A stretch of 56,631 bases of DNA, the filler included, from Jimgerdemannia flammicorona (taxonomy: Eukaryota): NCBI GenBank assembly GCA_003990765.1. It is 3 parts of 3 records of this genome, joined end to end, with 100 filler letters (N's around TTAATTAATTAA, not from the genome) between each part and the next. Parts side by side here need not be neighbours in the genome. Positions count along the whole stretch, not along the records: positions 18,914 to 37,724 come from RBNJ01002108.1; 2 more parts are not named here. One strand, written 5' to 3'. The notes beneath the pieces are model-generated. The model had not been told where the DNA came from. It ran no database searches and saw only the letters and a list, made by a program, of their open reading frames with translations. Shown piece by piece: positions 1 to 56,631 of the stretch. How positions within the stretch are numbered: the first letter of the stretch is position 1; every line of letters starts with the position of its first letter. The position numbers were made by a program, and so were the translations under genes.

Positions 1-2548
1 CAACCCGGAAATTTGTGTGAGGTGCTATATAAGTGAGTGACGTTTGAGAGGGGGGCTGCAGAGGCGGGATAAAGGGGGATGCCGAATGAGATAAGGGAGG
101 TTGGGAAGAGGGCCAAAGTTGTATGGATAATATATGCGGAGATAGTGTATCTCGTTGGCTGGCACGTTTTCGATGCACTGTTTAAAAGAATATTGCATAA
201 TGATTAAAAGCATTGTAAATCTCTTTCCTGTGAGGGGTTCTAACAGTTGAGCGCGAAGAGAAATCAATATATTTCAGGCAGGCTTTTATCATTAAGGAGA
301 AGTTAAACTCTTTCGCAATGCGAGCAATACGATAAAATAATGGTTTTATTAATGTTTTTTCATTTATTTTATTTATTAGAAAATGAGTCTTTACAGTGGT
401 ATGCATATCATGTAAATGTTTGTACGCATCGTGAACGTCTGCATCAAATTTCGAAACATGAGATCGACGTCTCGTGACCGTGGCTTTGAAAGTACTTCTT
501 GTGTTTTGTGTCCCGTACCGTTCTACATTTCTCCATTTTGCAGTCCAACTTCGTAATAAGGGCCACAACGATTTGCAATCCCCCAACTGCTAGCCATTCC
601 ATACGAGCTAACCATCTTTGGCGACTATTTGCCATACCCATTAAGGTGCATCGCCACTCAGCCGGTGGCAGTGGCAAGTTGTCGCTCTGCTGCAATCTTC
701 ACCCATACACCAAAGGCAAGTCGCTGCAGCATCGCCGTTATACATCACTCTGCATATAATTTTCTCACAACATTTAATTATTCCCTTGAGACTATTTGCC
801 TCCCCAAGCAAGGCCCATTTTTGCACAGCGAGGTTTTCCGTCGTTTGGGGGCTGAAGAGCACCCACAGTGACAATTTGTCGCTCACAGGTAAATCATTGC
901 CCAGTAGCAGTTCGTTGTCCAGCGGAAATTCGTCACTTTTCGCCATTCCAAGCAAACCTTATCGTGGCGACGTTTGTTCGTCACCCAGCAGTAATGCAGG
1001 CCGTTACCCTTCCCCAAGTCGCTAGTTGTCGCTCTCCTGCAAGTCGTCGCCCAACGGCAAGTCGTCTCCTAGCGGCAGGAGCAGAAACTGGGTAGGGGAG
1101 GATGGTTAAGGTGATGATAGCTGTGGTAGGAAATGTGATTGTGATCGAGTGGGAAAAGAATGAGAATTGACATTCGGATGGAAACGTTTTGGTGCGGTGA
1201 TTCGAATTTTGGAATTGGGGAGAAATATTTGAGTGGTTTCAAATGTGATTAGGTAGCTCATTCCATGCTCCAAATTTATTAATCTAATTTTTTTTTTTTT
1301 GTATTCAACCCAGAACTGACAAAACGCCTGCTTCAGATCTAAAACAAATATACACATATTTTTACCTCCGTCAACATATCCAAGATCAAGGAAGACAAAG
1401 ACAATGTGATATTGTATATCGCTGAAGTTTCAAACGATCCGCAGAAGTGGCATATTTATGGGTATAGATACATTTTGTTAGATGGAGATTATTACTCCAA
1501 ACATGACTAGAAAGATCATCGATTAGTGGTGTTTCGATCGGAGCCTCCTCATCTCATCTCCAACGAACTTGTGGATGTATCAAATGGAATTTGGGACATC
1601 CTCTCCCTTTAAGCAATACTAGTAACAGAGGAGATAGTTTATATGATCAATTGTATTTTATAACCCATTGATTCAAATTGTTGGCTCTACTCAAATGCAC
1701 CAAATAGTGGAGGGTTTGACCTCAACCATCCCGTCCTTTTAATTCCACATGCCCAATTTTGACAAACAATTAACTTTATTCTTAATAAAAAGTATCACCT
1801 AAAAACAACGAGTGTATTGAAATATACAACTTGAGTAAAGAGCAATTTGTAGCTTGTATTTGAATATAGACATCATTAATGGTGATGCCATCATTTTTTA
1901 TGTCACCAATTTGGAATATATCAATAAACATCTCTACCACTTTCATGCTTTTCTCCAGAAAATCTAGTAAAATTCCAACAAAGTATAAGCTGGAGAGTAT
2001 AAAAGCAGAGAACAGTTGATCCCTACAAATTTATTGATAAGCATTCTTCAAAGATATATAGTTAAAGAAATTAATACTCTTCCCTCCCTCCCTCCCACTA
2101 AAAAAAAAAAAAAAAAAAAAAAAAATATTTATATATATATATATAGGTTTCAAGTTAATACTGTAGTCTTAACCTCAATTTACCATACTAGTGAGTATGT
2201 GGAGAGGTTTCTCAAAACAATTTTAAATGCATATAGATATCAAGTTATATACTTTCTATACTCTTGATCAGGCAGAATATTATATGAGGTATATAATTAC
2301 TTTAAAGTCTTAATATAGAAAATAGAATGGAGGAGTGATGTGAGCATAGTCTAATAGACTATAGTTTATATAGCTGGATAAATTAAATCCACAATATGGA
2401 AATATCAAGATTGTTGAGAGGTTATATTCTTATTTGTCAAAGATACTAAATCTAAAAGAAACAAGGTATATTTATGGTTATCTTGAATCTGAAAGAAATG
2501 CAAATTTGTTTAAAATTATGATGATATAAATAAAATTAGATTGGTCAA

Positions 2549-2698
2549 TATTGTGAATAAGTAGAGAGAGAGCTAAGAAGAGTACTTATTTATACATTCA
2601 ATTAGTAATATAATTAAGAGTAATATAGCCACATATAAGCCACATAAGTCACAAATTATTAAGATATAAATAATTTGAATTTTAATACTTCTGCTCAA
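2549..2698 (-). mobile_element. Eroded Ty1/Copia-type 3' LTR plus polypurine tract (relic)
   Basis: Starts tattgtgaat..agagagagag and ends ttttaata followed by cttctgctcaa. This matches the layout of the Copia LTR+PPT at 29054-29217 (tattgtggaat..gagagagaag..tttcaata cttctgctcaa). Confidence 0.5.
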
Positions 2699-2859
2699 TT
2701 AGATAATATATAAATTAGAATATAATAATATAAGATATAATAAACTAAATAATAACTATAAAATAACTCTAAATATTCTAAAAAGATACTATCTATATAT
2801 ACTTAAATATATCTTCATCTTTCTCTGATACAATTCAGATTATACAAACTTCTGATAAT

Positions 2860-4330
2860 ACTTTCAGTATTGTTTTTAGAGAAAAGATACTAATAATATA
2901 GTAACTGATGAGTATTTTGAGGAGTGTGCTAAGCAGGGAGGCTCCAGTATATTTGACTAGCAGAATATAGAGAGGAGTTATGGATTGAGAGAGAGTCTGT
3001 TGGGCACTCTCTCTAGTAGATGAGGAGGTGATTAAGACAGATCTAGCTGACAGAGGTCTAGAAGGATGAGCTTTGCCAATAAGGTCAAGGCTGAGCATCT
3101 GGAAACTAGATTAGAGAGATGGCTACAGAAGGGCAAAGAGAAGGAGGGGGCTGCGGAACCTTATATGAGAGCTCATAGTGGCAGTAAAAGTTGAGCTAAA
3201 GGAAAAGAGAATAGGGAGAGTAGGACTACTGATGGAGGAGAAACTACTAATCTGAAAAAAAATCCAGATATAATAGCTAATAGTGGGGCTGAGCAGGGGG
3301 GGGACCTGAGGTCTAGAGATCTGGTAGGTGGTATAATAGATCTGGTGGTAGTATAATTATTAAGAAATCAGTATCTGAATTTACCATCACATTGTGCTTC
3401 CAGGGCTTAGTAATCACAGTCAAAATAGTTCTAAGGCTTTTGATCTAAAAGGTAAAAGAAGCAGTATTAGTGAAGTTCTTAAAGAGTCTTGAATAAGTGA
3501 AAGTGGGCTTTAAGGAGGAGGAGTTGATGTTGAGAGTATTGAAGAAGGGAGTTGTAGTAGGAGGAGTAGTAATTTCTATAACCTGGTACCTATACTGAAA
3601 CCCACAAGTAGTATAGCTGGTGGTAGCAAATATATCTACAGTAAATAAGGAGGAGGCCAGAAGGTTGATTATTAATGTTATCAAGGAATATAATGATGTA
3701 GTAGGTATTGGATTTAGGGTTTGAGAGAATATCGAGTTCAGAACTAGAGATGTGGATGTTAGAGTGAGACTGGTAGGCAAGGAGAATACTGAAAAAGGAT
3801 GGAATTGGCTGATGATACTTAAGTAGGAGCTAGTGGAGTGCAAGGTCTCAAGAGTGAAAGAGATACCAGAGGAGAAAAAGAATTTGTAGGAGATATTGAA
3901 AGATCTGGCTGGGGTAGTAAAGAAGAGATAGTTGGCTTAGAAGGAGTTCAAGACTAAGATAGTAGTAAAAATTATGAATGACAAGAGAGGGCATCTGGAT
4001 CAGGCAGCCTGAGAGAGAGCACAGATGAGGCAGCTTTAGAAAAAGTTGTTGACAAAGCTGGGCAGAAAGGCAGCAGGAGAGAATACTACTAAAGAAGATA
4101 GATTAAGGGCTAGTACTTGGGCTGAGGAGAAGAAAGTAGTATCTATAGCAGTTCTGGGAGAAGATGGAGGCTTTGGGCAGAGTATAGTGGCTGAGGATGA
4201 GGTGATGATAGAGGAGGTGTAAGTTTAGTATAATGTGTCCTCAGATAGATAGAGACCTGATGAGTTACAGAATGTACTAGAGAAGGTCTGAGATAAGTTA
4301 GTAAGAATAAATACTGAGGGAGGCCCATTC
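2860..4330 (+). mobile_element. Degenerate non-LTR retrotransposon ORF1-like relic
   Basis: Purine-rich, almost CpG-free, stop-riddled frame at ~3450-3845 reading ..LVVANISTVNKEEARRLIINVIKEYNDVVGIGFRV*ENIEFRTRDVDVRVRL.., which resembles an L1/Tx1 ORF1 RRM region. Boundaries approximate. Confidence 0.4.
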
Positions 4331-6166
4331 ATTAATATAGTCAGATTCTTCAAAAGATACTGTACACTATATCTTCCTCTGCTATAGTAACTATTACTAT
4401 ACAAATTCATAATGATATCTTTCATATTCTAGCACCTGACTCATCATTTATATTATAGCCTTACACTAGCAGAGACCTTCTCTCTACTCAGTGAAAGAGA
4501 TTTCAAGTATCTCTAGAATATATATACTGGGAATATAGATTGCAATGATGGGATCCTAGAATGGAAAAAAGTTCATAATACTACTGAGAGATGATACTCT
4601 TGTCAATAGTGGTATCACTAGTTCTGTTCTGCTATAGTAGATGACAAAGTCATCAATCTTTCATCCTTACAAAAGGTTTGAATATCTTCCAGTACTTTAT
4701 ATCTGCCCCTCTGTCTGTCTTCTAGTTGTTAATCCACAAAACATAGTTGATAGAATTGATAATCTATAATATAGTAGAGAAGAAGAATGATATAGATTAA
4801 GTTAGAAATTTCAGAAAGAAGCAGATATGATTATTGAAAAGAGAGAAAAATAATAATACTAAGTCCTGTATAAAAATGGCCCACCCTAACCCTACATACT
4901 ATAATATATCTATAAAGCCTCAACTTCTGATCCAATATAAAAGTCAGCAAAACCCACCTCACTCTTTCAGAACATAACAACAGTATTATTGTTGGTGATA
5001 GAGATTTTGAGCACCTCAATTAAATATCATTGTAGTAGTTGCTCTTTAAATTGACTTTATATATTATATAGTTAAATAGTATAGAAATATGGATAAGAAT
5101 ATAATAAATATAAAATCATATTCTGTCATCTTATCAAAACAAAAATATATAATATATATAATATATACTATCTTAACTTCTCATTTTGTATTCTTTCTTT
5201 CTTTACCTTTTCTCCACTTCTTTCTCTCTCTCTATTCCTTACTGACTCACCCAAGTTTAGCTATAATTAATATATATATATATTTATATATATTAATAAA
5301 TTCTATAAAAATCAAAATATAAATTTATTTATCAACTTTTCTAACTTTTTAATAATAATAATATTAATTTAATTTTTATTATTATTATTAAATTTAGCTA
5401 TATTATATAAAATATATTTTAAAATATTATAATTGACTAAAATAATAACAATATAATATATTTTAATTTTATCTCTTAGAATATTTTATATAACTAATAT
5501 ATTATAAATTAGTTTCAATTTTTTTTTTTTCTATAAGCACTAGGCTCTAAGCACATGGTCTTTATACTATAATAGTAGCCCCAACCCAATCCCACCCTAC
5601 CTTACCTCAATAACACACTCCCTCTTCTCACTCTCTCTCTTTTAAAAACTACCAGATTATTAACTATCTCAATCTGTCTACTATTTCTCTTATATATCAG
5701 AAATCTATAGTAAGGGCTCCACTCAAGCTACCAGCTCAACAGAACATCCACCATCAACCCTTTCCTAGTATCAATTATTGTTATTTATAATTCTTAAATC
5801 TATTATTGTTTTTTTATCTTAAATTTTAATAATTATATATTTTAGATTTTTGAAACTATTTATTAAGAATGAGTATATATATTTAAAATAAATTAAATAT
5901 ATATTAATCATTATTAATATGGAATATTTTCCTGGCACAATTAATAGTAATTTTTATTTATTTTCTTATTCAAAGTGGAGTTCACAAGCGAAAAACTCTC
6001 ATGTATAATCATTTGTCGCCCTAGGTTGCAGAAAAGGAAAAAAGGGTCACAAGGTAAAACAGGTCTGTGACACGTTAATGGAACCCAGCCACCACTGCGG
6101 AATTTATCCCATCATCAACACCACAAACACGACAACCTCCTATCATCTAAAATTTTCATAAAACAT

Positions 6167-9100
6167 ATGTCCGCGTTTGCACCGATGTCCGTCCCCAAGT
6201 TGGATCATTGGGTCGATGGCGTCCCCACTTACTATTCTAACCCGGAGGACTTTTATGACGGCCTCAGCGCCGAAATACCTACATGGACCTCGGAACTGGG
6301 CGACGTGTACTACTGCCGTGAGGCCGCCGGCGCCCGCCAGACCGTTGTTATAAGGAAATACCTGACAAACGAGCAGAATTACGTCCCAAATAACTTTGGA
6401 ATCTCCACGGAGCTAGTCGAAAACGAAATATTCACCATGGCCAAATGCGCATTACATCCTAATATTCTGCGACTGCACAGCATCTATATCTACAATGGCT
6501 ACGTTTTCCTAGTGACGCCGTTCTGCGACGGTGGGACACTGTACCACCATTGCTTGGATAACTGTGTCGCTTTACCGCAAATGGTCTTCATCCTCAAAAG
6601 GGTCAGTATAGCGCTTAGTTCTCCTTGCGATGTCGAGTTGGCATTTGTGCGTGCTACGTGGGGATGTTGGGACTGCATGTAATAGTTAAAGTAATATGTG
6701 GCTCTCCCATCATTCCTATATACAAATATCGCAGCTCGTGTCAGGACTCATGGAAATTCACAAGCACGGCTACATCCATCGCGACATCAAAAGCGAAAAC
6801 GTCTTCCTTGGCAAAGACAACGCCGTCATGCTCGGTAAATACTTTGTCCAATTATGTCATACCGACAGGGTTCGCACATTCTAATCCCCCTCCTCCACCC
6901 CAACTTGCTTTATCTCTGTTCAGGTGGCTTCGGCGTCAGCTCTTTGACGCCTACTGTAGACTCGTCAGTCGAAAAGGCTGGCGTCACATTATTTTGGGCT
7001 CCGGAAATTTGTGAATGCAAGCTCATCGATCTTAAGGTTGATATTTGGGCATTAGGCATTGTAGTTCTCGAGATGCTCAACCACGGCAAGGCCCCCTACG
7101 AAGATGATAACTTGGAAGATGAAGAGGTTTGTTGTTTTCAATTTTACATATCAAAATTTTGCCTTGTTGCAATATATATATCATTGAATTAATTTTATAT
7201 GATTATTATGTTTAATATTAGATTAAGCGAAAAATTATTGAGCAAGGTCGACCACGCTATCCCGAGAATTTGGATAGCCAGCTGGCAGATTTCATGGATC
7301 AATGCTTAGAACGAGATCCTGAGCATCGCTCTTCTGCCAGCGATCTGCTTAAAGTATGTCATTTCCATTCTTTACAATGACATTCCCATTTATTATATTT
7401 CAGCAACGATTCCAAAGCCGTAATAGGTATATGACACTGACACTGACACATTCTCTCTGTTTTCCTTCATTCTGCTTGATAATCAACCTAGCATTCCCTT
7501 TTTTCTGCCTATGCCGAAGAGCCCCTATTTCCGCCACGACCTCGTCAACAACCTTCCTCGCAGTCGGAAACGTTGACCGCCCACACCTCCGAATTGCCTT
7601 CCCCCCATGGGGAAGCGTCGACTGGCAACACCTCCTCCACGCTATCCCCCACCGCCCTATCGGACATCAATGGAATGCCCGGTGTATTCAACGAATCTCT
7701 CACCCGAGAGGCGTCACCGCCGTCGTCCACGGACCACAGCTCCGCTAAGATTTGGCTCAAATATGCTGACTACGCATTCAATGTTTCTAGCCAGGAGCAG
7801 ATTGGTGAATTTGCAGGTATGTGATTTTATAATTATAGTGGTGACTTATAGTTAATAGGTGCACTTCATTGGCAACATTCTTTTTAGTTAGCACGGTGGG
7901 CATTTCTCGTAATTATTTAAGAATGCAAAAATTATCTTTAAAAATGTGATTCGTACATATATTCAAAATCTTCATGAGGATCTTTGTTGTAGACATAATT
8001 TGCACCAAAATGGAGCTAACTGTTATCCTCACTTTAAAATCAGATAAAAGAGCCAGTGATATAAAAATATTTGAACTGATCGAATCCCTGAAGAATAACA
8101 CAACCCTGACAACGCTGAATCTCAGAGGTATGTTAGAAGTATGTGAACTGGTTTTGGCTTCTGTGTGCTGATTCTAACTTGTATAAATGTGTTTGATCCA
8201 CCGTCTTCTGTTCATCTTCAGCCAAAAATATTGGAGCTGATGGAGCATGTGAACTTGCCGAGTCTCTGAAACAGAACATAACTTTGACAACACTGAAGAT
8301 CAATTGTACGTATGACCAGTGACAACTGGTGCTTTCGGTTGCGCGATGAGCTCCAACTCATCACCGTTCCTCAAACCGTTGTTATATTTCAGCCAACATG
8401 ATAGGTGGTAGGGGAGCGCGTGCGCTGGCCGGGTCGCTGAAGCAAAACTGGACTCTGACCACGTTAGAACTCGCTTGTATGTTGTAATTGTATGAACTGT
8501 TGATTGCAGCTGCTTGATGAAAACCAGTTTCACAATCTTTGCATTTTTTCATTCACCTTCTTTCCATTATCAGGCAACAACATTGGCTTTGAAGGAGCAC
8601 TCGTCCTGGCCGAGTCTATGAAGACGAATACGACCCTGACCAAGCTTAATCTCGAATGTATGTTTGAACTGTATGAAAAATTGTTTGCAGCTGTTCCATG
8701 CATTCCCGTTTACAATCTCTTTATTTTTTGAGCATCTATCCTCTCTTCATTTTAGCCAATAACATCAGCATAAAGGGAGCATGTGCACTGGCGGAATCTC
8801 TGAAAGAAAACATGGCCCTTTCTAAGCTGAATCTAAATCGTATGTTATAAATGTTTTAAACTTCTGTTATTATTTCCTTGATAAGTTTTAGCTGACATTA
8901 TATTGTTAACTAATCTATCTCCTATATATCAGGCAATAAAATCGGTGATATAGGTGTTCAAGCCCTGGCCAAGTCCCTGGAGTCGAGCACGACCCTGACC
9001 ATGCTGTATCTCAAATGTATGTCAAAAATACATGAATTTTGAATATAACTGCATCATGAGTTCCAGCCCATGAAAATGCGATCGTCTATTTTCTGTTTAT

Positions 9101-11549
9101 CTTCAGGCAACAAAATCGGCACTAATGGAGCACGCGCACTGGCCGAGTCACTGAAGAAAAACGCGACTCTGACGGTGCTTATACTTGAATGTATATTCGA
9201 TTTATATGAAAAATTATTTGCAGTTGTTCATGGGTTGCTTTCACAACTTATTTATTCCTGAATATCTACTCTCTGTTCATCTTCAGCCAATGACATCAGT
9301 ATAGAGGGAGCACGCGCACTGGCGGAATCTCTGAAGCAAAATACGACCTTGTCTACGTTGAATCTCAATCGTATGTTAGAACAGTGTGAAATGTTTTTTA
9401 TATAGCTATAATGAGATCTAGCTGATATTGGATGTTTGGTTCATCTATATCTTACTCATCTTCAGACAACAAAATCGGCGATATCGGAGTGGGTTCTTTG
9501 GCCAAGTCACTGAAGTGGTGTACAACCTTGACTAAGCTAAGTCTCAATTGTATGTTAGAACTGTAGAAATTATTTTTTACAGCTGTGTGATATGTTTCAG
9601 TTTAAGATATAAGCATGTTTGCTTACTATCCTTTATTCATCTTTAGGTACCAACGTCAGTGATGTGGGAGCACGTGCACTGGTTGAATCTCTGATACAGA
9701 ACTTTACACTGAAAGAGCTTAATATTTTTGGTATATTAAAATGCAAGACCCATTTTTTGCAAGTATCTAGATCGCGACCCTGTATATTCTCTAATCATTT
9801 CCTTGTTCAATTTTAGGGAACAATATCAGTCGAACGTATGTAAGCTTCCTAGCAGTGGCTCGGCAAAGGAACTTGACCTATCAAGGTATGTTTGAACTAT
9901 GTATCTTCTAAAATTTTCAACCGTGTGGCGGAAAACAGCTTACAATATTTGTGTATTTCCCAGTCCCAAGCCTTTTGCCTCGCACTCTATCTGGCATATC
10001 CTCAAAGTCCGCACAAACCTTTGATCGGATTCAATATATGCTAAAAAAGTTAGATATGAGCATTATGTCAACGCCTAAACTCAAGTTTCCTAATGACGAG
10101 AGCAAGCTCTTGGAGTGTCTGGACAAGCTACAATTGGTTGAACTTGCAGCTTTCATGGTTTGGATACCTTACAACCAATTTACCCTGATGGAAAAGTTGG
10201 GCGAAGGGGGATTTGCCACTGTACACAAAGCTGTAGTAAACAGTGGTCCGAACTACGGAAAATCGGTTGCGTTGAAAATTTTAAAAGATAGCATCATAGT
10301 AATAGATCAACTGCGTAATGAGGTAGGTAATTATCCGGCCAGAGTTGCAAAGTTAAATATTTACAATTAATTTATATTGCAATCGCTTGATTTGTTGAAA
10401 ATAGCTATTAGTCAACATTTATCTCCAGCTTTGCAACAAAAGCCGTAGAGTAGCAATGCCTGCAATCATAGGATTATCAATGGAGAATTCAACCAGCCAT
10501 TATATTATTATAATGGAATATGCAGCTGGTGGTAACCTTACCCAACTTCTTGAGAATTCCCCACCGAATTCCTGGTTGAAAGTGTTGCGGATTGCGACAG
10601 AGATCACTCGCAGATTGCAACTGATTCATGAAGCAGGATTGATACACAATGATTTGCACCCAGGAAACATTGTGTTTCTCGGTACAGACGAGGCTAATCC
10701 CATTATCATTGATGTTGGCATAAGCAATACTCCGGAACATTTGGGTCAACGTGGTGGTTACATCTATGGACGGATTGAGTATCTCCCACCGGAAGCGTTC
10801 GTATTCAAGGAGGCTATTAGAACTTGCACGCAAAAATCTGACATATACTGCCTTGGAACACTTTTGTGGCAACTTACTGCAAGGCACTGCCCTCGTAGAA
10901 ATGCAATGCATCCTCCCGATGCCGCCCCCGTTGGATTGCGCGAAAAACCCATCCCTGGCACGCCACCCGAATATTCAGATATCTACAAGAGATGCTGGAA
11001 CCATAACCCCGAGATGCGACCGGCCATCGACAATGTGTTGGATAATCTTTATAGTATAGAGTTAAACCTTGCCAATGCAGATTGGCTGGACAACATCCCT
11101 GAGGCCTTGGCCCATTTCGAAAAAATCAAAGCCGAGATGGGCTCTGGAGTGTCCGAGTTCATGTTCGTTGAAGGATCCAGCAGTCGGTATCACACAACGT
11201 CTCAATTGGAAATTAGGCAAGTTTCGTACCCATTTGACATATACAAATATTCAATTTATGTTATTGTGTATGGCCGTTTTTGTTTTCCTGCTAAATCTAA
11301 AATTCTTATATTGGCAGCGGCATAATACTGTCAAGGGTACCAAAAAGCATTCAGCCCTACAGCGCTTCGCACAACAGCACTCCGCACAACAGCACGCTAC
11401 ACAACAGCACGCCGCGCAACAGTGTTCCGCCTAATAACTCTCCGCCCAAAAGTGCTCCACCCAAAAGTACTCTACACAACAGACCTCCCTCCAGCGGCGT
11501 TATACACAATAAAATCCCAACTGGAGATCGAGAGAGATGGAAATTGTGA
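6167..11549 (+). CDS. Multi-exon protein: N-terminal STE20-like pseudokinase, S/P/T linker, 10 RI-like LRRs, C-terminal TKL-type kinase (~1168 aa)
   Basis: Frame-consistent exons: 6167-6601, 6735-6834, 6924-7126, 7222-7353, 7492-7816, 8044-8127, 8222-8305, 8393-8476, 8574-8657, 8756-8839, 8933-9016, 9107-9190, 9287-9370, 9466-9549, 9647-9730, 9817-9885, 9964-10322, 10405(or 10429)-11216, 11318-11549. Kinase 1: HPNI, HRDIKSEN, GGFG, FWAPE, DIWALG. Kinase 2: GEGGFA, VALK, HNDLHPGN, DVG, YLPPE, SDIYCLG. An alternative last donor (GT at 11221) would end the CDS at 11434. Confidence 0.85.
8044..9730 (+). repeat. Tandem exon-intron array: ten 84-nt LRR exons, ~178-bp period
   Basis: Each exon encodes 28 aa (xNxIxxxGAxxLAESLKxNxTLTxLxLx). 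All introns are phase 1 and share gtatgttagaa-like starts and ttcatcttcag-like ends. Confidence 0.92.
11363..11481 (+). repeat. Degenerate 15-bp tandem repeat in last exon
   Basis: cactccgcacaacag / cacgctacacaacag / cacgccgcgcaacag / tgttccgcctaataa / ctctccgcccaaaag / tgctccacccaaaag / tactctacacaacag. Confidence 0.8.
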
Positions 11550-12165
11550 TAAATGGAAGCTGTTGTAAAAATTGGTTTTTTATCAATAGCTTTCGTTAAT
11601 AGGATAGAGTTTAGTTCATTTATATACAACATTAGGAAGTTGTAAATAATTCTATATAAATTAGAAATTATTTATTATAATTATTTTAAAAAAAAAAAAA
11701 AAAAAATTAATATAGTATTAGTTTTGTTTGGTATAATATATTATTTTTCAATAGGTCAATATTTAAAATTAATACAATATTTCCATTTATTTCATTAGAT
11801 ATAATATTATAAAAATACTTAATAGTAATATATATAGAAATAGTATTAATAAGAATTTTTTTTTTTTTTATTAAATGGTAAATATTTATAGTACTAAGTT
11901 AGTATAAGTAATTTATATCTGAATAATCTATAATAAATTATAATACTTTTTATAAAAATTTCACTATTATCTTTTTAAATATATTGTAAAATTAATATTT
12001 ATATATTACTATATTATATAATTAATACTATAAAGATTCTCTATATTTAATAAGATTATAGATATATAAATTTAATATATCTTAAGTTTAATTTAATTTT
12101 TTTTTTTTTTTTACTTTAATATAGAAATAATAAGTTTCAAATTATATTTATAATAATATATATGT

Positions 12166-15100
12166 TGTGATAGTTGATCTAAATCAGGAATATAAATTAG
12201 AGAAATAGATATTTAATTACAGTACTTGAATCTGATTCCAAAATATAATATAGCCTTATAAATAGCAGTCATATTTTATAAACATTAAAGTTTTTACAAA
12301 TGATAAACTCTTCACAAATATTGAGATTTCACAGATGTTAAAGTTTTGACAATTGTCAAAAATTTAATAGATATCAAGAATTAATATTTATAAAAAGTAA
12401 CTTACAGGAAATATAGTCATAACTTAGTTACCTTATTTAGTAAACTTATATAAATATCTCCAGTATTTAGAATAAATAAAACCTCAGATTGAAATAGTTC
12501 TAAGTAAAGAAAAAGTAAGAGAACTAGTAAGCCTGCAGGCAGATATATAGAACTTACTCACTCTTGTATCCTAAGAACTCTGTAGAGTCAAAGAAGATCA
12601 AGTTTTTAAGATATAGAATTCTGATATACTTATACAGTTATACATCTACTATATTATAACCTGGTATCCATTGACTGGTAATTTAAGATGAATTTCTCAC
12701 TTTCAAGCTAGATAATGAATAACCACACAAATCAAACCAAAATATCTAGATAATATAGATATGAGATCACTAGTATCTATAGATATATCTTAGATAAATC
12801 AATCACTATATTCATTGATGACTTTGAGCAGTATGGACCCTAACAGCAAGATAGCAAGTAGCCCTCATTTCCTTCAGTCTCTAAGAACCAGCAAGAGCAG
12901 AATTTACAACTATAATCTATATAGAAATATTAATAATACCATACTAGCAATATAGAAGACCTGGCTCTGAACTATCTATTATATAGATAAGATCAAGCAA
13001 GCTCTAAAGAATCAGCTCAATATAATATATTAAGAAATGAGTAAGGATTCAAACATATTATATACAAGAATCTAATATTAGATAATCCTTATAGATTATA
13101 CTGCTGCTATTCTAAACTAAGTAGTAGAAGTAATCTTTATAAAAGAAGTCTATCCAGAGATAGTTCTGGTTATCTGCTTATTATCAGTAGTTCTGGATCT
13201 AGCACAAAAGATCACCTATACAAAATAATACTGGATAGCCAGACATCTATAAGACTATATAATAGAAAGAGTCACTGGAGTCAGAATTGAAATACTTAAG
13301 GCAACCAGTGTGATTTCTACCAAAGTGATCAATTGAAACACACCTCAGCCAAAAGCCATATATATATAGAATAATAGAGAAACAGTGACCCTATAGAGTA
13401 ACTTACTAAGAAGTTTGTCAAAATAACTATCCATCTTAGAGATATTGTAAAGAAAATTAGAAAAAGAGATAGCTACCCAGTTCAGAAGTTTGCTACCACC
13501 CCAAACAAGAAAAGAGATACCTGTTATACTTGTAGAGAAGAAGGCCACTACTCACATAAATATATGAGTAAGACCAAGTACAAAGCTTAGTCAAGTAATG
13601 CTATAAGAAATAATGAACAGGCCAATACTATTACCTTTGAAGAAATTAGAGAATCAGATGAAAAAGAATAGAAAGTCTACCCCACTAAGACTATCAAAAA
13701 GAATGTTTACAAGTAACTCTATAAGAGATCTCCAGAGAGACTCAAGATGAGCACTGTGGAAAAATAGATGGAAACTATTACAGAAAGCTAAGATGAAGAA
13801 ATAGAATCAAGATATAGAGCTGAAACAGGCTATTTAAGATATCATTTGAGAAACTACTCCAGCTAGTGAAGGAGAAAAGAAGAAAAAGCTCCACAAGATC
13901 AAGACTTTCAAGTATGATATCTTCAAGAACCTCAGTCAATATAAGGTCAATATAATGTTTGGCCAGTTAGCAGAAATACAAATATTTAGATAGCAAATAA
14001 GATATAGACTTGCTGAGATAACTAAGAAACAAGAATAGAAAATAACTGAGGCCAATAATATTCAAGAAGACTCTGGAGAGAAGAGCAAAAATAATTACAA
14101 GACATCTGCCTCTATACAATGTATCAAATTTAAGATAGAATCTTTGAGGCTATTATTGATACTAGAGCAGGAGAATGCCTTCTCAGCAAGAAAGCAAGAC
14201 TGCCTAGGTTGAGAGGTTGAAGAAGTAACCAAATTAGTATTCATTATAGCAGATAGTATAAGAGACATATCTCTAGGAAAGATCCAAGATATTTCCATCA
14301 AGTTTGGAGGAGCAACCATCTCAGTAGTTATAATTATAACTAATACTACTAACTATAACATTCTTATCAGCAATCAGTGGCTTTATAAAGCTAGAGCAAT
14401 AATTGACCTCAATGCCCAGAAGATGTAGATCATCTACCAAGGTCAGGAGATATGAATTCCCATCAATATCAACAAAGGAGTACTGCCTGAAATAGAGAAA
14501 GAAAGCAAGTAAGAAACCTATATAGTAACTACACAGAAAAAGAAGAAGAAAGGATAGATTAGTGAAGAAGAATAGTATAAAAAGATCATTAAAGAGTATG
14601 TATCACAAGGAGTCTGCCCTCATGGAATCAAGATATACTATATGAAATACATTGATAATTGCTACCAATATATCAGCAGAATTAAGAAAATCTACTAAGA
14701 AAGAAGACAAAAGACTCTTGAAAAATAGGCAAGACAAGAAAAGAAAGAGGAAGAGAATGATAAATCAGTAGCCCTCCTAGAGGACAGTAATAATGAAGAA
14801 GAAATCAAGGTCAAGATTTGGAAAATCCACTCTAATATAGTTCTATCAGAATATAAGTCAGAGAATATAGCTGAAATAGATATTACCACAGTAGAGAAAA
14901 CTGTACTAGAGTCCTAGACAACTACCCTGCTTGTAATGGGTCTGAAAATGACCATTCTAAAGGACCATATTAGGGTCCTCAAAACAAGAAGTAGTCTGGT
15001 TAAGAGTGAGATTACTATTGAAGGAGGAGTCATCAATTTAGACTATATTAGAGAAATACTACTCATTACTAGGAACTACAATCCTATGATTCTGTTTTCA

Positions 15101-15227
15101 ATCAAGAAGAAGGACTAATTGGTTCAAATGTTAACTTCTTAGTTCTTCAGCCAAAGATCATAGAAGTCAAGAAGTTGGAGGAGAAGAAAAGGATTCTGAT
15201 CTACTGAAAGAGAAGTATTTGCTAGCA

Positions 15228-15229
<2 letters not shown>
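12166..15229 (+). mobile_element. Heavily eroded Ty3/Gypsy copy related to family A: 5' LTR (12166-~12658), PBS, gag, protease, Cys/His module, dUTPase; cut by LINE tail
   Basis: Colinear with the reverse complement of ~23230-26310. LTR starts TGTGATAG, the shared leader follows it, and dUTPase motifs RSSL and GGVINLDYIREI are visible (ORF 14936-15118). Many C>T/G>A stops. Confidence 0.85.
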
Positions 15230-15262
<33 letters not shown>

Positions 15263-18200
15263 GTCCCTTGGACTGCCCTTTATTACTGCCGTCTATAATT
15301 CTAACAATACAATGTCACCCCAAACCCTCAACCAATGCCCCATGGACCCAACTCTCCCCTCTTGACCTCCCCCTGCCCAAGTACAACCCAACCCCCCACT
15401 ACCTGAATCCTCCCACCACTCTTTCAAGAGATACACTATACCAAACTCCTGTGATTCTCCCCACCTGGCCCCCACCCTTGCCACCAGCTATTCAAAATGT
15501 CCAATAATAACCATTCCCAATGCACCACCTTGTCCCCAACCCCAACCCACCATCTCTCCTCAAATACATGAACCCAATACCCAGCCAACCCAACCCACAT
15601 AGCCAGAGCCCAACCAAGGATCAGCCATTTGTCCCCAACCCCACCCATCAGTCTCTGGTGGAGCTCTCTCCATCTCCCCCCTTCCCCTCCCTCCAAGGCA
15701 CACAACTCTAACCGATTCATAATATATCTCCAAAACTCCTCCAAAACCTCGCACTCACTAAGCCAATGTTCAGGTATTTGTACCACTCCTCCCTCCTGAC
15801 CAACATTGAAACATTCCTTACACTCAAATACTCTACCATCCACTAAGTGCCCAGACCAATAGTTCAACATCACATTCTGCTGTAGGACTTGCCACCACAC
15901 CACCCAGAACTTGGGGGGCAGCCACTGCCTTACTTGTTTGCTCCAAAGCCAGAGTCCATTCCAATCCCACTCCTCACCAATTCCAACCCTCTGCCAGGCT
16001 TCAGGCCACAGGTCTCCACCCAAGCCCTGCAGACACTCCATACTCTCGCCAAGCTGAAAATCCTCCACTGGAACACCACTCAGTAGAAGCCTGTCCTACC
16101 ACCACATCTGTGGTCCCCAATCCTCCTCGGCTTCATCACCTTGCCACCAAAGTCCAATTTTCTTAGCACCATCTACCACCCCTAACCAAAAGCCTGTAAA
16201 CCGCATCCTTCTGCTCCCATCCATGTTCACCATCACAAGCAGGTCACCAGAGTCACCATGAGGGGAATACTGAACCTCCCACAACCTCTGCATGAGTAGC
16301 ACCCACTCCCAGCCCCTTAGCTCACTTGCTCTCCTCAACCACCAAGCTCTCAAGCAGTGAAGCTGCTTAGTGAAATCAACTAAACCTAGCCCACCTCTTT
16401 TCATGGGCAGTATGAGCACCTCCCAACCCACCTGGCTTTGCCACCCTCCCCAGATCCATGACCTCACCATCTTCAACAGCCCCCTGACCACCCAAGTTGG
16501 GAAATCCAAATGATACCCCACATACCACAGCTTCAGCATCCAATACACATTCAGCACCATCACCCTTCCAGCTAGAGATATATGCTGACCTCCCCATCAC
16601 AGCAGAACATTTCCCCACTCCAGAAGTTGCTGGTTCCACCATGCATGGGGAAGAAGAGATCCAAACACCAAGAAGTAGATCCCCAAATACCACACTGGAT
16701 CACCAGCCAGCACCACCATCCCAATTACATCACCACCAATAATTCCAGCACCCAGCACCAGAGTCTCACATTTGTGCCAGTTTAGTTTAGCACCAGAACT
16801 CCTCTCATACCATTTCACAGACCTCTGTAACTCTCCCACATCCATCAAGGAGCCCAGCCCGACCACCATATCATCAGCAAAGGCCCCCACCTTCCAATTA
16901 ATCCCTAAAATGTCCAAACCCCCAATCCAATGCTGAATTCTGTCCAGTAGGGGCTCCAAGGAGAGGGCATACAATATGGGTGACAAGGGGTCCCCTTGCA
17001 GCACCCCCCACCTCAGGGGAAAGGTCACTCCCCTGTGGCCATTGATGACCAATGCCACCTAACTGTCCTCCAAGAGACTGATCAATGACCCTCAAAACCC
17101 TGGGGGGAGATCAATCCATTTCAGTACTCCCTCTAGCCAGATCCTCCGCACTCTATCATAAGCCTTCTCTTGATCCAGAAATACCAACTGGCCATCCACC
17201 CCTATAGCCCAGGCACCTTCAATCACTCCATATACCCAAGCTGTCCCATTGCAAATCAACTGGTCACTGACAAACTCATGCTGCTCTACACCAAGCACCT
17301 GCTGAGTGATTTCTTGCAGCCTCATTACTAAGATCTTCATCACCAGTTTGCAGTCCATGTCTAGTAGCATGATCAGCTGCCAGGTCTTCCAATCTTCCTG
17401 CCTTCTCTTATTCTTGTAGAGCAAGGAAACTAGTCCTAGGCACTGGCCCCCAATCCAAGTACCAGACTGAAGAACCTCATCACACATAGCAGTCATTTCC
17501 TCTAGCACCTTGCCCACCCCAGCCATCTTCTTCCAAAAATCCCAGATGAGCCCATCCTCCCCCGAAGCTGTCCTCTTACTAGTTGAGGCCACAATCTTGC
17601 AAATTTCCTCTCCACTCACTGGGTCCCCCAAAGCCCCTAGACCAATCACAGGGTTTGGGTGCCAATCCCCCAGCTGCCTTTCAATGTCTAAAGCATCTAC
17701 TCCTTCTTCCTCCTCACTCTATAGATTCCCCCAATAGGTTCTCAGTATACCCAGAATTGCCAGAGTCCCCATCACTAGCTCGCCATTTGTATCCAGAACT
17801 CCTTCTCACTGCTGCTTTATTTGTTGTGCTTGTAACAACTGCATTAAAAACTTAGTAGGCCTCTCCCCCTCCTCAAGCTCCTGCCACTACAGTCAGCCCA
17901 CTATCTCCTGCAGCCTCACCTCCTCCCTTCTTAAAACTCCTTTAAGCTCCTCCACCTCCTTTTGGATTTGCACAATATGTCAATCAGTCACCTTCCTATC
18001 TTCTAGCACACCTGCCCATCTCTCCATGAGTACCACCAGATGCTGTGAGGCCCACATCATCCACTGTTGTCACTGGGCACACCTTCCTTTCCCTGCTTCC
18101 CTCCAATACCCCTGAGCATTTGCCTTCAGTCTCCTCTAGCAGTCCCCAATCCCCAGGCCCTGTTCCCACCACCTTCTGATATTTCTGACAACATCCATTT

Positions 18201-18813
18201 CCCAACCCTCCCACAGAGCTCTATCCTCCAACAATGAAGAATTTAACTGCCAATGTCCAGGCCCATCCTCACTTCCCCCAAACCTCCCTCCTCCAAGCAG
18301 CCCCCAGTGATCAGACTATGGACACCAAACTACCTCCAGCACTATCCAGACATCTGCTCCCCAATACTCTGCTGTCAAAACCCAGTCAATTCTAGAACCC
18401 AGCCCTGCTGCCCAATAGGTGTACACCTGCCGATTGTCCCAAAACTGTCTTCCCAAGTCCACTAAAGAACTCAACCTCTCTGTCTCCAACCAGTCACCCA
18501 ACCCATCACTCTCACTCTGCATGTCTCTCTCTCTATCTGTTCTATCTATCTCCTTATCCCGTACTATGTTGAAATCACCCCCCATGCAGTCCAACCCAAC
18601 CTCTCTCAAGACACTGGCCTCTTTCAACCTATGAATCCAATCCACCCTCTCCCCTCTCTCAGCTGGGCAGTAACAAGACCCAACTGTCAATGAGCCCCAT
18701 CTAGATCTCTTCCACACTCCCCACACCACCCAAGACCCCCAATGTCCAATGTCCCCAATGTCCCTCATCCCTTTCTGAATGAGAATACCCACTTTCTCCC
18801 TCCATACCACCCC
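15230..18813 (-). mobile_element. Non-LTR retrotransposon (L1/Tx1-like ORF2: APE endonuclease, RT, C-terminal CCHC), degenerate; 5' end lost in gap
   Basis: GGDFN and SRIDW (endonuclease); LDQEKAYDRV, GVLQGDPLSP and FADD (RT); CKEC..EHWLSEC. AATAAA then a poly(A) tail seen as a T-run at 15230-15259. Stops and frameshifts present. Confidence 0.92.
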
Positions 18814-18913
18814 NNNNNNNNNNNNNNNNNNNNNNNNNNNNNNNNNNNNNNNNNNNNTTAATTAATTAANNNNNNNNNNNNNNNNNNNNNNNNNNNNNNN
18901 NNNNNNNNNNNNN
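18814..18913. other. Assembly gap with artificial TTAATTAATTAA spacer
   Basis: 44 N + TTAATTAATTAA + 44 N = 100 nt. Confidence 0.97.
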
Positions 18914-18960
<47 letters not shown>

Positions 18961-18974
18961 TCTAGATAACTAGA

Positions 18975-19405
18975 TTTAATTTAAGAAATATTTTATTTTA
19001 TCTTGATATTTAATTATAAGAGTACTAATATCTTTGTCTATCTATCACTAGCTTGTAGCTATCTATACTATCTTATAGTCCATTGCTATCTTACAGTCTA
19101 TTGCCATCTTATGATCTATTATTATCTTGTAGTCTATTATCATCTTGCAGTTCTTACAGCTATCTATACCATCCTGCAGTCCTTTTAATTCAAGTAAGAT
19201 TTTATTTTATCTTGATATTTAGTTATAGGAATAACTCTAATATCTTTATCTATCACTAGCTTGCTGCTATCTATGCTATCTTATATTCTATTACTATCAT
19301 ATAGTCTATTGCTATCTTATAGTCCATTGTTATCTTATAGTACTTTGCTATCTTGTAGTTTATTACTATCTTATAGTCCTTGCAGCCATCTATACCATAT
19401 TGTAG
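18975..19405. repeat. Two-level tandem repeat: ~210-bp duplication, each copy holding 18-bp units
   Basis: ttttattttatcttgatattt..tatcactagcttg occurs at ~18990 and ~19200. Each is followed by several ctatcttatagtc(c/t)attg-type 18-mers. Confidence 0.7.
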
Positions 19406-19578
19406 TTTATTTACTAATAGAGATAGTGGAGGCAGTGGAGGATGGGGTAGCAGTATTGATAATAGAGCTCAATCCATTAATATAGGTAGTAGAGGAGACA
19501 GTAGAGGAGATGGTAGAAGAGATAGTAGATTGGTATAGGAGAGAGGTAGTATATTATTATAATAGAATATATATATAT

Positions 19579-20054
19579 TGTAACGTAGTGGATGCTTACT
19601 CTTGAAAGTATGTCAGATTTCTGTATCTTGAAAACTTGACTGTTCTGACTCTCGCAGAGTCTCTTGAAGTTGCAGGGGAGGGTGGGTGAGTTCGAAGTGT
19701 ATCTGCTCACAGGCTTACTAGTTCCTTTGCTATCTCTTTGCTTTGAACTATTTCGATCTGAGGTTTATTCACTCAAAGATACTGGGTTATTTATACAAGT
19801 TTGCTAGCTATGAGAGGGTGGCTAAGTAATAAATGAGTCATTTGGACTTTGTCGAAACATTTGGACAATGTCTAAATACTATACTAAATTGGGACATTCA
19901 ATTTGGATAATGTCTAAAATTTAGACAATGTCTAAGAATTTTGACAATATCGAAATCAGCGACTGCTAACTATAAGGCTATACTACTTTGGGAATGGGTG
20001 CGATCAAGTGTCTATTCCCTATTTCCTTCTTCCAAATTTAGCTGTACCATCACA
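19579..20054 (-). repeat. 3' LTR of family A element
   Basis: Direct repeat of 25835-26310 with ~22 mismatches by manual count. Confidence 0.95.
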
Positions 20055-20133
20055 ACTTCCTCCTGAATAGATGGTCTCGTCCCTGAGGCATCTATTCAAA
20101 CTCCCAGGCTTCAACTGTCTATATGGTCTTGTA

Positions 20134-20553
20134 CTATGCAATTTGCTGCATGACTGTTTCCCAATGATGTCTTCTCACTTTCTCGAAGTCAGTAGGGGTT
20201 ACTTCTCTCAGATGGTCTATTGCTGGTTCATCTTCTCGGAATAACTTGTGGATCCTTTTGGCGATAGTGATCTGTGAGTAGGAGAGTTGACACTCAGCAA
20301 TCCAGTCCTCCTTGGTCTTTGCTGGATCCTGATTGAGCACCTGTCCAAGCTTGAAGTACTCTTGGAATTCTGCATGATACTGATAGGCTCTAAAGTGCGA
20401 GATCCGAGAGAGATGGGTCTGTACAATACTCTGAATATCCTCATAGTATGGCTCTATGGTTGGAGGCTCAGTGGTGTGCCATTGTCTATCAATGGCTCTT
20501 TGGGCAGTACTAGTGATCTTGAGTGCCATTGCAGTACTTTTGTTACTGGCCAT
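20134..20553 (-). CDS. Uninterrupted 139-aa accessory ORF between integrase and PPT; function unknown
   Basis: ATG overlaps the pol end (pol TAA at 20543-20545). No TM or signal segment. Ungapped similarity to the family B LTR ORF. Confidence 0.75.
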   Translation of the reverse strand: MASNKSTAMALKITSTAQRAIDRQWHTTEPPTIEPYYEDIQSIVQTHLSRISHFRAYQYHAEFQEYFKLGQVLNQDPAKTKEDWIAECQLSYSQITIAKRIHKLFREDEPAIDHLREVTPTDFEKVRRHHWETVMQQIA

Positions 20554-23500
20554 GATATTTCTTGAGTCGGTTTCGGTGAATGGTGGTGGGGATTATTGTG
20601 CCTGAGGGTTTCCATAGCCAAAAGGTGGTCCCTTTTATATCTTGCACAAGGTAAGGTCCTTCCCACTTGGGCTCCAGTTTTCATGACCATGAAGCTTCTA
20701 CCATGTTCGGATATACTAGGACTTTGTCTCCTATCTTGATAATCTCCAAGGGCTTGTGGGTCTTTTCCGCATTCCTCCGTTATAGTATCTGTGCCTTGGT
20801 TATGTAATCCTCAGCCTTCTTCCTGATTTGGTGTAGTCTCCGTATTTCTATATCCACATGTTTCCATACAGCATCTCTATTGGATGATAGGGTTTCTTGA
20901 GAACATTCTTCTCCAAACAGCATTTCTTGAGGGGTAAAGTGGGTACTTTGTGATCGGATATCCCAGAGAGCAGATAATGCTATTGGCAGATAGTGATCCC
21001 AGTTCTCATAGTTATCACAGATCTTGGTGATAACATTCTTGAGGGTTTTGTTGGTCCTTTCTACTTGTCCGTTTCCTTGAGGGTGATAGGCTGTGGTCCG
21101 AATGTGCTGGATCTTGTATTTCTTGGAGAGAACTTCGAAGAACTGGTTCATGAATTCTGTTCCTCTATCTGTAGTTACTTATGTTAGGGTCTTGAACCGA
21201 CAGATGATTTCCTTATGGAAGAAATCGGCGATTGACTATGCATTGGCTTCCTTGAGGGGTCCTGCTTCTATCCACTTCATAAAAAGGTCTACAATGACAA
21301 TGATATATTGGTTACCAGTCAGGGTCAAGGGTAGAGGGCTGATTACATCCATTGCTATATGGGCAAATGGTACTGGTTCTATGTGTGCTGATCCTGGAGC
21401 TTGATTCCGTTAGTCTTGTTTCTGTTTCTGGTATTTGTTGTATGTTTTGATGAATTGTCTGATATCTTCCTCTATCCCTGGCCACTATATTATTCTTCTT
21501 GCCTTATTGTATGTATTCGTTCCTCCTAGATGGCCAAGTTCATGTACTGATTTCATCGCTTGCTCCTTCTTGTGTTCTGGTATGACTAGTAGTTTTCCTT
21601 TCTTCAGTGTTTCTCCATTGGTTTTGAATTGTTTCCATGTCCTGTTGATAATTGTTTGTGTCCATTCTTCCAGATGTTGGGGCATCTTTCGCTGTCCTAG
21701 GTATGTGATAATTCCATAGTAGAGCTCCTTATTCATGATTGATCTGTTGGTTGGAGGTAGTTCAAGGTGTCCATGAGAGAGTATCTGCATTGGAATTTGT
21801 TCTTCTAGGGCGGTATACAATGGTTATATCATAGGCTTGTAACTTCATTATCCATTTGGCATAGATTCCTTTGGGTTGTCCAGTTGTCAGTAGCCAGGTG
21901 AGAGCTGAGTGGTCCATCTGGATGGTGAAGTGTCTTCCAGCCAAGTAGTAGTGGAACTTTTCTATGGCCCAGATGACTGTGAGGCATTCCAACTTGTAGG
22001 ACTCGTATTCTTTTTCAGCTCCTCGGGTTCTGCAGCTAAGATATGCAATAACATACTCCTTTTTGTCTTCTTTTTGAGCTAGGACTGCTCCTAGTCCCTG
22101 TGCACTTGCATCCATCTGAAGGATAAATTCTTGGGTCCAATTGGGTCGTCTGAGGATAGGTGCCTGGGTCAGTCTGACCTTGAGTTCATCAAATGCTTTC
22201 TGTTGTCTGCTAGTCCACTGGAACTTGGTATCCTTCTTATTGAGTTCGTAGATTGGACCTGCGATGTTGGAGAATCCTCTAATGAATCTGCAATAGTAGG
22301 AGGCAAGTCCCATGAAGGCTTGGGCTTCTGTAACAGTGGTGGGTCTTGGGTATGCTGCCACTGCTTGTATCTTGAGGGGGTCTGTGTGTGTTCCGTCTCG
22401 ATTGATAATATGGCCAAGATAGGAGATCTCGATTTCTGCAAACTTGCACTTCTTGGGTTTGATATAGAGGCCATGTTGTCTTAGTCTCTCCATTATCTAC
22501 TGTATGTGCTGCAGATGTTCCTCAGGTGTCTTGCAGTAGGTGATTACGTTGTCAACATAGACCATCATCCATCTTCCCATGTCATAGTGGAAGATTTTGT
22601 TCATTATATGCTGGAAGCTTGCTGGTGCATTGCACATTCCGAATGGCATTTGTAGGTAGATGTAGGTTCCGTCTGGGGTGATGAAGGCTGACTTTTCACT
22701 TGCCATTTCTGTGAGTCTGATTTGGTAAAATTCTGAATATAAGTCCAAGGTGCTATAGTACTGTGCTTCATCTCCCAGTATTATAAAGATGTCACTGATG
22801 AGTGGCAGTGGTTGGCAATCCTTCTTGATAACTGCATTGAGCTTTCTGTAGTCGACACAGAGCCTTGGGGCAAATTCTCCAGGTTTGCTTCCTTTTTTCG
22901 GAGCTAGTACAACTGGTGAAGACCAGGAGCTACTGGCTTCTTTGATGATGCCAGCTTCTTCTATCTGCTTGATTTCTTCTCTGAGCCATTCTCGGTAGGC
23001 TGGTGGGACAGGTCTTGCTTTCTGGTAAATTGGTTCAGTGTCTCCAGTATCTATCTCGTGATAGTAGTATGGGGTCTTTCCCTTGATATCCTTGAAATCT
23101 GTGGCAAAGACATCCTCGAATTCGTGGAGTATTTTCTTGAGTTCCTCCTTGAGTGGGAATTCATCTCCAATTGTGTAACTGTGCTTGCTCATGTTTTCCT
23201 CCTTCTTATGCTCGAGTTCAGTGATCTTGGTGCTGGCGAATACTCCTCTTCCTGTGGATCTGAATCCTTTCTTTCCTCTTTTCATTTCCTCCAGATTCTT
23301 GACTTCTATGATCCTTGGCTGTATGATCGGGAAGATCAACATCTGTGCCAATCGGTCCTTCTTCTTGACTGGGAATGGAATTGTAGGATTGTGGTTCCTA
23401 GCAATGAGTAGAATTTCTCCAGTATAGTCTGAATCGATGACTCCTCCTTCAATTGTGATTTTGCTTCTAGCCAGGCTGCTTCTTGTCTTGAGAATCCCGA

Positions 23501-25720
23501 CATGATCCTTTAGGATGGTCATCTCTAGTCTGGTTGTGAGTAGGGTGGTTGTCTGGGGTTCGAGTACAGTTTCTTCTACTGTAGCAATGTCCATTCCAGC
23601 TGTATTTTCTGACTTGTATTCTGGTAAGACTGCATCAGGGTGGATCTTTTGAATCTTGACCTTGATTTCTTCTTTGTCATCACTGTCCTTCAGGAGAGCT
23701 GGTGGTTCATCATCTTCCTCCTTCTCTTCTTCCCTGATCTGTTCTTCGAGAGCTTTCTGCCTTCTTTCTGGTGGATCTTCCTGATTCCGATGGTGCACTG
23801 GTAGCAATCGTTGACATGCTCCATACAGTACATCTTGATTCCATGAGGGCAGACTCCTTGTGGTGCATAGCCTTCTGCCATCTTCTTGCACCATTCTTCT
23901 TCACTCATCCATCCAACTTTCTTCTTCTTTGGAGTAGTCACCATATAAGCTTCCTCTTGCTTGCTCTCTTCTTCCTCCATATTGGGCAGGACTCCTTTGT
24001 TGACATTGATGGGAATTTGTATCTTCTGTCCCCGGTAGGTGATTTGCATCTTCTGGGCATTGAGATCGATTACTGCCTTGGCTTTGTGAAGCCATTGATT
24101 GCCGATGAGGATGTCATAGTTGGTGGTATTGGTTATGATTACATCTACTGGGATTGTTGCTCCTCCAATCTTGATGGAAACATCTCGGATCTTTTTCAGA
24201 GGTGTGGCTCTTGTGCCATTGGCTGTGACGAATACTAGCTTAGTTGCTTCTTCCACATCCCAACCTAGGCGGTCTGCTGCTTTCTTGCTGAGGAGACATC
24301 CTCCTGCTCCTGTATCAATGATGGCTTCAAAGATTCTATCTTTGATTTAGCATGTTGCATAAGCAGAGGTTTTGTGATTGTCCTCACTTTCTTCTCCTGA
24401 GTCCTCTTGAACATTGTTGGCCTCAGTTATCTTCCAGCCTTGCTCCTTGGTGGTTTCTGCAAGTCCAAATCTCATTTGCTGTCTGAAAGTAGGTATTTCT
24501 GTGAGCTGACCAAAGATTGCATAGACCTTTTGTTGACTGAGATCCTTGAAGATATCATACTTGAAGGTCTTGGTCTTGCGAAGCTTCTTTTCTTTTTCTC
24601 CTTCACTGGCTGGAGTGGTTCCTCAGATGATATCTTGAACTGCTTGCTCAAGCTCTATGTCTTGATCCATTTCTTCGGCTTGGCTTTCTGTGGCTATTTC
24701 CATCTGTCTTTCCACTGGGTTCTTCTTGGGTCTTTCTGGTGGTCACTTGTAAGGTTCTTTGTGAACATCCTTCTTGGTGGTCTGAGCAGGATAGGCCTCC
24801 CATTCCTCTTCATCGGAATCTCCAATTTCCTCAAAGGTAATTGTATTGGCCTGCTCCTTGTTTCGTGTAGCATTGCTTGGTTGAGCCTTGTGCTTGGTTT
24901 CGCTCATGCATTCGTAGGAGTAGTGGCCTTCTTCTCCACAGCTGTAGCAGGTACCTTTCTTCTTGTCTGAGGTGGCAGCAAACTTCTGAACAGGGTGGCG
25001 ATCTCTTCCTCAGATTTCCTTTACCACATCTCCCAGATGGGCAGTCATTTCAGCAAACCTTTTGGCGAGTTCCTCCATAGGGTCACTGTTCTTTTGCTGC
25101 TCTGTAGCTTTTGGCTGAGGTGTGTTTTGATTGATCATTGTGATAGGGATCACACTGGTTGCCTTGGGTGCCTCAATTCTGACTCCTGTAACTCTCTCCA
25201 TTGTATGGTCTTGTGGGTGTCTGGCTATCCACAATCGCTGAGCATAGGTGACCTTCTGTGGCAGATCCAGAATCACTGGTGATGAGCAGATGGCTATGGC
25301 TATTTCTGGATGGACTCCTTTCATGAAGGTTGCTTCGGCTACTTGATCTTGGATAGCAGCAGCATAATCTGCAAGGATTATCTGATATCAAATTCTGGTA
25401 TAGAATGTGTTTGGATCCTCACTCATTCCTTGGTACATTGTGTTGAGCTGATCCTTCAGGGCTTGCTTGATCTCATCTGTATAATATGTGTTTCGGAGCC
25501 AGGTCTTCTGTACCATCAGTATGGCATCGGCATCATTTCCTGCATGGGTTGCACCTGTGAATGCTGCTCTGGCAGAACCTCGTAGGCTGAAGGGCATGAG
25601 GGCTACTTGCTGTACTGCTGTCAGGGTCCTTACAGTGGCATACTGCTCAAAATCATCAATGAAGGTGATGATTGATTCATCTGAGGTATATCCATGAAAT
25701 ACTGGTGGTCTCATATCCAT
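20543..25720 (-). pseudogene. gag-pol of family A (gag, CCHC knuckle, aspartic protease, Cys/His module, dUTPase, RT, RNase H, integrase with GPY/F)
   Basis: MDMRPPVFHG start; CYSCGEEGHYSYEC; IIDTGAGG; MPFGMCNAPASFQ; YVDN (mutated YxDD); QMDASAQGLGAVL; TAYHPQGNGQVERTN; KWEGPY. Contains premature stops and frameshifts. Confidence 0.93.
23250..23665 (-). other. dut: dUTPase domain between protease and RT (family A)
   Basis: All five trimeric dUTPase motifs: AGMD, RSSLA, GVIDSDYTGEI, DRLAQ, RGKKGFRSTG. Confidence 0.95.
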
Positions 25721-25834
25721 CTTGTCTAGGTATTGGGGCTCAGTTTGTATGGTTGTTCGGGTAGTGTCAGTTGTTTGTTGTTCAGCTTGAAAGTGAGGGA
25801 TTCGTCTTGAATCACCAGCTAATGGGCACCAAGT

Positions 25835-26310
25835 TGTAATGTAGCAGATGCTTACTCTTGAAAGTATGTCAGATTTCTGTATCTTGAAAACTTGACTGTT
25901 CTGACTCATGCAGAGTCTCTTGAAGTTGCAGGGGAGGGTGGGTGAGTTTGAAGTGTATCTGCCCACAGGCTTACTAGTTCCTTTGCTATCTCTTTGCTTT
26001 GAACTATTTCAATCTGAGGTTTATTCACTCGAAGATACTGGATTATTTATACAAGTTTGCTAGCTATGAGAGGGTGGCTAAGTAATAAATGAGTCATTTG
26101 GACTTTGTCGAAACATTTGGACAATGTCTAAATGCTATACTAAATCAGGACATTCCATTTGGATAATGTCTAAAATTTAGACAATGTCTAAGAATTTAGA
26201 CAATGTCGAAATCGGCGACTGCTAACTATAAGGCTATACTACTTTGGGAATAGGTGCAATCAAATGTCTATTCCCTATTTCCTTCTTCCAAATTTAGCTA
26301 TACTATCACA
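25835..26310 (-). repeat. 5' LTR of family A element
   Basis: TG..CA ends, 476 bp, followed on the minus strand by ACT + TGGTGCCCATTAGCTGG. Confidence 0.95.
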
Positions 26311-28779
26311 ATATATATAATATCTGCTCTATATTAAGATATATCACAATAAAATTAATATTATATATATTATATCTAGAACAGTACTATAATATATTTA
26401 TAGACTCTAGAATTATTCTAGATATATACCAGATACTATACTAAATAGTTCAGATATGTATTATATAAATTACCAGATTATTGTATAGAGTTACTAGATA
26501 TTATAGGATATAAATTGATATCTGAGTATTATTTTATATCTAGATATACTCAGATTAGTCAGATATCTCTTAATATTTTTATAATGCTATTGGGATAATA
26601 ACTACTGATATAAATACTAACTCACATTTATATCTAACTACTTCCACTATAATAAAGAAATAGGAGATACAACCTATACCTCCAGATAACCCTCAAGATA
26701 GAACTAATGACCTCATTTCTTAAGTATAAGTAATATAAAGAATAACTACCAGCTTACTATAATCCTGCAATATATAGTTCCATAATCTACTGAAGATATA
26801 CTGATAGCAAATTTGAATAATATACCCCTTCTCTGCTCTCCAATCTATACTCAGCATATGAGACAGATGATATATACCATTCTGTAGGATGATCACTTCA
26901 TTCTAACATATGTACTACTATATATATAAATAAATAGAGAGATATAATCCAAGAACCACTCTTTCTAGACAACTACTTTATCAGAGATAATATCATTAAT
27001 AGTGACCTTATTAAATAATATTCAGACAGTATTGAAATCTATAAATAGCTTAGCAGTCATTAGTATAGTTATTAGTTTAGTATAATATAACTATATTCTA
27101 ACTTATCAGTCAGTAGATCTCTTGATATATTAGTTCACACTTTGTATAACATAATTATATTCTGATATAATAAGTACTAAAGTACTATATCCATATTTAG
27201 TCTAGTCTAGATATATAACCTCTCATTAGTATAAATACCCCCTCTCTCAGATCTTAGAAACTCAGACAGAAATTGGGATAAGAATCAGATAAATACTTTT
27301 TCATATAAATATTCCTTTATACACTACTCTTAGTATTAGCTAATAGCAATATTATAAATAGTCACAAGTGTTTTGACAGCAATTGATATAGAGCTGAAGA
27401 AATGATTGAATTTCAATTACTGGATCTTTGATACTATATATAGAATATTGTTGTAAGTAGCCCCCAGAATAAATCTATTTAATAATCTACAAATCACTCT
27501 TAAGTAAACCTATATTATATTAGATTCTGCTCCTAACTAGATCTAGAAATTTTCTAATTTAGTATTATCTATAACAATATACCAATTCAACTAAGCTGGT
27601 TTTAGTTTTTTCTTTCTGAAATAAAGAAAATCCTGAACATCCAGAACAAGTCTGATAAAGAACTTTGATTAAAATATCAATTCAATCATAAAATCAATAA
27701 GTATAGAGAATATACTCTATATATATAAAATTGATCTTAATCTTAAGAAATTAATCTTCTAGAATATCTAAAACTTTCTGAAAACCCCTTCCAGAACTAT
27801 ATAATGGTACCTTTATAAAGTATTCTCTTACAACTTTGTAGTAGTGGTCTACAATCTAATTTTACTTTAAGATGTTTCCTCACTTAGCTATAATTCTCAA
27901 CAGAAATTCCTATAAGTTGATATAAAGCCCAATTACTGAACTGGAATTTATCCCAAACTATCTCAATCTGAAGTAAATTGAATTTAATATATAAGAACAA
28001 TTAGACCTCTATATCTGTAATAAGTAGGACAAACTTCATATATACAAAGAAGTACTCCAATTAAATAAACAGATAGATAAAACCCTATTTATCAAACTTC
28101 TTACTCTATATACTACAAGTTAAGATGAAAAAGGTCTTATATGTAGAAGTCTTCTTTATCCTTCTCAATAAGAGTTTTATAAGCTCTACAAATCTAAACA
28201 ACCTAGGACAACCAGCAGCTATATTTCTAGCCCTAGTTTCTCACAAAGCCCAAGCCTCTATAGTCAAGTAGCTCAACTATACTGACTACTACCATACCAG
28301 AACTAAGACTGCTCTATACTACTATTTTCAGAATTGCAAGACTCACTATATTCATAAAGAAGAAGATAGAGAAACTCTTTATAACAATCAGACTCTGAGT
28401 CAGAAGTAGGCCTAGTTAGAACTTTATCTGAATCTGAAACCAAACCAGAAATAAATCCCAATCTCAAAAGAGCTTTTGATTTAAGCCCATCTGAACTCTG
28501 GTATATAATTGATATCATTTACTTTGATACTAACAAATCCAGCTCTATCAAGACTAAAGTGAAGAAGAGGAGAAGTATCTTAATGAATTTGATCTCAGAT
28601 ATACTACCAAAGGAGATATCTATCTCAGGATAAAATATATCCACAGAATAACAAATATTTATTTATTAGGCCCTTATATAGTTACTCTAGTAACTTATAT
28701 AAACTCAAGAAATACCATCATACTTCACACTAATATCTCAAATTATATCAGTAACTCCATTATCAGTAGTTCAACTATC

Positions 28780-31700
28780 TCCTATAAACAATATAGCAAA
28801 TTAACAAATTTAAGACCTTATAGCCCAGATAGGTATAATAGTAGCAACTATTACTATCTTAGCCAAACAGACTCAGCCAACTAAAAGTGAGAGTCTATCT
28901 ATTTTTAATAGTACTATACAAGAAGTCCAAAGCTTTATTAGTATAGTAAATATTAATTTCAAAGCCAATCAATAGACTAATGAGCAAGTTGCAAACTATA
29001 TCTTAATGAACAACTATTGAACAACCTTTTGTCACTACTATGGCTAATGTTTATATTGTGGAATGTGGACTTTGGAGAGAGAAGCAAACTGTTTATTGCT
29101 AATTCTTATGCACTTTTACACGTCACAATTAGTGACATTTACATGATGATGTAGTCAAGGAAGACTGTGCCACCATATATCAAGTTGTAACCTACATATT
29201 TCAATACTTCTGCTCAACAAGATATGCAAATTTCCAAACTGCAATACTAAGCTATAACCACTGCAAATCTTGCTGCAATATTCAGACCGCTATCTAGAAA
29301 CCAAAAAACATCTGAATTGCCTGCTTAAAGCTTGAAAAATAGGTTGAAAAGTAGAGATGTGAACATTCATAGATAAGCAATGTTGGTAGAAATCTGCAAT
29401 ATAGTGATAGGGAAAAGAAATGCATTGAATATGAAATAGATTTCGAAATTGATCTGCCAAAATACTTCTGTATAGCTCACTATTGTTGTTGTTTTTTATT
29501 GCTGGCATATAGTTTTTGCTGCCATAACTCCCATTCCCTTTATGCATAGATCAAATCTTGTCTTTGGGAGGGCTTTCATTAATGAATCTGCTATCATACT
29601 CTCCATTGGAGTGTATTCCAGGTGTATAGTGTTGTTTTCCATGTATTCCCATATGAAATAATGCTGTATATCGATGTGTTGCATTCTAGCGTGGTGTATA
29701 GGATTCTTTGCCAAAGCAATCATTAATTGGTTATCTTGCTGGAGTAGTGTAGAGTGCTGTTGCTTGTATCCCAGCTCCTTTAACAGTTCTCGAAGCCAGA
29801 TAGCCTCCTTTGTTGCCATTGACAATGCTTGATATTCTGCTTGTATAGAGGATGTTGCTACTGAAGGTTGCTTACATGTTTGCCATGAAATGGCTCCATT
29901 GTTTACTTTAAAGATGTATCCAGTTATAGACCTTCTGTCATCTAAGTCGCTGGTCCAATTGGCATCACAAGAACCGAATAGGCATATAGTACTCCTGCTT
30001 TGCCCATTATCACCACCCAAACTGAGTGTATAGTCCATGGTTCCTTTGATGTATCTGAAAATTCACTTAATTGCCATCCAATGGCTATTGTTATAGCATG
30101 AAGAATACTGCGCCACTTTGTTTACCACAAAAGAGATATCAGGTCTCATCCCTTGCATAAGATACATGAGGGATCCCATGGCTTATCAATAGGGGATATC
30201 ATTTCCCTCAGACATAGTGTCAGACTTCTTTAGTTTCATGAATGTTTCTATAGGTGTCCTGACTGGTTTGTATTCACTCATCCCAAATTGCTTGAGAATA
30301 TTTCAAATATATGTAGCTTGCGTTAGGTGTATAGTGCACTCATGCCTATTATGTGTAATTGATATTCCAAGGAGATAGGATGCTTCGCCTAAGTCCGTCA
30401 TTTTGAATTCCTGGCATAGTATAGCCTTTACATCGTTGATTTCACTTGCCATTCCAACTAAAATAATATTGTCAACCCAAATTCCCAGATATACCATTCC
30501 TGAGGATGTATGTCAGGTATATATGTATGGATCGGCTTCACAATGCTTGAATCCAGTGTCTAGGAGATATCCATCGAACTTTCGATTCCACAATCTTGCC
30601 GCTTGCTTGATTCTGTAGAGCCCTTTGCATAATTTACATATGAGCTCATTTCTGTCATTGTTGTATAGTTCGTATCCTTGTGGTTGTCATACGTATAACT
30701 CCATATCTACGTCACCGTTCAAGAATGCTGTCTTTACGTCCATTTGGTATATTTCATAGTCATACTTGGCTCTGATTGCAAGAAGTATTCTAAGCGAAGT
30801 CAACTTAAATACTGGAGAAAATGTCTCATCATAGTCTATGCTGTGGCCTTACGAGTACTCCTTTGCTACAAATTGAGCCTTATACCGTTCTATGTTGCCA
30901 TTAGCCTTATGCTTGATCTTGTAGACCCACTTTGATCCTATAGCTTGTCGCTCTGCTGGAAGGCTTACTAGATCCCAAGTGTTGTTTTCGATGAGTGAAC
31001 TGTACTCCTTGTCTATAGCCCTTCTCCACTCCTTATCATTTGAGTGAATGGCTTCATCGTAGTTCTCTGGTTCGCCGGTTGTTGCAATATATGCACATTC
31101 ATAAGAATTGGTGTAGTTCACATGATGTTCACTATTGTTGCTATGACGGGATGTCTTAGGCAGGTCCCAATAACCTCCTAAATCCATATCTAGAACTCTG
31201 AATTTGTACTTTTGTTTGCCCTTCAGAGAGGTATCCTCTTCGTCATCCTCATCCATAATTTCTATTATCCTTAGTTCTTGCAACTTCATTGCCGTTTGAA
31301 TGGGTTGTGCTTTCACTGGCTGTACCATCAAATTCACTGTCAGATTCACCATCAGATTCAAGATAGGAATTTCCACATAAATTTCCTGCTTAGTCTCCTT
31401 GAACTGTACATCACATGAAATGATCATATGTCATTTCTGTAGGTTCCAAAGTCTGTATCTCGCTCCATTGTATTCAAGGAATATGTATATGCTTATCTGC
31501 CTTAGGTTCGAACTTGCCTCGGTTGCCACCTTTGTGCCTTGCTTCCAAATATGCGTAAGTGTGAAATGTCAGGCTTGGATCCATTCTATAATTCCTCAGG
31601 GGTAAGATTGCTGTCGTTCCTGGATTGCTTGCCAGGATCCTTGCTTAGAGCTCGAGAGAAACAATGATTTCAAATATATGCTGCCATATTCACCACTTCC

Positions 31701-34306
31701 ACCTAAAAGGACTTCGGTAAGCTGGCCGTATTCATCATCATTCTAGCCATTTCCACTATCATTCGATTGAATCGTTCTGCCATGCTCTTTTGCTGAGATG
31801 TATAAGGGGCTGTCATAGAGTGCTGTATACCATTCTTCTTCAAGAAGTATCTGAAACCTTTATTGACGTATTCTTTGCCATTATCTGAGCATAGGGTTCG
31901 TATTCTATGTTCCGTCTCATTCTCTACGGCTGCCTTGAATTCCCAGAATTTGTCAAATACCTCATTTTTCCCTGCAATGAGATATATGTGGACTTTGCAT
32001 ATATAATCATCAATGAATGTAATAAAATACTTCTTCCTGAAGTGTGATGCTGTTCACATGGGGCCACAAATATCCATATGAATCAAATCGAGAATGTCAG
32101 CTGCTCACTTCGTTCATTCCTGAAAAGGTTGCCAGGAAGCCTTGTTTGCCATGCATCTATCGCAAAAGAAATCCGGTGGCATATAGTCTGGTAAACCATA
32201 CACGGACTTGTTCCTTACCATCTGTTCAAGACTCATTTTACCAATATATCCTAAGCATTCATACATTATATGCCAGAAATCCTCTCCTGTCATAGTTGTA
32301 GAATATGCGGATATAGTGCCACTCAGCATGCCATTGATTGCATATAGATTCCCCTTTTTCAATGCGTACATTAACTCCTTATTGTTCTTCAGATTGATTA
32401 TTGTTACACCATTTGGACATATATTTACTCCTCTGTCCCTATGAGCCATCATCTGGCCTATCGAGAAGAGGTTCTTGCCTATATCTGGAGTATATAATAT
32501 GTCCACAAAGGTGCCTGAAGGTTCATCAATGTTTCCATGAAGATGTATGCCTATGTTGCCTTTCTCTTAAGTGTAAATGACATTATTGTAACCTAGCTTG
32601 ATAGGTATGGAATGCTCGAACTTCTCGTACATAGAGAACCACTCCCAGTGAGCCATCATATACTGTGTTACACCTGAATCCATGAGCCAGACCTCTTCGC
32701 TGCATGCATAAGTGCTGTTTGGCATATAGCTTACATTTGCACTGGTGCTGACGTTGACGTCACCATTTTTTGCTGTCTGAAAAGTGTTTCCTTTATCAGG
32801 ATTTGTAGATGTCGAATTGCCACCGCATTTGCAACTGGCATTGTTTTTCGAATTATCTCCTGCTTCTGCATATAGATAGGTTGCTGCTTCTGTAAAGAAT
32901 AGACCTCCCCCATTACCACCACTGTCATTATTGGCATCTACCATATTTGCCTGCCATTGTCCACCTTTCTCCTTTTTCTTGCGGTTGCAGTCCTTTTCAT
33001 GATGTCTGAGCTTGTCACAATAGAAGCATTTCCCAGCAAATTTCTAACTATCGCATTGCTAGCTCTTGCCTCAGCCTTTATTTGACTTGCCTTTGCTGTT
33101 GCCTCGTCCACATGCTCTGCCATAAAAGGCTTTTTCCTTGCCATCATTGTCTTCATTGGCATTCAGCCTTGTTTCCTTGTTTAATAGGCTCATGATAACA
33201 TGCTTGTAATCTGATAATTTGCTGGACTCTCTCATAGCTGCAACGACAATGTTGTACACCTCTGGAAGGCCTTGTGTAAGGGTCAGGACCTTGTTTTCAT
33301 CTCTAATGGCATCCTCTGGCATAGTTGTAAGGGAATTCACTTGATTCACTAGCTCGTCGACTCGGTTGACATATTCCCGGATATTCTCCATTGACTTCAT
33401 TCGAAGATTGAATAATTGTGTCTTCAAGTGGAATCTGTTCGAAGCGAATGCTTGTTGGTGGTGATTTCACAAGATGTCCCAGGCTTTGTTCGCCATCGTA
33501 GCATTGATTACGAGCTTTATTTGCGTATTCAAAAGGGTAAACATAATCTCCCTTAGTGCCTTATAATCATTAGTAGCATTGTACCCCATAATCTGTACCT
33601 GTGGCTTCCAATAGTCCCCCAAACTACATTCTTTAAGGAGATTCTTCATATGATACACCCATATAGTGTAATCTGTACTGTCAAAGACAGGAATCATCCT
33701 TTTTACTATGTTTATAGTTGTAGGTGCCACTATCGTTGTTGTTGTCATCATCATAATAGGGGCTGCCATACCCATACTGGTACCCGAGCCTGTATTACTG
33801 CTGGGGCTTAGTGCACTGCTAGCACTGCTTATATTCATGTATAGCATAGTGTAGCATATGTGTTAGAGAGTGTATTATAGCCACTAAGCAGGGCTCATAA
33901 CCTGTTGTGGAATGTGGACTTTAGAGAGAGAAGCAAACTTTTTATTGCTAATTCTTATATGCTTTTATGTGTTGCAATTAGTGATATTTATATGATGATG
34001 TAGTCAAGGAAGGCTGCGCCACCATATATCAAGTTGTAACCTATATATTTCAATAGTTTACTAAGTTGTTACATTCTTTTGAGGACCTGCTGAAGAATAG
34101 TGGTAAACCCTTCCTGAAAAATCTCTCACATAAGATACCCAACCTATAGTTGTTGCTCAAAATGTATTAAATAATATCTCTAGATATAGAAACCACCCTG
34201 CAGCTCCTGGGCTCAAATAATTCATAATTGTCTAATATTATAGTAAGACTCTAATTGCTGATTTCTGAGTCAAACTCTATTAACCTCAAATTTGATATAC
34301 ATATAT
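28780..34306 (+). mobile_element. Old Gypsy-like gag relic interrupted by the Copia element
   Basis: Before the Copia TSD: eroded (P)xFxG...V..FI......F.AN.(W) pattern. After it: gga cct gct gaa gaa tag tgg = GPAEE(W)W, a gag motif. Heavily mutated; boundaries approximate. Confidence 0.45.
29054..34055 (-). mobile_element. Full-length Ty1/Copia LTR retrotransposon, inactivated
   Basis: 153-bp LTRs at 29054-29206 and 33903-34055; 5-bp TSD GTTTA on both sides; PBS GGTTATGAGCCC (33891-33902); PPT TTGAGCAGAAG. Motifs: CCHC CFYCDKLRHHEKDC, WLMDSG, DLIHMDICGP, KWVYKIK, WVDNIIL, SCDANW. Order PR-IN-RT-RH. Confidence 0.96.
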
Positions 34307-37300
34307 TATAATGGTGACCCCAGAATGATGACATCAGCACAGGAGACAGCCTTTCCTTACAAGCCACCAGATCAGAGCACAAGAAGATCATATAGCATAT
34401 GAGATGAGCAATGATAACCAACTGTGAGTCATTGTGACCACAGCACAAGTATCCTGAAGAATATAAAAGAAGGATCAAGGAACTGCAGTAGCAGCAACTA
34501 ACAAGAACCACCAATCCCAAAATAGTCAAAGACTTACCATAAACAAAATGCCTACTGCCCACCAAACCTCAAGGTCAAGGAATTACCAAGATATCTCAGT
34601 CAAGGAAAGGATGTTCCAAGACATCAGAAGAGCTATGAGGACCCACTCAAGAAGGACTTCTAGTATTAATCTGGGTACTACAGACTCTTATTACTTCATT
34701 CTCTACTGTCATGAAATGGAAACAAGGATCACTATTGCTACCGAATGCCTCCAAATGTGGCAGGAGTATGAAATAGGAAACCTCCTCTGCTAGGAGTTCC
34801 CACAGGCCAGTACCCAAGAGCTATAAGATGTAACTTTCATGGATATATATGAAACAAGGACAGCTAAGAAGATCCATCAGATCTTCAGGCATGCACTATG
34901 GTCGATCCCCAACTTGGAGTATGTTAGGGTCTCAGACTTCAGAGACCTATCATTCCACCATATCAATGCACTAGAAGCCAGGGTGGCTACAGAAGTCCAG
35001 TCCACTATTACCCTCAACAGTGAAGAAGTAGAAGACTTCTGGCATCCTATCCTTCAGGACAATCCAGACCAATTCCTGCAAGGATTGGTCTCAGTATTCC
35101 AAGGCCCAAGCATCCAGGTTAGACACCCCACATTTGTTCCCTATTTTGTGGAAGAGAACCTCATAGACAGGAGAGCTCCAGATCTTGTTCCCGATTTTCC
35201 CACCACAGCTGAACGTGATGACATCATCCCACATGACATCAATATATGTGAGACATATAACAAAGTATGTGAAAATGATGAATTCGCAGACCTCATCTCC
35301 TTCAGTGATGATGATGATGAGGAAGAAGCTCCCATGGTCCTGAACTTTCTGCTTTAAGTTCTTTGTTACACTGGATAATACCAGCACTGGTATTCTGAGG
35401 TGATGTGATATTGTTCCAGTACTGGCATTTTGATGTGATACTAAATAATGCCAGCATCCTGAACCTATACAACCATCAGTACTGACTCTGGAACTTAGTA
35501 GTTTTAGTTATTGGAATTTATATTTAGCTTTATATCTTAGCAACCATTGAATTATATTTTGTATAAATACCCCTCTTATTTTCTCTGAAATAAAGTCAGT
35601 TCCAGTTTCACTTATATACACTTCCTTGCAAGCAATCTAAGAGATAACAAGACAGTTAAAGATAAGGAGTTTGAGAACTATAAGACCTTGGGAAGGCACT
35701 CCAATAAGAACTTGCTTATAACAACTTGAGTTAGTCTAAGAGATATACCTTGAATAGAATCTGGCATATTTGAAGGACTCAGCAACCACTACATGACAAC
35801 TTGGTACCCATTGGCTGGTGATTCAAGATGAATCCCTCACTTTCAAGCTGAAAAACGAACAACCCCCACAATAACTACCCTGACTACAAGAGTCACCCCT
35901 GCAAGAATTTAAGACAAAATGGAAATACATCTCTCTATATTCTATGGATATACTACTGAAGAGTCAATCCTGATCTTCATTGAAGACTTTGAACAATTCA
36001 CTGCCATATGAGCCCTTGGTATGGATGCTCAATTGGCCCTTCTACTAGTCAGCCTCAGAGGACCTGCTAGAGATAAGTTTAATGCAGCCACTATTGCTGG
36101 TGCTGATGCAGTCAAACTTACCAACATGAAGGCCTTCCTCAGAACAATATATTATACCAAAGAGATCAGGCAAGCTCTCAAGTATCAACTCAATACTATC
36201 TGCCAGGGACTTAGTGAAGATCCCAACTTATTCTATACCTGAATCTGCCACCAGATTGTCTTGGCTGGCTATGATGATGCCCTCAAGGAACAAATAGTAG
36301 ATTCAACCTTCCTCAAAGGAGTTCACCCTGAAATTGCCCTAGCAATCTGGTCTACCCTAGCTGCACTGACCCTTGATCAGAAAGTGGTCTTTGCATAGAG
36401 ATATTGGACTGCCAGACACCCTGCCAAACACTCAATGGAGAAAATAACTGGCATCAAGATGGAGCCATCAAAGCCAACTAGTATCTTACCTGCCACAGTT
36501 GTAAACAGATAACCAACCCCACCTACCCCCAAGATAGCCAAAGCTGACCCAGTGGAAGAACTTGCCAAGCAGTTCACTGAGATGACTGCACACCTCGGTG
36601 ATGTTGTTAGAGAAGTCTGAAATGCCAACAGGAGACCAGTGCAGAGATTTGCAGCTGCTATAGAAGAATGCAATATCACATACTTCAGATATGGAGAAGA
36701 AGGCCACTATGCAAAGAGTTGCATGACTGAAACGAGACACAAAGCCCAACTAAGCAATTCTAGCAGAACCAGAGAACAAACCAATGCAGTAGTCATCAAG
36801 GAGATTGGTGACACTGATGATGAAGAATACTATGAAGAGCTCGAATTCTACCCTGCTACTGAAGGTACCAGAACCCAGTCTAAGCCCTATGACAAGAAGA
36901 GCAACAGTAAGCCAGTTGGAAGACCAAAGAAGACCCCAGCTATCACTATTCAAAGTAAGACCCAACCCAAGGAGATTGATCAAGACATAGAGTTAGATGA
37001 AGCTGCCTGCCAAATTATCGAAGACACTACCCCAGTCTCAGGAGAAAGCAAGAGCAAGAAGGAACAGAAGCTGCATAAGACCAAGATCCACCAGTATGAC
37101 ATCTATAAGGACCTTAAGGAACAGAAGGTCAATGCCACTTTTGGGCAGCTAGTTGAAGTCCCTGCCTTCAGATAGCAGTTGAGAGTAGGACTTGCAACTA
37201 CCACCAAAAATCAAGAGTATAAGATTGTAGAAGCTCACAATGCACAGGAAGAATCCAAGAACTCAGGTGAAGAATCCGAAGACCAGCACAAGACATCAGC

Positions 37301-37724
37301 CTATACCCTATGTCAGATTGAAGATTGTATCTTTGATGCCATCATTGATACTAGTGCTGGAGGATGCCTCATGAGCAAGAAGACAATTGACTGCCTAGGA
37401 TAGGACATTGAAGAGTCCACCAAAATGGTCTATGTTATAGCAGATGATACACGAGCTACCCCCCTTGGCAAAATCTGAGAAGTCCCCATCAAGATAGGAG
37501 GAGCTACCATCTCAGTAGATATGATTGTTACAAGTACCACCAACTATGACATCCTCATTGGCAACTAATGCCTTCACAAGGCCAAGGCCATCATTGATCT
37601 CAATGCCCAGAAGATATAGATCAACTACAGAGGAAGAAAGGTACAAGTCTCTATCAATGTCCACAAAGGAGTCCTACCAGACATGGAGGAAGGAGATGAA
37701 GAAGACACAGAGGTCTTCATGCAC
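34307..37724 (+). mobile_element. Ty3/Gypsy family B copy 1: ~1.49-kb 5' LTR (34307-35798), PBS, gag, protease; truncated by gap
   Basis: Homology to copy 2 starts exactly at T(G>A)TAAT and the LTR ends ..catgaca followed by acttggtaccc. gag is homologous to family A; IIDTSAGG protease motif. Confidence 0.88.
34548..35357 (+). pseudogene. ~270-codon accessory ORF inside family B LTR, homolog of the family A 139-aa ORF
   Basis: One frame with two stops (TAG 34791, TAA 34824). The first stop is Gln in copy 2. Motif AKKIHQIFR..IPNLEYVRVSDFRDLSFHH; acidic C-terminus. Confidence 0.72.
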
Positions 37725-37824
37725 NNNNNNNNNNNNNNNNNNNNNNNNNNNNNNNNNNNNNNNNNNNNTTAATTAATTAANNNNNNNNNNNNNNNNNNNN
37801 NNNNNNNNNNNNNNNNNNNNNNNN
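37725..37824. other. Assembly gap with artificial TTAATTAATTAA spacer
   Basis: 44 N + TTAATTAATTAA + 44 N. Confidence 0.97.
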
Positions 37825-40800
37825 TCAATATAGACAAAGAGCTATTTTCCAATCTTATTGCTGAAGACTCTATTCATCATTTGCTGAAAACTTGTTAGGA
37901 TATTGTATATTCCAAATAGTATTCACAGATAGATATAGATAGTATCAGGTGTGATAAAGGCTGATTTCACACTGACATCTTGAGTGAGACCAATCTGATG
38001 GAAGTCTGAGAACAGATCCAAGGTAGTGTAGTATTTGGCTTCACTTCCAAGAGTGGTAAGGATTTCTTGAATATTTGGCAAGGGCTGCCTATCCTTCTTG
38101 GTGATTGCATTGAGCTTTCTGTAGTCAATATAGAGTTTTGGGGCAAACTCTCCAGGCTTGCTTTCTTTCTTTGGGGCAAGGACAATAGATAAAGCCCAGT
38201 GACTGATAGCTTGCTTGATAATTCTGGCTTCTTCCATTTCCTTGAGTTCTGCTTGCAGCCATTCTCTATAGGCAGGTGGTATAGGTCTGACTTTCTGATA
38301 AATGGACTTGGTATCACTAGTGTCAACTTTATAATAGTACTTAGGTTCTTGATTGTGGATATCTCTGAAGTCTGTAGCAAGTACTTCTTTATTCTGGTGC
38401 AGAATCTTGAGAAGTTGTTCTTCCAGGGGAAAGTTTTCTCCAATAGTATATGTGTGCTTATTCTGGTCTCTGTCTTTCTTGTACTCAAGTTCAGTAATCT
38501 TGGTGGCAGCATAGGCTCCTCTTCTAGTAAATCCAAAGCCTTGTTCTCCTCTCTTGGTCTTGATGAGTTTGATGGCTTCAGTGATCTTAGGCTTCTTGAT
38601 TTTGTGGATCAGCATCTGGCTAATCCTGTCATGCTTCTTGACTTCAAATGGGGTAGTGGGGTTGTAATTCCTAACTATGAGAAAGATCTCACCAGTGTAA
38701 TCAGGGTCAATTACTCCTCCTTTAACTGAGATTTCACTTTTGGCCAGACTACTCCTGGTCTTGATAATTCTAGCATAGTTCTCTAGTAGCTTGACTTCAA
38801 TTCTAGTACCAAGTAGAGTAGTAGTCTGTGGTTTGAGGATAGTATCTTGAATACTAGTAAGATCTATTCCTATGGCTCCTTCAGTCTTGTATTCTAGGAT
38901 CTTAGCTTTGGGGTGAAACTTCTTAACCTTGAGAGTAATGTCTAGTTCTTGTTCCTCCTCATTATCACTATCAGCTTGCAGCTCTAGGGGCTAGTCATCT
39001 TCTTCAGCTTTTCTTTTTGCTTCAGTGGCTTCTTGCTCATGCTTCTGTTGGCAGATTTTCCTAACTTCACTGATACAGAACCAGTAGTCATTTAGGTGTT
39101 CAGAGTAGTACATCCTAGTATCATAGGGACATCTTCCTTGAGGGGCATAGCCATTAATGATCTTATTATACCACTGCTCATCTGTGAGCTTGGGTGTCTT
39201 GTTCTTATTCTTATTCACTGAGTATATGAAGACTTCTGTGTTCTCTTCATTTCCTTTCTCCATGTCTGGTAGAACTCCTTTGTGGACATCGATAGAGACT
39301 TGTACCTTTCTTCCTCTATAGTTGATCTGTATCTTCTGGGCATTGAGGTCAATGATGGCCTTGGCCTTGTGAAGCCATTGGTTGCCAATGAGGATATAAT
39401 AGTTGGTGGTGCTTATAACAATTACATCTACTAGGATGGTAGCTCCTCCTATCTTAATGGAGACTTCTTGGATTTTGCCAAGGGGGGTAGCTCATGTACC
39501 ATCTGCTGTGATACAGATCATCTTGGTGGACTCTTCAATGTTCTAGCCTAAGTGGTCAATTGTCTTCTTGCTTATGAGACATCCTCCAGCACCAGTATCA
39601 ATAATGGCATCAAAGATACAATCTTTGATCTGATATGGAGTATAGGCTGATGTTTTGTGCTGGTCTTCAGATTCTTCATCTGAGTATTCTTGATCATCTT
39701 CTTATGCATTGTGAGCTTCTACAATCTTATACTCTTGATTCTTGGCAGTAGTTGCAAGTCCTACTCTTAACTGCTGTCTGAAGGCAGAGACTTCAGCTAA
39801 CTGTCCAAAAGTAGCATTGACCTTCTGTTCCTTGAGGTTCTTATAGATATCATACTGGTGAATCTTGGTCTTGCACAGCTTCTGTTCCTTCTTACTTTTG
39901 CTTTCTTCTGAGACTAGAGTAGTGTCTTCAATGATTTGGCAGGTAGCTTTATCTAACTCCATATCTTAATCAATCTCCTTGGATTGGGTCTTGCTTTGAA
40001 TAGTGACAGCTGAGATCTTCTTTGATCTTCCAACTGGCTTGCTGTTGCTCTTCTTATCATAGGACTTGAACTGGGTTCTGGTACCTTCAGTAGTAGAGTA
40101 GAATTCAAGCTCTTTATAGTATTCTTCATCATCAGTGTCACCAATCTCCTTGATAACTACTGCATTGGTTTGTTCTCTGGTTCTGATAGCATTACTTAGT
40201 TGGGCTTTGTGTCTTGTTTCAGTCATGCAACTCTTTGCATAGTAGCCTTCTTCTCCATATCTGAAGCATATGATATTGTATTCTTCTATAGCAGCTGCAA
40301 ATCTCTGCACTAGTCTTCTATTGGCACTTCAGACTTCTCTAATGACATCATTAAGATATGCAGTCATCTTGGTAAACTGCTTGACAAGTTCCTCCACTGG
40401 GTCAGCTTTGGCTACCTTAGGAGTAGGTAGAGATGGTTGTCTGTTTACAACTATGGTGGGTATGATACTAGTTGACTTTGATGGCTCTATCTTGATGTCA
40501 GTTATTTTCTCTATTGAGTGTTTGGTAGGGTGTCTGGCAGTTCAATATCTCTGTGCAAAGACCACTTTCTGATCAAGGGTCAGTACAGCTAGGGTAGACC
40601 AGATTGCTAGGGCAATTTCAGAGTAAACTCCTTTGAGGAAGATTGAATCTGCTATTTGTTCCTTGAGGTAGTCATCATAGCCAGCCAAGACAATCTGGTG
40701 GCAGATTCAGATATAGAATGAGTTGAGATATTCACTGAGTCTCTGGCAGATAGTATTGAGTTGATCCTTGAGAGCTTACTTGATCTCTTCAGTATAGTAT

Positions 40801-42999
40801 ATAGTTCTGAAAAAGGCCTCATATTGGCAAGTCTGGCTGCACTAGCATCAGTAATAGTGGCTGTATTGAACTTATCTCTGGCAGGTCCTCTGTGGCTAAC
40901 TGGTAGAAGGGCTAATTGTGTATCTATATTGAGAACTCATATCCCTTTGTCTGTAGATAAGATCATCTTTTAAAATCATTTAGCAGACAAATTAAAGTTT
41001 GAAAAAAATGATTTTTTGAAACATTGTTTTTCTGTTAAAAATATATCTCAATTTGTTTAAAAACAATTTTTTTTTTTTTTGTAAAATTTTTACCAAAGGT
41101 AGAATTATTATATAAAAAATTATTGGTAAATTTTTTTTTAAAAGCTATTATGATTTTAAAAGTTATAAACTTTTAAAATCTTGCCTCTAAATATAGGTGT
41201 AAAATAGTTAAAGGGATAGCAGCAAATTGTTCAAAGTCTTCAATAAAGGTCAGAATTAACTCTTCAGTAGTATATTCATAGAATATAGGGGGATACATTT
41301 CTATCTTATCTTGAATTCTTACAAGAGTGACTCTTGTAGTCAGGTAGTTATTGTGGTAGTTGTTCGTTTTTCAGCTTGAAAGTAAGGGATTCATCTTGAA
41401 TCACTAGCTAATAGGCACCAAGTTGTTATATAGTAGTTGCTGAGTCCTTCAAATATGTCAGATTCTCTTTAAGATATATCTCTTAGACTAACTCAAGTTT
41501 ATTATAAGCAAGTTCTTATTGAAGTACCTTTCCAAGGTCTTATAGTCCTCAAACTTCTTATCTTTAAACTGTCTTGTTATCTCTTTAGATTACTTACAAG
41601 AGATTGTATATAAGTGAACTAGAACTGACTTTATTTCAGAGAAAATAAGAAGAGTATTTATACAAAATATAATTCAATAGTTGCTAAGATATAAAGCTAA
41701 ATATAAATTTCAATAACTAAATAAAAATACTGGAATACAAAAAACTACTAAGTTTCAGAGTCGACATAGATAGTTGTACAGATTCAGAATACTGGTATAA
41801 TTTCAGTAATATAGGAAAATGGTGCTGGAATAATTCTGAGTTACACAAGGTCAGAATGCTGATAGAGGAATAGCTGTTATATAGAAAAAGGATGCTGGTA
41901 TAACTCAGTATAACTAAGGGACTTAGAGCAGAATGTTCAGAACTATGGGGGCTTCATCCTCATTGTTACTGAAGGAGATGAGGTCTATGAACATTTCATC
42001 TATCTTATTATATAAGTTGTGCATTTCATATACTTCATGTATATTGTGCAAGATGACATCATTACCAATGATATCATCACATTCAGTAGCAGCAGGAATA
42101 AGGAGATCTGGGGCTCTCTAGTCTATGAGGTTCTCTTTCACAAAATAGGGAATAAATGTAGGGTCTTGGGGAGGTCTAACCTGAATACTTGGGCCTTGAA
42201 ATAATGAGATCAATTCTTGCAGGAATTGATCTAGATTGTTCTGAAGAATGGGATGCTAGAAGTCTTCTATTTCATCACTATTGAGAGTGATAGTGGACTG
42301 GGCTTCTGTAGCCACTCTGGCTTCTAGTACATTGATACAGTGGGCTGACAGGTCTTTGAAGTCTGAGACTCTAATATACTCTAAGTTGGGGGTTGACTAT
42401 AGTGTATGTCTGAAGATCTAATAAATCTTCTTAGCTATATATATCTATGGAAGTAGTATCTTATAACTCTTGAGAGCTGGTCTGTGGGAACTCTTGGTAG
42501 AGAAGATTTCTTATTTCATACTTCTGCCACATTTGGAGGTATTTGGTAGCAATAGTGATCCTTGTTTCTATTTTACAGTAGTAGAGAATAAAGTGATAAG
42601 GATCTCCAGTACTCAGGTTGAGGCTAAGAGTCCTTCTTGTGCAGGTCCTCATGGCTCTTCTGATGTCTTGGAATATTCTTTCTTCAACTGAGATATCTTA
42701 GTAGTTTCTTAACCTTGAGGTTTGGCAAGCAGCAGCATTTTGTTTATAGTAAGTCTTTGAGCTATTTTGGGATTAGTGGGGTTTGTTAAGTTACTGCCAC
42801 TGTAGTTCCTTAATCTTTCTTTTATATTCCTCAAGATACCTGTACTGTGGTCACAATGACTCACAGTTGGTCATCATTACTCATCTCATAGTCTGAGTGA
42901 GTTACATATACTGTATGATCTTCTTGTGCTCTGATCTGGTAGCTTGCAGGGAAAAGCTATCTCTTATGCTGATATCATCATTCTGAGGTCACTATTACA
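37825..42999 (-). mobile_element. Ty3/Gypsy family B copy 2: 5' LTR (41424-42999) with ORF relic (41923-42738), gag, PR, Cys/His module, dUTPase (~38520-38940), start of RT; truncated by gap
   Basis: Inverted homolog of 34307-37724. dUTPase TRSSLAK, GVIDPDYTGEI, DRI, RGEQGFG; RT IDYRKLN, LDLFSDFHQI. Confidence 0.9.
40943..41215. mobile_element. ~273-bp MITE with CCCTTT..AAAGGG termini and 2-bp AT TSD, inserted in family B gag
   Basis: Absent from copy 1. Removing it plus one AT gives ctcatatagcag, colinear with ctcatatggcag (reverse complement of copy 1). Confidence 0.8.
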
Positions 43000-43790
43000 A
43001 TATATATATTGATAATTACTTGCTCTCTCTCTTCAATAAATTGCTTTTTTCAGCCTTGATCTTTATGATATTAAAGCTTTAATCATAGATCTAAAACTGA
43101 TCAGACATCTAAATTGTAATTAGAATAATGAAACTTCTTATTTTAATTTATAGAAAGTAATACTTGACTCACTAGTACTTATAAAAAATACAGAAACATC
43201 TGTTTTTGAGTAATATTTTTTAAGCTTCTTCAGAGCTATATTAATGGTTTTCTTTTGCCTCAAGAGAGATATATGATTATTCTCTAATAAGTTTAATAGG
43301 TCCTCAAGTTGATCAATCAAGAGATTATATATCAGAATTATAGAATATATTATTGGAAAATTTTACCAAACAACTTCTTTTATATATTTATTAAAATACT
43401 AAAGTAAAATAAAAAGTAAAAGTATAAAAAGAATGAGCAAAATAATACTAAATCAATAAAAATACTGATAAGTACTCCTCTACTCACTTACAAAACTTTA
43501 ATAACTTCTCTTAATTTCTCTTACTCACTCTCCTCAATTACTATATCTTGTATTTCTCTGTCTACAACAGCAGTAGAATCTAGTATCTGAATTATATTTG
43601 AATAAGTTAATATTAGTTAATAAGTCTGATACTATTCTCTAATATTATTATTAATAATCTATTATAGTAAGTATTAGTACATATTCAATTATTGTAAATA
43701 TCAAGTTCCAATATATACTAATATCCAAAATAAGTTCTTTTAGAGTAAGATTGATTGCTTTTATAATAACTCTTATTTCTATACCTCTCT
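43000..43790 (-). mobile_element. hAT-type transposase relic with introns
   Basis: Eroded hAT motifs: LDISIYWNLI (LDxxTRWNST), YNLLIDQLE, ALKKLKKYYSKT, and after an apparent intron VLDL*LK (VLDPRxK). Confidence 0.65.
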
Positions 43791-44443
43791 TATCTCTTGG
43801 ATAATTAGAGAAACTAAGAACTTAGTATATAATATATACTAAGAAACTTTTAGTATGAGAAAGTATTTGCTTGAAAGTAGTTATAGCAGCAGTATTCTTC
43901 TTATCAACTATGGTTATAAGGAACTTGTTCTTTGCTATATACAGACTGCATTTGCTTTAGAATTTAGATTCAATAGGTTTACTTAAGTCTTTGGGATTTA
44001 TATACCAGTCTCAGTTCTGGTAGAAGTTAGCTAGGCTTTTGGAGTTTAGTTAGAAATATTAGAGTCACTTAGATATTATTACTAAGACTCAGGGGAATAG
44101 ATGTATAGAAGAGACTTAATTTTTATATCAAGAACTAAACTAAAACTATCTTTATTTTAGATAGAAACTAGGAGATATTTATATAAGTTGGTCTACAATT
44201 TCTGACTAAGTATAAGTAACTAATTTGGTAACTATGGTGAGATTTGTGATCAAGATCTCTATTTCTAGATAATGATCAGTACTAGTTGCTATGATACCAA
44301 TTGCTAGAGATAAACTGGATATTATTTATTTACATTATTTATATCATTTGCTACATTCATCATTCATATATCATATATCATATATCATGCTCAATTATGA
44401 CATTATTACTAGATCACATAATTACTCATTATTATATATTATG

Positions 44444-44543
<100 letters not shown>

Positions 44544-46149
44544 GGATTATATGTCATGTCTCATTTATCTATCTTGTTCATTCTATTACATTCTTTCTCT
44601 CTTAAAAATCAATATTCTTATTGATTTGGAAATTGAGAACTAGGGAAGAAAAAGGTGGAGAATTCTTCTCAATATTATTGCTATTTCTACCAATAGTTGG
44701 AGAAGTAGTTGCTAATAGCTTAATATTAAGAATGGAGAAGTCAATGAGGTCTGCAAATAGTTCTTGAACTGATATAAGCAGTAGAGTAGAAGTTCTTCAT
44801 CTAATATAGTTGGGGCCATCTAAGTAGAGTTCTTAATTCTTATACTAAAGATATCTATTTAGATAGACAGTTCTTTAAAGAGATTAAAGAGGCCTTAGAG
44901 TCATTGATCTAGGTTGTCATTCAAGAGAAGGCTCCAGTAGGGTTTGTAGTTAGTAGATTTGAGAGTAATCCAGAAGTTAACTTCTTGGATAACCTTGATT
45001 TCCAGTTCATCAATCTTAGGAAAGAGAGGTTCTAGAAGTTCTTCAGTTATATATAATTGAGATTGGAAATTGCAAAAGGTATATGGTATATGATTTGATA
45101 GATCTTCTTGACTAGTCTTTAATTATACCTGTTCAGATTAGTCTAGTCTGAGACCTGATCAATAGATAGGCCATTTGTATATTGAAGAAGTTGATGGCCA
45201 ATTTCATATTCATATTAGATTTCTAGATAGTTGGTAGCAAAGTAGGCTCTTTCTATGACTTTGTAGTAGTTGAGAACATAATGTCCTAGATTCTGACTAG
45301 TGAGATTAAGAGCCTCAGAGTAGTGGTTTTTTTCTTAGATAGTAATCTGGATGTCCAAAGAGACAGTCAACCTGACTTGGGAGGGGCTGACTATAGCAGA
45401 CTATTTGGTGGCAAGTAGCAGGCATTCTTATCTTGTCTTTTTTTAGAAGAAAGAGAGGGGAATGAGAGTTGTAGTATATTCTTACTCTGGATATTTATAC
45501 TTATTCATCTGTTTGATATGACTTCATTTTGATCACATTTCTAGAGAAATGTATGATCTATTACTATAAGCAGAACATGTGCTAGTTATATGAGAAAAGT
45601 TCTGATTTTGAAGATATCATCACATTGTAGTTATAGTTATATAGGATTGATAGATCTTAGTCTTCTTTTTTTTTTATCTTATTGGTGTATTTGCAAGGAC
45701 TGGCCATTCTTATCTAGAGTGAAAGCTCTCATTGTTACAGCTGGGGGTTCAAATCTCTTGGAAATAGTATTTCTTATAATCTGAGACAATTTCTAATAAT
45801 AATATCTGTCATGTAGACAGACTGAGATTGGTTTCAATATTGTCAGCTTTTTTAAGTTTTATATGAAGTATCTGTCATCCTTTAGTAGAGATGATACAGA
45901 TAGTATGAAACAGAGTTATTTAAATACATTTTGCTATATCTTACTAATTTATTCTTTACTTGAGTATTCTCTTATTGATTAATTATAGTATTCCTTTTTC
46001 TATAATATTCAGTATTATATATCTCATATAAATATATGGTATCTTCTTCCTTTACTATATACTCTAGGTTTTAGAGCTATAGTTCTTTTCTCTGTTATGA
46101 GATGAGTATTTCCATATAGTCCTGGAGGGCTTCACATATATTCTCTAGT

Positions 46150-49100
46150 ATTTCTTCTTTTTTCCAGATAGTGTTATAGGTGGGGTAACTCTTTCACTTG
46201 ATAAAAAAAAACTGCTTAACTGTTTTGGTATGTTTGTGGATCTTATAGTCAAGTACTTTCTTGATTTTGAATTCCTTATAGTCATTAATCCTAATCAAAA
46301 GTAATAGTAGAACTATATACTTGGGGAATAAGTTCTCATAGTAGTCCACCAGTTGGCTAAGATAGAATACTGGATATACTTAGATATTGTGAGAGAGTTG
46401 CAGCTTATAGTTGACTTTACTGATCTTTTTCACAATCTTATATAGTCCAATTCTTCTAGTATAGAGTTTCTTGAATAGTTGCTATATTAGAGTGTCTAAA
46501 TGGAGATAGTCTGTTTTAAGTATAACTATGTCACTAATATTGTAGGAGGCTTCTCTTCACTTTAAGTTTGCATACTTAGTCTGGTAGTTCTGTACTTCTA
46601 TGAGAGTATCTCTTGTCATTTGGATAAGATTAGAAATAGTCTCAGCTAGATCTTGAGCTACTGGGACTGCTGATTTTGTAGTAGTGCTCAAGGTCTTTAA
46701 GTACTGACCATGGTTCAGGAAGAATAGAGTCTTCTTCATAGAGATTTGCTGACTATTGTTGTAGACAAACTTGGCATAGGCTAGGTACTTATTCTAATCA
46801 TTTTGCTTATACATATCATAGAGTTTCTGTATGATTTTGAACTATAGAGCATTATTGTTAGATATGTATAACTACTCTATCATCTCTATAGATAAGTCTA
46901 TTATAGTAAGTAAATCTTTTGGATATTTGTCTTATGGATTCTGAGATCTCAGCCTCTGGGTCTTAGCAAAATTGAAGGAATTTCACCAGAAGACTATCCT
47001 GTTAGTAGCTATCCTTAATCATCTAAGTAAGATCTCCAATTACCTCAACTATAAAGATAGGTTCATCTTCCATATATCTGGAGAAACCATCAGCCACATA
47101 GTTGGTTTTGCTGGGGATATACTTGATTTCCATATTAAAGTTAGTAATAATTTCCATCCAATGAGCTTATCTATAGATTAGTATGGGCTATATATAAATA
47201 TACTACAGAGTATAGTGATCAGTATAGATTATAAATAGTTATCCTAAGAGAAAGTAGCACTATTCCTAGAGTATAGTGACAATGGTCAGAAGTTCCTTCT
47301 TATGAGTAGTATACAGAGTCTCAGCTGACTTGAGCTTTTGGGAAAGGTAGGCTACTGGGCAATCTTCTTAGCTGAGTACCACCTCAATAGCAATATCAGA
47401 GATATCTGTGGTCAGAGTGAATAACCTGGTAGAGTCAGGTGTAATTAGCACTGGGGCCTCAGTAAGGAGTCTCTCAAGGTAGTTCATAGTCTAAGTACAC
47501 TCAGAGGTCCATTCAGTCTTAATATTCACTCCTTTGTAGACCAGACTGATCAGTAGAGCTATAATAGTAAAGTATCCTTGAATAAACCTTCAGTAGTAAT
47601 CTACAATATCTAAGAAGCACTGGAATAGCTTGAGGGTAGTGGAGATAGGAATATTCTTAAGGGCTGATATCTTTTAGAGATCCATATTAATACCTTCAGT
47701 AGAGATAATATACTCTGGATACTTGATCTGATCTTAGTAGAACTTAACTTACTCATCTTAGCATAGAGCTGGTATTCTTACAGAAGGGTCAGTATCTGCC
47801 TTAGGTGGGTTTAATATAGTTCTACTGTTTTACTATAGATTAGTATATTATCAATATATATAAGAATACAAATATTAAGCAGTGGTCTAAAGATGTCATT
47901 CGTCAGATACTGGAATATTGCTAGTATATTGGTCAAACCAAAAGGCATGACTCAGAACTGATAGTGTCTAAACTGCATTTAGAAAGCTGTCTTCTCAATG
48001 TTCTCATCAATAAGAATTTGATAGTAACCATTTTACAAGTTCAGTAGGGAAAAGGTCTTAGTCTTAAAGATCTGATACAATAACTTATTAATCCTAGATA
48101 AAATATACTAGTTCTTGATGGTGATCTTATTGAGAGCTCTATAGTTAATATATATTTACAAAGAGCTATTCTTCTTCTTAACAAATAAAATAGAGGCTCT
48201 AAATGGAGAGTGGCTGGATTCAATATATTCTTGGACCAATAGTTTAATCAACTCATCCTTAAGGATCTTGAGTTTAGTTTAGGCCAGCTAGTAGATACTC
48301 TTGTATGGAGGTTTAGATTCTGGAATGAGATCAATTCTATGTTGGATTTGGTACTTGGGTGGAAGTTCTTTGGGTTCCTGGAATATATCTTAGAATTTCT
48401 CAAATAATTCTTAAGCTTCTGATGAGATTGGACTACTCAGAGCTTCAGTAACCTCTTGTATAATATAAATGAAGTAGGTATTTCCTTTTTTATAAGAGAG
48501 TCTCTTTATTTGAATAGCAGAGATGATTTCAATTTCTTGATGATTGGTACCTTCTTGGGATATTAGGGTGATCTTTCTGCTTTTATGAATCAGATTAACC
48601 TTATTGATCCTCCAGTTGAAATCTGGGTTGTACTTGATCAATCAAGTCTTTCTTAGAATAATATTTTGTCCTAGAAGATCTATAATACTGAAGTCCAACT
48701 TCTCTTGATATTTGCCAATTCTGAGCAATAGGTCTTTATAGATCTTGATCAAGAGTGCAGTCTTACTATTACTAAAGATAATACTCCTTTTCTCAATAAC
48801 TGGTCTGCTTTAGACTCCAATCCTCCTGATAGTCTTGATGCTAATATAGTTTCCAGTAGCACTATTGTCTAGTAGAACATTGATATTTTGTCTATGAACT
48901 TGGTCTGAGAACTTAATACAACTGTTCTCTTTTTTGATAATATTGAGCTCTTTATCCTCATTATCTCAATTGCTATCAGTCTCCTTGAAGTCAGTCTCTC
49001 CTCATCTTTTACAAGAAGAGTAGTTCTATTTAGATTTCTCAGTCTATTGGGCTTAGTGTTTCTCAAATTGAATTTTGAAAACTTTAGAGAGGTATATATG

Positions 49101-50190
49101 ATATTTACTAATATATTCTATATAGTATATTCAGATAGAATGAGGACATCATCTATATAGTATATAACTATTTGCAATTTCCTTATACCAGTTTTTATCA
49201 TCTTCCTTCATAGTGATAACCTTTTGACTATGAGATTTATTGGTTAATCTAAACTCTTTCTTGCCATGATCTATTTAAGAGAGTTTGGAGACTTCTTTAA
49301 TAGTGAGATCTTGATAAATTTCTTCAATAATTGCTTGGGCAATTCTTTGGCCTGCTTTGACTTCAAATGAGTTGTCTCTAAAATTTCACAAGATAATATA
49401 GATTTCACCAGTAAATCCTTAGTCAACTACTCCTTCTTCTAGTCTAATGTTGAATTCTTTAGCCAGACTGCTTCACTTAGCAAGACAGATATATATTTCT
49501 TTAGAGACTTGTATTGTAATCTCAGTTCATACTATAGTATTAGTACTTAGTAAAATGGTGAGATCTTAGCTACTATAGAGTTTATATCTAGCATCAGTAG
49601 GATGAGCCTTAGTGAAGATGATAGCCTTATATCATATTTTCTATACTTTGATAATATTCTTAGGGTTCTTCTTTTCTAGACCTTTTCCAATAATAGTGAT
49701 ATTCTAATTACTAGATTTATCTGATCTATTTTTCTTTTCAGAATATCTGACAGAGATGTATCTTACCTTTCTATAAATGAAGTACAATTCTTTTTTATAA
49801 AGCTACTTCTTTTTATCCTCAGTGGAGAATCTGGGTCCTCTGGGGTTTTATTGGTTCCTTTGATCATTTCTCTGATCATTTCTTTAATCATTCTTTCTGG
49901 TGAGATTCCTCTTACATATCTTGGTTATCTTTCTTATATTCTGGATTTTATAAGACCTATGCAGTAAGGATTTCATGAGCTCTTCTTTGTACTTGAACAA
50001 AGCACTATGAGTAATAGAGATATCCTAGAGAAAGGTCTTATTCCTTAATCTTCTGGGTGAGTCAGTCTAATAGGGCTGCAAAGAGATAGTTGGCTCTGGT
50101 ACTATTGATGGCCAAATTGTTTTCCTAGTAGGTAAGTCTAACAGTCTTGAGATAGGCATCCATCCTAGTAACAAAGGTTTCTAAATAGTC
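46150..50190 (-). mobile_element. Heavily eroded chromovirus-type Ty3/Gypsy: gag knuckle, dUTPase, Cys/His module, PR, RT, RH, IN, chromodomain
   Basis: INVLLDNSATGNYI (PR), [18 protein letters not shown] (RT), TTDISDIAI (RH), VYPVFYLSQL, and FFIK*KSYPTYNTIW (chromodomain-like). 5' end missing; 3' end not resolved (may extend to ~43800). Confidence 0.78.
49242..49650 (-). pseudogene. dut: dUTPase relic upstream of protease in chromovirus
   Basis: AHPTDARYKL, K*SSLAK, GVVD*GFTGEI, GQRIAQ, HGKKEFRLT: the five motifs, each recoverable mainly by reversing C>T/G>A changes. Confidence 0.8.
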
Positions 50191-50194
50191 AATC

Positions 50195-50498
50195 TATAAA
50201 TTTAAGACTAAGCCACCCTGTCTTGATCTTAAATTTACAGCCAACTGGTTAAGTGGTATTTATGGACCTTTTATTTAATTTGAAAATTTTGAAAATCAAA
50301 ACAGCCAAATAAGGTTTAGTCACTTGGCCAACTAGCCAATCCATAAATTTAAGGCTGAGCCACCCTGGCCAGCCATTGGCCATATGATCTCTCTATATAT
50401 TATAACCTGAAAATTAAGTCCAGCCACCTGGTCAGCCAGTGGCTGACCATGGCTCTAGCCAGCCAGCCAGAGTGGCTTAGCCACAGCTGGGATCCCTA
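50195..50498 (-). mobile_element. Probable DNA-transposon (hAT-like) terminus with subterminal repeats
   Basis: Minus-strand end TAGGGATCCCAGCTGTGG. Many agcca/tggct motifs and a duplicated ataaatttaag(a/g)ct(a/g)agccaccctg. CpG depletion ends abruptly here. The matching TIR was not found. Confidence 0.55.
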
Positions 50499-50512
50499 AT
50501 CCTGCTTACTAG

Positions 50513-52365
50513 CATGTTCGCGGTCCCTATCGGCTCAGAACTGCCCATCAAGGTGGAGCAACCGATTTCTCTGCCACACAACGCGACAAGTTCGAAGGGA
50601 AGCGAGCGGGAAAAATCTTGTACGAGTTCGTGGTCCCTAAGATGGTGCTATCTGGACAAATTCATATTCCAGTGGTGACGAGGCTAGTACCTTTGGACTT
50701 TGAGGGTTGGGTTAAGATGATTACGATGGAGGTGGAGGAGGTCACGAAATATAGGTAGGTATGTGGATTATAGGTTTGGGGGTACTAGGGTTCCAGTTAT
50801 GAGAGCATTGCCATTCTTCGGGAGGCCGGATTACTTACCTGGGAGCACGTGCGCGCACTCTCCGATCCATTGGTGATATCTATAGAACGGGATCCCGAAT
50901 CCTTCTGGAATCAGCAGCTCAATGTCCCTCTCCAACTTTCAAACGTCACGTCGCCTTTCCCCGATAGCCGATCGCCCACCATAAGCATTAGCCACCGCAT
51001 CCACATACACCTCGTCTTCTTCATCGAGAAGGAGAAACAGCTTGCGATCAAGGTGCCCATCACAATACTTCCCACCTCCTGTCCCCCCTGGCCGTCCACC
51101 TTCTATCCTCCAGCCCCTTGTCTGGCTGTCCTCTGTCCCCCAATCTCCAGTTCCGCAAGCATGCACAGGGAGCCTCTATCACAGAAATAGCCTCATGGCA
51201 TCGATCGCGCCTTCTAATACCGTCAGCTCCGTTGGATCTTCCTCGTCGCTGGAAGAGAAAAAGCCGGAGCAAGTATCAGACGATCCATCGGTGGGGGGTT
51301 GTGAACTCTCTGCCATGGTATTGGTACGACAATCAGGAAGGACGCACTTTACCGTCGGAACAGAAACCAGAAGCGCCAGACCCGGAACAGAAACCAGACG
51401 CCAGACGCGCCAGACCCGGAACAAAAACCTCACGCCTATGATGACAGCCGGTCCTCAGCCCACCTCCAACTTATTTCCTCACGACCACTCCCATGAACAC
51501 CAACGCGTCCTATCATCCGTGCCCGCACTGTCCCATACGTCCTATAAAAGAAGCTCGACCGTCCAAAGCAGCTCGACCGTCCAATACAGCTCGACCGATC
51601 AAATCAGTGCAACAATCATACCAAATCCCCTTCATACGCCCTTACCCAATCCCACAGGAATTGCCCCCGAGACCCTACTATTCGTCCACACCATCCTCCC
51701 AAGGTGCCATCCACCTGCAACCCATTACCCCGTATATGACTCCGCCGCCTTCTCGTCATGGCAGTATTATGGGAGACTCCGACCACCTGTCATTACCCCG
51801 CGGCCTGTCCGCTCCGCCCTCTCGTCAGAATATTACCGGATCGACTCTCAGCTCCGTCTCAGCCAGGTCCGGACCGGCGATCTACCCGCCGTACCAGAAC
51901 ATGATGACTCCAACCGGCTTCGATCTAGCCGCGAACGCCTACCCGTCCCCGCAGCTCCGAAACTCGTACCCTTTTCCTGATGCGCCGCCGGCGGACGCAG
52001 GAGCTCGATTCAGGGGTGTACCCGCACCCACCATCGTCGGCGTCAATAACCCGCACGACGGTGTCATCATGTTGCAGCCGATAGATGAACAACCTCAGCC
52101 CTGGCCTCCCACGTCGACATCGCGACCGTTGCTGATACCACCGAGACCCCTGCCACCGACACCGCAGACCATGCTGATGCCACCAAGACCCCTGCCACCG
52201 ACACCGTAGACCATGCCGTATCAGGAACCACCGCAGGCACAGGGAGAGCAAGTAATGGGATATCCGGAGCAGCAAGGCCAACCGATGACGGGGCACTTGG
52301 GCCAGCCTCAGGTGCAACCGCAGCCGAAGGGGAAAAGGACCGTAATACCCACCCCTTGGTCGTGA
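50513..52365 (+). pseudogene. Alpha-arrestin-like gene remnant (arrestin C domain plus Pro/Ser-rich tail)
   Basis: Exon 50513-50754 encodes GKILYEFVVPKMV..IPVVTRLVPL..VKMITMEVEEVTKY; then ISISHRIHIHLVF..LAIKVPITILP. Frame changes near 51070 and ~51700, and TAG at 52207 where the repeat twin has CAG. Confidence 0.65.
52131..52214 (+). repeat. 42-bp tandem duplication (LxPPRPLPPTPQTM x2)
   Basis: gctgataccaccgagacccctgccaccgacaccgcagaccat followed by gctgatgccaccaagacccctgccaccgacaccgtagaccat. Confidence 0.9.
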
Positions 52366-54748
52366 GATCGGAAGGGTTGAAAAGACTTTTTTTCTATGTA
52401 CTTGTATTTCTCTTTTTTTTTTTTTTTTGGTCGGAAAGCGGGCTGATCGAAGTTGACAGGTTTGTGAGCCGTGGGTTGCGTGTATAATACTTAGAGACAA
52501 CAAGGGGTTCAAAAGTTTGGACGAGTACCCTTCTTATCTTTTTATTTCTTTGGACTTGAGTTCCCATCAATACTCATGTAATTACCATATCATCATCATT
52601 TCATTTCTTACAATTTCAGACTTCGACATGAAAATGTACAGTGGGCATATTCTGTTGTAAGTGATTAGCGCGCAAGTATAGCTAGGTGTCAAATATGAAT
52701 CCAAACCCATAAGTCAGGAACACATTGCAATTCACTGATGGGAAAAAACAGAGAACATGCATGGTTATTCCGTGGAAATTCATCGAAAATGGGATGGTGA
52801 ATCTCGTGCATATCAGTGGTCCTAGTCGTGAAGTTATATATATATGATCGTTCGGGTTTTCATGGTAGTAGGCATGTTCCGGCTTGCCATTCAAGCCACC
52901 TCTTCCGACCCCCTCTTTTTCGGCATTTTTGCTTTTCGTTTTGTCGTTTTATTGTATTCGTTCCCGGCGGAGAAGGGGGCATACGTTTCCGTAAATATAA
53001 AGCAAGCACGCGAGATCCGAATACTGGGCAAAAATTGGAAGTGAAATTCCACCCCCTGGAATTTCTGTTTTCGAGAAATATCGTGGGACACATCAAGACA
53101 ACGAAGCCACTAAATCAAGGAGGCGTTAGGTTTCCATTCTGGCTTTACGCCCCTCCCCCCAAGCACGCCCCCTATGATCCCTCGTGCAACCTTACGATTT
53201 TATCGGTGACCTCAGGGTGATCTAAAGGGGTTGTAAATGTGTAAATACGAGTTCACACACATGGCGTAACCGCAATTGGTTTACGGAGAATGCGATCTAT
53301 GATCGATCGGTGGTAGCGCACGGATGGTGCATGGGTAGGTATTACGATTTAATGTCCACTATGCATTCTTTCAATAAAGCTCCTTATCGACTTATCCCTC
53401 TGCCACCGCAAGACCAAGAGTGTTCATATCATCTGTTATAGCACGTGACGAGCCTTTGCCTTGAAAGTGCTGACTGTGAGAAAATTTACCGGATCCACAT
53501 GCCCAATGCATCCATGCCCAGATGGGTCGAATGCACGATGACGAGAACTTCTTCGACAAAACCATGTCTCCATTACCCATCACGATGAGCATTTTACCAA
53601 CACAACTGTATCAAGTTAGGAGCGTGATTCTGACAACCACAAAAGGTCAAACCGCTACGGTTATTCTCCACTCACACCTCTCCGGGGCGTTACAATAGTA
53701 TGCATTCTTGAGCATTTGCCCTTTGGGCTGGCCAACCTGGGCCGACTCAATCTCAGATTCCGGGGCTTTTTGGTTCCGGAAGTACTTTTCATACCAACTC
53801 AAACAAGAACAAACCTCGCACGCCACCGGGCAACAACCAGATCAAGTTTTGTCGGTCGGCCTTACAATTCACCTTTCACATGCGCCTGTGTAACTCTTAA
53901 CCTCGCCAACGTGCGTGTGGGTTAAATCTGGCACGCGGATAAAGGCAACTGGACGGGTGGGTCGTAGGTTCAATAAGGTGTTATCGGGGCTGAGATAGTC
54001 GAACCTTAGCCGAACGGACAACTGGGAGGTGGTCAAACCATATGACGTTCCAATGAACGGCAGTCGTTGGACCCTTTTCATTGTTCGACGTTTTCAGTGT
54101 ATGATGTCCATTTAGGGTAATAAGTTTATGTATCAAGAACACATTTTTCTGTGTATACGAACATCGTATGGATGTTGGGTAGCTACGCCCTAAATCTATG
54201 AACAACACGGACCCGAAAGCACAGACACCAAGCATTGAACATCAAATTATTGCCGGAAAGAGGTGATGGGTGGCCCCGGAGCCTCAGAAAATAAATGCAA
54301 ATCCAATGGATTGTGCTGCCCCGTCCTGCCCGCGTCCATAAGCGGAATAGGTCAGAGGTATTTCATCTCTGATCTTCGACGCCGATGCGCTGGCCTTTGT
54401 TCCTAAGGTTATGCGTGCCATGTGGGCCACGAGTAGCCCAACAGGGAGGTGCGGGACTCGTTGGTGCAACGCGGGGGTGGGGATAGAGCACAGGCCTCCA
54501 AAATGGGTCAATCGAACGTGCCAGGCAAGACGGACAGTTTTCCTCGGGCGCGGGTTTGGGGGGGGGGGGAAAGGGGGTAGGTGGACGGGAATGGATCTGT
54601 CCGAAAAAGAAAGCAAAAGGAAGATCCTAGGCGGGATTTGACGATCGGGAAATTACCACAAAGAGGTTGCCAATTTTCCTTTAAAACCGCGGGCTTCCGA
54701 AGACCTCCCCGGCCCAGGTTTCCTCACAACTTTAGATTCACAACAACA

Positions 54749-56596
54749 ATGACAAATATGACCAAATCTTCAGAACCAAAGAATGTTGTGATCATTGGTG
54801 CTGGTCCAGTCGGTAAGTGTAGCTTTAATTATATACTCGGCTCCCGCAAGTGAACCACACATTCGCTTGATGGCTGAACTTTTTAAACAACCAATATTTA
54901 GGCTTGGTCATAGCGTGGACACTTGCCCGTCGCAAAGACCTCCAGGGCAACCCCCTTTACAACGTCCACGTCTTCGAGCGCCGACCAGACCCTCGCACGA
55001 CCCGACACGCGGACGAAGCCTACTCGTTCAACATTATGTTGTCGTCTCGCGGAATAAAGACGATCCGTGAAGCGGGTCTTTTGGACAGTTTCGTGCGGGA
55101 GGGTGCGGCGTGTAAGCAGCTCCTATTCTGCATCGGCGGAGACGACGTGAAGAATGGGCTGTTCTGGGAGTTCGATCCGGTTTTCGGTACCGGAGATCAC
55201 TACATCGCCATGTCGCGAGACACGATGATGTGTACAGTATTGGAAGAGATGGAGACAATATCCGAGAAGAATATCCATGTGCTCTTCAATGCCTCATGCA
55301 ACCTCTTCGATTTTGAGAATGCGAATATACACGTAGCGACCAATGGTGTCGAAAAAGTATACCATTACGATCTACTCATCGGCGCTGATGGTACGTTCCC
55401 CTTCACCTGCTCTCGCTAACTTGAGAGAAATATTGTTGTCTGACAACCCTTCCGAAAAAATGATTCATGTTATATTAGGTGCGCGCTCGAGGCTCCGAGA
55501 TGCTATGTGCAAGCACGATTATTCCATTAAAGCATCCTGGGAGCACGTAGGAATGTCAGGAAAAACTGTCAGAGTATCATACAAGGAGCTGCAGAAGGCT
55601 GGCCTTTGGGAACATGTGGTTGACAAAGAGGGTTTACCTCGGGCCATCTTTTCCTTCTCCGCCGATCACTCCATGTCGTTCATTGGGTAAGTATTGTATT
55701 TCGCAGGCCGTCATTTAACTCAAAATGCGAAATGCTGACGTATTTCCCGATTAATCCAGGACACCCGATAAATCCAAAGACTACACCTTTACCTTTGCGA
55801 TGAACATGCCGATGAAATGGGATTCATTCACCGACAAAGAAGCTTTGCGCAGCCACATAATTGCGTGTTATCCGCGTTTGGGTGAGATTGCATGGAAATA
55901 TCTGGAACCCATCTGGGACAGGCCTGCGTATCGCGTCTTGTCGGCGAAGAGTTCCCAATTTCATCTCGACGGCCACAATGTCATGCTGATAGGTGACGCG
56001 GCCCATGCTTTGCCACCGACTTGTAAGTATTTTCTGCTGTTTTGATTTGTTCCCATAGTATTATCTTGCGCATGTAACACACCTTCATTTGATCCATCAA
56101 ATCAGACGGTCAAGGTCTTAACACTTCTTTCGAAGACGTCACGGTCCTTAATCGCCTTCTGGACTCCTACAATGATACCAAATTTGACGACGTCGTCACC
56201 GAATTCAGCAAGCTACGCAAACCCAACGCCGACGCGATCTCCGACCTCTCCTACGACATGTACGGCCTTTTCCAGAACGAGCCGCTGGCTATATTACAGT
56301 TCGTCATGGACATGACCCGCCACTGCATCGTCAGCTACCTTCCCATCCCTGAAGAGTGGCGCCGAACAATGGTGGTCGAAGATTTCGTAGGCACCTACGT
56401 CGCCCACCATACGGTTGACTTCCAGCAACTTCAGAAGATGCAGCAGAGGCACTTCAAGATCGGATGCATTATTCTGTTGATGTTGCTAGCCGCGCTAATT
56501 TCCATTATGGTCAAGTACCTGTTGCCACCGCAAATGACATCGTGGGATTCTGAACATGTGTCCGTGTACAACGTTTCAAAGGCTCTATATTTCTGA
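54749..56596 (+). CDS. FAD-dependent monooxygenase, kynurenine 3-monooxygenase-like, with C-terminal membrane anchor
   Basis: Exons 54749-54812, 54902-55390, 55479-55686, 55760-56022, 56106-56596. Motifs [59 protein letters not shown]; hydrophobic IGCIILLMLLAALISIMV. Confidence 0.88.
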
Positions 56597-56631
56597 TGTC
56601 AAAATTTTGTCTTTTTTTTTTTTTTTTTTTA

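Follow-up and report, generated by a model that had tools for sequence, protein, structure and literature searches.

Does the DNA between positions 6167 and 11549 of this Jimgerdemannia flammicorona sequence encode a single protein in which two kinase domains flank an array of leucine-rich repeats (LRRs), and could such a protein be an intracellular immune or nonself receptor of a fast-evolving family, as the initial annotation proposed? In the window, by which we mean the whole stretch of 56,631 nucleotides analysed (filler included), the plus strand carries a single open frame spliced from an ATG at 6167 to a stop codon at 11547-11549, with 19 exons and 18 introns of 78-227 nt (17 of them GT-AG and one GC-AG), and its predicted product has 1168 amino acids and no internal stops. 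The spliced contigs of two public runs, X1 and X2, agree with this frame, and we regard it as confirmed that this is one real, expressed gene, with the following features.

6114..6166, plus strand: 5' leader of at least 53 nt (X1 record 1 begins at 6114)
6167-6601, 6735-6834, 6924-7126 and 7222-7353, plus strand: exons 1-4, putative PAK/STE20-like pseudokinase (kinase 1), aa 1-290 (Pkinase profile, PAK1 match)
7492..7816, plus strand: exon 5, Ser/Thr/Pro-rich linker, aa 291-398 (X1 record 1 cover; alignment with P0021 and P0022)
8044..9885, plus strand: LRR array, exons 6-16, aa 399-701 (28-residue register, LRR_6, PDB matches, X1/X2 joints)
8044-8127, 8222-8305, 8393-8476, 8574-8657 and 8756-8839, plus strand: exons 6-10, LRR, 84 nt each, phase 1
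8933-9016, 9107-9190, 9287-9370, 9466-9549 and 9647-9730, plus strand: exons 11-15, LRR, 84 nt each, phase 1
9817-9885, plus strand: exon 16, LRR, 69 nt
9964-10322 and 10405-11216, plus strand: exons 17-18, pre-kinase linker, kinase 2 and C-terminal extension (PK_Tyr_Ser-Thr)
11217..11317, plus strand: GC-AG intron, 101 nt (X1 record 4 joint, depth fit)
11318..11549, plus strand: exon 19, coding part, low-complexity Ser/Pro/Asn-rich tail and stop codon, aa 1084-1168
11550..11651, plus strand: 3' UTR (X1 record 4 extends to 11651; the genome continues with an A-run)

The contigs of both runs skip the introns of the exon model, and because this skipping is precise they are taken to derive from RNA, the run label itself being a guess. 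X1 record 1 (1644 nt) begins at 6114, takes in exons 1-5 and continues for 384 nt more; record 2 (1246 nt) stretches between exon 11 and 10856, its listed joints being 9016/9107, 9190/9287, 9370/9466 and 9549/9647; and record 4 spans the GC-AG intron and the 3' UTR to 11651, its joint at 11214/11316 being equivalent to 11216/11318. The depth expected from these three contigs, placed exactly on the exons of the model, lies within about 0.2 of that observed in 20 of the 30 bins, whereas the bin 7476-7672 is 0.67 above expectation and the remaining 9/30 are far above it, owing to paralogous contigs. The two junctions that the initial annotation singled out are both supported, on separate contigs: for 7816/8044, the listed piece of record 1 ends at 7813 with its 384 letters beyond, and for 9885/9964 a piece of record 2 begins at 9962, the depth arithmetic agreeing in both cases. 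Record 2 and the depth fit also place the start of the exon following 10322 at 10405 rather than at the AG that comes after it (10428). Jointly, the spliced contigs cover every junction except 8839/8933, within the repeat array, which is bridged by no contig among those listed, nor does any single one of these span the whole gene; the unbridged point sits within the uniform array of phase-1 exons, at an intron of 93 nt.

The first kinase is a degenerate member of the STE20 group. Exons 1-4 tile the Pkinase profile in order (positions 12-92, 108-138, 142-201 and 225-259), the best match is PAK1 (E 3e-31), followed by MST3, PAK4 and SLK, and the domain is closest to PAK1-3 in both sequence and fold, with a TM of 0.84 between its Atlas model and PBD-bearing PAK clusters. 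HRDIKSEN is retained, but the Gly-rich loop is gone (phmmer leaves the N-lobe before P0019 residue 145 unaligned), Arg occupies the beta3 Lys position, as in the public NCBI model P0019, and the DFG Asp of PAK1 aligns with Gly (GFG). Because these three elements are lost, kinase 1 is predicted to be unable to phosphorylate. At least three paralogues occur in the same species (P0020, P0021 and P0022), all with Lys at the beta3 position and P0020 also with DFG, and all four matches of this family (4/4) come from one species only. A proline-rich motif at the start of exon 5, just after kinase 1, is common to P0019, P0021 and P0022, the models reaching that far; the exon 5 linker and the exon 19 tail matched no Pfam family in the profile search.

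The repeat array consists of ten 84-nt phase-1 exons and one 69-nt exon, each encoding one RI/NOD2-type repeat (n = 11), whose 28-residue register follows IGxxGAxALAxSL...NxTLTxLxL. Pfam profiles gave weak half-repeat LRR_6 matches in 7 of the 11 exons. For two single exons of 27 aa the best PDB matches were NOD2 (structure 5irm/5irl, E 6.6e-9 and 9.8e-8; 5irm is named as a NOD2 entry by its paper) and ribonuclease inhibitor. The block 8570-9022 has a duplicate at 9103-9555 that matches it, introns and all, at 73% over 457 nt, and the repeats are mutually 50-82% identical in nucleotides; judged by these values, they are old, divergent and not homogenised.

Kinase 2 (about aa 775-1036) is separated from the last LRR by 73 residues, in which Pfam gave no Roc or Ras match. 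Exons 17-18 match PK_Tyr_Ser-Thr at positions 2-39 and 66-258 (E 2.6e-20), and the nearest named kinases are MLK1/MAP3K9 (1.3e-14) and RIPK1 (2.5e-13), with ALK similar and RIPK3 and DLK/MAP3K12 as further neighbours, a likeness at group level only. GxGxxA is retained in the domain, as are beta3 Lys and alphaC Glu; HNDLHPGN supplies the catalytic Asp and Asn, and DVG the Mg-binding Asp. Its oddities are His for the catalytic-loop Lys of Ser/Thr kinases and Val for the Phe of DFG; read from these motifs, it is probably active. Part of its family may be inactive, because the relative P0001 has Asn in place of the catalytic Asp. The top matches are an Endogone sp. protein (51%), an unnamed Logan protein (57%) and proteins of Gigaspora and Rhizophagus, and over exons 17-18 the identity to proteins of Endogone and others related to them is 51-59%; 91 representatives were matched at E<=1e-30, and in the Atlas the clusters lying nearest are those of Mucoromycota kinases. 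By these matches, kinase 2 belongs to an expanded Mucoromycota TKL family. Two to ten kinase domains are found in 47 of its 62 best relatives. A caspase domain (P0001), MLKL_N (P0030) and Ras/Roc (P0038) also occur fused in relatives, and LRR_6 was seen in not one of the 77 that were examined. The pre-kinase linker and the C-terminal extension, read by eye against the translation, are conserved in P0001 and P0002 (the phmmer match of the latter covers query residues 1-268), and kinase 2 can therefore be seen as a reusable module.

The proposed architecture thus stands: domain matches agree with two kinases of different groups, one STE20-like and degenerate and one TKL-like, flanking RI-type LRRs. 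No transmembrane helix was found, because the highest 19-residue Kyte-Doolittle mean (1.74) falls in a charged kinase helix, and at E<=1 none of the 19 exon translations matched NACHT, NB-ARC, Roc or COR in Pfam, so that the absence of a helix and of NACHT/NB-ARC domains, as first described, was borne out. Pfam likewise returned no PBD/CRIB in the protein and no death-fold, TIR, HeLo, RHIM or CARD element, the tail and linkers included. Protein and cluster searches turned up no relative sharing this three-part architecture. P0019 stops after exon 5, and the full architecture is therefore missing from protein databases. The gene combines the tandem pseudokinase-kinase and LRR-kinase kinds in a new arrangement, and it is not a single-copy housekeeping gene, given the paralogues of kinase 1 and the many X1/X2 contigs that are 90-95% alike over the LRRs and kinase 2.

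We moderately favor the reading that this is a soluble signaling protein of 1168 aa working as an LRR-gated kinase. Kinase 2 would be its sole catalytic output and, being non-RD, would probably not be activated the way RD kinases usually are, through phosphorylation of the activation loop, while kinase 1 would probably be an allosteric or docking partner of kinase 2, or a bait. The horseshoe of eleven LRRs would bind a protein or small ligand, and this binding may shift the contact between the kinase lobes, freeing kinase 2 to phosphorylate downstream targets. Such a protein would have arisen in the Endogonales, through fusion of a member of a PAK-like, lineage-specific family of paralogues with the Mucoromycota TKL module, and its LRR array would have grown via duplication of exon-intron units.

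Comparison of two alleles bears on how fast the gene evolves. The X1 allele retains the frame and equals P0019 at 6/6 listed non-synonymous sites of exons 1-5. The differences amount to one in the covered LRR exons, eight in kinase 1 and linker (six non-synonymous, two synonymous) and nine in kinase 2 and tail (three non-synonymous, six synonymous), but there are only 20 in all, and the contrast between the two kinases is not significant by a rough estimate. The 3:6 ratio of kinase 2 and tail fits purifying selection, and the LRRs give no sign of hypervariability in the covered exons of these two alleles. Together with the age of the repeats, this distribution speaks against a fast-evolving receptor. 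The other allele also has a 10-nt insertion behind 6141, in the 5' leader. As for the gene being an island between blocks of transposable elements (TEs), this holds for the downstream side, where TE-like DNA begins at 12438, whereas the upstream DNA is AT-rich and ORF-poor.

By analogy, an immune role is plausible, and it is possible, if on the unlikely side, that the protein is a NOD-less receptor of NOD2-like LRRs and a RIPK-like kinase, with the dead PAK-like domain as a decoy for PAK-targeting effectors. Its targets would be cytosolic microbes (e.g., endobacteria), parasites or nonself, and the response that it sets off would be defence or cell death. The LRR exons do match NOD2 best, but RI-type LRRs are also present in non-immune proteins, DRC5, LRRC34, RanGAP1 and tropomodulin among them, and the single allele difference in the covered exons and the 50-82% identity of the repeats mark them as old and nearly invariant, unlike those of fungal NLRs, described as homogenised and length-polymorphic in the accessible part of one study (PMC4986451). 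Kinase 2 is non-RD and close to RIPK1 and has relatives fused to caspase and MLKL_N domains; non-RD kinases are linked to signaling in innate immunity across kingdoms, at least in the available portion of the source (PMC8463890). The six to two non-synonymous excess in kinase 1 and linker, the paralogous families and the TE-rich DNA downstream also point toward a receptor, as does the description of plant tandem kinase proteins as intracellular immune receptors in what was accessible of their literature; the lack of any NOD, death-fold, TIR, HeLo or RHIM element by Pfam points away from it. Quite improbable, in our judgement, is the broader proposal that the Endogonales, in which canonical NLRs may be few and cytoplasmic endobacteria may be housed, make use of NOD-less receptors from a family hidden so far, with a sensor of NOD2-type LRRs wired directly to a RIPK-like non-RD kinase and a dead PAK-like bait or brake. 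If true, the animal NOD2-RIPK2 pathway and plant tandem-kinase receptors would have in it a one-chain counterpart of independent assembly, and standard annotation would be overlooking such receptors, each LRR lying on its own 84-nt exon.

Rather unlikely too is a MAP-kinase-type scaffold that pairs a dead MAP4K-like (STE20/PAK) domain with a MAP3K-like (MLK-like) kinase, the LRRs binding a small GTPase or adaptor, in stress, polarity or developmental signaling and not in nonself recognition. STE20-group kinases operate upstream of MAP3Ks, and here a PAK-like kinase 1 accompanies a kinase 2 whose closest matches are MLK1/MAP3K9 and DLK/MAP3K12; however, the PBD/CRIB of PAKs is missing, and kinase 2 represents a lineage-specific expansion, not a conserved MAP3K orthologue group. 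Conservation of the proline-rich motif after kinase 1 (P0019, P0021, P0022) and of the LRRs between alleles would suit a scaffold, whereas a kinase 1 family with all four matches in one species would not.

It is very improbable that the gene, though expressed, is a by-product of domains being shuffled in a genome rich in TEs, with little or no selected function. Its TE-rich surroundings, the about neutral rate of kinase 1 between alleles and the failure to find an orthologue of the same architecture are compatible with such an origin, but two alleles have all 19 exons and 18 splice sites intact, and kinase 2 keeps its catalytic residues and a synonymous excess of 6 to 3. Finally, the reading of two or three separate genes, or of an artefactual frame across unrelated ORFs, is largely refuted and hardly credible: P0019 ends after exon 5 and no listed contig spans the gene or 8839/8933, but that point lies within the uniform array, record 1 runs past exon 5 onto LRR exons while record 2 joins LRRs to kinase 2, and the P0019 model runs on into intron 5 and ends there, those of P0021 and P0022 stopping at the homologous donor, in what looks like a failure of gene prediction on 84-nt exons.

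The LRR-gated kinase that we favor can be set beside several known systems. Kinase 1 resembles PAK/Ste20 kinases in fold and sequence, without their PBD/CRIB, Gly-rich loop, beta3 Lys and DFG Asp. As in JAK (JH2-JH1) and GCN2, whose pseudokinase-kinase pair is the usual model for allosteric autoregulation, one chain holds a dead kinase and, C-terminal to it, an active one, but the lineages are unrelated, and the two domains are neighbours there, while in the present protein they lie about 410 residues of linker and LRRs apart. ROCO/LRRK proteins likewise join a cytosolic LRR array and a TKL-group kinase; in contrast to them, the present protein has no Roc GTPase or COR and bears an extra N-terminal pseudokinase, and the LRRs of LRRK belong to a type other than the 28-residue RI kind. 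Kinase 2 is itself a member of the TKL kinases of Glomeromycotina and Endogonales, with their tandem-kinase, Sel1, ankyrin, MLKL_N and caspase fusions, but the tandem domains of those relatives are all TKL-type, whereas kinase 1 is STE20/PAK-like; an expansion of MLKL-like, Sel1-bearing proteins is described for Glomeromycotina in the accessible part of a published account (PMC8778642).

The central NACHT/NB-ARC domain of NLR/STAND proteins is absent here, while RI/NOD-type LRR superstructure repeats are present as in animal NLRs. In animals NOD2 signals through RIPK2, sensor and kinase being two proteins, whereas similar LRRs and kinase stand in one chain here; NOD2 is the best match of the LRR exons and the non-RD, TKL-like kinase 2 lies near RIPK1 and RIPK3, but NACHT, CARD and RHIM are lacking, and the kinase likeness is at group level only (E about 1e-13). 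The domains of plant tandem kinase proteins derive from plant receptor-like kinase lineages, and this protein, its domains being PAK-like and of Mucoromycota TKL lineage, is not of that plant type. What is shared with Rpg1, WTK1/Yr15, WTK4, Lr9 and Lr41, as far as their available descriptions go, is a kinase and a pseudokinase in one soluble chain with no NB-ARC, some of these proteins carrying an integrated extra domain; the present gene differs in being fungal, in having its pseudokinase at the N-terminus, and in placing an 11-repeat RI-type LRR array between its two kinases.

Between 6100 and 11600 on the plus strand, stop-to-stop ORFs and three-frame translations revealed kinase-like and LRR-like pieces that alternate between frames, and canonical splice sites bring them together into a single frame that starts at the ATG at 6167 and ends at the stop at 11547-11549, as the initial annotation had claimed for the two kinase domains and the LRRs. 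The resulting gene of 19 exons has 18 introns of 78-227 nt, 17/18 of them GT-AG and one GC-AG, and includes ten successive 84-nt exons, every one in phase 1, followed by a 69-nt exon; with the start of exon 18 corrected, the predicted product has 1168 amino acids and no internal stop. Contigs of two public sequencing runs, X1 and X2, were placed on 5900-11800, and they skip the modelled introns at GT..AG, as follows:

6114-6600, 6923-7124 and 7492-7813, with 384 further letters downstream: X1 record 1 (1644 nt)
9016/9107, 9190/9287, 9370/9466 and 9549/9647 (joints), and 9962-10320 joined to 10403-10856: X1 record 2 (1246 nt)
the same four LRR joints as X1 record 2, with no letter differing: X2 record 6
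11214 joined to 11316, reaching 11651: X1 record 4
11217-11317, plus strand: the GC-AG intron, crossed by X1 record 4

The depth expected per 197-nt bin if three X1 contigs sit exactly on the exon model lay within approximately 0.2 of that observed in 20 of the 30 bins (e.g., 4.96 expected and 4.96 observed at 8461-8657, 1.14 and 1.29 at 7870-8066); observed depth was 0.67 above expected in bin 7476-7672, and nine bins are much deeper than the model because other, less similar contigs stack there. The X1 contigs and this depth fit support both junctions for which confirmation had been proposed, 7816/8044 and 9885/9964. An acceptor for exon 18 at 10429 was rejected, contigs and depth fit favoring 10405 after 10322, as was a micro-exon at 7404-7426, where the reading enters a stop. 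We infer from the precise intron skipping that the contigs are spliced RNA, the RNA label of the runs being a guess. The gene is real and expressed, and no second copy of it was found within the window.

The exon translations were scanned one by one with Pfam, and exons 1-4 matched the Pkinase profile at positions 12-92, 108-138, 142-201 and 225-259, an ordered and non-overlapping tiling that gives independent support for the splicing. The public J. flammicorona protein that matches exons 1-5, P0019, shares 99% identity with exon 1, and its nearest solved structures are PAK1, PAK2 and PAK3 (E 3e-31), then NEK1, after which come MST3/STK24, PAK4 and SLK of the STE20 group; likewise, the Atlas model of this first kinase (kinase 1) matches clusters of PBD-bearing PAKs with a TM of 0.84. 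Alignment to PAK1 showed the HRDIKSxN catalytic loop intact and a Gly opposite the Asp of DFG, and comparison with the three paralogues P0020, P0021 and P0022 (52-59% identical to exon 1) showed the beta3 Lys (VxIKK) replaced by Arg and a Gly-rich loop region that is short and degenerate in kinase 1 and all three. Since P0020 has both the beta3 Lys and DFG intact and P0022 has the Lys with GFG in place of DFG, the dead state is derived inside a young family. The protein search with exon 1 returned four matches, all from J. flammicorona and all kinase-only models. Judged from these residues, kinase 1 is a dead derivative of the PAK kinases. Neither the linker that follows it (exon 5) nor the tail (exon 19) has a Pfam match. 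Right behind the pseudokinase, at the start of exon 5 (7492-7560), is a proline-rich motif, PLFPPRPRQQPSS, identical in P0019, P0021 and P0022, and the remaining linker diverges among the paralogues, growing into long Ser/Pro/Gln repeats; the motif is a candidate for docking, e.g., of SH3 domains.

Each repeat exon of the LRR array (exons 6-16) encodes one 28-residue repeat of the pattern xNxIGxxGAxALAxSLKxNxTLTxLxL, and LRR_6 gave weak half-repeat matches, below the cut-off, in 7/11 of them (E 0.017-0.19). Against the PDB, two single 27-residue exons had the 830-residue chains 5irm/5irl as best match (E 6.6e-9 and 9.8e-8), followed by DRC5, ribonuclease inhibitor, LRRC34, tropomodulin and RanGAP1; 5IRM is cited in the paper entitled "Crystal structure of NOD2" (PMC4906405). 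The block 8570-9022, comprising exons 9-11 and introns, is duplicated at 9103-9555 (exons 12-14) with 73% identity over 457 nt, and the exon pairs 9/12, 10/13 and 11/14 share 74, 82 and 70% identity, whereas every remaining pair lies at 50-68%. By nucleotide comparison, the array is the product of duplication of exon-intron units, and the identities of 50-82% indicate that the repeats are old and diverged rather than homogenized. Because the repeat exons are all in phase 1, the frame survives the gain, loss or skipping of units.

The second kinase (kinase 2) is covered by exons 17 and 18, whose translations align with positions 2-39 and 66-258 of the PK_Tyr_Ser-Thr profile (E 2.6e-20). Its nearest solved relatives, MLK1/MAP3K9 (1.3e-14) and RIPK1 (2.5e-13), then MLK4, ALK, DLK, RIPK3, CTR1 and TNNI3K, place it in the TKL-like group, and by its GEGGFA, VALK, alphaC Glu, HNDLHPGN and DVG it is a kinase of the non-RD type that retains the catalytic Asp and Asn as well as the Mg-binding Asp; its oddities are a His for the catalytic-loop Lys and a Val for the Phe of DFG. 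The nearest proteins are from Endogone sp., including P0001 (51%), which has an N-terminal caspase domain, together with an unnamed Logan protein (57%), and Gigaspora and Rhizophagus kinases come after those of Endogone sp. In an exhaustive search, 209,957 representatives passed E<=1e-3; tightening the threshold to E<=1e-10 left 5,662, and E<=1e-30 left 91. Among the best 62 (Pfam E<=1e-6), 47 have 2-10 TKL-type kinase domains, in a ranking biased to multi-kinase proteins because domain scores sum; Sel1 repeats occur in seven, and ankyrin repeats, MLKL_N, TLDc and Ras/Roc in one each. LRR_6 was found in none of the 62 at that threshold, which could overlook weak LRR matches; a second scan, at E<=0.01 on 23 proteins of which 15 were new, likewise found none. 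The many partner domains of these relatives indicate that kinase 2 belongs, as a module, to the known expansion of Mucoromycota kinases, and the LRR and PAK-like partners are new among the proteins examined. An expansion of MLKL-like, Sel1-bearing proteins has been published for Glomeromycotina (PMC8778642). The relatives themselves form a combinatorial, cell-death-flavored domain repertoire: P0001, the caspase fusion, has Asn for its catalytic-loop Asp, P0030 joins MLKL_N to three kinase domains and P0038 joins a Ras/Roc GTPase to three kinase domains.

No exon matched NACHT, NB-ARC, Roc, COR, CARD, death, TIR or PBD (Pfam, E<=1), and hydrophobicity over 19 residues peaks (mean 1.74) in a charged helix within kinase 1, so the protein has no membrane segment; the absence of a TM helix and of NACHT/NB-ARC, already noted in the initial annotation, thus holds. 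The domain-architecture search that it had proposed, for relatives combining Pkinase, LRR and TKL-type domains, found none among the protein collections searched. The kinase 2 exon had 18 matches among longer proteins, none with LRRs and none from Jimgerdemannia, and no Jimgerdemannia protein of at least 460 aa contains exon 18; exon 17 had a single match among annotated proteins of at least 210 aa, from Rhizophagus clarus (38%), and none of them contains it. A metagenome scan with kinase 2 gave 64 loci, all distant (<=38% identity over approximately 55 residues or more, 42-53% only over shorter stretches) and left out of the further comparisons, and the ESM Atlas returned only generic kinase clusters for both kinases, none with LRRs. 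None of the papers within reach of the literature search describes a pseudokinase-LRR-kinase protein from these fungi.

The absence of the three-part protein from these collections is most likely due to the 84-nt exons, which seem to defeat gene prediction. P0019 (468 aa) stops five residues past exon 5, by read-through into intron 5, and the P0021 and P0022 models end at the donor homologous to that of exon 5; with models truncated at such exons, counts of domain architectures in these genomes may be skewed. P0019 also has a 65-residue N-terminal extension, from an ATG near 5920 and through two extra small exons, that is not encodable in the window allele because leader indels close the frame (10 nt are inserted behind 6141 in the other allele, which, to judge by P0019, also has an additional base near 6108), leaving the ATG at 6167 as the first usable start; the extension may have arisen in gene prediction or be specific to one allele. 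What is new here is a variant architecture of known themes, masked by the public model's truncation after exon 5.

The gene had been described as an island between TE blocks, which is borne out only downstream, where TE-like DNA begins at 12438 (75% similar to 23231-26062, opposite strand); the upstream side, 1-6000, is AT-rich, with GC as low as 21%, and poor in ORFs. The elements recognized in the window are:

16.6-17.7 kb: reverse-transcriptase block, RVT_1 in minus-strand ORFs 16597-17715
21762-24343 and 37923-39488, minus strand: two Gypsy-like elements with protease, dUTPase, RT and RNase H
30.8-33.0 kb: Copia-like element

The Gypsy-like copies are approximately 66% alike over 3 kb, and in both a dUTPase domain (E 4e-25 each) separates the protease from the reverse transcriptase. 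Strand asymmetry is strong (GC skew -0.41 to -0.56) over 15001-19000, an interval that includes the RVT_1 block, a probable LINE-like element. The simple repeat that occupies 18914-18960 is seen again near 44440-44516, and the GC-richer 50800-56631 (46-57% GC), with plus-strand ORFs of 139-331 aa and no Pfam match, may represent a further gene or an element of no assigned class.

Many of the contigs placed on 5900-11800 (33/44 for X1, 53/75 for X2) are only 90-95% alike to it and are taken as putative expressed paralogues. Their coverage is concentrated over LRR exons 7-8 and 12-13 and some stretches of kinase 2, at depths of up to 226 (X1) and 618 (X2) against 10-13 for the allelic contigs, and by eye the loose ends of several resemble additional LRR units. 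The allelic X1 contigs represent a second allele, all six non-synonymous differences listed in exons 1-5 matching the residues of P0019. Between the window and this allele, the differences are:

kinase 1 plus linker: six non-synonymous, two synonymous
covered LRR exons: one non-synonymous (in the last, degenerate repeat), none synonymous
kinase 2 plus tail: three non-synonymous, six synonymous

Corrected for approximately 3.4 times more non-synonymous than synonymous sites, the ratio comes to about 0.9 in kinase 1 and about 0.14 in kinase 2, from counts far too small for statistics, and it fits a relaxed or fast-evolving pseudokinase joined to a constrained enzyme.

We lean, by slightly better than an even chance, toward an LRR-gated kinase, in which kinase 2 would provide the catalytic output and kinase 1, unable to transfer phosphate, would offer a surface for regulation, for docking or as bait. 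Lying between the two, the LRR horseshoe would bind a ligand or partner and thereby control the contact of the two kinase domains, in the manner of the pseudokinase-kinase pairs of JAKs and GCN2.

That the protein is an immune or nonself receptor, as first suggested, is attractive by analogy but unproven, and we regard it as rather unlikely. With NOD2-type LRRs and a RIPK/MLK-like non-RD kinase in one protein, early-diverging mycorrhizal fungi may possess LRR-based intracellular sensors that would be invisible to NOD-centred searches; the quiet LRRs, at least between two alleles, speak against hypervariable recognition surfaces. Surveys of fungal NLRs report that LRR motifs are absent from them (PMC4986451; PMC12881547), and a 2025 survey lists some Mucoromycota species with as few as one NLR (PMC12258605). 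If true, the immune reading would mean that the tandem-kinase or LRR-kinase receptor idea had been assembled independently a third time, and it would give an experimental handle on the dealings of these fungi with endobacteria, hosts and nonself. Somewhat less probable again is an ordinary MAP4K-like/MAP3K-like scaffold, a reading that fits the STE20-group and MAP3K9 neighbors of the two kinases. A chimera without function is improbable for an expressed gene with a constrained kinase 2, even one with no counterpart in the collections searched. Separate genes rather than one are scarcely credible for a single spliced frame, even with no contig among those listed for X1 and X2 bridging the 8839/8933 junction in the middle of the repeat array.

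The protein is not a member of the NLRs, lacking a NOD domain, nor of ROCO/LRRK, lacking Roc-COR, nor of the RIP kinases, showing no RHIM, CARD or death domain by Pfam, and it differs from plant tandem kinase proteins in its kinase lineages; its working mode may nevertheless resemble those of several of these systems. Its membership, via kinase 2, is in the Mucoromycota TKL expansion.

Follow-up and report, generated by a model that had tools for sequence, protein, structure and literature searches.

A decayed Gypsy element of Jimgerdemannia flammicorona has an open reading frame (ORF) of 139 codons near its 3′ end, and the question is whether it is a real gene of the element and what its protein would do. 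The first-pass annotation of the window (the whole stretch of 56,631 nucleotides analysed here) took it for an unrecognised accessory protein in the env position, shared by two Gypsy families, and proposed a small helical transactivator or anti-silencing factor. The ORF, its relatives in the window and in the databases, the DNA upstream of them, and the predicted fold of the protein are considered in turn.

The family A copy

ORF-A and its element lie on the minus strand:

20134-20553, minus strand: ORF-A, the copy of the accessory gene in Gypsy family A, ATG-started, 139 codons and a TAG stop
20543-20545, minus strand: family A pol stop codon TAA (in ATGGCCAGTAA), 8 nt 3′ of the ORF-A ATG
20554-26008, minus strand: decayed gag-PR-dUTPase-RT-RNaseH-integrase of family A, with 12 in-frame stops and at least two frameshifts
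20632-20639, minus strand: TATAAAAG, candidate internal promoter, 86 nt 5′ of the ORF-A ATG, within the last pol codons
20092-20133, minus strand: the last 13 codons and the stop codon that the 153-codon form had beyond codon 140, by comparison with P0001, P0006, P0026 and P0027
20056-20064, minus strand: polypurine tract AGGAGGAAG, immediately 5′ of the family A 3′ LTR
19579-20054, minus strand: family A 3′ LTR, TGTGATGG...GTTACA, with TATAAA at LTR position 261 and AATAAA at 287
25835-26310, minus strand: family A 5′ LTR, then ACT and the primer-binding site TGGTGCCCATTAGCTGG (25815-25831)

The pol of family A ends in ..TAT CAT GGC CAG TAA, and the ATG of ORF-A lies within ATGGCCAGTAA (20543-20553), giving the overlap with the pol end that the annotation had described, here of 11 nt. 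The frame of ORF-A is also open for 13 codons 5′ of this ATG. Such an overlap of ATG and pol stop would equally suit termination-reinitiation. The end of the family A pol has no chromodomain, and the two LTRs are 95.4% identical across 478 nt.

The gag-pol region is broken, as had been stated, and the ORF-A copy is dead as well. It carries TAG at codons 140 and 145 of a 153-codon form, where relatives have Q, and its last 14 codons are lost; four of the seven sequences that reach the ORF-A C-terminus extend to 153 aa. That ORF-A is still open while gag-pol is broken is therefore not evidence of selection: neutral decay predicts that a short ORF stays open, and ORF-A decays at the same rate as gag-pol.

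The claim that the protein is not env-like and has no transmembrane segment holds. The 19-residue Kyte-Doolittle mean peaks at 0.07 in ORF-A and at 0.74 in the longer relative P0009; the family is without a membrane segment and thus not env-like. The charge of ORF-A is near neutral (pI 6.4) and an acidic tail is absent.

A family of related proteins

The annotation had aligned ORF-A with a family B ORF. The two quoted blocks were found at 20164-20262 (minus strand) and 34863-34961 (plus strand), and the proposed consensus pattern fits both. The alignment is gapless, as claimed, within this 34-aa block, whereas a longer alignment needs gaps: BLASTP gives 27.7 bits (E 5e-5) with 26% identity over 77 aa and 2 gaps. 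The final HH of the consensus is not conserved: four unbroken family B relatives extend over this position, and they have RR or RC there. The similarity is nevertheless above chance on shuffling, with a Smith-Waterman score of 76 against a shuffled mean of 32 (sd 5.3) that none of 2000 shuffles reached in either direction. Comparison of the two profiles by hhalign gives a probability of 85% and E 5.9e-6 over 104 columns. A and B are 25% identical in the accessory ORF and 59% in dUTPase-RT.

Close homologues number seven for A and five for B. A profile of A and B together retrieves 12 proteins at E<=0.001 among 1,835,955,588 representatives, and a wider profile gives 20 matches. ORF-A is 57-80% identical to 12 database fragments (type A); type B is represented by seven proteins (P0008-P0013 and P0025), and further relatives are also present. 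The unbroken database forms are either short, with 139-153 aa (type A), or long, with 271-291 aa (types B and C); the long ones include P0009 (271 aa) and L001:376-1248 (291 aa).

The description of the protein as unrecognised is borne out. Neither window ORF (A or B) matches Pfam at E<=0.01, and the 15 family members searched yield two single-member matches in all at E<=1. No source gives the family a name beyond 'hypothetical protein', and no description of it was found in the literature texts searched.

Family B copies with the gene inside a long LTR

Two copies of family B are present in the window:

34307-35798, plus strand: family B LTR, copy B1, 1492 nt, with the whole ORF-B gene in U3
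34548-35357, plus strand: ORF-B1, homologue of ORF-A with an additional acidic C-terminal half, 269 codons
34462-34469, plus strand: TATAAAAG, 86 nt 5′ of the ORF-B1 ATG
35562-35594, plus strand: the B1 LTR's own TATAAATA (35562) and AATAAA (35589), spaced as in the family A LTR
41424-42999, minus strand: family B LTR, copy B2, containing a more decayed ORF-B (41923-42738)
42819-42826, minus strand: TATAAAAG in the B2 LTR, 88 nt 5′ of the ORF-B2 ATG

The whole of ORF-B sits in the U3 of a 1.5-kb LTR, 5′ of gag. In B1 the ORF (34548-35357) lies between the LTR start at 34307 and the LTR TATA at 35562, and the LTR is followed by ACT and a primer-binding site (35802-35818) and then by gag. The ORF is interrupted by TAG at 34791 and TAA at 34824. 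The env position claimed for both families therefore applies to A, where the ORF lies between pol and LTR, but not to B. A location in U3 means that the gene is copied into both LTRs.

The likeness of B1 and B2 begins exactly at T(A/G)TAAT(G/A)GTGACC, which adjoins (TA)n flanks and is similar to the start of the LTR in A, C and D, and it extends to a homologous primer-binding site. The distance from LTR TATA to AATAAA is 26-27 nt in both A and B LTRs. The evidence for a long LTR comes from just two 5′ LTRs, the 3′ end of a family B element lying outside the window. A tandem arrangement, in which B1 and B2 would have a common short LTR beginning after the ORF, was considered and is less likely, because no polypurine tract follows the ORF, the likeness of the two copies sets in exactly at a TGTAAT-type terminus beside (TA)n, and the geometry of TATA and AATAAA is A-like.

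Two further proposals for the DNA 5′ of ORF-B were rejected. The 240 nt of LTR before the ORF do not behave as a relic of a pol end: in nine frame comparisons with the pol end (three frames each of the B1, B2 and C upstream stretches), every observed score was reached by at least 48 of 500 shuffles. A candidate splice acceptor (branch point and AG), picked out by eye only, was dropped as it is not conserved in C.

Lineages C and D and occurrence in the window

A third element of the window carries a more distant homologue:

44602-45425, minus strand: ORF-D, decayed homologue 3′ of pol in a third, more distant dUTPase-Gypsy element (E 1e-18 and 8e-9)
45492-45499, minus strand: TATAAATA, 74 nt 5′ of the ORF-D ATG
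44579-44601, minus strand: polypurine tract GAGAGAAAGAA and LTR start TGTAATAG, immediately after the ORF-D stop
46095-49544, minus strand: family D pol remnants, with dUTPase, RT, RNase H, an integrase SH3 domain and a weak chromodomain

Lineage C is known from one metagenome locus of 1535 nt, too short to hold pol or dUTPase. Its ORF stop codon is followed by GGAGGGAGGAT and then TGTAATAAG. In both C and D, the polypurine tract adjoins the ORF stop and is itself followed by TGTAATA. In lineages A, C and D the ORF has the sense orientation and follows pol, and the polypurine tract and 3′ LTR come immediately after it.

The window thus holds four copies from three dUTPase-Gypsy lineages (A, B1/B2 and D), all four broken, and the metagenome contig adds C as a fourth lineage; the sharing proposed for two families is wider than first described. 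Every Gypsy 3′ region or LTR that the window shows has the ORF (4/4: A, B1, B2 and D), a count that leaves out a fifth Gypsy copy (12438-15227) ending before its 3′ end. The dUTPase is present in elements A, B2 and D. The pol of A or B is 27-37% identical to that of D, and the accessory ORFs of C and D have 49% identity. On these sequence comparisons, the accessory ORF is judged to be a genuine unrecognised gene family, common to diverged dUTPase-Gypsy lineages.

Selection on the accessory ORF

The first-pass annotation inferred purifying selection from a protein conserved with little evident DNA similarity. The absence of DNA similarity is confirmed, as self-BLASTN of the window returns no match between ORF-A and the family B ORF, while the direct signal of purifying selection is modest. 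The B1 versus B2 dN/dS is 0.35 in frame; the two remaining frames give 0.64 and 1.15. Neutral simulation gives 0.53 +/- 0.11, and 23 of 1000 simulations are as low as 0.35. Conservation is highest at second codon positions. The copies are strongly biased to C>T and G>A, which is typical of a deamination-type genome defence. In the soil-metagenome contigs, the ORF accounts for just 2 of the 40 listed differences, a number insufficient for analysing substitutions.

A candidate internal promoter

A single TATAAA[AT][AGT] stands within 250 nt 5′ of the ATG in every one of the five copies; its distance from the ATG is 86 nt in A, 86 in B1, 88 in B2, 80 in C and 74 in D. In the window, 14 of 1889 ATGs (0.74%) have the motif at −74 to −88, and four of these are the accessory copies; the comparison was devised post hoc and the DNA is AT-rich. 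TATAAAAG occurs nine times in the window, both strands counted, and three of the nine precede ORF-A, B1 and B2. Apart from the TATA box, the upstream DNA of A and D resembles that of the other copies no better than shuffles do.

That all five copies have their TATA box between −74 and −88 suggests an internal promoter for the accessory ORF. With such a box at every copy, a third gene that is expressed separately is probable for these elements, and the earlier idea of complex retrotransposons gains an argument that it did not have.

Predicted structure and dimer

The expectation of a small helical protein agrees with prediction. A first AlphaFold2 model from 12 sequences had a pLDDT of 52.9 and no Foldseek match; it was superseded by a model from 26 sequences with a mean pLDDT of 86.4, a pTM of 0.78 and helices throughout. 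With the better model, Foldseek searches of the PDB and of viral models (BFVD) gave no match at E<=0.001. The VIA alignment of 453 chains from Foldseek reached at best Z 2.8, with TRPV1 helices, and was judged meaningless. A search of the ESM Atlas with P0009 gave a best feature score of 0.83, and every TM-score was below 0.5, the chance level.

Among 48,161 chains aligned by VIA, the top 16 rows include SopB (Z 3.9, rmsd 3.4, 69 aligned), VirB (Z 3.7, rmsd 3.4, 68 aligned), P1 ParB (Z 3.4, rmsd 3.5, 72 aligned) and KorB (Z 3.1, rmsd 3.5, 70 aligned), all covering model residues 61-139. These values are below 5, in the noise range under the meaningful level of Z 8, and may reflect no more than a common helical arrangement. 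The layout that the model would share with them is a helix, a helix-turn-helix whose second helix carries basic residues, and a further two or three short helices. The ParB proteins function in partition in bacteria, and their additional domains have no counterpart here. None of the 15 family members matches a ParB family in sequence at E<=1. Sequence profiles of Pfam and the PDB match no helix-turn-helix family credibly: the best are HTH_Tnp_Mu_2 (E 0.031, one member) and a PDB profile match with E 3.1. A ParB-type helix-turn-helix likeness of residues 61-139 in the model is thus weak.

The dimer prediction scored 0.39, and the best of three controls 0.01. This mark was reached by 21 of 30 same-chain pairs and 0 of 23 single-chain proteins, and among eukaryotes by 17 of 29 pairs and 0 of 30 single chains; the test is alignment-free, the counts are small and the calibration is mostly microbial. 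At least 88% of contacts are common to the runs, the partner pLDDT is at least 57, and the interface is helix 40-76. A dimer is therefore predicted, and the model supports binding of the two chains to each other. The long form P0009 has a pI of 9.6 for residues 1-140 and of 4.05 for residues 141-271, with 31 D+E. Taken with the models, a role as a DNA-binding regulator is plausible.

Proposed role and alternatives

The reading preferred here, with somewhat less than even confidence, is that ORF-A is a dead copy of a third gene of a dUTPase-Ty3/Gypsy clade that has its own TATA promoter and encodes a dimeric nucleic-acid binder. The gene would be transcribed from its TATA promoter about 80 nt 5′ of the ATG into a short mRNA ending at the LTR poly(A) signal, with a 3′ end common with genomic RNA; from the sequence, this step is slightly more likely than not. 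Transcription from such a promoter in lineage B would make every LTR a self-contained gene. The protein would be an antiparallel helical dimer. Its conserved core, at residues about 61-139, would be the part that binds nucleic acid, with DNA the likeliest target, and the core motif A-[KR]-[KR]-[IV]-[HY]-x-[ILV]-F would lie in the second helix of a helix-turn-helix-like pair. Going by the models, this is quite possible and still short of probable. That the protein regulates transcription at the element's own LTR, with the acidic, hydrophobic-ended tail of the long forms as the activating part, is doubtful. The most extended version is unlikely: these would be complex retrotransposons with a separately promoted, dimeric, DNA-binding and Tas-like transactivator of their own LTR, whose cassette of promoter, ORF and poly(A) signal was taken into the LTR in one lineage, making every LTR of that lineage, solo ones included, an autonomous regulator gene that could act in trans across the family.

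Expression could also proceed without separate transcription. Termination-reinitiation or frameshifting where pol stops would then yield the protein from genome-length RNA, and the TATA boxes would be coincidental in AT-rich DNA. The arrangement in family A, where the ATG precedes the pol stop by 8 nt and the frame is open for 13 codons upstream, suits this well, and coupled translation with such geometry is described for a fungal virus in passages of PMC2699510. In D, however, the pol stop (about 46095) lies ~670 nt 5′ of the ATG (45425); in B the gene is in the LTR and the 240 nt before its ATG contain no recognisable pol end, and the same is true of the 375 nt before the ATG in C. Translational coupling cannot therefore be the general rule, and the TATA position is conserved across lineages otherwise dissimilar upstream, which leaves this explanation decidedly improbable. 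A decaying passenger, now functionless and derived either from a piece of a host gene that the element captured or from what is left of pol or env, would account for the four broken window copies and the modest dN/dS signal, and the most distant members (P0016, P0018-P0021) are known as database entries. Such a passenger is hard to reconcile with a gene kept in at least four lineages whose pol differs as much as that of A or B from D, with unbroken forms of 271-291 aa, with second codon positions conserved most, with a core predicted to fold confidently, and with the lack of similarity to pol ends; it has very little to recommend it.

As to function, Rev of lentiviruses is an RNA-handling factor, and a Rev- or CERV-like protein would bind element RNA, and not DNA, for nuclear export, packaging or translation. 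The position 3′ of pol is that of known retroelement RNA-export factors (in passages of PMC10309623), the protein is helical and dimeric by prediction, and the long forms begin with a basic N-terminal part (pI 9.6). On the other hand, the best structural neighbours, though weak, are double-stranded-DNA-binding domains, and nothing found points to RNA in particular, so an RNA-handling role is improbable. An integration-targeting factor would bind target DNA or chromatin and steer the pre-integration complex to (TA)n tracts. All visible insertion sites (both A ends and the 5′ ends of B1 and B2) are in TA-dinucleotide runs, the family A pol ends without a chromodomain, and the models have a weak likeness to DNA-binding domains. 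Chromodomains or integrase tethers steer integration in other Gypsy and Ty elements. Usually, however, it is the integrase that determines the target. A weak chromodomain is present in family D together with the ORF, an acidic tail is unexpected in a tether, and the insertion sites seen number three; this role is quite improbable. VANC of Arabidopsis VANDAL transposons is the model for the anti-silencing factor considered in the annotation, which would bind its own element DNA and counter host silencing by DNA methylation, RIP-like mutation or small RNAs. The fast divergence of the ORF relative to pol (25% versus 59% identity) is as expected in a conflict with the host, and the copies have the strong C>T and G>A bias of a deamination-type defence. 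Relaxed constraint also fits this divergence, and anti-silencing is very improbable.

Relation to known systems

Additional ORFs are widely reported in LTR retrotransposons, and almost none of them has, to our knowledge, a known function. Regulatory complexity is normally credited to complex retroviruses only. The present family offers a concrete case of it in retrotransposons, with a conserved gene, a confidently predicted fold and a putative promoter of its own.

Foamy virus Tas (Bel1) is a 3′ accessory gene with its own promoter inside the preceding coding region. Its short mRNA shares the 3′ end of the genome, and the protein, an activator that binds DNA, has an acidic part for activation. 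Family A resembles it in a TATA box within the last pol codons, and the long forms in their basic-then-acidic layout. The short A form differs in lacking the acidic tail, and the search of predicted viral structures gave no Tas at E<=0.001. A Tas-like circuit, if true, would exist outside retroviruses.

MMTV sag and HIV nef are genes in the U3 of the LTR, where the complete family B ORF also lies. In contrast to sag, the family B protein is neither a membrane protein nor a superantigen, and the element is a retrotransposon and not a virus; the sister lineages A, C and D, moreover, carry the gene outside the LTR. If the family B arrangement is true, solo LTRs would keep coding capacity after loss of the element. 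A gene within the LTR would then bear on the trans activation and silencing of transposable-element families, and on gene annotation in repeat-rich fungal genomes.

The closest descriptive category is aORF-3S, the sense additional ORFs of Ty3/Gypsy elements such as plant Athila and Bagy2 (in passages of PMC7264820). The common feature is a third sense ORF that follows pol, precedes the polypurine tract and 3′ LTR, and recurs across family copies; it is found in A, C and D, while the ORF of B is in U3 instead. This family differs in having no enzymatic domain, no membrane segment, and no name or Pfam model, and also in its own TATA box and its move into the LTR in one lineage. Rotifer ORF3s belong to this category too, and dUTPase-bearing lineages have varied ORF3s (in passages of PMC5408684). 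Fungal Gypsy elements with dUTPase are described in passages of PMC2864245, in which a figure legend mentions a chromovirus 'additional ORF with unknown function'; compared by these text passages, that ORF may be the present family. CERV of the C. elegans Gypsy element Cer1 is likewise a non-env accessory protein 3′ of pol in a Ty3/Gypsy element, and it has a demonstrated function in the element life cycle, in RNA export (passages of PMC10309623); this action on RNA export sets it apart from the role preferred here.

None of the listed sequencing runs is recorded as RNA, while nine DNA rows from soil metagenomes contain small shares. Contigs from four runs, with no informative joint among them, contain many diverged copies of the element family.

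The accessory gene of family A

The window (G+C 38.7%) is eukaryotic DNA rich in repeats, with several LTR retrotransposons, one Copia and one LINE-like element, and a small number of kinase-like gene fragments. ORF-A, the accessory-gene copy of family A, sits within a minus-strand Ty3/Gypsy element. This element retains remnants of gag, protease, dUTPase, RT, RNase H, and integrase, and its dUTPase lies between the protease and RT. The ATG of ORF-A is found within ATGGCCAGTAA, read in the pol frame as CAT GGC CAG TAA, and the overlap with the pol end proposed in the first-pass annotation measures 11 nt. The polypurine tract AGGAGGAAG lies 27 nt past the end of the 153-codon form of the gene and is followed by the LTR start TGTGATGG; ORF-A thus occupies the interval from pol to the 3′ LTR. 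No hydrophobic segment was found in ORF-A, whose 19-residue hydropathy peaks at 0.07, in line with the earlier view that the protein is not env-like and has no transmembrane segment.

Family A element and accessory-gene copies in the window
19579-20054 and 25835-26310, minus: LTRs of family A, 95.4% identical over 478 nt
25815-25831, minus: primer-binding site of family A
20134-20553, minus: ORF-A, 139 codons
34548-35357, plus: ORF-B1, from the profile search
41923-42738, minus: ORF-B2, from the profile search, more decayed
44602-45425, minus: ORF-D, from the profile search (E 1e-18 and 8e-9), a new copy

A gene family in distant lineages

The accessory ORFs form a gene family, as judged from sequence comparison. 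BLASTP aligns ORF-A to the family B ORF with 27.7 bits (E 5e-5, 26% identity, 77 aa), and the Smith-Waterman score of 76 was reached by none of 2000 shuffles in either direction (mean 32, sd 5.3). The unbroken relatives P0001 and P0009 score 77 (0 of 2000 shuffles), and profile-profile comparison of A and B gives a probability of 85% (E 5.9e-6, 104 columns). The protein similarity first noted from the sequence alone is therefore significant on shuffling and is real. Both sequence blocks quoted for it are present in the window; the similarity extends beyond the 34-aa block over most of ORF-A and includes two insertions in B, so that the ungapped alignment originally described does not hold over this length. 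The "HH" of the original consensus is not conserved among unbroken B relatives. The conserved core reads [EY]Y.[IL]G..L, about 25 residues, and then A[KR][KR][IV][HY].[ILV]F...P.A[IL].[HN][LI].

ORF-A has seven close relatives at 65-80% identity, and the B ORF has five, one of them an unbroken 271-aa form. Among 1,835,955,588 representative proteins, the A+B profile matched 12 at E<=0.001, including more distant members of 154-342 aa. A wider profile matched 20 proteins in a 5.8-billion collection; none has a name beyond "hypothetical", and every one comes from a short environmental contig. Pfam gave no credible family match for any member, and no solved structure was matched by sequence; "unrecognised" was an apt description.

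Searching the six-frame translation with a profile finds four copies in the window: A, B1, B2, and D. ORF-D lies downstream of pol in a third, distant Gypsy element, in which a dUTPase (E 4.8e-22) is accompanied by an integrase SH3 domain and a weak chromodomain. Directly past its stop are GAGAGAAAGAA and TGTAATAG, the polypurine tract and LTR start. Element D (44300-50500) is very AT-rich and has many stops. Lineage C, on the metagenome contig L001 (the sole metagenome locus recovered), has an unbroken 291-codon ORF followed past its stop by GGAGGGAGGAT and TGTAATAAG. These arrangements place the gene directly 5′ of the 3′ LTR in A, C, and D.

A third ORF between pol and the 3′ LTR is of a known kind in Gypsy elements, according to earlier reports (PMC7264820). 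These describe rotifer lineages with a dUTPase and varied ORF3s (PMC5408684), fungal Gypsy elements with a dUTPase and, in a figure legend, an "additional ORF with unknown function" (PMC2864245), and CERV of Cer1 among third ORFs 3′ of pol (PMC10309623). The searched literature, figures and supplements excepted, yielded no description of the present protein family. In our judgement, what is new is that an unnamed family is common to distant dUTPase-Gypsy lineages, that a candidate internal promoter is conserved, and that the gene appears to lie inside U3 in one lineage.

Family B: a gene probably inside the LTR

B1 and B2 lie in opposite orientations, and each consists of the ORF, about 440 nt, a primer-binding site, and gag. 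Their likeness starts exactly at T(A/G)TAAT(G/A)GTGACC, which adjoins TA-repeat flanks and resembles the starts of the A, C, and D LTRs, and it extends as far as the primer-binding site, a homologue of the one in family A. TATAAA and AATAAA stand 26-27 nt apart in the last ~240 nt of the B LTR, as in the A LTR. No polypurine tract follows the B ORF; only TGTTACACTGG is found directly past the stop (35358-35380), possibly left over from an older LTR start that predates the growth of U3 around the gene. These features are read, with high probability, as a B LTR ~1.5 kb long (34307-35798; 41424-42999) that has the entire gene in U3, a reading made in a window that includes no 3′ end of any B element because both copies stop at the N runs (37725-37824). 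The sag gene of MMTV lies in U3; the parallel is a functional analogy only and implies no membership.

The N runs come as two pairs of 44 nt, at 37725-37824 and 18814-18913. B1 (plus) ends in protease and B2 (minus) in RT, facing each other across the runs at 37725-37824. The facing copies may form a genuine inverted pair, with 79-89% identity, or they may have been joined in assembly or masking.

Decay, selection, and divergence

Threaded through three frames, the ~5.45 kb of family A gag-pol contain 12 in-frame stops and no fewer than two frameshifts, or roughly one defect per 390 nt. Among the seven A-form sequences reaching the C-terminus, four have 153 aa (P0001, P0006, P0026, and P0027), and three (the window copy, P0005, and P0022) stop at 139 or its equivalent. 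Codons 140 and 145 are TAG in the window and Q in the long forms, whose tail TIQTVEAWEF can be aligned to TITLNSDEVEEFW of family B. The window copy of ORF-A is a pseudogene. With two defects per 462 nt it decays no more slowly than gag-pol, and its being open beside a broken gag-pol, which had been given weight, is uninformative on selection.

The sole DNA pair for selection analysis is B1 and B2, both decayed, with a dN/dS of 0.35 in frame; the remaining two frames give 0.64 and 1.15. The differences per codon position are 47, 25, and 58, and the substitutions show a strong transition bias. Neutral simulation with the same spectrum gave 0.53 +/- 0.11, and 23 of 1000 runs were as low as observed. 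The purifying selection first proposed thus receives modest support, from this one pair. Retention across lineages is the stronger argument, since the gene is kept where pol is 27-37% identical (D versus A or B) and long forms occur unbroken. A and B share 25% identity in the ORF and 59% in pol (dUTPase-RT), the ORF diverging faster. The ORFs of D and C retain 49% identity, against 27-37% for pol of D versus A and B (compared regions: 20554-23900 versus 37926-38990 and 44602-49544). This unequal divergence would reflect either fast ORF evolution or module exchange between lineages. From B1 to B2 (34307-35798 versus 41424-42999), C>T counts 72 and G>A 64, versus 34 T>C and 26 A>G; the bias among copies, together with the AT-rich, stop-filled state of element D, looks like deamination-type, RIP-like repeat mutation.

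A candidate internal promoter

Within 250 nt upstream of the ATG, each of A, B1, B2, C, and D has exactly one TATAAA[AT][AGT].

TATA motif to ATG, counted from the T of the motif
A: 86 nt
B1: 86 nt
B2: 88 nt
C: 80 nt
D: 74 nt

The box of A is inside the last pol codons and, the TATA aside, the upstream DNA of A and D resembles that of other copies only at shuffle level. The motif stands at -74 to -88 of 14 of 1889 window ATGs (0.74%), four of which are the accessory-gene copies, and at -60 to -110 of 2.4%. TATAAAAG has only nine occurrences in the window, both strands counted, and three are the boxes of A, B1, and B2. The observation was made post hoc in AT-rich DNA; even so, chance agreement of three to four independent lineages within 15 nt is hard to credit. 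The conserved TATA suggests an internal promoter, whose product would be a short mRNA with its 3′ end at the LTR poly(A) signal; each family B LTR would in that case be a complete gene. Families B and C, whose proteins are 43% identical, also have in common a ~20-nt motif just 5′ of the ATG, AAAGACTTACCA(T/C)AAACAAA (34527-34547; L001:355-375). Its local alignment score of 20 was reached by 0 of 300 shuffles (11.3 +/- 1.6), and it could be a conserved leader.

Predicted structure and function

AlphaFold2 with 26 sequences confidently predicts an all-helical protein (pLDDT 86.4, and at least 84.5 in four of five models; pTM 0.78) with helices at 3-23, 40-75, 81-88, 92-105, 109-114, 120-124, and 128-138. 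Foldseek found no match to this model at E<=0.001 in the PDB or among viral models. Exhaustive comparison with 48,161 chains gave a best Z of only 3.9, in the range where, by the tool's own warning, a match may mean no more than a common arrangement. The DNA-binding domains of SopB, VirB, P1 ParB, and KorB are all in the top 16 rows, aligned to residues 61-139. A resemblance of the motif to the ParB helix-turn-helix region had been noted before the structural search and is no test of it; given these scores, the ParB-type likeness serves as a lead. Conservation is highest in the motif A[KR][KR]I[HY]..F, which falls in helix 92-105, the second of a helix-turn-helix-like pair.

Prediction with two copies scored 0.39 versus 0.01 for the best of three controls, with contact agreement of at least 88% among the runs and partner pLDDT of at least 57. 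This supports, and does not show, a symmetric antiparallel dimer via helix 40-76. In calibration, the dimer mark was reached by 21 of 30 pairs of a single chain type and 0 of 23 proteins solved as single chains, and in eukaryotes by 17 of 29 pairs of one chain and 0 of 30 single chains. The first half of the long forms is basic (pI 9.6) and the second acidic (pI 4.05), terminating in a conserved hydrophobic LNFLL.

The most likely reading is an accessory protein that would be transcribed separately from the rest of the element, dimerise, bind nucleic acid, and target the DNA of the element itself, probably as a regulator of transcription. This reading starts from the observed gene position, family, and LTR anatomy and adds an inferred promoter, binding activity, and target. 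Foamy virus has Tas, with an internal promoter; the parallel is a functional analogy, with no claim of membership. Less likely, the protein could serve as an RNA export or packaging factor or as an anti-silencing factor, and the gene could be expressed via termination-reinitiation or be a functionless passenger. Integration targeting is a further rival, and it is favored by the fact that all visible insertions fall in TA repeats.

TA-dinucleotide runs are found at both ends of A and at the 5′ ends of B1 and B2 (19540-19578, 26311-26340, 34290-34306, and 43000-43020), which suggests a (TA)n target preference of these Gypsy elements.

Other features of the window

A second family-A-like Gypsy copy (12438-15227, plus), 75% identical to A, comprises an LTR, gag, protease, and an incomplete dUTPase before it ends at ~15227. 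A non-LTR (LINE-like) reverse-transcriptase element follows on the minus strand from 15436 (15436-18861). A decayed Copia element (29056-34058, minus) has 154-nt LTRs that are 90% identical, and 250 nt separate its end from the start of the B1 LTR. At 8207-9580, a diverged array of ~180-nt repeats (60-79% identity) is flanked by protein-kinase-like ORF pieces (6071-7189 and 9912-11322).

Follow-up and report, generated by a model that had tools for sequence, protein, structure and literature searches.

We report here on a small Cys/His module of ~45 aa in the polyprotein of dUTPase-bearing Ty3/gypsy retrotransposons, studied in a stretch of 56,631 nucleotides of Jimgerdemannia flammicorona DNA (hereafter the window). 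The module is linked to the dUTPase, is conserved, matches no known family and has a confidently predicted fold. It is an accessory domain, not catalogued so far, of elements that are themselves of a known kind, and does not amount to a new kind of system. We see about an even chance that it is a one-zinc finger whose basic C-terminal helix tethers the dUTPase to nucleic acid or to the replication complex.

The module lies between protease and dUTPase in element A

An earlier note on this DNA had placed a Cys/His module at 23785-23905. The module is real, and its core, from the W to the last C, occupies 23795-23893 on the minus strand, within that span. Minus-strand translation of 23762-23929 gives the 56-aa segment KKKKVGWMSEEEWCKKMAEGYAPQGVCPHGIKMYCMEHVNDCYQCTIGIRKIHQKE, whose numbering is used throughout; the module itself reads WCKKMAEGYAPQGVCPHGIKMYCMEHVNDCYQC, identical to the version given previously. 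This copy is intact, with C27, H29, C42 and C45 as candidate ligands.

The module is surrounded by a 6.5-kb Ty3/gypsy LTR retrotransposon (element A), all of whose features are on the minus strand. An aspartic protease (24017-24346, PF13975, E 1.6e-12, with the DTGAG motif at 24302-24316) is found immediately upstream of the module and in the same frame, and a dUTPase domain of the trimeric type (23235-23645, PF00692, E 4.4e-25) begins about 39 codons downstream. A canonical gag CCHC zinc knuckle, separate from the module, is located at 24743-25009 (PF00098, E 1.9e-06), and the reverse transcriptase (RT) starts at 22497-22910, as indicated by Pfam and tblastn. The coding order from 5′ to 3′ is thus gag with CCHC knuckle, protease, module, dUTPase, then remnants of RT, RNase H and integrase, with the 5′ LTR at 25834-26133 and the 3′ LTR at 19578-19877 (97% identity). 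The LTR pair, the matches to PF00098, PF13975, PF00692, PF00078 and PF17919 and a weak rve match identify element A as a dUTPase-bearing Ty3/gypsy LTR retrotransposon; the full domain set of this type of element is present in the metagenome contig L005 (see below).

Between module and dUTPase, the frame is shifted by a single-base indel within 23760-23775. Contigs from related elements, found in three public sequencing runs, all have one additional base near 23767 compared to the window copy, and the frame from module to dUTPase is uninterrupted in the database proteins P0002 and P0015 and in L005. This copy of the element therefore bears a single-base lesion, as opposed to a programmed frameshift. 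No RNA data set was listed as carrying the element.

Three further copies in the window

A tblastn search of the whole window with the 56-aa segment as query recovered three more copies, giving a total of four. They correspond to the three others announced in the earlier note: one in a second element (B), an eroded A-like copy and one in a chromovirus-like element (C).

In element B, the module (39042-39209, minus strand, core 39075-39173, E 7.9e-14) has Cys and His residues decayed to Tyr. It is accompanied by a dUTPase at 38508-38918 (minus strand, tblastn and Pfam); an in-frame stop at 38991-38993 lies between the two, at a position where P0015 has Q. The eroded A-like copy is on the plus strand (14552-14695, E 2.9e-13), with a protease upstream (14134-14452) and a dUTPase downstream (14825-15223), both on the same strand and detected by tblastn.

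The copy in element C is heavily decayed (49083-49226, minus strand, with the W at 49188-49190). Here the dUTPase (49233-49544, minus strand, PF00692, E 4.6e-21 on the read-through) is upstream, that is N-terminal, of the module, and a decayed protease active-site motif, DNSATG, lies downstream of it (48852-48869, minus strand). Taken alone this copy is weak, since its tblastn segment (49131-49226) has an E value of 0.28. It is secured by the alignment of element C with P0005, an intact database relative (64% identity over 289 aa, E 5.7e-124), because this alignment runs through the nucleocapsid knuckle, the dUTPase and the module. On the decayed read-through of element C, the chromodomain PF00385, which in chromoviruses forms the C-terminus of the integrase, scores 18.1 bits against a cutoff of 25.1, and SH3_Tf2-1 scores 39.4 bits, over its cutoff. 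The G+C content of element C is 31-34%, compared to 43-45% in element A.

The Y residues of the B and C motifs had been read in the earlier note as decayed C or H, and intact relatives show this to be correct. P0015 is 82% identical to element B over 514 aa; its motif is CPHGTRMYCSEHLNDCWSC, and the corresponding stretch of element B is CPYDTRMYYSEHLNDYWFC. Five differences separate the two, each a single C>T or G>A step as judged by the codon table, and P0015 has C or H wherever the B motif has Y.

When the window was searched by tblastn with the dUTPase domain, exactly four dUTPases were found, each beside one module.

Relatives outside the window and linkage to dUTPase

Together with 16 database proteins and two metagenome loci, the four window copies make 22 module instances, a small sample in which many instances are fragments. 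With the 56-aa segment as query, phmmer gave 13 matches at E<=1e-3 among 1.84 billion representative proteins, eight of them true relatives; the others (P0008, P0010, P0012, P0013 and P0014) are repeat proteins matched in several low-complexity stretches and were discarded. A profile built from ten module sequences recovered 15 proteins from a 5.8-billion collection. Scanning metagenome contigs with a degenerate DNA motif gave 13 loci. An HMM confirmed the module in two of these (E 6.9e-30 and 2.7e-25); in the remaining 11 it showed none, and they were taken as chance matches.

L005, one of these two loci and a metagenome contig of 6.5 kb, carries one open frame of 1281 aa with gag-CCHC, protease, module, dUTPase, RT and RNase H. 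It provides the best evidence for the module as part of a working polyprotein.

Other searches were unproductive. The module alignment gave nine pattern matches in metagenome contigs and nine in viral contigs, none of which was confirmed, and the ESM Atlas yielded no usable match (best score 0.80). Word-indexed searches covering longer proteins only gave no candidate with the module region of P0001, and 316 candidates, none of them scored, with the window dUTPase. A stretch of the form W…QKI.EQG….CPH..WC in the gag of P0005 and P0017, considered as a half-module or duplication, was rejected, as its scores with the module HMM were -0.5 to -0.7 bits.

A dUTPase is adjacent to the module, within a few tens of residues, in 18 of the 22 instances, including 4/4 in the window. 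PF00692 is carried, as a precomputed domain, by 13 of the 15 proteins from the profile search, and none of the eight true phmmer relatives shows the module in a dUTPase-free pol context. Two more database proteins are too short for adjacency to be judged (P0003 has 82 aa, and P0022 stops within the module). In P0007 and in the second metagenome locus, L002, no dUTPase was found in the ~45-110 flanking residues. The claim that the module always travels with the dUTPase is thus too strong. These two cases raise the possibility that the function of the module may be independent of the dUTPase.

The module changes side relative to the dUTPase

Two domain orders could be resolved. In class I the order is protease, module, acidic linker, dUTPase and RT (elements A and B, the A-like copy, P0002, P0015, L005, and P0022, which is interrupted within the module). 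In class II, the gag knuckle is followed by dUTPase, a short linker, the module, an acidic linker, protease and RT (element C, P0004, P0005, P0006, P0009 and P0016-P0021). The class II order of nucleocapsid knuckle, dUTPase and protease parallels the betaretroviral gag-pro layout. By BLAST, P0015 and P0017 share 38% identity in the dUTPase and 35% in the module (E 1e-14), and their modules flank the dUTPase from opposite sides. Between lineages the domains are permuted, and the linkage to dUTPase survives the permutation. This switch of side had been missed in the earlier note.

In five class II proteins, the dUTPase ends with GFGST and is followed by a variable stretch of 10-20 aa, the module, an acidic linker of variable length and the DSG motif of the protease. 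In the alignment of these proteins, the module forms a conserved island amid unalignable linkers. Overall, linkers between module and dUTPase are 10-50 residues long. In both resolved orders the module is located between protease and dUTPase, and where it faces the next domain the linkers are acidic and variable. The class I contig L005 has a GPY-type integrase C-terminus, and no chromodomain was found in it.

In a third group (L002, P0003, P0007 and probably P0011) the context of the module differs. In L002 and P0007 it lies near the C-terminal end of the open frame and is followed by a C-x-C-x2-C motif: D-D-x-W-C-x-C-x-E-C occurs about 40 residues past the module, after which the frame or the protein ends. 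Such a position at the C-terminal end of the ORF is the usual place of the nucleocapsid knuckle. In P0011 a GW-rich motif comes before the module, and the 33 upstream residues that are visible include no protease. A second unit is present at the 3′ end of L002; it shares 49% identity with the N-terminus of P0011, where this unit leads into module and dUTPase. Elements of the L002/P0011 lineage may therefore have two modules each, the L002 contig stopping at the second unit.

Conserved residues, predicted fold and constraint

In the alignment of 15 members (29-73% identity), C27, P28, M33 and C45 show no variation, and H29, C42 and P23 occur in >=90% of the members. The two members lacking H29 or C42 have Y at that position, one transition from H or C. 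The earlier note had derived six potential zinc ligands from the consensus Wx6GYxPxGxCPHx4YCxEHx3Cx2C. Conservation bears out C27, H29, C42 and C45, and not the middle pair (C35 and H38, the YC-x-EH pair), which is S and M in the long stop-free proteins P0017, P0020 and P0021. With this replacement, a one-zinc site with four ligands is the parsimonious reading, and the family-wide pattern becomes C-x-H-x12-C-x2-C.

Structure prediction, which the earlier note had proposed, gave a confident small fold. With the 15-sequence alignment, AlphaFold2 reached a mean pLDDT of 85.7 and a pTM of 0.65, with 38 of the 56 residues at >=90 and the five models ranging from 82 to 86. The predicted layout is a helix (10-18), a hairpin (25-26/32-33) and two helices (36-41 and 43-55). 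On this layout the turn of the hairpin would contain C27 and H29, and the N-terminal end of the last helix C42 and C45; this clustering of candidate ligands is read from predicted secondary structure only. K, R and Q are abundant in the last helix, and flexible, for the most part acidic linkers flank the domain.

Between element A and L005, pN/pS was 0.46 for the module, compared to 0.17 for the protease, 0.28 for the dUTPase and 0.20 for RT, values which are rough given that synonymous sites are saturated between the two. These ratios suggest that the module is under constraint, weaker than that on the enzymes.

The module matches no catalogued domain

The module had been called unrecognised, and this holds in Pfam, in structure and fold searches and in the literature. 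No Pfam-A family reached its gathering cutoff in the 15 members, and none was matched by more than 2/15 at E<=10. A sequence profile search of the PDB gave nothing below E 0.24, a match to a copper-chaperone M-x-C-x2-C stretch which was treated as chance. With the predicted fold, the best hits were at E 2.1 by Foldseek against the PDB, at E 3.5 in BFVD and at Z 3.0 in a wide VIA-align search (a second look gave no match at Z>=2); with a 56-residue model, such null results show neither novelty nor identity of fold. Full-text literature searches, whose scope did not extend to a 2008 Phanerochaete paper, brought up publications on fungal dUTPase-bearing elements, none of them with a description of the motif.

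The statement that the module is neither the gag knuckle nor the integrase HHCC also stands, as both motifs sit elsewhere in the same elements. The gag CCHC knuckle (PF00098, C-x2-C-x4-H-x4-C) differs in spacing and was matched by 0/15 members at E<=10; in L005 it is found at residues 206-222, apart from the module. Likewise, no member (0/15) matched integrase H2C2/HHCC (PF17921 and PF09337), and in L005 Integrase_H2C2 belongs to the integrase ORF, a long way downstream of the module. RING and zinc-ribbon families (PF13920, PF23413 and PF07295), marked by an eight-ligand cross-brace or by a pair of C-x2-C knuckles, were set aside, since only four ligands are conserved and the matches are sub-threshold and limited to <=2/15 members.

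In a treble clef, one zinc is held by a zinc knuckle in a β-hairpin and by two ligands at the N-terminus of a helix. The predicted secondary structure of the module is consistent with this arrangement, with two candidate ligands in the hairpin turn and two in the first helix turn. It differs in that the first pair is C-x-H, where C-x2-C is usual, and in that a structural match was not obtained: the fold searches, made with a 56-residue model, list no zinc finger above Z 3.

Possible function of the module

The reading to which we give even chances can be detailed as follows. The module would be a genuine, independently folding domain of ~45-50 residues in the polyprotein of fungal-type dUTPase-carrying Ty3/gypsy elements. 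One zinc ion would be held by four residues, C and H from the CPH(G) turn of the β-hairpin and two C from the C-x2-C pair, which at the start of the last helix would give a treble-clef-like arrangement; on the predicted model, zinc binding through this ligand set is most likely. The K/R/Q-rich last helix would contact nucleic acid or a component of the replication complex, and the module would thus anchor the dUTPase at the complex that carries out reverse transcription in the particle, where it would clear dUTP at the place of cDNA synthesis. We infer the binding of zinc and of nucleic acid, and the module may remain joined to the dUTPase after protease processing. By analogy, the place of the module in L002 and P0007, which resembles that of a nucleocapsid knuckle, also speaks for a role in binding nucleic acid or a complex. 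Some observations argue against a tether. A pure dUTPase accessory would be expected to keep to one side of the enzyme, and the module does not; it is also less constrained than the enzymes, on the rough estimate given above.

The constant place of the module between protease and dUTPase in classes I and II fits a spacer role as well, which makes this the main rival of the tether, and one that we consider rather unlikely. Module and acidic linkers would decouple the obligate-trimer dUTPase from the obligate-dimer protease, or time protease activation or cleavage, with nothing bound beyond a structural zinc. Since dUTPases are trimers and retroviral proteases dimers, a hinge between them would explain why the module stays between both when their order is swapped, and the variable acidic linkers flanking it toward the next domain agree with this. 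However, a mere spacer would have no need of invariant Cys residues, a near-invariant His and a conserved basic helix. P0011, with its GW-rich motif and no visible protease, and L002 and P0007, with neither enzyme visible around a module near the ORF end, also speak against it. Alternatively, the module could be a regulatory or docking domain captured with the dUTPase as a cassette, which packs on the trimer (for example near the C-terminal arm) and modulates activity or assembly. The frequent linkage to dUTPase (18/22) is in line with this, as is the presence of the pair both in a chromovirus-like lineage and in one without detected chromodomain, as for a mobile cassette. We nevertheless regard docking as unlikely, because the module precedes the dUTPase in one class and follows it in the other, through linkers of 10-50 residues, and no cellular or viral dUTPase with the module was found among the 1.84 billion representatives.

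It is improbable that the module is a very divergent member of a known zinc-finger superfamily (RING-like, zinc-ribbon or another treble clef), unrecognised at the sequence level only. The hairpin-plus-helix layout predicted here is generic for treble clefs, and there were sub-threshold matches to zf_RING_Vps8_fungal (E 0.0023), zf-C5HC2 (E 0.023) and DUF4379, a ‘probable treble clef’ (E 0.033), as well as to zf-C3HC4_3 and the DUF1451 zinc ribbon (2/15 members each). These matches are nevertheless scattered over different families and none is at gathering score; the fold searches did no better than Z 3.0 and E 2.1, which counts for little with a model of 56 residues. Finally, the module might have no function, as a chance-conserved linker or a decaying remnant. 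It is indeed the least constrained segment between element A and L005, and several copies are decayed. This reading is already disfavoured and seems to us highly improbable: the Cys/His pattern is kept across lineages at 29-50% identity next to linkers that cannot be aligned, the AlphaFold2 prediction is confident, and the module is kept in long intact ORFs (the 1281 aa of L005, P0015, P0017 and P0021).

Comparison with known systems

Within the tether reading, the role of the module would be analogous to that of the nucleocapsid zinc knuckles in the NC-dUTPase of Mason-Pfizer monkey virus (MPMV), described as a homotrimeric fusion (PMC1802613). In both cases a retroelement dUTPase is on one chain with a small zinc module joined by flexible linkers, zinc binding being predicted in ours. 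The zinc modules of MPMV are canonical CCHC knuckles N-terminal to the enzyme, whereas here the C-x-H…C-x2-C domain is additional to the gag CCHC knuckle and is either C-terminal (class II) or N-terminal (class I) of the dUTPase. In Juno LTR retrotransposons of bdelloid rotifers, the dUTPase lies between protease and RT and is followed by an ‘extra Zn knuckle’ (PMC5408684). These Ty3/gypsy-like elements share an extra zinc motif beside the dUTPase in pol; they differ by their animal host and by a motif described as a knuckle, the comparison being one of descriptions only.

The closest elements in kind are the basidiomycete dUTPase Ty3/gypsy elements of Phanerochaete and Postia (PosPlaTy3-3/-4/-5). 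The passages of PMC2864245 concerning them give two positions for the dUTPase: between protease and RT, like that of elements A and B, and close to the N-terminus of Pol, like that of element C. CCHC and HHCC are the only zinc motifs named in those passages, with nothing said of a module next to the dUTPase.

Taken together, these results support in part the interpretation of the earlier note, which is largely right: the module is unrecognised and distinct from CCHC and HHCC motifs, while ‘always’ and ‘six ligands’ were overstated. A wider view, which we hold to be rather doubtful, is that a new zinc-finger fold and the dUTPase form a mobile two-domain cassette that has passed, in one order or the other, between gypsy lineages with and without chromoviral character, with the module duplicated, in a third lineage, into the nucleocapsid position at the end of ORF1. 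If so, the module would be a nucleic-acid-binding adaptor that retroelements recruit separately from the classical CCHC knuckle.

The general picture of LTR retrotransposons is unchanged by the module. It would add a family to the catalogue of retroelement domains, for a better annotation of fungal transposons, and the two orders found in two lineages illustrate neatly how modules are shuffled in pol. Retroelement dUTPases are widespread, and to our knowledge little is understood of how they are recruited to the place where reverse transcription occurs; an accessory domain conserved on the dUTPase offers a concrete handle on how retroelements deploy this enzyme.

Decay of elements B and C

In the copy of element B carried by the window (module at 39042-39209, minus strand), an in-frame stop at 38991-38993 lies between the module and the dUTPase, at a place where P0015, an intact relative of B, carries Q. 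Together with the changes of C or H to Y, this stop indicates that the B copy has decayed by C>T and G>A substitutions. A second, partial B-like copy comprising the gag knuckle and protease was found at 36621-37724 on the plus strand, inverted and facing element B. It is cut off by two 44-base N runs in the gap at 37725-37824, where two records are joined; a similar pair of N runs occupies 18814-18913.

The chromovirus-like element C and its surroundings (44000-50000) contain many stops and have a G+C content of 29-34%, compared to 41-45% for elements A and B. The low G+C and the stops around C are consistent with heavy transition-type decay, either RIP-like or methylation-driven.

Sequences resembling or preceding the module

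A stretch reading 'W..QKI.EQG….CPH..WCF' in the gag of the class II proteins P0005 and P0017 (residues 146-170 of both) is similar to the module's N-terminal half. As judged by scoring with the module HMM (-0.5 to -0.7 bits), this resemblance was not significant and the stretch was rejected as a sign of duplication.

Just upstream of the module, a GW…W.RDENI motif is present in the metagenome locus L002 (175-262, plus strand), where it occurs twice, and in the probable third-group protein P0011 (residues 9-29). The L002 motif matched Pfam SCNM1_acidic with 33 bits, above the cutoff of 27, and the match of the P0011 motif was weak (E 0.16).

Open frames within and around the elements

An open frame at 29290-30330 (minus strand), reading …ITGYIFKVNNGAISWQTCKQPSVATSSIQAEYQALS…, resembles the RNase H part at the end of Ty1/copia elements; neither module nor dUTPase was found beside it. 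Another, at 18316-18861 (minus strand), includes …GGDFNIVRDKEIDR… and abuts the N-run gap; it resembles the endonuclease/exonuclease/phosphatase domains found in non-LTR retrotransposons. The G+C-rich stretch (about 50%) at 50985-52209 (plus strand), whose long open frames are rich in proline and serine, is possibly a host gene bordering the transposon cluster.

Element A and its class I relative, the metagenome locus L005, each carry an extra open frame that follows the integrase and precedes the 3′ LTR (window 20134-20592 and L005 224-724, respectively, both on the minus strand). No match to Pfam was obtained for either frame. The two are conserved, with about 150-166 aa and a shared start, SPPPFTETDSR…, and may constitute an 'additional ORF' of this element family.

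Follow-up and report, generated by a model that had tools for sequence, protein, structure and literature searches.

Positions 34307-35798 of the window, meaning the whole 56,631-nucleotide stretch of Jimgerdemannia flammicorona DNA that was analysed (filler included), are likely a true 5' LTR of a Ty3/gypsy-type element, family B, which carries an accessory gene inside its U3 region. Genes inside LTRs are textbook knowledge for a few complex retroviruses, with sag of MMTV and nef of HIV as the familiar cases. The layout itself is known from retroviruses, and here it most likely occurs in an LTR retrotransposon. Full-text searches, which covered the main texts of mostly open-access papers, brought up no such retrotransposon whose U3 holds an entire accessory gene. 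In a sister family, family A, the same gene lies outside the repeat, and the two arrangements, together with a probable remnant of an older boundary in family B, would offer a direct view of an LTR boundary crossing a gene. The features on which this reading is based are collected in Table 1.

Table 1. Coordinates of the retroelement features in the window
Feature	Position	Strand	Basis or remark
Family B copy 1, 5' LTR with accessory ORF	34307..35798	+	1,492 nt; start like that of family A, adjoins (AT)n; ..ACA 3 nt before PBS; run-contig junctions
TATA-like TATAAAAG	34462..34469	+	79 nt upstream of ORF ATG; identical in copy 2; candidate internal promoter
Copy 1 accessory ORF, pseudogene	34548..35357	+	269 sense codons plus stop; 67% identical over full length to intact P0003
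Decayed PPT-like TATTCTGAGGTGA plus LTR-start-like TGTGATATTG	35391..35413	+	34 nt after ORF stop; likeness to family A junction
LTR core, marking U3/R: TATAAATA (35562-35569), AATAAA (35589-35594)	35562..35594	+	located in sequence
Predicted primer-binding site (TGG..) TGGTACCCATTGGCTGG	35802..35818	+	also in family A (25770-25875) and copy A3 (12648-12724)
Copy 1 gag and protease start, with stops	35919..37724	+	tblastn with family A proteins, 52-67% identity
Family B copy 2, 5' LTR	41424..42999	-	1,576 nt; inter-copy alignment, termini, flank
Copy 2 accessory ORF, pseudogene	41923..42738	-	two frame changes, about 7 in-frame stops
Copy 2 PBS, gag, protease, dUTPase and part of RT	37825..41423	-	tblastn; dUT_RT at 39005-37827, 57% identity
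Family A full-length element	19578..26311	-	nearly complete; LTRs 19578-20055 and 25834-26311, about 478 bp, 95.4% identical
Family A accessory ORF, 152 codons	20137..20592	-	after integrase, before PPT (20056-20070) and 3' LTR, hence internal
Family D accessory ORF homologue, heavily decayed	44850..45425	-	tblastn with P0009, E 1e-17 to 7e-30

Two pairs of N runs (18814-18857/18870-18913 and 37725-37768/37781-37824), each enclosing the spacer TTAATTAATTAA, show that linkers connect three contigs to make up the window. Hence the family B copies are neither neighbours nor a real inverted pair. Copy 1 (34307-37724, plus strand) is cut by the end of its contig and copy 2 (42999-37825, minus strand) by the start of its contig, and each offers a 5' LTR only. 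A complete family B element, a full 3' LTR or a solo LTR was seen neither in the window, where both copies are contig-end fragments, nor in the contigs of the sequencing runs described below.

Judged by their termini and gene order, families A and B are LTR retrotransposons of the Ty3/gypsy type (Metaviridae). Family A has direct TG..CA LTRs at both element ends, each of the form TGTGAT(A/G)GT...TTACA, and profile matches place the aspartic protease, dUTPase (PF00692, E 4e-25), RVT_1 and a weak integrase core match (rve_3) in Ty3/gypsy order after gag. ACT and TGGTGCCCATTAGCTGG come directly after its 5' LTR, while at the other end the PPT CTATTCAGGAGGAAGT passes directly into the 3' LTR at TGTGATGG. 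Both flanks of the element consist of (AT)n, where a target-site duplication is not callable. For family B, the order gag, protease, dUTPase and RT was obtained by tblastn from fragments that do not include the integrase part.

The ends of the long family B repeat can be placed from several marks. Copy 1 starts at 34307 with TATAATGGTGACC, i.e. T(G>A)TAATGGT, and so reads TA rather than TG, and copy 2 starts at 42999 on the minus strand with TGTAATAGTGACC. The sequences upstream of the two copies are unlike each other except for an (AT)n run, and both copies nevertheless begin at the same base. That two copies in unlike host surroundings start at one and the same base already implies that plus-strand synthesis began there. 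The start, TGTAAT(A/G)GT, resembles that of the family A LTR. At the other end, copy 1 reads ..CATGACA up to 35798, followed by ACT, the primer-binding site and gag, and the last 40 nt of the family B LTR together with the primer-binding site are about 85% identical to their family A counterparts. No tRNA genes were found in the window. Between the two copies, the block around the LTR core (35503-35607) is 95% identical. The TATA box is the sole collinear match between the family B and family A LTRs, and the arrangement of TATA followed by AATAAA is common to both. A self-comparison of the family B LTR found no repeat joining its head and tail, and a tblastn search with family A proteins found no integrase sequence before 34307 or beyond 42999. 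Since the ORF lies downstream of the LTR start (by about 240 nt) and upstream of the TATA/AATAAA core, the whole ORF falls within U3, and the family B U3 extends to about 1.25 kb because it holds the element's entire accessory gene. The proposal in the initial annotation that the ORF sits inside a 5' LTR of about 1.5 kb, upstream of gag, in both copies is borne out by these LTR ends, the primer-binding site and the ORF at 34548-35357.

Evidence on where the 3' LTR begins comes from aligning the stretch, at a likeness of at least 80%, to the short contigs of four public sequencing runs. At the family B LTR start, four contigs of run X5 have a 30-letter consensus that reads ..TCAAGAAGATCCTTATTCAGGAGGAAGATG just before 34309, which amounts to ..TTATTCAGGAGGAAGA directly upstream of the TG at 34307, or a PPT abutting the LTR start. 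This junction was read as a consensus only, from four short contigs of one of the four runs, and these contigs are too short to span the ORF. Besides the loose contig ends listed, the alignment produced 252 more. The tract is nearly identical to the PPT of family A and is fused to the TG of the family B terminus TGTAAT. When the junction pattern was sought in the window, its sole match was the family A 3' LTR junction (3 mismatches), and none of 100 shuffles matched. A PPT that abuts the TGTAAT terminus argues that plus-strand priming, and with it the start of the 3' LTR, is upstream of the ORF. The initial annotation had named a short 3' LTR that excludes the ORF as the finding that would count against its reading; as far as the run contigs can address this indirectly, the 3' LTR starts upstream of the ORF. 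One contig of run X8 departs from the LTR at 35798 into 255 unlike letters, indicating an LTR end without a primer-binding site. Among the six joints listed from the run contigs, none skips or removes the ORF. Contigs from runs X1 and X5 each cover 30 of the 30 bins of the stretch. The depth of X1 contigs is about 2-3 times higher in LTR bins than in gag bins, contig depth being no measure of copy number. Uneven X8 cover of the ORF was set aside as evidence of expression, as the identification of X8 as RNA is only a guess. No RNA data set appeared among those listed as containing the stretch.

Both copies of the accessory gene in the window are dead pseudogenes. The ORF of copy 1 is interrupted by an in-frame TAG (34791-34793) and an in-frame TAA (34824-34826), and the two copies of the element differ at 447 of 3,384 aligned bases (about 13%). 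Transitions account for 393 of the 447 differences, and among the C/T differences whose neighbouring base has not changed (311), an A comes next in 170. The observed/expected ratio of CpG is 0.00-0.27 in the five element copies tested versus 0.95 in the gene-like part of the window at 50-56.6 kb. On these figures, the elements have been struck by a repeat-targeted C-to-T process.

The accessory ORF nevertheless belongs, as its relatives and codon pattern indicate, to a real, small and conserved family of coding genes. The evidence consists of intact homologues, an in-frame enrichment of synonymous changes and homology to the family A ORF. A search of 5.8 billion protein clusters returned six relatives at E<=0.001 (E 1e-74 to 3e-30), all on short JGI/ENA contigs of 720-2,375 bp, and a profile search of 1.84 billion representatives found five, including more distant forms of 200-342 aa. 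P0003 is an intact relative of 271 aa that is open at both sites where copy 1 is broken. Intact homologous ORFs are 215-342 aa long and 41-79% identical to P0003, and their indels keep the frame. Between the window copies, differences at codon positions 1, 2 and 3 amount to 0.17, 0.106 and 0.197, respectively, and the ratio of synonymous to non-synonymous codon changes is 32:51 in frame, whereas the two shifted frames give 18:68 and 12:69 (p=0.0006, Fisher test). The initial annotation had described a protein-coding gene, which holds for the family but not for the two copies at hand. It had also noted an acidic extension of about 110 aa that is absent in family A, and such an extension was recovered as about 115-120 additional C-terminal residues of the B type without counterpart in the family A ORF. 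A short upstream ORF that it had suspected at about 34398-34542 could not be confirmed; no plus-strand ATG-ORF of at least 20 codons lies there, the only one nearby being 34325-34402 (25 codons).

The protein is basic at its N-terminus and acidic in its tail, which closes with a conserved DLISF..acidic..LNFLL pattern, and its core is predicted to be helical. The net charge of P0003 is +8 over residues 1-45 and -17 over residues 201-271. Pfam returned no families for both stop-free pieces of the copy 1 ORF and for the family A ORF, a profile search of the PDB returned no relative (best E 0.87), and the ESM Atlas offered no informative neighbour (top score 0.83, TM <=0.33). Two AlphaFold models, from 7 and 13 rows, reached mean pLDDT values of 35.1 and 42.7; neither shows a confident fold, and both are too poor to serve as queries in a fold search. 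A scan of viral contigs for relatives gave none, and a metagenome locus found in a protein-alignment scan (L001, 30% identity over 81 residues) was rejected as a chance match because tblastn found no retroelement genes there and its ORFs look unrelated. Since no family was assigned and the AlphaFold models are poor, any function can only be guessed from composition. A tentative guess, somewhat more likely wrong than right, is that the protein works in the nucleus as a regulator or adaptor and influences in trans how the element is expressed or silenced.

By profile comparison, the family B ORF is homologous to the internal ORF that family A carries after integrase, in the position of env. An hhalign comparison of the A type with the B/D type gave a probability of 88.9% and E 2.4e-6 over 115 columns, which correspond to the first ~150 residues of the B type. 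The family A ORF itself has eight relatives among the proteins found (P0012-P0019, 61-80% identity); it overlaps the integrase frame, and the PPT follows about 25 nt past the end of the full A-type ORF. Families A and B share a homologous ORF, the same PPT, predicted primer-binding site and LTR-end motif, and the order gag, protease, dUTPase and RT. They differ in that the family A ORF lies upstream of the PPT, outside the 478-bp LTR, and encodes only about 150 aa, lacking the acidic C-terminal half.

A further homologue occurs in a decayed family, D, downstream of that family's RT/RH/IN (RT/RH matches are at 47080-49544) and upstream of an LTR-type TATA/AATAAA arrangement. A transition-tolerant alignment of family D to the family B LTR was collinear from position 1 of family B and scored 246.5, versus a maximum of 209 in 30 shuffles. 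Family D has neither a second LTR nor a clear PPT, and therefore the start of its LTR cannot be fixed; for the same reason, it was dropped as a candidate for an ORF-containing 3' LTR within the window. A chromodomain-like stretch was noticed by eye in this decayed family.

How the gene came to lie on opposite sides of the LTR boundary in families A and B may be traceable in the sequence that follows the family B ORF. The short segment listed in Table 1 as PPT-like and LTR-start-like resembles TATTCAGGAGGAAGT followed by TGTGATGGTA of family A, and its position relative to the ORF end is that of the working junction in family A. It contains no run of purines, and copy 2 preserves it badly. This segment is probably the remnant of an ancestral LTR boundary (at about 35404), and as such it supports an enlargement of U3 from roughly 395 nt to roughly 1,490 nt. 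The initial annotation had reported no internal PPT in the LTR; this stands in so far as no intact purine run is present, but the degenerate remnant had been missed. Its broader suggestion, that U3 has expanded over an env-position gene, agrees with the PPT at the LTR start, the hhalign link to the family A ORF and the remnant after the ORF. The B layout was probably derived from an A-like layout, in which case a second PPT/LTR-start junction would have arisen upstream of the gene and the old junction would have decayed. Alternatively, the gene may have been inside the LTR ancestrally, and family A would be the derived form in which the PPT and LTR start shifted downstream of the gene and U3 shrank. 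Among the matches, ORFs of the B and D types are more widespread and more divergent, as would fit such an origin, and the functional A and B junctions are nearly identical, so that the direction is not readable from the junctions alone. This reverse order of events is nonetheless unlikely, since family B keeps a junction-like remnant just where the working junction of family A sits relative to the ORF stop, whereas no such remnant is known upstream of the family A ORF.

The same remnant bears on whether the long LTR is what it seems. The PPT-like stretch and the TGTGATATTG right after the ORF could in principle still prime. The real LTR might be short (about 35404-35798), in which case the ORF would lie outside it and 34307-35403 would be the internal 3' part of an upstream element, either in a tandem sharing an LTR or in a recombinant. 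Family A, with an LTR of 478 bp, shows exactly the order ORF, PPT and LTR, and the window contains no family B 3' LTR that would speak to the matter directly. A short LTR is very unlikely all the same, given that both copies end at the same base against different host flanks with no integrase upstream, that a PPT adjoins 34307 in four contigs, and that the remnant has no purine run and has been preserved badly in copy 2. Chimeric joining of repeats by the assembler could also produce an apparently long LTR, and the setting invites the suspicion, as several contigs were joined to form the window and each family B copy reaches the edge of its contig. Yet two distinct contigs, about 13% apart in sequence, show the same layout, X1 and X5 contigs cover all 30 bins, and no listed joint removes the ORF, which leaves an artefact of this kind scarcely credible.

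A different objection concerns the gene rather than the repeat, namely that the ORF codes for nothing and is a degenerating stretch of a long U3 which by chance has stayed open in some copies. Both window copies are broken, the product has no Pfam family and no confident fold, and very few homologues turned up in very large databases. Against this stand the intact ORFs of 215-342 aa with their frame-keeping indels and 41-79% identity to P0003, an excess of synonymous changes that appears solely in frame, and homology that spans families A, B and D, all of which make a chance origin highly improbable. A coding gene within U3 of a true long LTR is the most probable reading overall.

With the gene in U3, the genomic RNA would start just after the 35562 TATA of the 5' LTR and end after the AATAAA of the 3' LTR, and would carry a single gene copy near its 3' end. 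With the plus strand primed at the PPT that precedes the gene, both LTRs of each new insertion would then receive the gene. Under such a layout each element would have twice the gene dose, and every solo LTR would retain a copy. A message of about 1.1 kb, running from the TATA-like box at 34462 to the LTR poly(A) signal, would be obtainable from any LTR. Expression of the gene from its own internal TATA-like promoter is about an even bet, the idea resting on one TATA-like octamer kept in two related copies. By analogy with MMTV sag and HIV nef, the gene might instead be expressed from a spliced subgenomic RNA, a route that is possible but somewhat doubtful. It is also conceivable, although rather unlikely, that each family B LTR, solo LTRs included, acts as a gene cassette (TATA, ORF and poly(A)) that yields a family-wide, trans-acting activator or anti-silencing adaptor. 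Retroviral U3 genes, unlike such a cassette, depend on proviral splicing. Were the cassette to operate, the gene would survive loss of the element body as a 'public good' that outlives the element, in a host where transposons are subject to heavy mutation or methylation. The layout bears more generally on how transposon accessory functions persist and spread, here with an uncharacterised protein family.

Among known systems, the closest in layout is MMTV, whose LTR of about 1.3 kb holds the sag ORF upstream of the promoter core, in both LTRs (PMC2664473). Primate lentiviral nef reaches into U3, and foamy-virus LTR ORFs likewise overlap U3 in 3' position (PMC2664473). As with sag, the accessory ORF of family B lies whole in a long LTR, past the LTR start and ahead of the TATA/poly(A) core. 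Family B is, however, an LTR retrotransposon with a dUTPase and not a betaretrovirus, no env was seen in it, and the likeness is one of layout. The comparison with MMTV sag and HIV nef drawn in the initial annotation accordingly stands as an analogy of layout but not as a relationship in sequence, as Pfam returned no families and the best PDB match, at E 0.87, pointed to no relationship of the family B ORF to sag or nef in sequence or fold. HIV/SIV nef differs further in that it lies only partly in U3 and starts upstream of the PPT, while the family B ORF and about 240 nt before it are all downstream of the LTR start.

Accessory genes are also found in other LTR retrotransposons. Plant and fungal LTR retrotransposons can have aORFs, genes additional to gag-pol that lack an assigned function and in some cases are driven by a promoter of their own (PMC7264820), and a figure legend in a second source labels an 'add. 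ORF' (PMC2864245). As far as these descriptions go, aORFs are internal, placed either ahead of gag or past pol and before the 3' LTR, whereas the family B ORF is inside the LTR. A dUTPase between PR and RT is described for fungal chromoviruses in the second source, including PosPlaTy3-5 of Postia placenta, Phanerochaete elements and Tmt1 of Tuber (PMC2864245). The dUTPase of families A and B is placed in the same way, and that text describes no LTR-embedded gene for those chromoviruses. Contigs related to the stretch occur in soil metagenomes.

The ratio of observed to expected CpG is 0.00-0.27 in five retroelement copies, whereas it is 0.95 in the gene-like region at 50000-56631. The two copies of family B, the gypsy-type retrotransposon that carries an accessory ORF (an extra gene besides gag and pol) within its LTR, differ from each other mostly by transitions (393 of 447 differences), the majority of which are C/T changes before A. 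Taken together, the low CpG of the element copies and the excess of transitions between the family B copies point to a process of C-to-T mutation or methylation that targets repeats.

The window contains two join points, at 18814-18913 and 37725-37824, each with a pair of N runs around the TTAATTAATTAA spacer, and it is therefore made up of three artificially joined contigs. The family B copies that appear to form an inverted pair across a join are not true neighbours, and the same is the case for any feature that seems to span the joins.

Family A, a gypsy-type element whose accessory ORF is internal, has a dUTPase domain (PF00692, E 4e-25) at 22500-23900 (-), placed after protease and before reverse transcriptase, and a homologous stretch is present in family B copy 2 at 37827-39005 (-). 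Other features of the window are listed below.

Coordinates of further features in the window
Feature	Position	Strand	Content
Two protein-kinase ORFs and the repeat between them	6167-11322	+	PF07714/PF00069
Truncated, AT-enriched family A relative	12166-15227	+	LTR from 12166, PBS near 12650, then gag, PR, dUTPase
Weak reverse-transcriptase fragment	17095-17526	-	RVT_1, E 2e-6
Ty1/copia element	29056-34058	-	copia-type gag, Pol_BBD, RVT_2
Family D (third gypsy-type family, heavily decayed)	43843-49544	-	dUTPase/RT/RH matches
Family D homologue of accessory ORF	45425-44850	-	

Family D has no 5' LTR here, and the start of its LTR is consequently undefined. LTR-type TATA and AATAAA motifs occur around 44150-44190, a 100-nt poly(A) run within the element occupies 44446-44545, and the integrase end appears chromodomain-like by eye.

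A metagenome scan with the accessory protein gave a single locus, L001:10001-10237, whose alignment covers 81 residues at 30% identity. This hit probably arose by chance; the contig that carries the locus is AT-rich and has no retroelement genes.

The truncated relative shares ~75% identity with family A and ends at a poly(T) run. The copia element has terminal repeats (29056-29209 and 33905-34058) that are 90% identical, and 249 nt separate its end from family B copy 1. The segment 16001-18000, which holds the reverse-transcriptase fragment, has a GC content of ~50% and a strongly negative GC skew. Six copies of a ~180-nt repeat are flanked by the two kinase ORFs (6167-11322 (+), 8207-9580).

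Follow-up and report, generated by a model that had tools for sequence, protein, structure and literature searches.

In the window, by which we mean the whole stretch of 56,631 nucleotides of Jimgerdemannia flammicorona DNA that was analysed, the minus strand between 44.6 and 50.2 kb carries the 5'-truncated relic of a Ty3/Gypsy LTR retrotransposon, which has decayed via C>T/G>A transitions. Zinc knuckle, dUTPase, Cys/His module and protease all lie on the minus strand in a single frame (codon starts 50300-3k), in the order and place that an earlier note on this DNA had given, and the Pol order protease, reverse transcriptase (RT), RNase H and integrase C-terminal domain is kept as well (Pfam and local HMMs). 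The features of the relic are:

49918..50184, minus strand: remainder of gag (blastx/tblastn to residues 107-195 of the database protein P0125, 73% identity)
49743..49784, minus strand: CCHC zinc knuckle of gag (aligned with the C-x2-C-x4-H-x4-C of P0125)
49245..49625, minus strand: trimeric-type dUTPase with 6 in-frame stops (Pfam PF00692 E 3.4e-20; local HMM E 3e-33)
49068..49193, minus strand: Cys/His module of 42 residues (local module HMM E 2e-6; tblastn to elements A, B and F; codon view)
48600..48902, minus strand: aspartic protease, its active-site motif now D-N-S-A through decay (local protease HMM E 4e-8; aligned to the protease of the database protein P0129)
47742..48470, minus strand: reverse transcriptase (Pfam RVT_1 E 1.9e-15; RT-RH HMM)
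47077..47727, minus strand: RNase H, in a frame different from that of RT (Pfam RT_RNaseH_2 E 6.1e-21; blastx)
46341..46532, minus strand: integrase C-terminal SH3-like domain (Pfam SH3_Tf2-1 E 5e-9)
46086..46289, minus strand: probable chromodomain, sub-threshold (Pfam Chromo E 6.7e-4, profile positions 1-52 of 53)

The dUTPase match reaches 72.6 bits (cut-off 22) and covers 49625..49251 with PF00692 and 49625..49245 with the local HMM; the module follows 17 residues past the dUTPase and ends 55 residues ahead of the protease. Between RNase H and SH3_Tf2-1, Pfam gave no match to the integrase core (rve) at E<=0.1, and no direct repeat pair that could represent LTRs was found around the relic (44.6-50.3 kb). 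For residues 1-106 of P0125 there was no match, and since these first ~106 gag residues of the family are absent, the relic is truncated. The Chromo match stays below its cut-off (20 vs. 25.1 bits) and is located as expected, C-terminal to the integrase, so that the relic probably belongs to a chromodomain-bearing Gypsy type; the name chromovirus used in the earlier note rests on this sub-threshold match.

The relic region has a GC content of 0.33, and tyrosine is common in translations of such decayed, AT-rich DNA. From knuckle to protease the frame is interrupted by 21 stops, and 11 fall in the span 49077-49799, because of which, as had been pointed out before, the architecture is missing from any ORF list. 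In the alignment with intact P0125, all four ligands of the knuckle are now Tyr, and at each of the seven Cys/His positions of the module of element A, the residue in the relic is Cys, His or Tyr (TAT/TAC codons). Trimeric dUTPases share five conserved motifs. By eye, P0125 has kept the corresponding stretches A-G-Y-D-L, R-S-S, G-x-V-D...G-E-I, R-I-A-Q and G-F-G-S-T, and four of the five contain substitutions or stops in the relic.

P0125 represents an undecayed member of the relic family, with 186 of 285 aligned residues identical; 91 of the 99 differences are explicable by C>T/G>A changes alone, vs. 22% in shuffled pairings. Its dUTPase scores 114.2 bits with PF00692, gag, dUTPase and module lie in a single ORF, and every Cys and His of the module is present, as the earlier note had expected for undecayed sequence. 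The intact form of the relic had one gag-pol ORF with CCHC knuckle, dUTPase, a Cys/His module of ~45 residues, protease, RT, RNase H and integrase.

Elements A and B and the fragment F, also located in the window, have the order protease, Cys/His module, dUTPase, RT and are thus opposite to the relic with respect to dUTPase and module. Local HMMs and Pfam recovered this order in A and B, for which it had been described before, and likewise in F:

24044..24352, minus strand: protease of A (Pfam aspartic protease families; local HMM)
23771..23899, minus strand: intact Cys/His module of A, used as search query (local module HMM; codon view)
23253..23633, minus strand: dUTPase of A, in a frame different from that of protease and module (Pfam PF00692 E 4.4e-25; local HMM)
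39327..39629, minus strand: protease of B (local HMM; Pfam RVP_2)
39054..39179, minus strand: module of B, with Tyr at several ligand positions (local module HMM; codon view)
38526..38900, minus strand: dUTPase of B (Pfam PF00692 E 4.3e-25; local HMM)
14183..14425, plus strand: protease of F (local HMM)
14567..14695, plus strand: module of F (tblastn; codon view; local HMM)
14840..15202, plus strand: dUTPase of F (local HMM)

The LTRs of A (19578-19877 and 25834-26133) are 97% identical, and the dUTPases of A and B reach 88.4 bits each with PF00692. When the relic translation was searched against the window by tblastn, its module matched B (39197..38928, E 5e-9), F (14576..14692, E 3e-5) and A (23923..23810, E 5e-4); all three matches precede the dUTPase of the element concerned. 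A phmmer search of 1.84 billion proteins with the A module (58 aa) retrieved P0125 at E 1e-9, and a direct BLASTP comparison of the two gave 28/55 identical residues (E 4e-18). By these sequence comparisons, the relic module is homologous to that of A, B and F, in agreement with the earlier claim that both lineages contain the same module. Its core reads G-Y-x-P-x-G-x-C-P-H-G-I-x-M-Y-C-x-E-H-x3-C-x2-C, with the C-x-H/C and C-x2-C ligand pattern preserved in all intact copies. Comparing the relic type with the A type, the module is the best-conserved piece (51% identity, 28/55), followed by dUTPase (36%, 56/156) and protease (24%, 21/89).

The order dUTPase-then-module recurs in the database proteins P0124, P0125, P0126 and P0129, the last of which continues into a protease after the module, and the order module-then-dUTPase is found in P0122, P0130 and P0003; both orders represent old, diverged families in public data. 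That the relic order could be an artefact, caused by a nested insertion or a rearranged A/B fragment, or by AT-rich DNA whose Tyr-rich translation resembles a "module" by chance, might be suspected from the heavy decay of the region (low GC, 21 stops) and the frequency of Tyr in such translations. However, a single continuous frame spans all four parts, the protein identity to A/B is only 32-41% (tblastn), the intact A module finds P0125 among 1.84 billion proteins, and the order is common to undecayed P0125 and three diverged proteins. The relic is therefore neither a nested A/B fragment, as the earlier note had also assumed, nor an artefact, and we regard such an origin as extremely improbable.

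As to the identity of the module, Pfam contains no family matching it in A or B at E<=0.1, and for P0123 the sole zinc-finger match at E<=10 was zf_RING_Vps8_fungal (18.7 bits, below the cut-off of 27.4). A profile search of PDB sequences gave matches confined to the dUTPase part, with none on the module, and the best score in the ESM Atlas was 0.87, under the lead level of 0.9. In the AlphaFold2 model of the module (mean pLDDT 74.8), a long helix begins at C-x2-C; Foldseek found nothing in the PDB at E<=0.001, and the best VIA-align Z of 4.2 is within the noise range. None of these five resources (Pfam, PDB sequences, ESM Atlas, Foldseek and VIA-align) provided a family or fold match pointing to nucleic-acid binding. 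The literature searched contained no description of such a module, and the module is likely the new part of the finding; the supplements of PMC2864245 may include domain maps relevant to this point.

We infer that the module is a zinc finger working with the dUTPase, i.e., a small zinc-binding domain partnering the enzyme rather than a linker. Most likely, it would keep the dUTPase bound to nucleic acid, or to the nucleocapsid-RT complex, within the particle, where the enzyme could remove dUTP at the site of cDNA synthesis. A tether of this kind would resemble in function what is attributed to the betaretroviral nucleocapsid-dUTPase fusion, and as the linkers between dUTPase and module measure ~17-50 residues, either order would work. 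For the explanation as a whole, comprising the anatomy of the relic, the homology of the modules and a zinc domain that partners the dUTPase, we consider the chances slightly better than even. The broader proposal that dUTPase and module form a mobile two-domain cassette, in which a new zinc finger keeps the enzyme attached to the reverse-transcription complex and which was reshuffled or passed between Gypsy lineages, is put forward tentatively and is on present evidence rather unlikely. If true, such a cassette would parallel, in fungi, the betaretrovirus nucleocapsid-dUTPase fusion and could hint that tethering to nucleic acid is a general requirement of retroelement dUTPases.

A functional link between the two domains, as postulated in the earlier note, receives indirect support from their adjacency. 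The phmmer search with the A module returned 13 matches at E<=1e-3, eight of which contain the module, and P0003 brings the number of bearers to nine. In seven of these nine database proteins, which derive from few lineages and in part possibly from closely related genomes, the dUTPase adjoins the module; the remaining two (82 and 157 aa) are fragments too short to show a neighbour. A search for full-length relatives of P0125 gave four matches, all in the dUTPase part only and none with the module, and thus no intact RT of the relic family. When longer proteins were sought by word matching to the module region, four candidates came up, none of them significant. Many dUTPases of retroelements are without the module, and the local HMM detected none in the dUTPase proteins P0009, P0030, P0135, P0137 and P0138. 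By eye, a diverged version of it can be recognised in P0002 and P0136 (C-x2-C-x-I-R-V-Y-C-x-E-x2-C-x-C).

Adjacency alone is silent on the partner of the module, because the module adjoins the protease too in every case. It could thus belong to the protease, supporting e.g., folding, dimerisation, regulation or cleavage-site presentation, with dUTPases inserted independently on one side or the other of an already existing protease-module unit. Consistently, at most ~50-55 residues separate module and protease in all four copies of the window as well as in P0129 and P0003, and independent dUTPase acquisitions in fungal Gypsy elements have been suggested in the sections of PMC2864245 used here. 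Moreover, a single simple move would not suffice to convert one order into the other, but would suffice for each of two independent insertions next to a fixed unit. However, the two types have the module on opposite sides of the protease, N-terminal or C-terminal, so that these two do not form a fixed unit either. The search of 1.84 billion proteins also revealed no dUTPase-less module bearer with enough flank, and a single dUTPase clade of the module-bearing lineages was not rejected (AU p 0.135). An association with the protease accordingly appears improbable, though worth keeping in mind, and a module that partners the dUTPase would remain our preferred reading.

The two orders could have arisen from one origin with subsequent rearrangement, by transfer between lineages, or by two captures of a dUTPase beside an existing module. 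The earlier note had concluded that the arrangement implies exchange or repeated capture. Exchange would here mean that a two-part cassette passed between two unrelated Gypsy lineages when co-packaged RNAs recombined. In favour of this, the best RT-RH tree places the relic outside the clade of A, B, P0002 and P0003 (SH-aLRT 99), and the module tree pairs A-type P0003 with relic-type P0124 (66% identity, support 87/85). In addition, the identity between the families is higher for module and dUTPase (51 and 36%) than for protease and RT (24 and 27-36%, the relic being decayed), but these ranks prove nothing because domains evolve at different rates. Moreover, the RT row of the relic sits on a very long branch, its composition is skewed, and its placement as sister to the A clade was not rejected (AU p 0.35). 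Strong support was obtained for only two of 15 inner branches of the dUTPase tree (seven of 31 with wider sampling) and for none of the ten in the module tree. The 11 rows with an HMM-detectable module were rejected as an exclusive dUTPase clade (AU p 0.0007), because P0002 and P0136 branch from within the A-type rows. One clade including these two proteins, a group defined after inspection of the tree, was not rejected at the p of 0.135 given above. As the dUTPase and module trees are poorly supported and the AU tests allow both a single origin of these dUTPases and sister RT lineages, vertical descent with rearrangement may also account for the two orders, and these data do not demonstrate that the arrangement implies exchange or repeated capture. 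We regard exchange or repeated capture as conceivable, with chances clearly below even.

Variable positions of the dUTPase among the Gypsy families of one fungus are not new. In the sections used here, Novikova et al. (2010; PMC2864245) describe dUTPase bearers including PosPlaTy3-3, -4 and -5 of Postia placenta, elements of Phanerochaete chrysosporium and Tmt1 of Tuber, which likewise are fungal Gypsy LTR retrotransposons with a dUTPase inside Pol, located at the N-terminus or C-terminus of Pol or between protease and RT even among families of one genome. The relic matches their "N-terminus of Pol" type and A/B their type "between protease and RT." These authors already suggested independent acquisitions and regarded it as unclear what the domain does in fungal elements and where it came from. 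The same sections, compared by description alone, mention no conserved Cys/His module beside the dUTPase, and a figure legend names CCHC and HHCC fingers as the sole ones.

With betaretroviruses, whose pro comprises a nucleocapsid-dUTPase fusion and then the protease according to the part of PMC3621094 used here, the relic shares the sequence of zinc knuckle, dUTPase and protease, i.e., a dUTPase joined to a zinc-binding, nucleic-acid-binding element. The betaretrovirus-like position proposed in the earlier note therefore applies to the order and does not extend to the separate dUTPase-protease frame that betaretroviruses enter by frameshifting: the relic runs from knuckle to protease in one frame, and in P0125 gag, dUTPase and module share one ORF without frameshift. 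Further differences are the extra non-CCHC module between dUTPase and protease, the fungal host and an element without env; Pfam detected no G-patch in the relic. Juno elements of bdelloid rotifers (protease, dUTPase, extra Zn knuckle, RT) resemble A/B in having, between protease and RT, a dUTPase with an adjoining extra zinc motif, but their knuckle follows the dUTPase, whereas the A/B module precedes it (compared by description alone, from the part of PMC5408684 used here).

It is still a matter of discussion why retroelements carry dUTPases and how these reach the place of cDNA synthesis. A small, strongly conserved and apparently undescribed putative zinc module, which occurs beside the dUTPase in two opposite orders, offers a concrete handle on this question. 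It is a candidate domain for zinc or nucleic-acid binding and could serve as a marker for tracing movement of the cassette. For genome annotation, the relic illustrates that readable domain architecture survives in heavily decayed repeats.

Non-primate lentiviruses have RT/RNase H ahead of the dUTPase. Among metagenome contigs, for which the best 80 of 556 confirmed matches were taken as loci, the module was absent from all 80; RT/RH lies ahead of the dUTPase in 21 of these best 80 of 556 and the dUTPase ahead of RT in 14, nine of which have a protease in front. The 21 elements with RT/RH first differ from the relic and from A/B in having no module and another dUTPase position, and they resemble them in that the dUTPase behaves as a movable block in Pol.

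Four Gypsy copies in the window, namely elements A and B, fragment F and a decayed relic, carry a dUTPase beside a Cys/His segment of about 45 residues (the module). Local HMMs built from sequences found in this analysis placed dUTPase, module and protease as follows, listed in reading order and, for the relic, together with its gag knuckle:

49784..49743, minus strand: relic, gag knuckle
49625..49245, then 49193..49068, then 48902..48600, minus strand: relic, dUTPase, module, protease
39629..39327, then 39179..39054, then 38900..38526, minus strand: B, protease, module, dUTPase
24352..24044, then 23899..23771, then 23633..23253, minus strand: A, protease, module, dUTPase
14183..14425, then 14567..14695, then 14840..15202, plus strand: F, protease, module, dUTPase

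A tblastn comparison of the relic translation with the window independently agreed with the HMM placement, and the coordinates, parts and order that the earlier note had given for the relic were correct; the in-frame part of the span it had described (49077-49799) holds 11 stops.

The relic lies in the AT-rich 3' part of the window (GC 0.30-0.36 at 44-50 kb), where long ORFs are absent. When it was read on the minus strand with stops written as X, its main frame (codon starts at 50300-3k) matched the Pfam families for dUTPase (E 3.4e-20), RVT_1 (E 1.9e-15) and a Tf2-type integrase SH3 domain, and a second frame matched RNase H (E 6.1e-21). After the SH3 domain follows a chromodomain-like stretch (46086-46289; E 6.7e-4, 20 bits, under the Pfam cut-off of 25.1), and the element was probably of the chromodomain-bearing kind. 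Since a Pfam match to the integrase core, a flanking LTR pair and the first ~106 residues of its family's gag were all missing, the relic is a truncated and decayed Ty3/Gypsy element. An unbroken poly-T tract of about 100 nt (poly-A on the relic strand) lies just past its 3' side (44446-44541), and its truncated 5' end directly adjoins a GC-rich block (GC 0.57) with long Pro/Ser/Thr-rich ORFs of 331 and 254 aa (50985-52209, plus strand).

The relic's own family has an undecayed member in the database protein P0125 (485 aa), which shows 64-73% identity to relic positions 50184..49059 in blastx and shares 186 of 285 aligned residues. C>T/G>A changes alone explain 91 of the 99 differences between the two, compared with 22% in shuffled pairings. 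In P0125, gag is followed by a knuckle of canonical form (C-x2-C-x4-H-x4-C), by the dUTPase (Pfam E 4.6e-33) and by a module retaining every Cys/His; these positions are now Tyr in the relic, as expected from TGY>TAY and CAY>TAY transitions, and were thus originally present, contrary to the first of the two refuting conditions in the earlier note. The second, a nested fragment of an A/B element, is ruled out by a protein identity to A/B of only 32-41%. Three further relatives (P0124, P0126, P0129; 37-45% identity to P0125) likewise carry dUTPase then module, with a protease downstream in P0129 (Pfam RVP_2, E 3.5e-11), whereas P0122 and P0130 have the module ahead of the dUTPase and P0003, a polyprotein, runs in the order protease, module, dUTPase, RT. 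Diverged families thus bear out each of the two orders.

Differing dUTPase positions within one genome, the central point of the finding, are already published and hence not new: according to Novikova et al. (2010; PMC2864245), some families of Postia placenta have the dUTPase N-terminally in Pol, others C-terminally, and others again in the protease-RT interval; dUTPases of Phanerochaete and of Tuber Tmt1 are cited there as well, and the domain is suggested to have been acquired independently. Other papers locate fungal and rotifer dUTPases between protease and RT (Arkhipova and Yushenova, 2019; PMC6431247), and describe, in rotifer Juno elements, an additional Zn knuckle downstream of the dUTPase (Rodriguez et al., 2017; PMC5408684) and, in betaretroviruses, a nucleocapsid-dUTPase fusion (PMC3621094). 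A description of the module was not found in the literature searched, a set of incomplete coverage; the likely new part is confined to the module and to its joining with dUTPase in flipped order.

In A, the module is intact (W-C-x12-C-P-H-x5-C-x2-H-x3-C-x2-C). As a phmmer query against 1.84 billion representative proteins, its 58 residues yielded 13 matches at E<=1e-3, eight of which, P0125 among them, contained the module on inspection; the other five are proteins of repetitive or low-complexity sequence that aligned only over several short segments. No Pfam family spans it, the sole zinc-finger match there being a sub-threshold RING hit (18.7 bits, cut-off 27.4); a PDB-sequence profile search matched dUTPase columns only, and the ESM Atlas gave no match at or above 0.9. 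Modelled with AF2 (8-row alignment, mean pLDDT 74.8), the 82-residue fragment P0123 forms a short helix, then a loop holding C-x-H plus the Cys/His that comes next, then a long helix beginning at C-x2-C; neither Foldseek nor VIA-align returned a convincing fold match for this model. C-x-[H/C] and C-x2-C are invariant in intact copies, and another Cys and His are usually there; we infer a small zinc-binding domain. A second, short and acidic Cys motif, C-T-C-[DE]-x-C, follows the module at the C-terminus of P0128 and also precedes the dUTPase of P0009, a protein without module.

The earlier note had further proposed a functional link between module and dUTPase. Seven of the nine module-bearing database proteins have an adjoining dUTPase, the remaining two (82 and 157 aa) being too short to show one, and many retroelement dUTPases have no module; as far as sampled, the need thus runs one way only, the module requiring a dUTPase neighbour and not the reverse. 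In a metagenome scan with 556 confirmed matches, the module was absent from all 80 loci examined, the best 80 of the 556. Among these 80, RT/RNase H immediately precedes dUTPase in 21 (metagenome loci L001-L016, L019, L032, L061, L064, L078), a third arrangement without module; dUTPase precedes RT in 14, with protease in front in nine, one has protease before dUTPase with no RT in view, and 44 have no RT nearby. The protease, too, adjoins the module in every case, so that the role of the latter may instead be linked to the protease. Gypsy elements are not alone in capturing dUTPase, as the Copia-type polyproteins P0135 and P0137 (RVT_2, Pol_BBD, rve before RT) carry one between beta-barrel domain and integrase.

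As to how the two orders arose, relic-type and A-type families share 51% identity in the module (28/55), 36% in dUTPase (56/156) and 24% in protease (21/89). Of the RT, dUTPase and module trees whose comparison the earlier note had suggested, those of dUTPase and module gave essentially no resolution. The RT-RNase H tree unites A, B, P0002 and P0003 in one clade (SH-aLRT 99) and leaves the relic outside, with a very long branch and a skewed composition; its placement as sister to this clade was not rejected (AU test, p 0.35). An exclusive dUTPase clade of the 11 rows with HMM-detectable module was rejected (p 0.0007) because P0002 and P0136 nest inside, and a clade including both, a group named after the tree was seen, was not (p 0.135). 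These two proteins fall in the A clade by both RT and dUTPase. By eye, they contain a divergent module, C-x2-C-x-I-R-V-Y-C-x-E-x2-C-x-C (about residues 690-710 and 665-685, respectively), separated from dUTPase by a ~190-residue insertion with more Cys motifs. The flipped pairing is confirmed, and the interpretation that the earlier note put on it is supported in part; the module exchange or repeated capture that it saw implied does not follow, as the two orders could equally stem from one ancestral arrangement rearranged later, from passage between lineages or from several captures. No single simple move would convert either order into the other, a mild argument for selection holding dUTPase and module side by side.

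In A, whose LTRs are 97% identical, protease and module share one frame and dUTPase-RT lies in another (22497-24346, minus strand), the two ORFs overlapping at 23690-23900. Since module and dUTPase share a single frame in B, F and the close relative P0122, this shift looks mutational rather than programmed. Stops also occur in the integrase region of A. After the integrase lies an extra 152-aa ORF without Pfam match (20134-20592, minus strand), whose C-terminal 42 residues resemble an ORF at 34827-35357 (plus strand; 33% identity, pairwise E 4e-5) of a plus-strand A/B-like copy (34.8-35.4 kb).

Elsewhere in the window, a ~178-nt direct repeat occurs nine times (8038-9569, plus strand); its copies, each probably one exon, encode, when read frame by frame, units resembling leucine-rich repeats without Pfam match at E<=1e-3, and are flanked on both sides by protein-kinase-domain ORFs (6071-7014 and 9912-11325, plus strand; Pkinase at 10405-11322, E 4.6e-19). 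Abutting F is a ~4-kb block (15000-19000) in which C strongly exceeds G (GC skew -0.41 to -0.56) and whose translations are rich in proline, and an 8-nt-period repeat at its end (18805-18943) recurs at 37716-37846.
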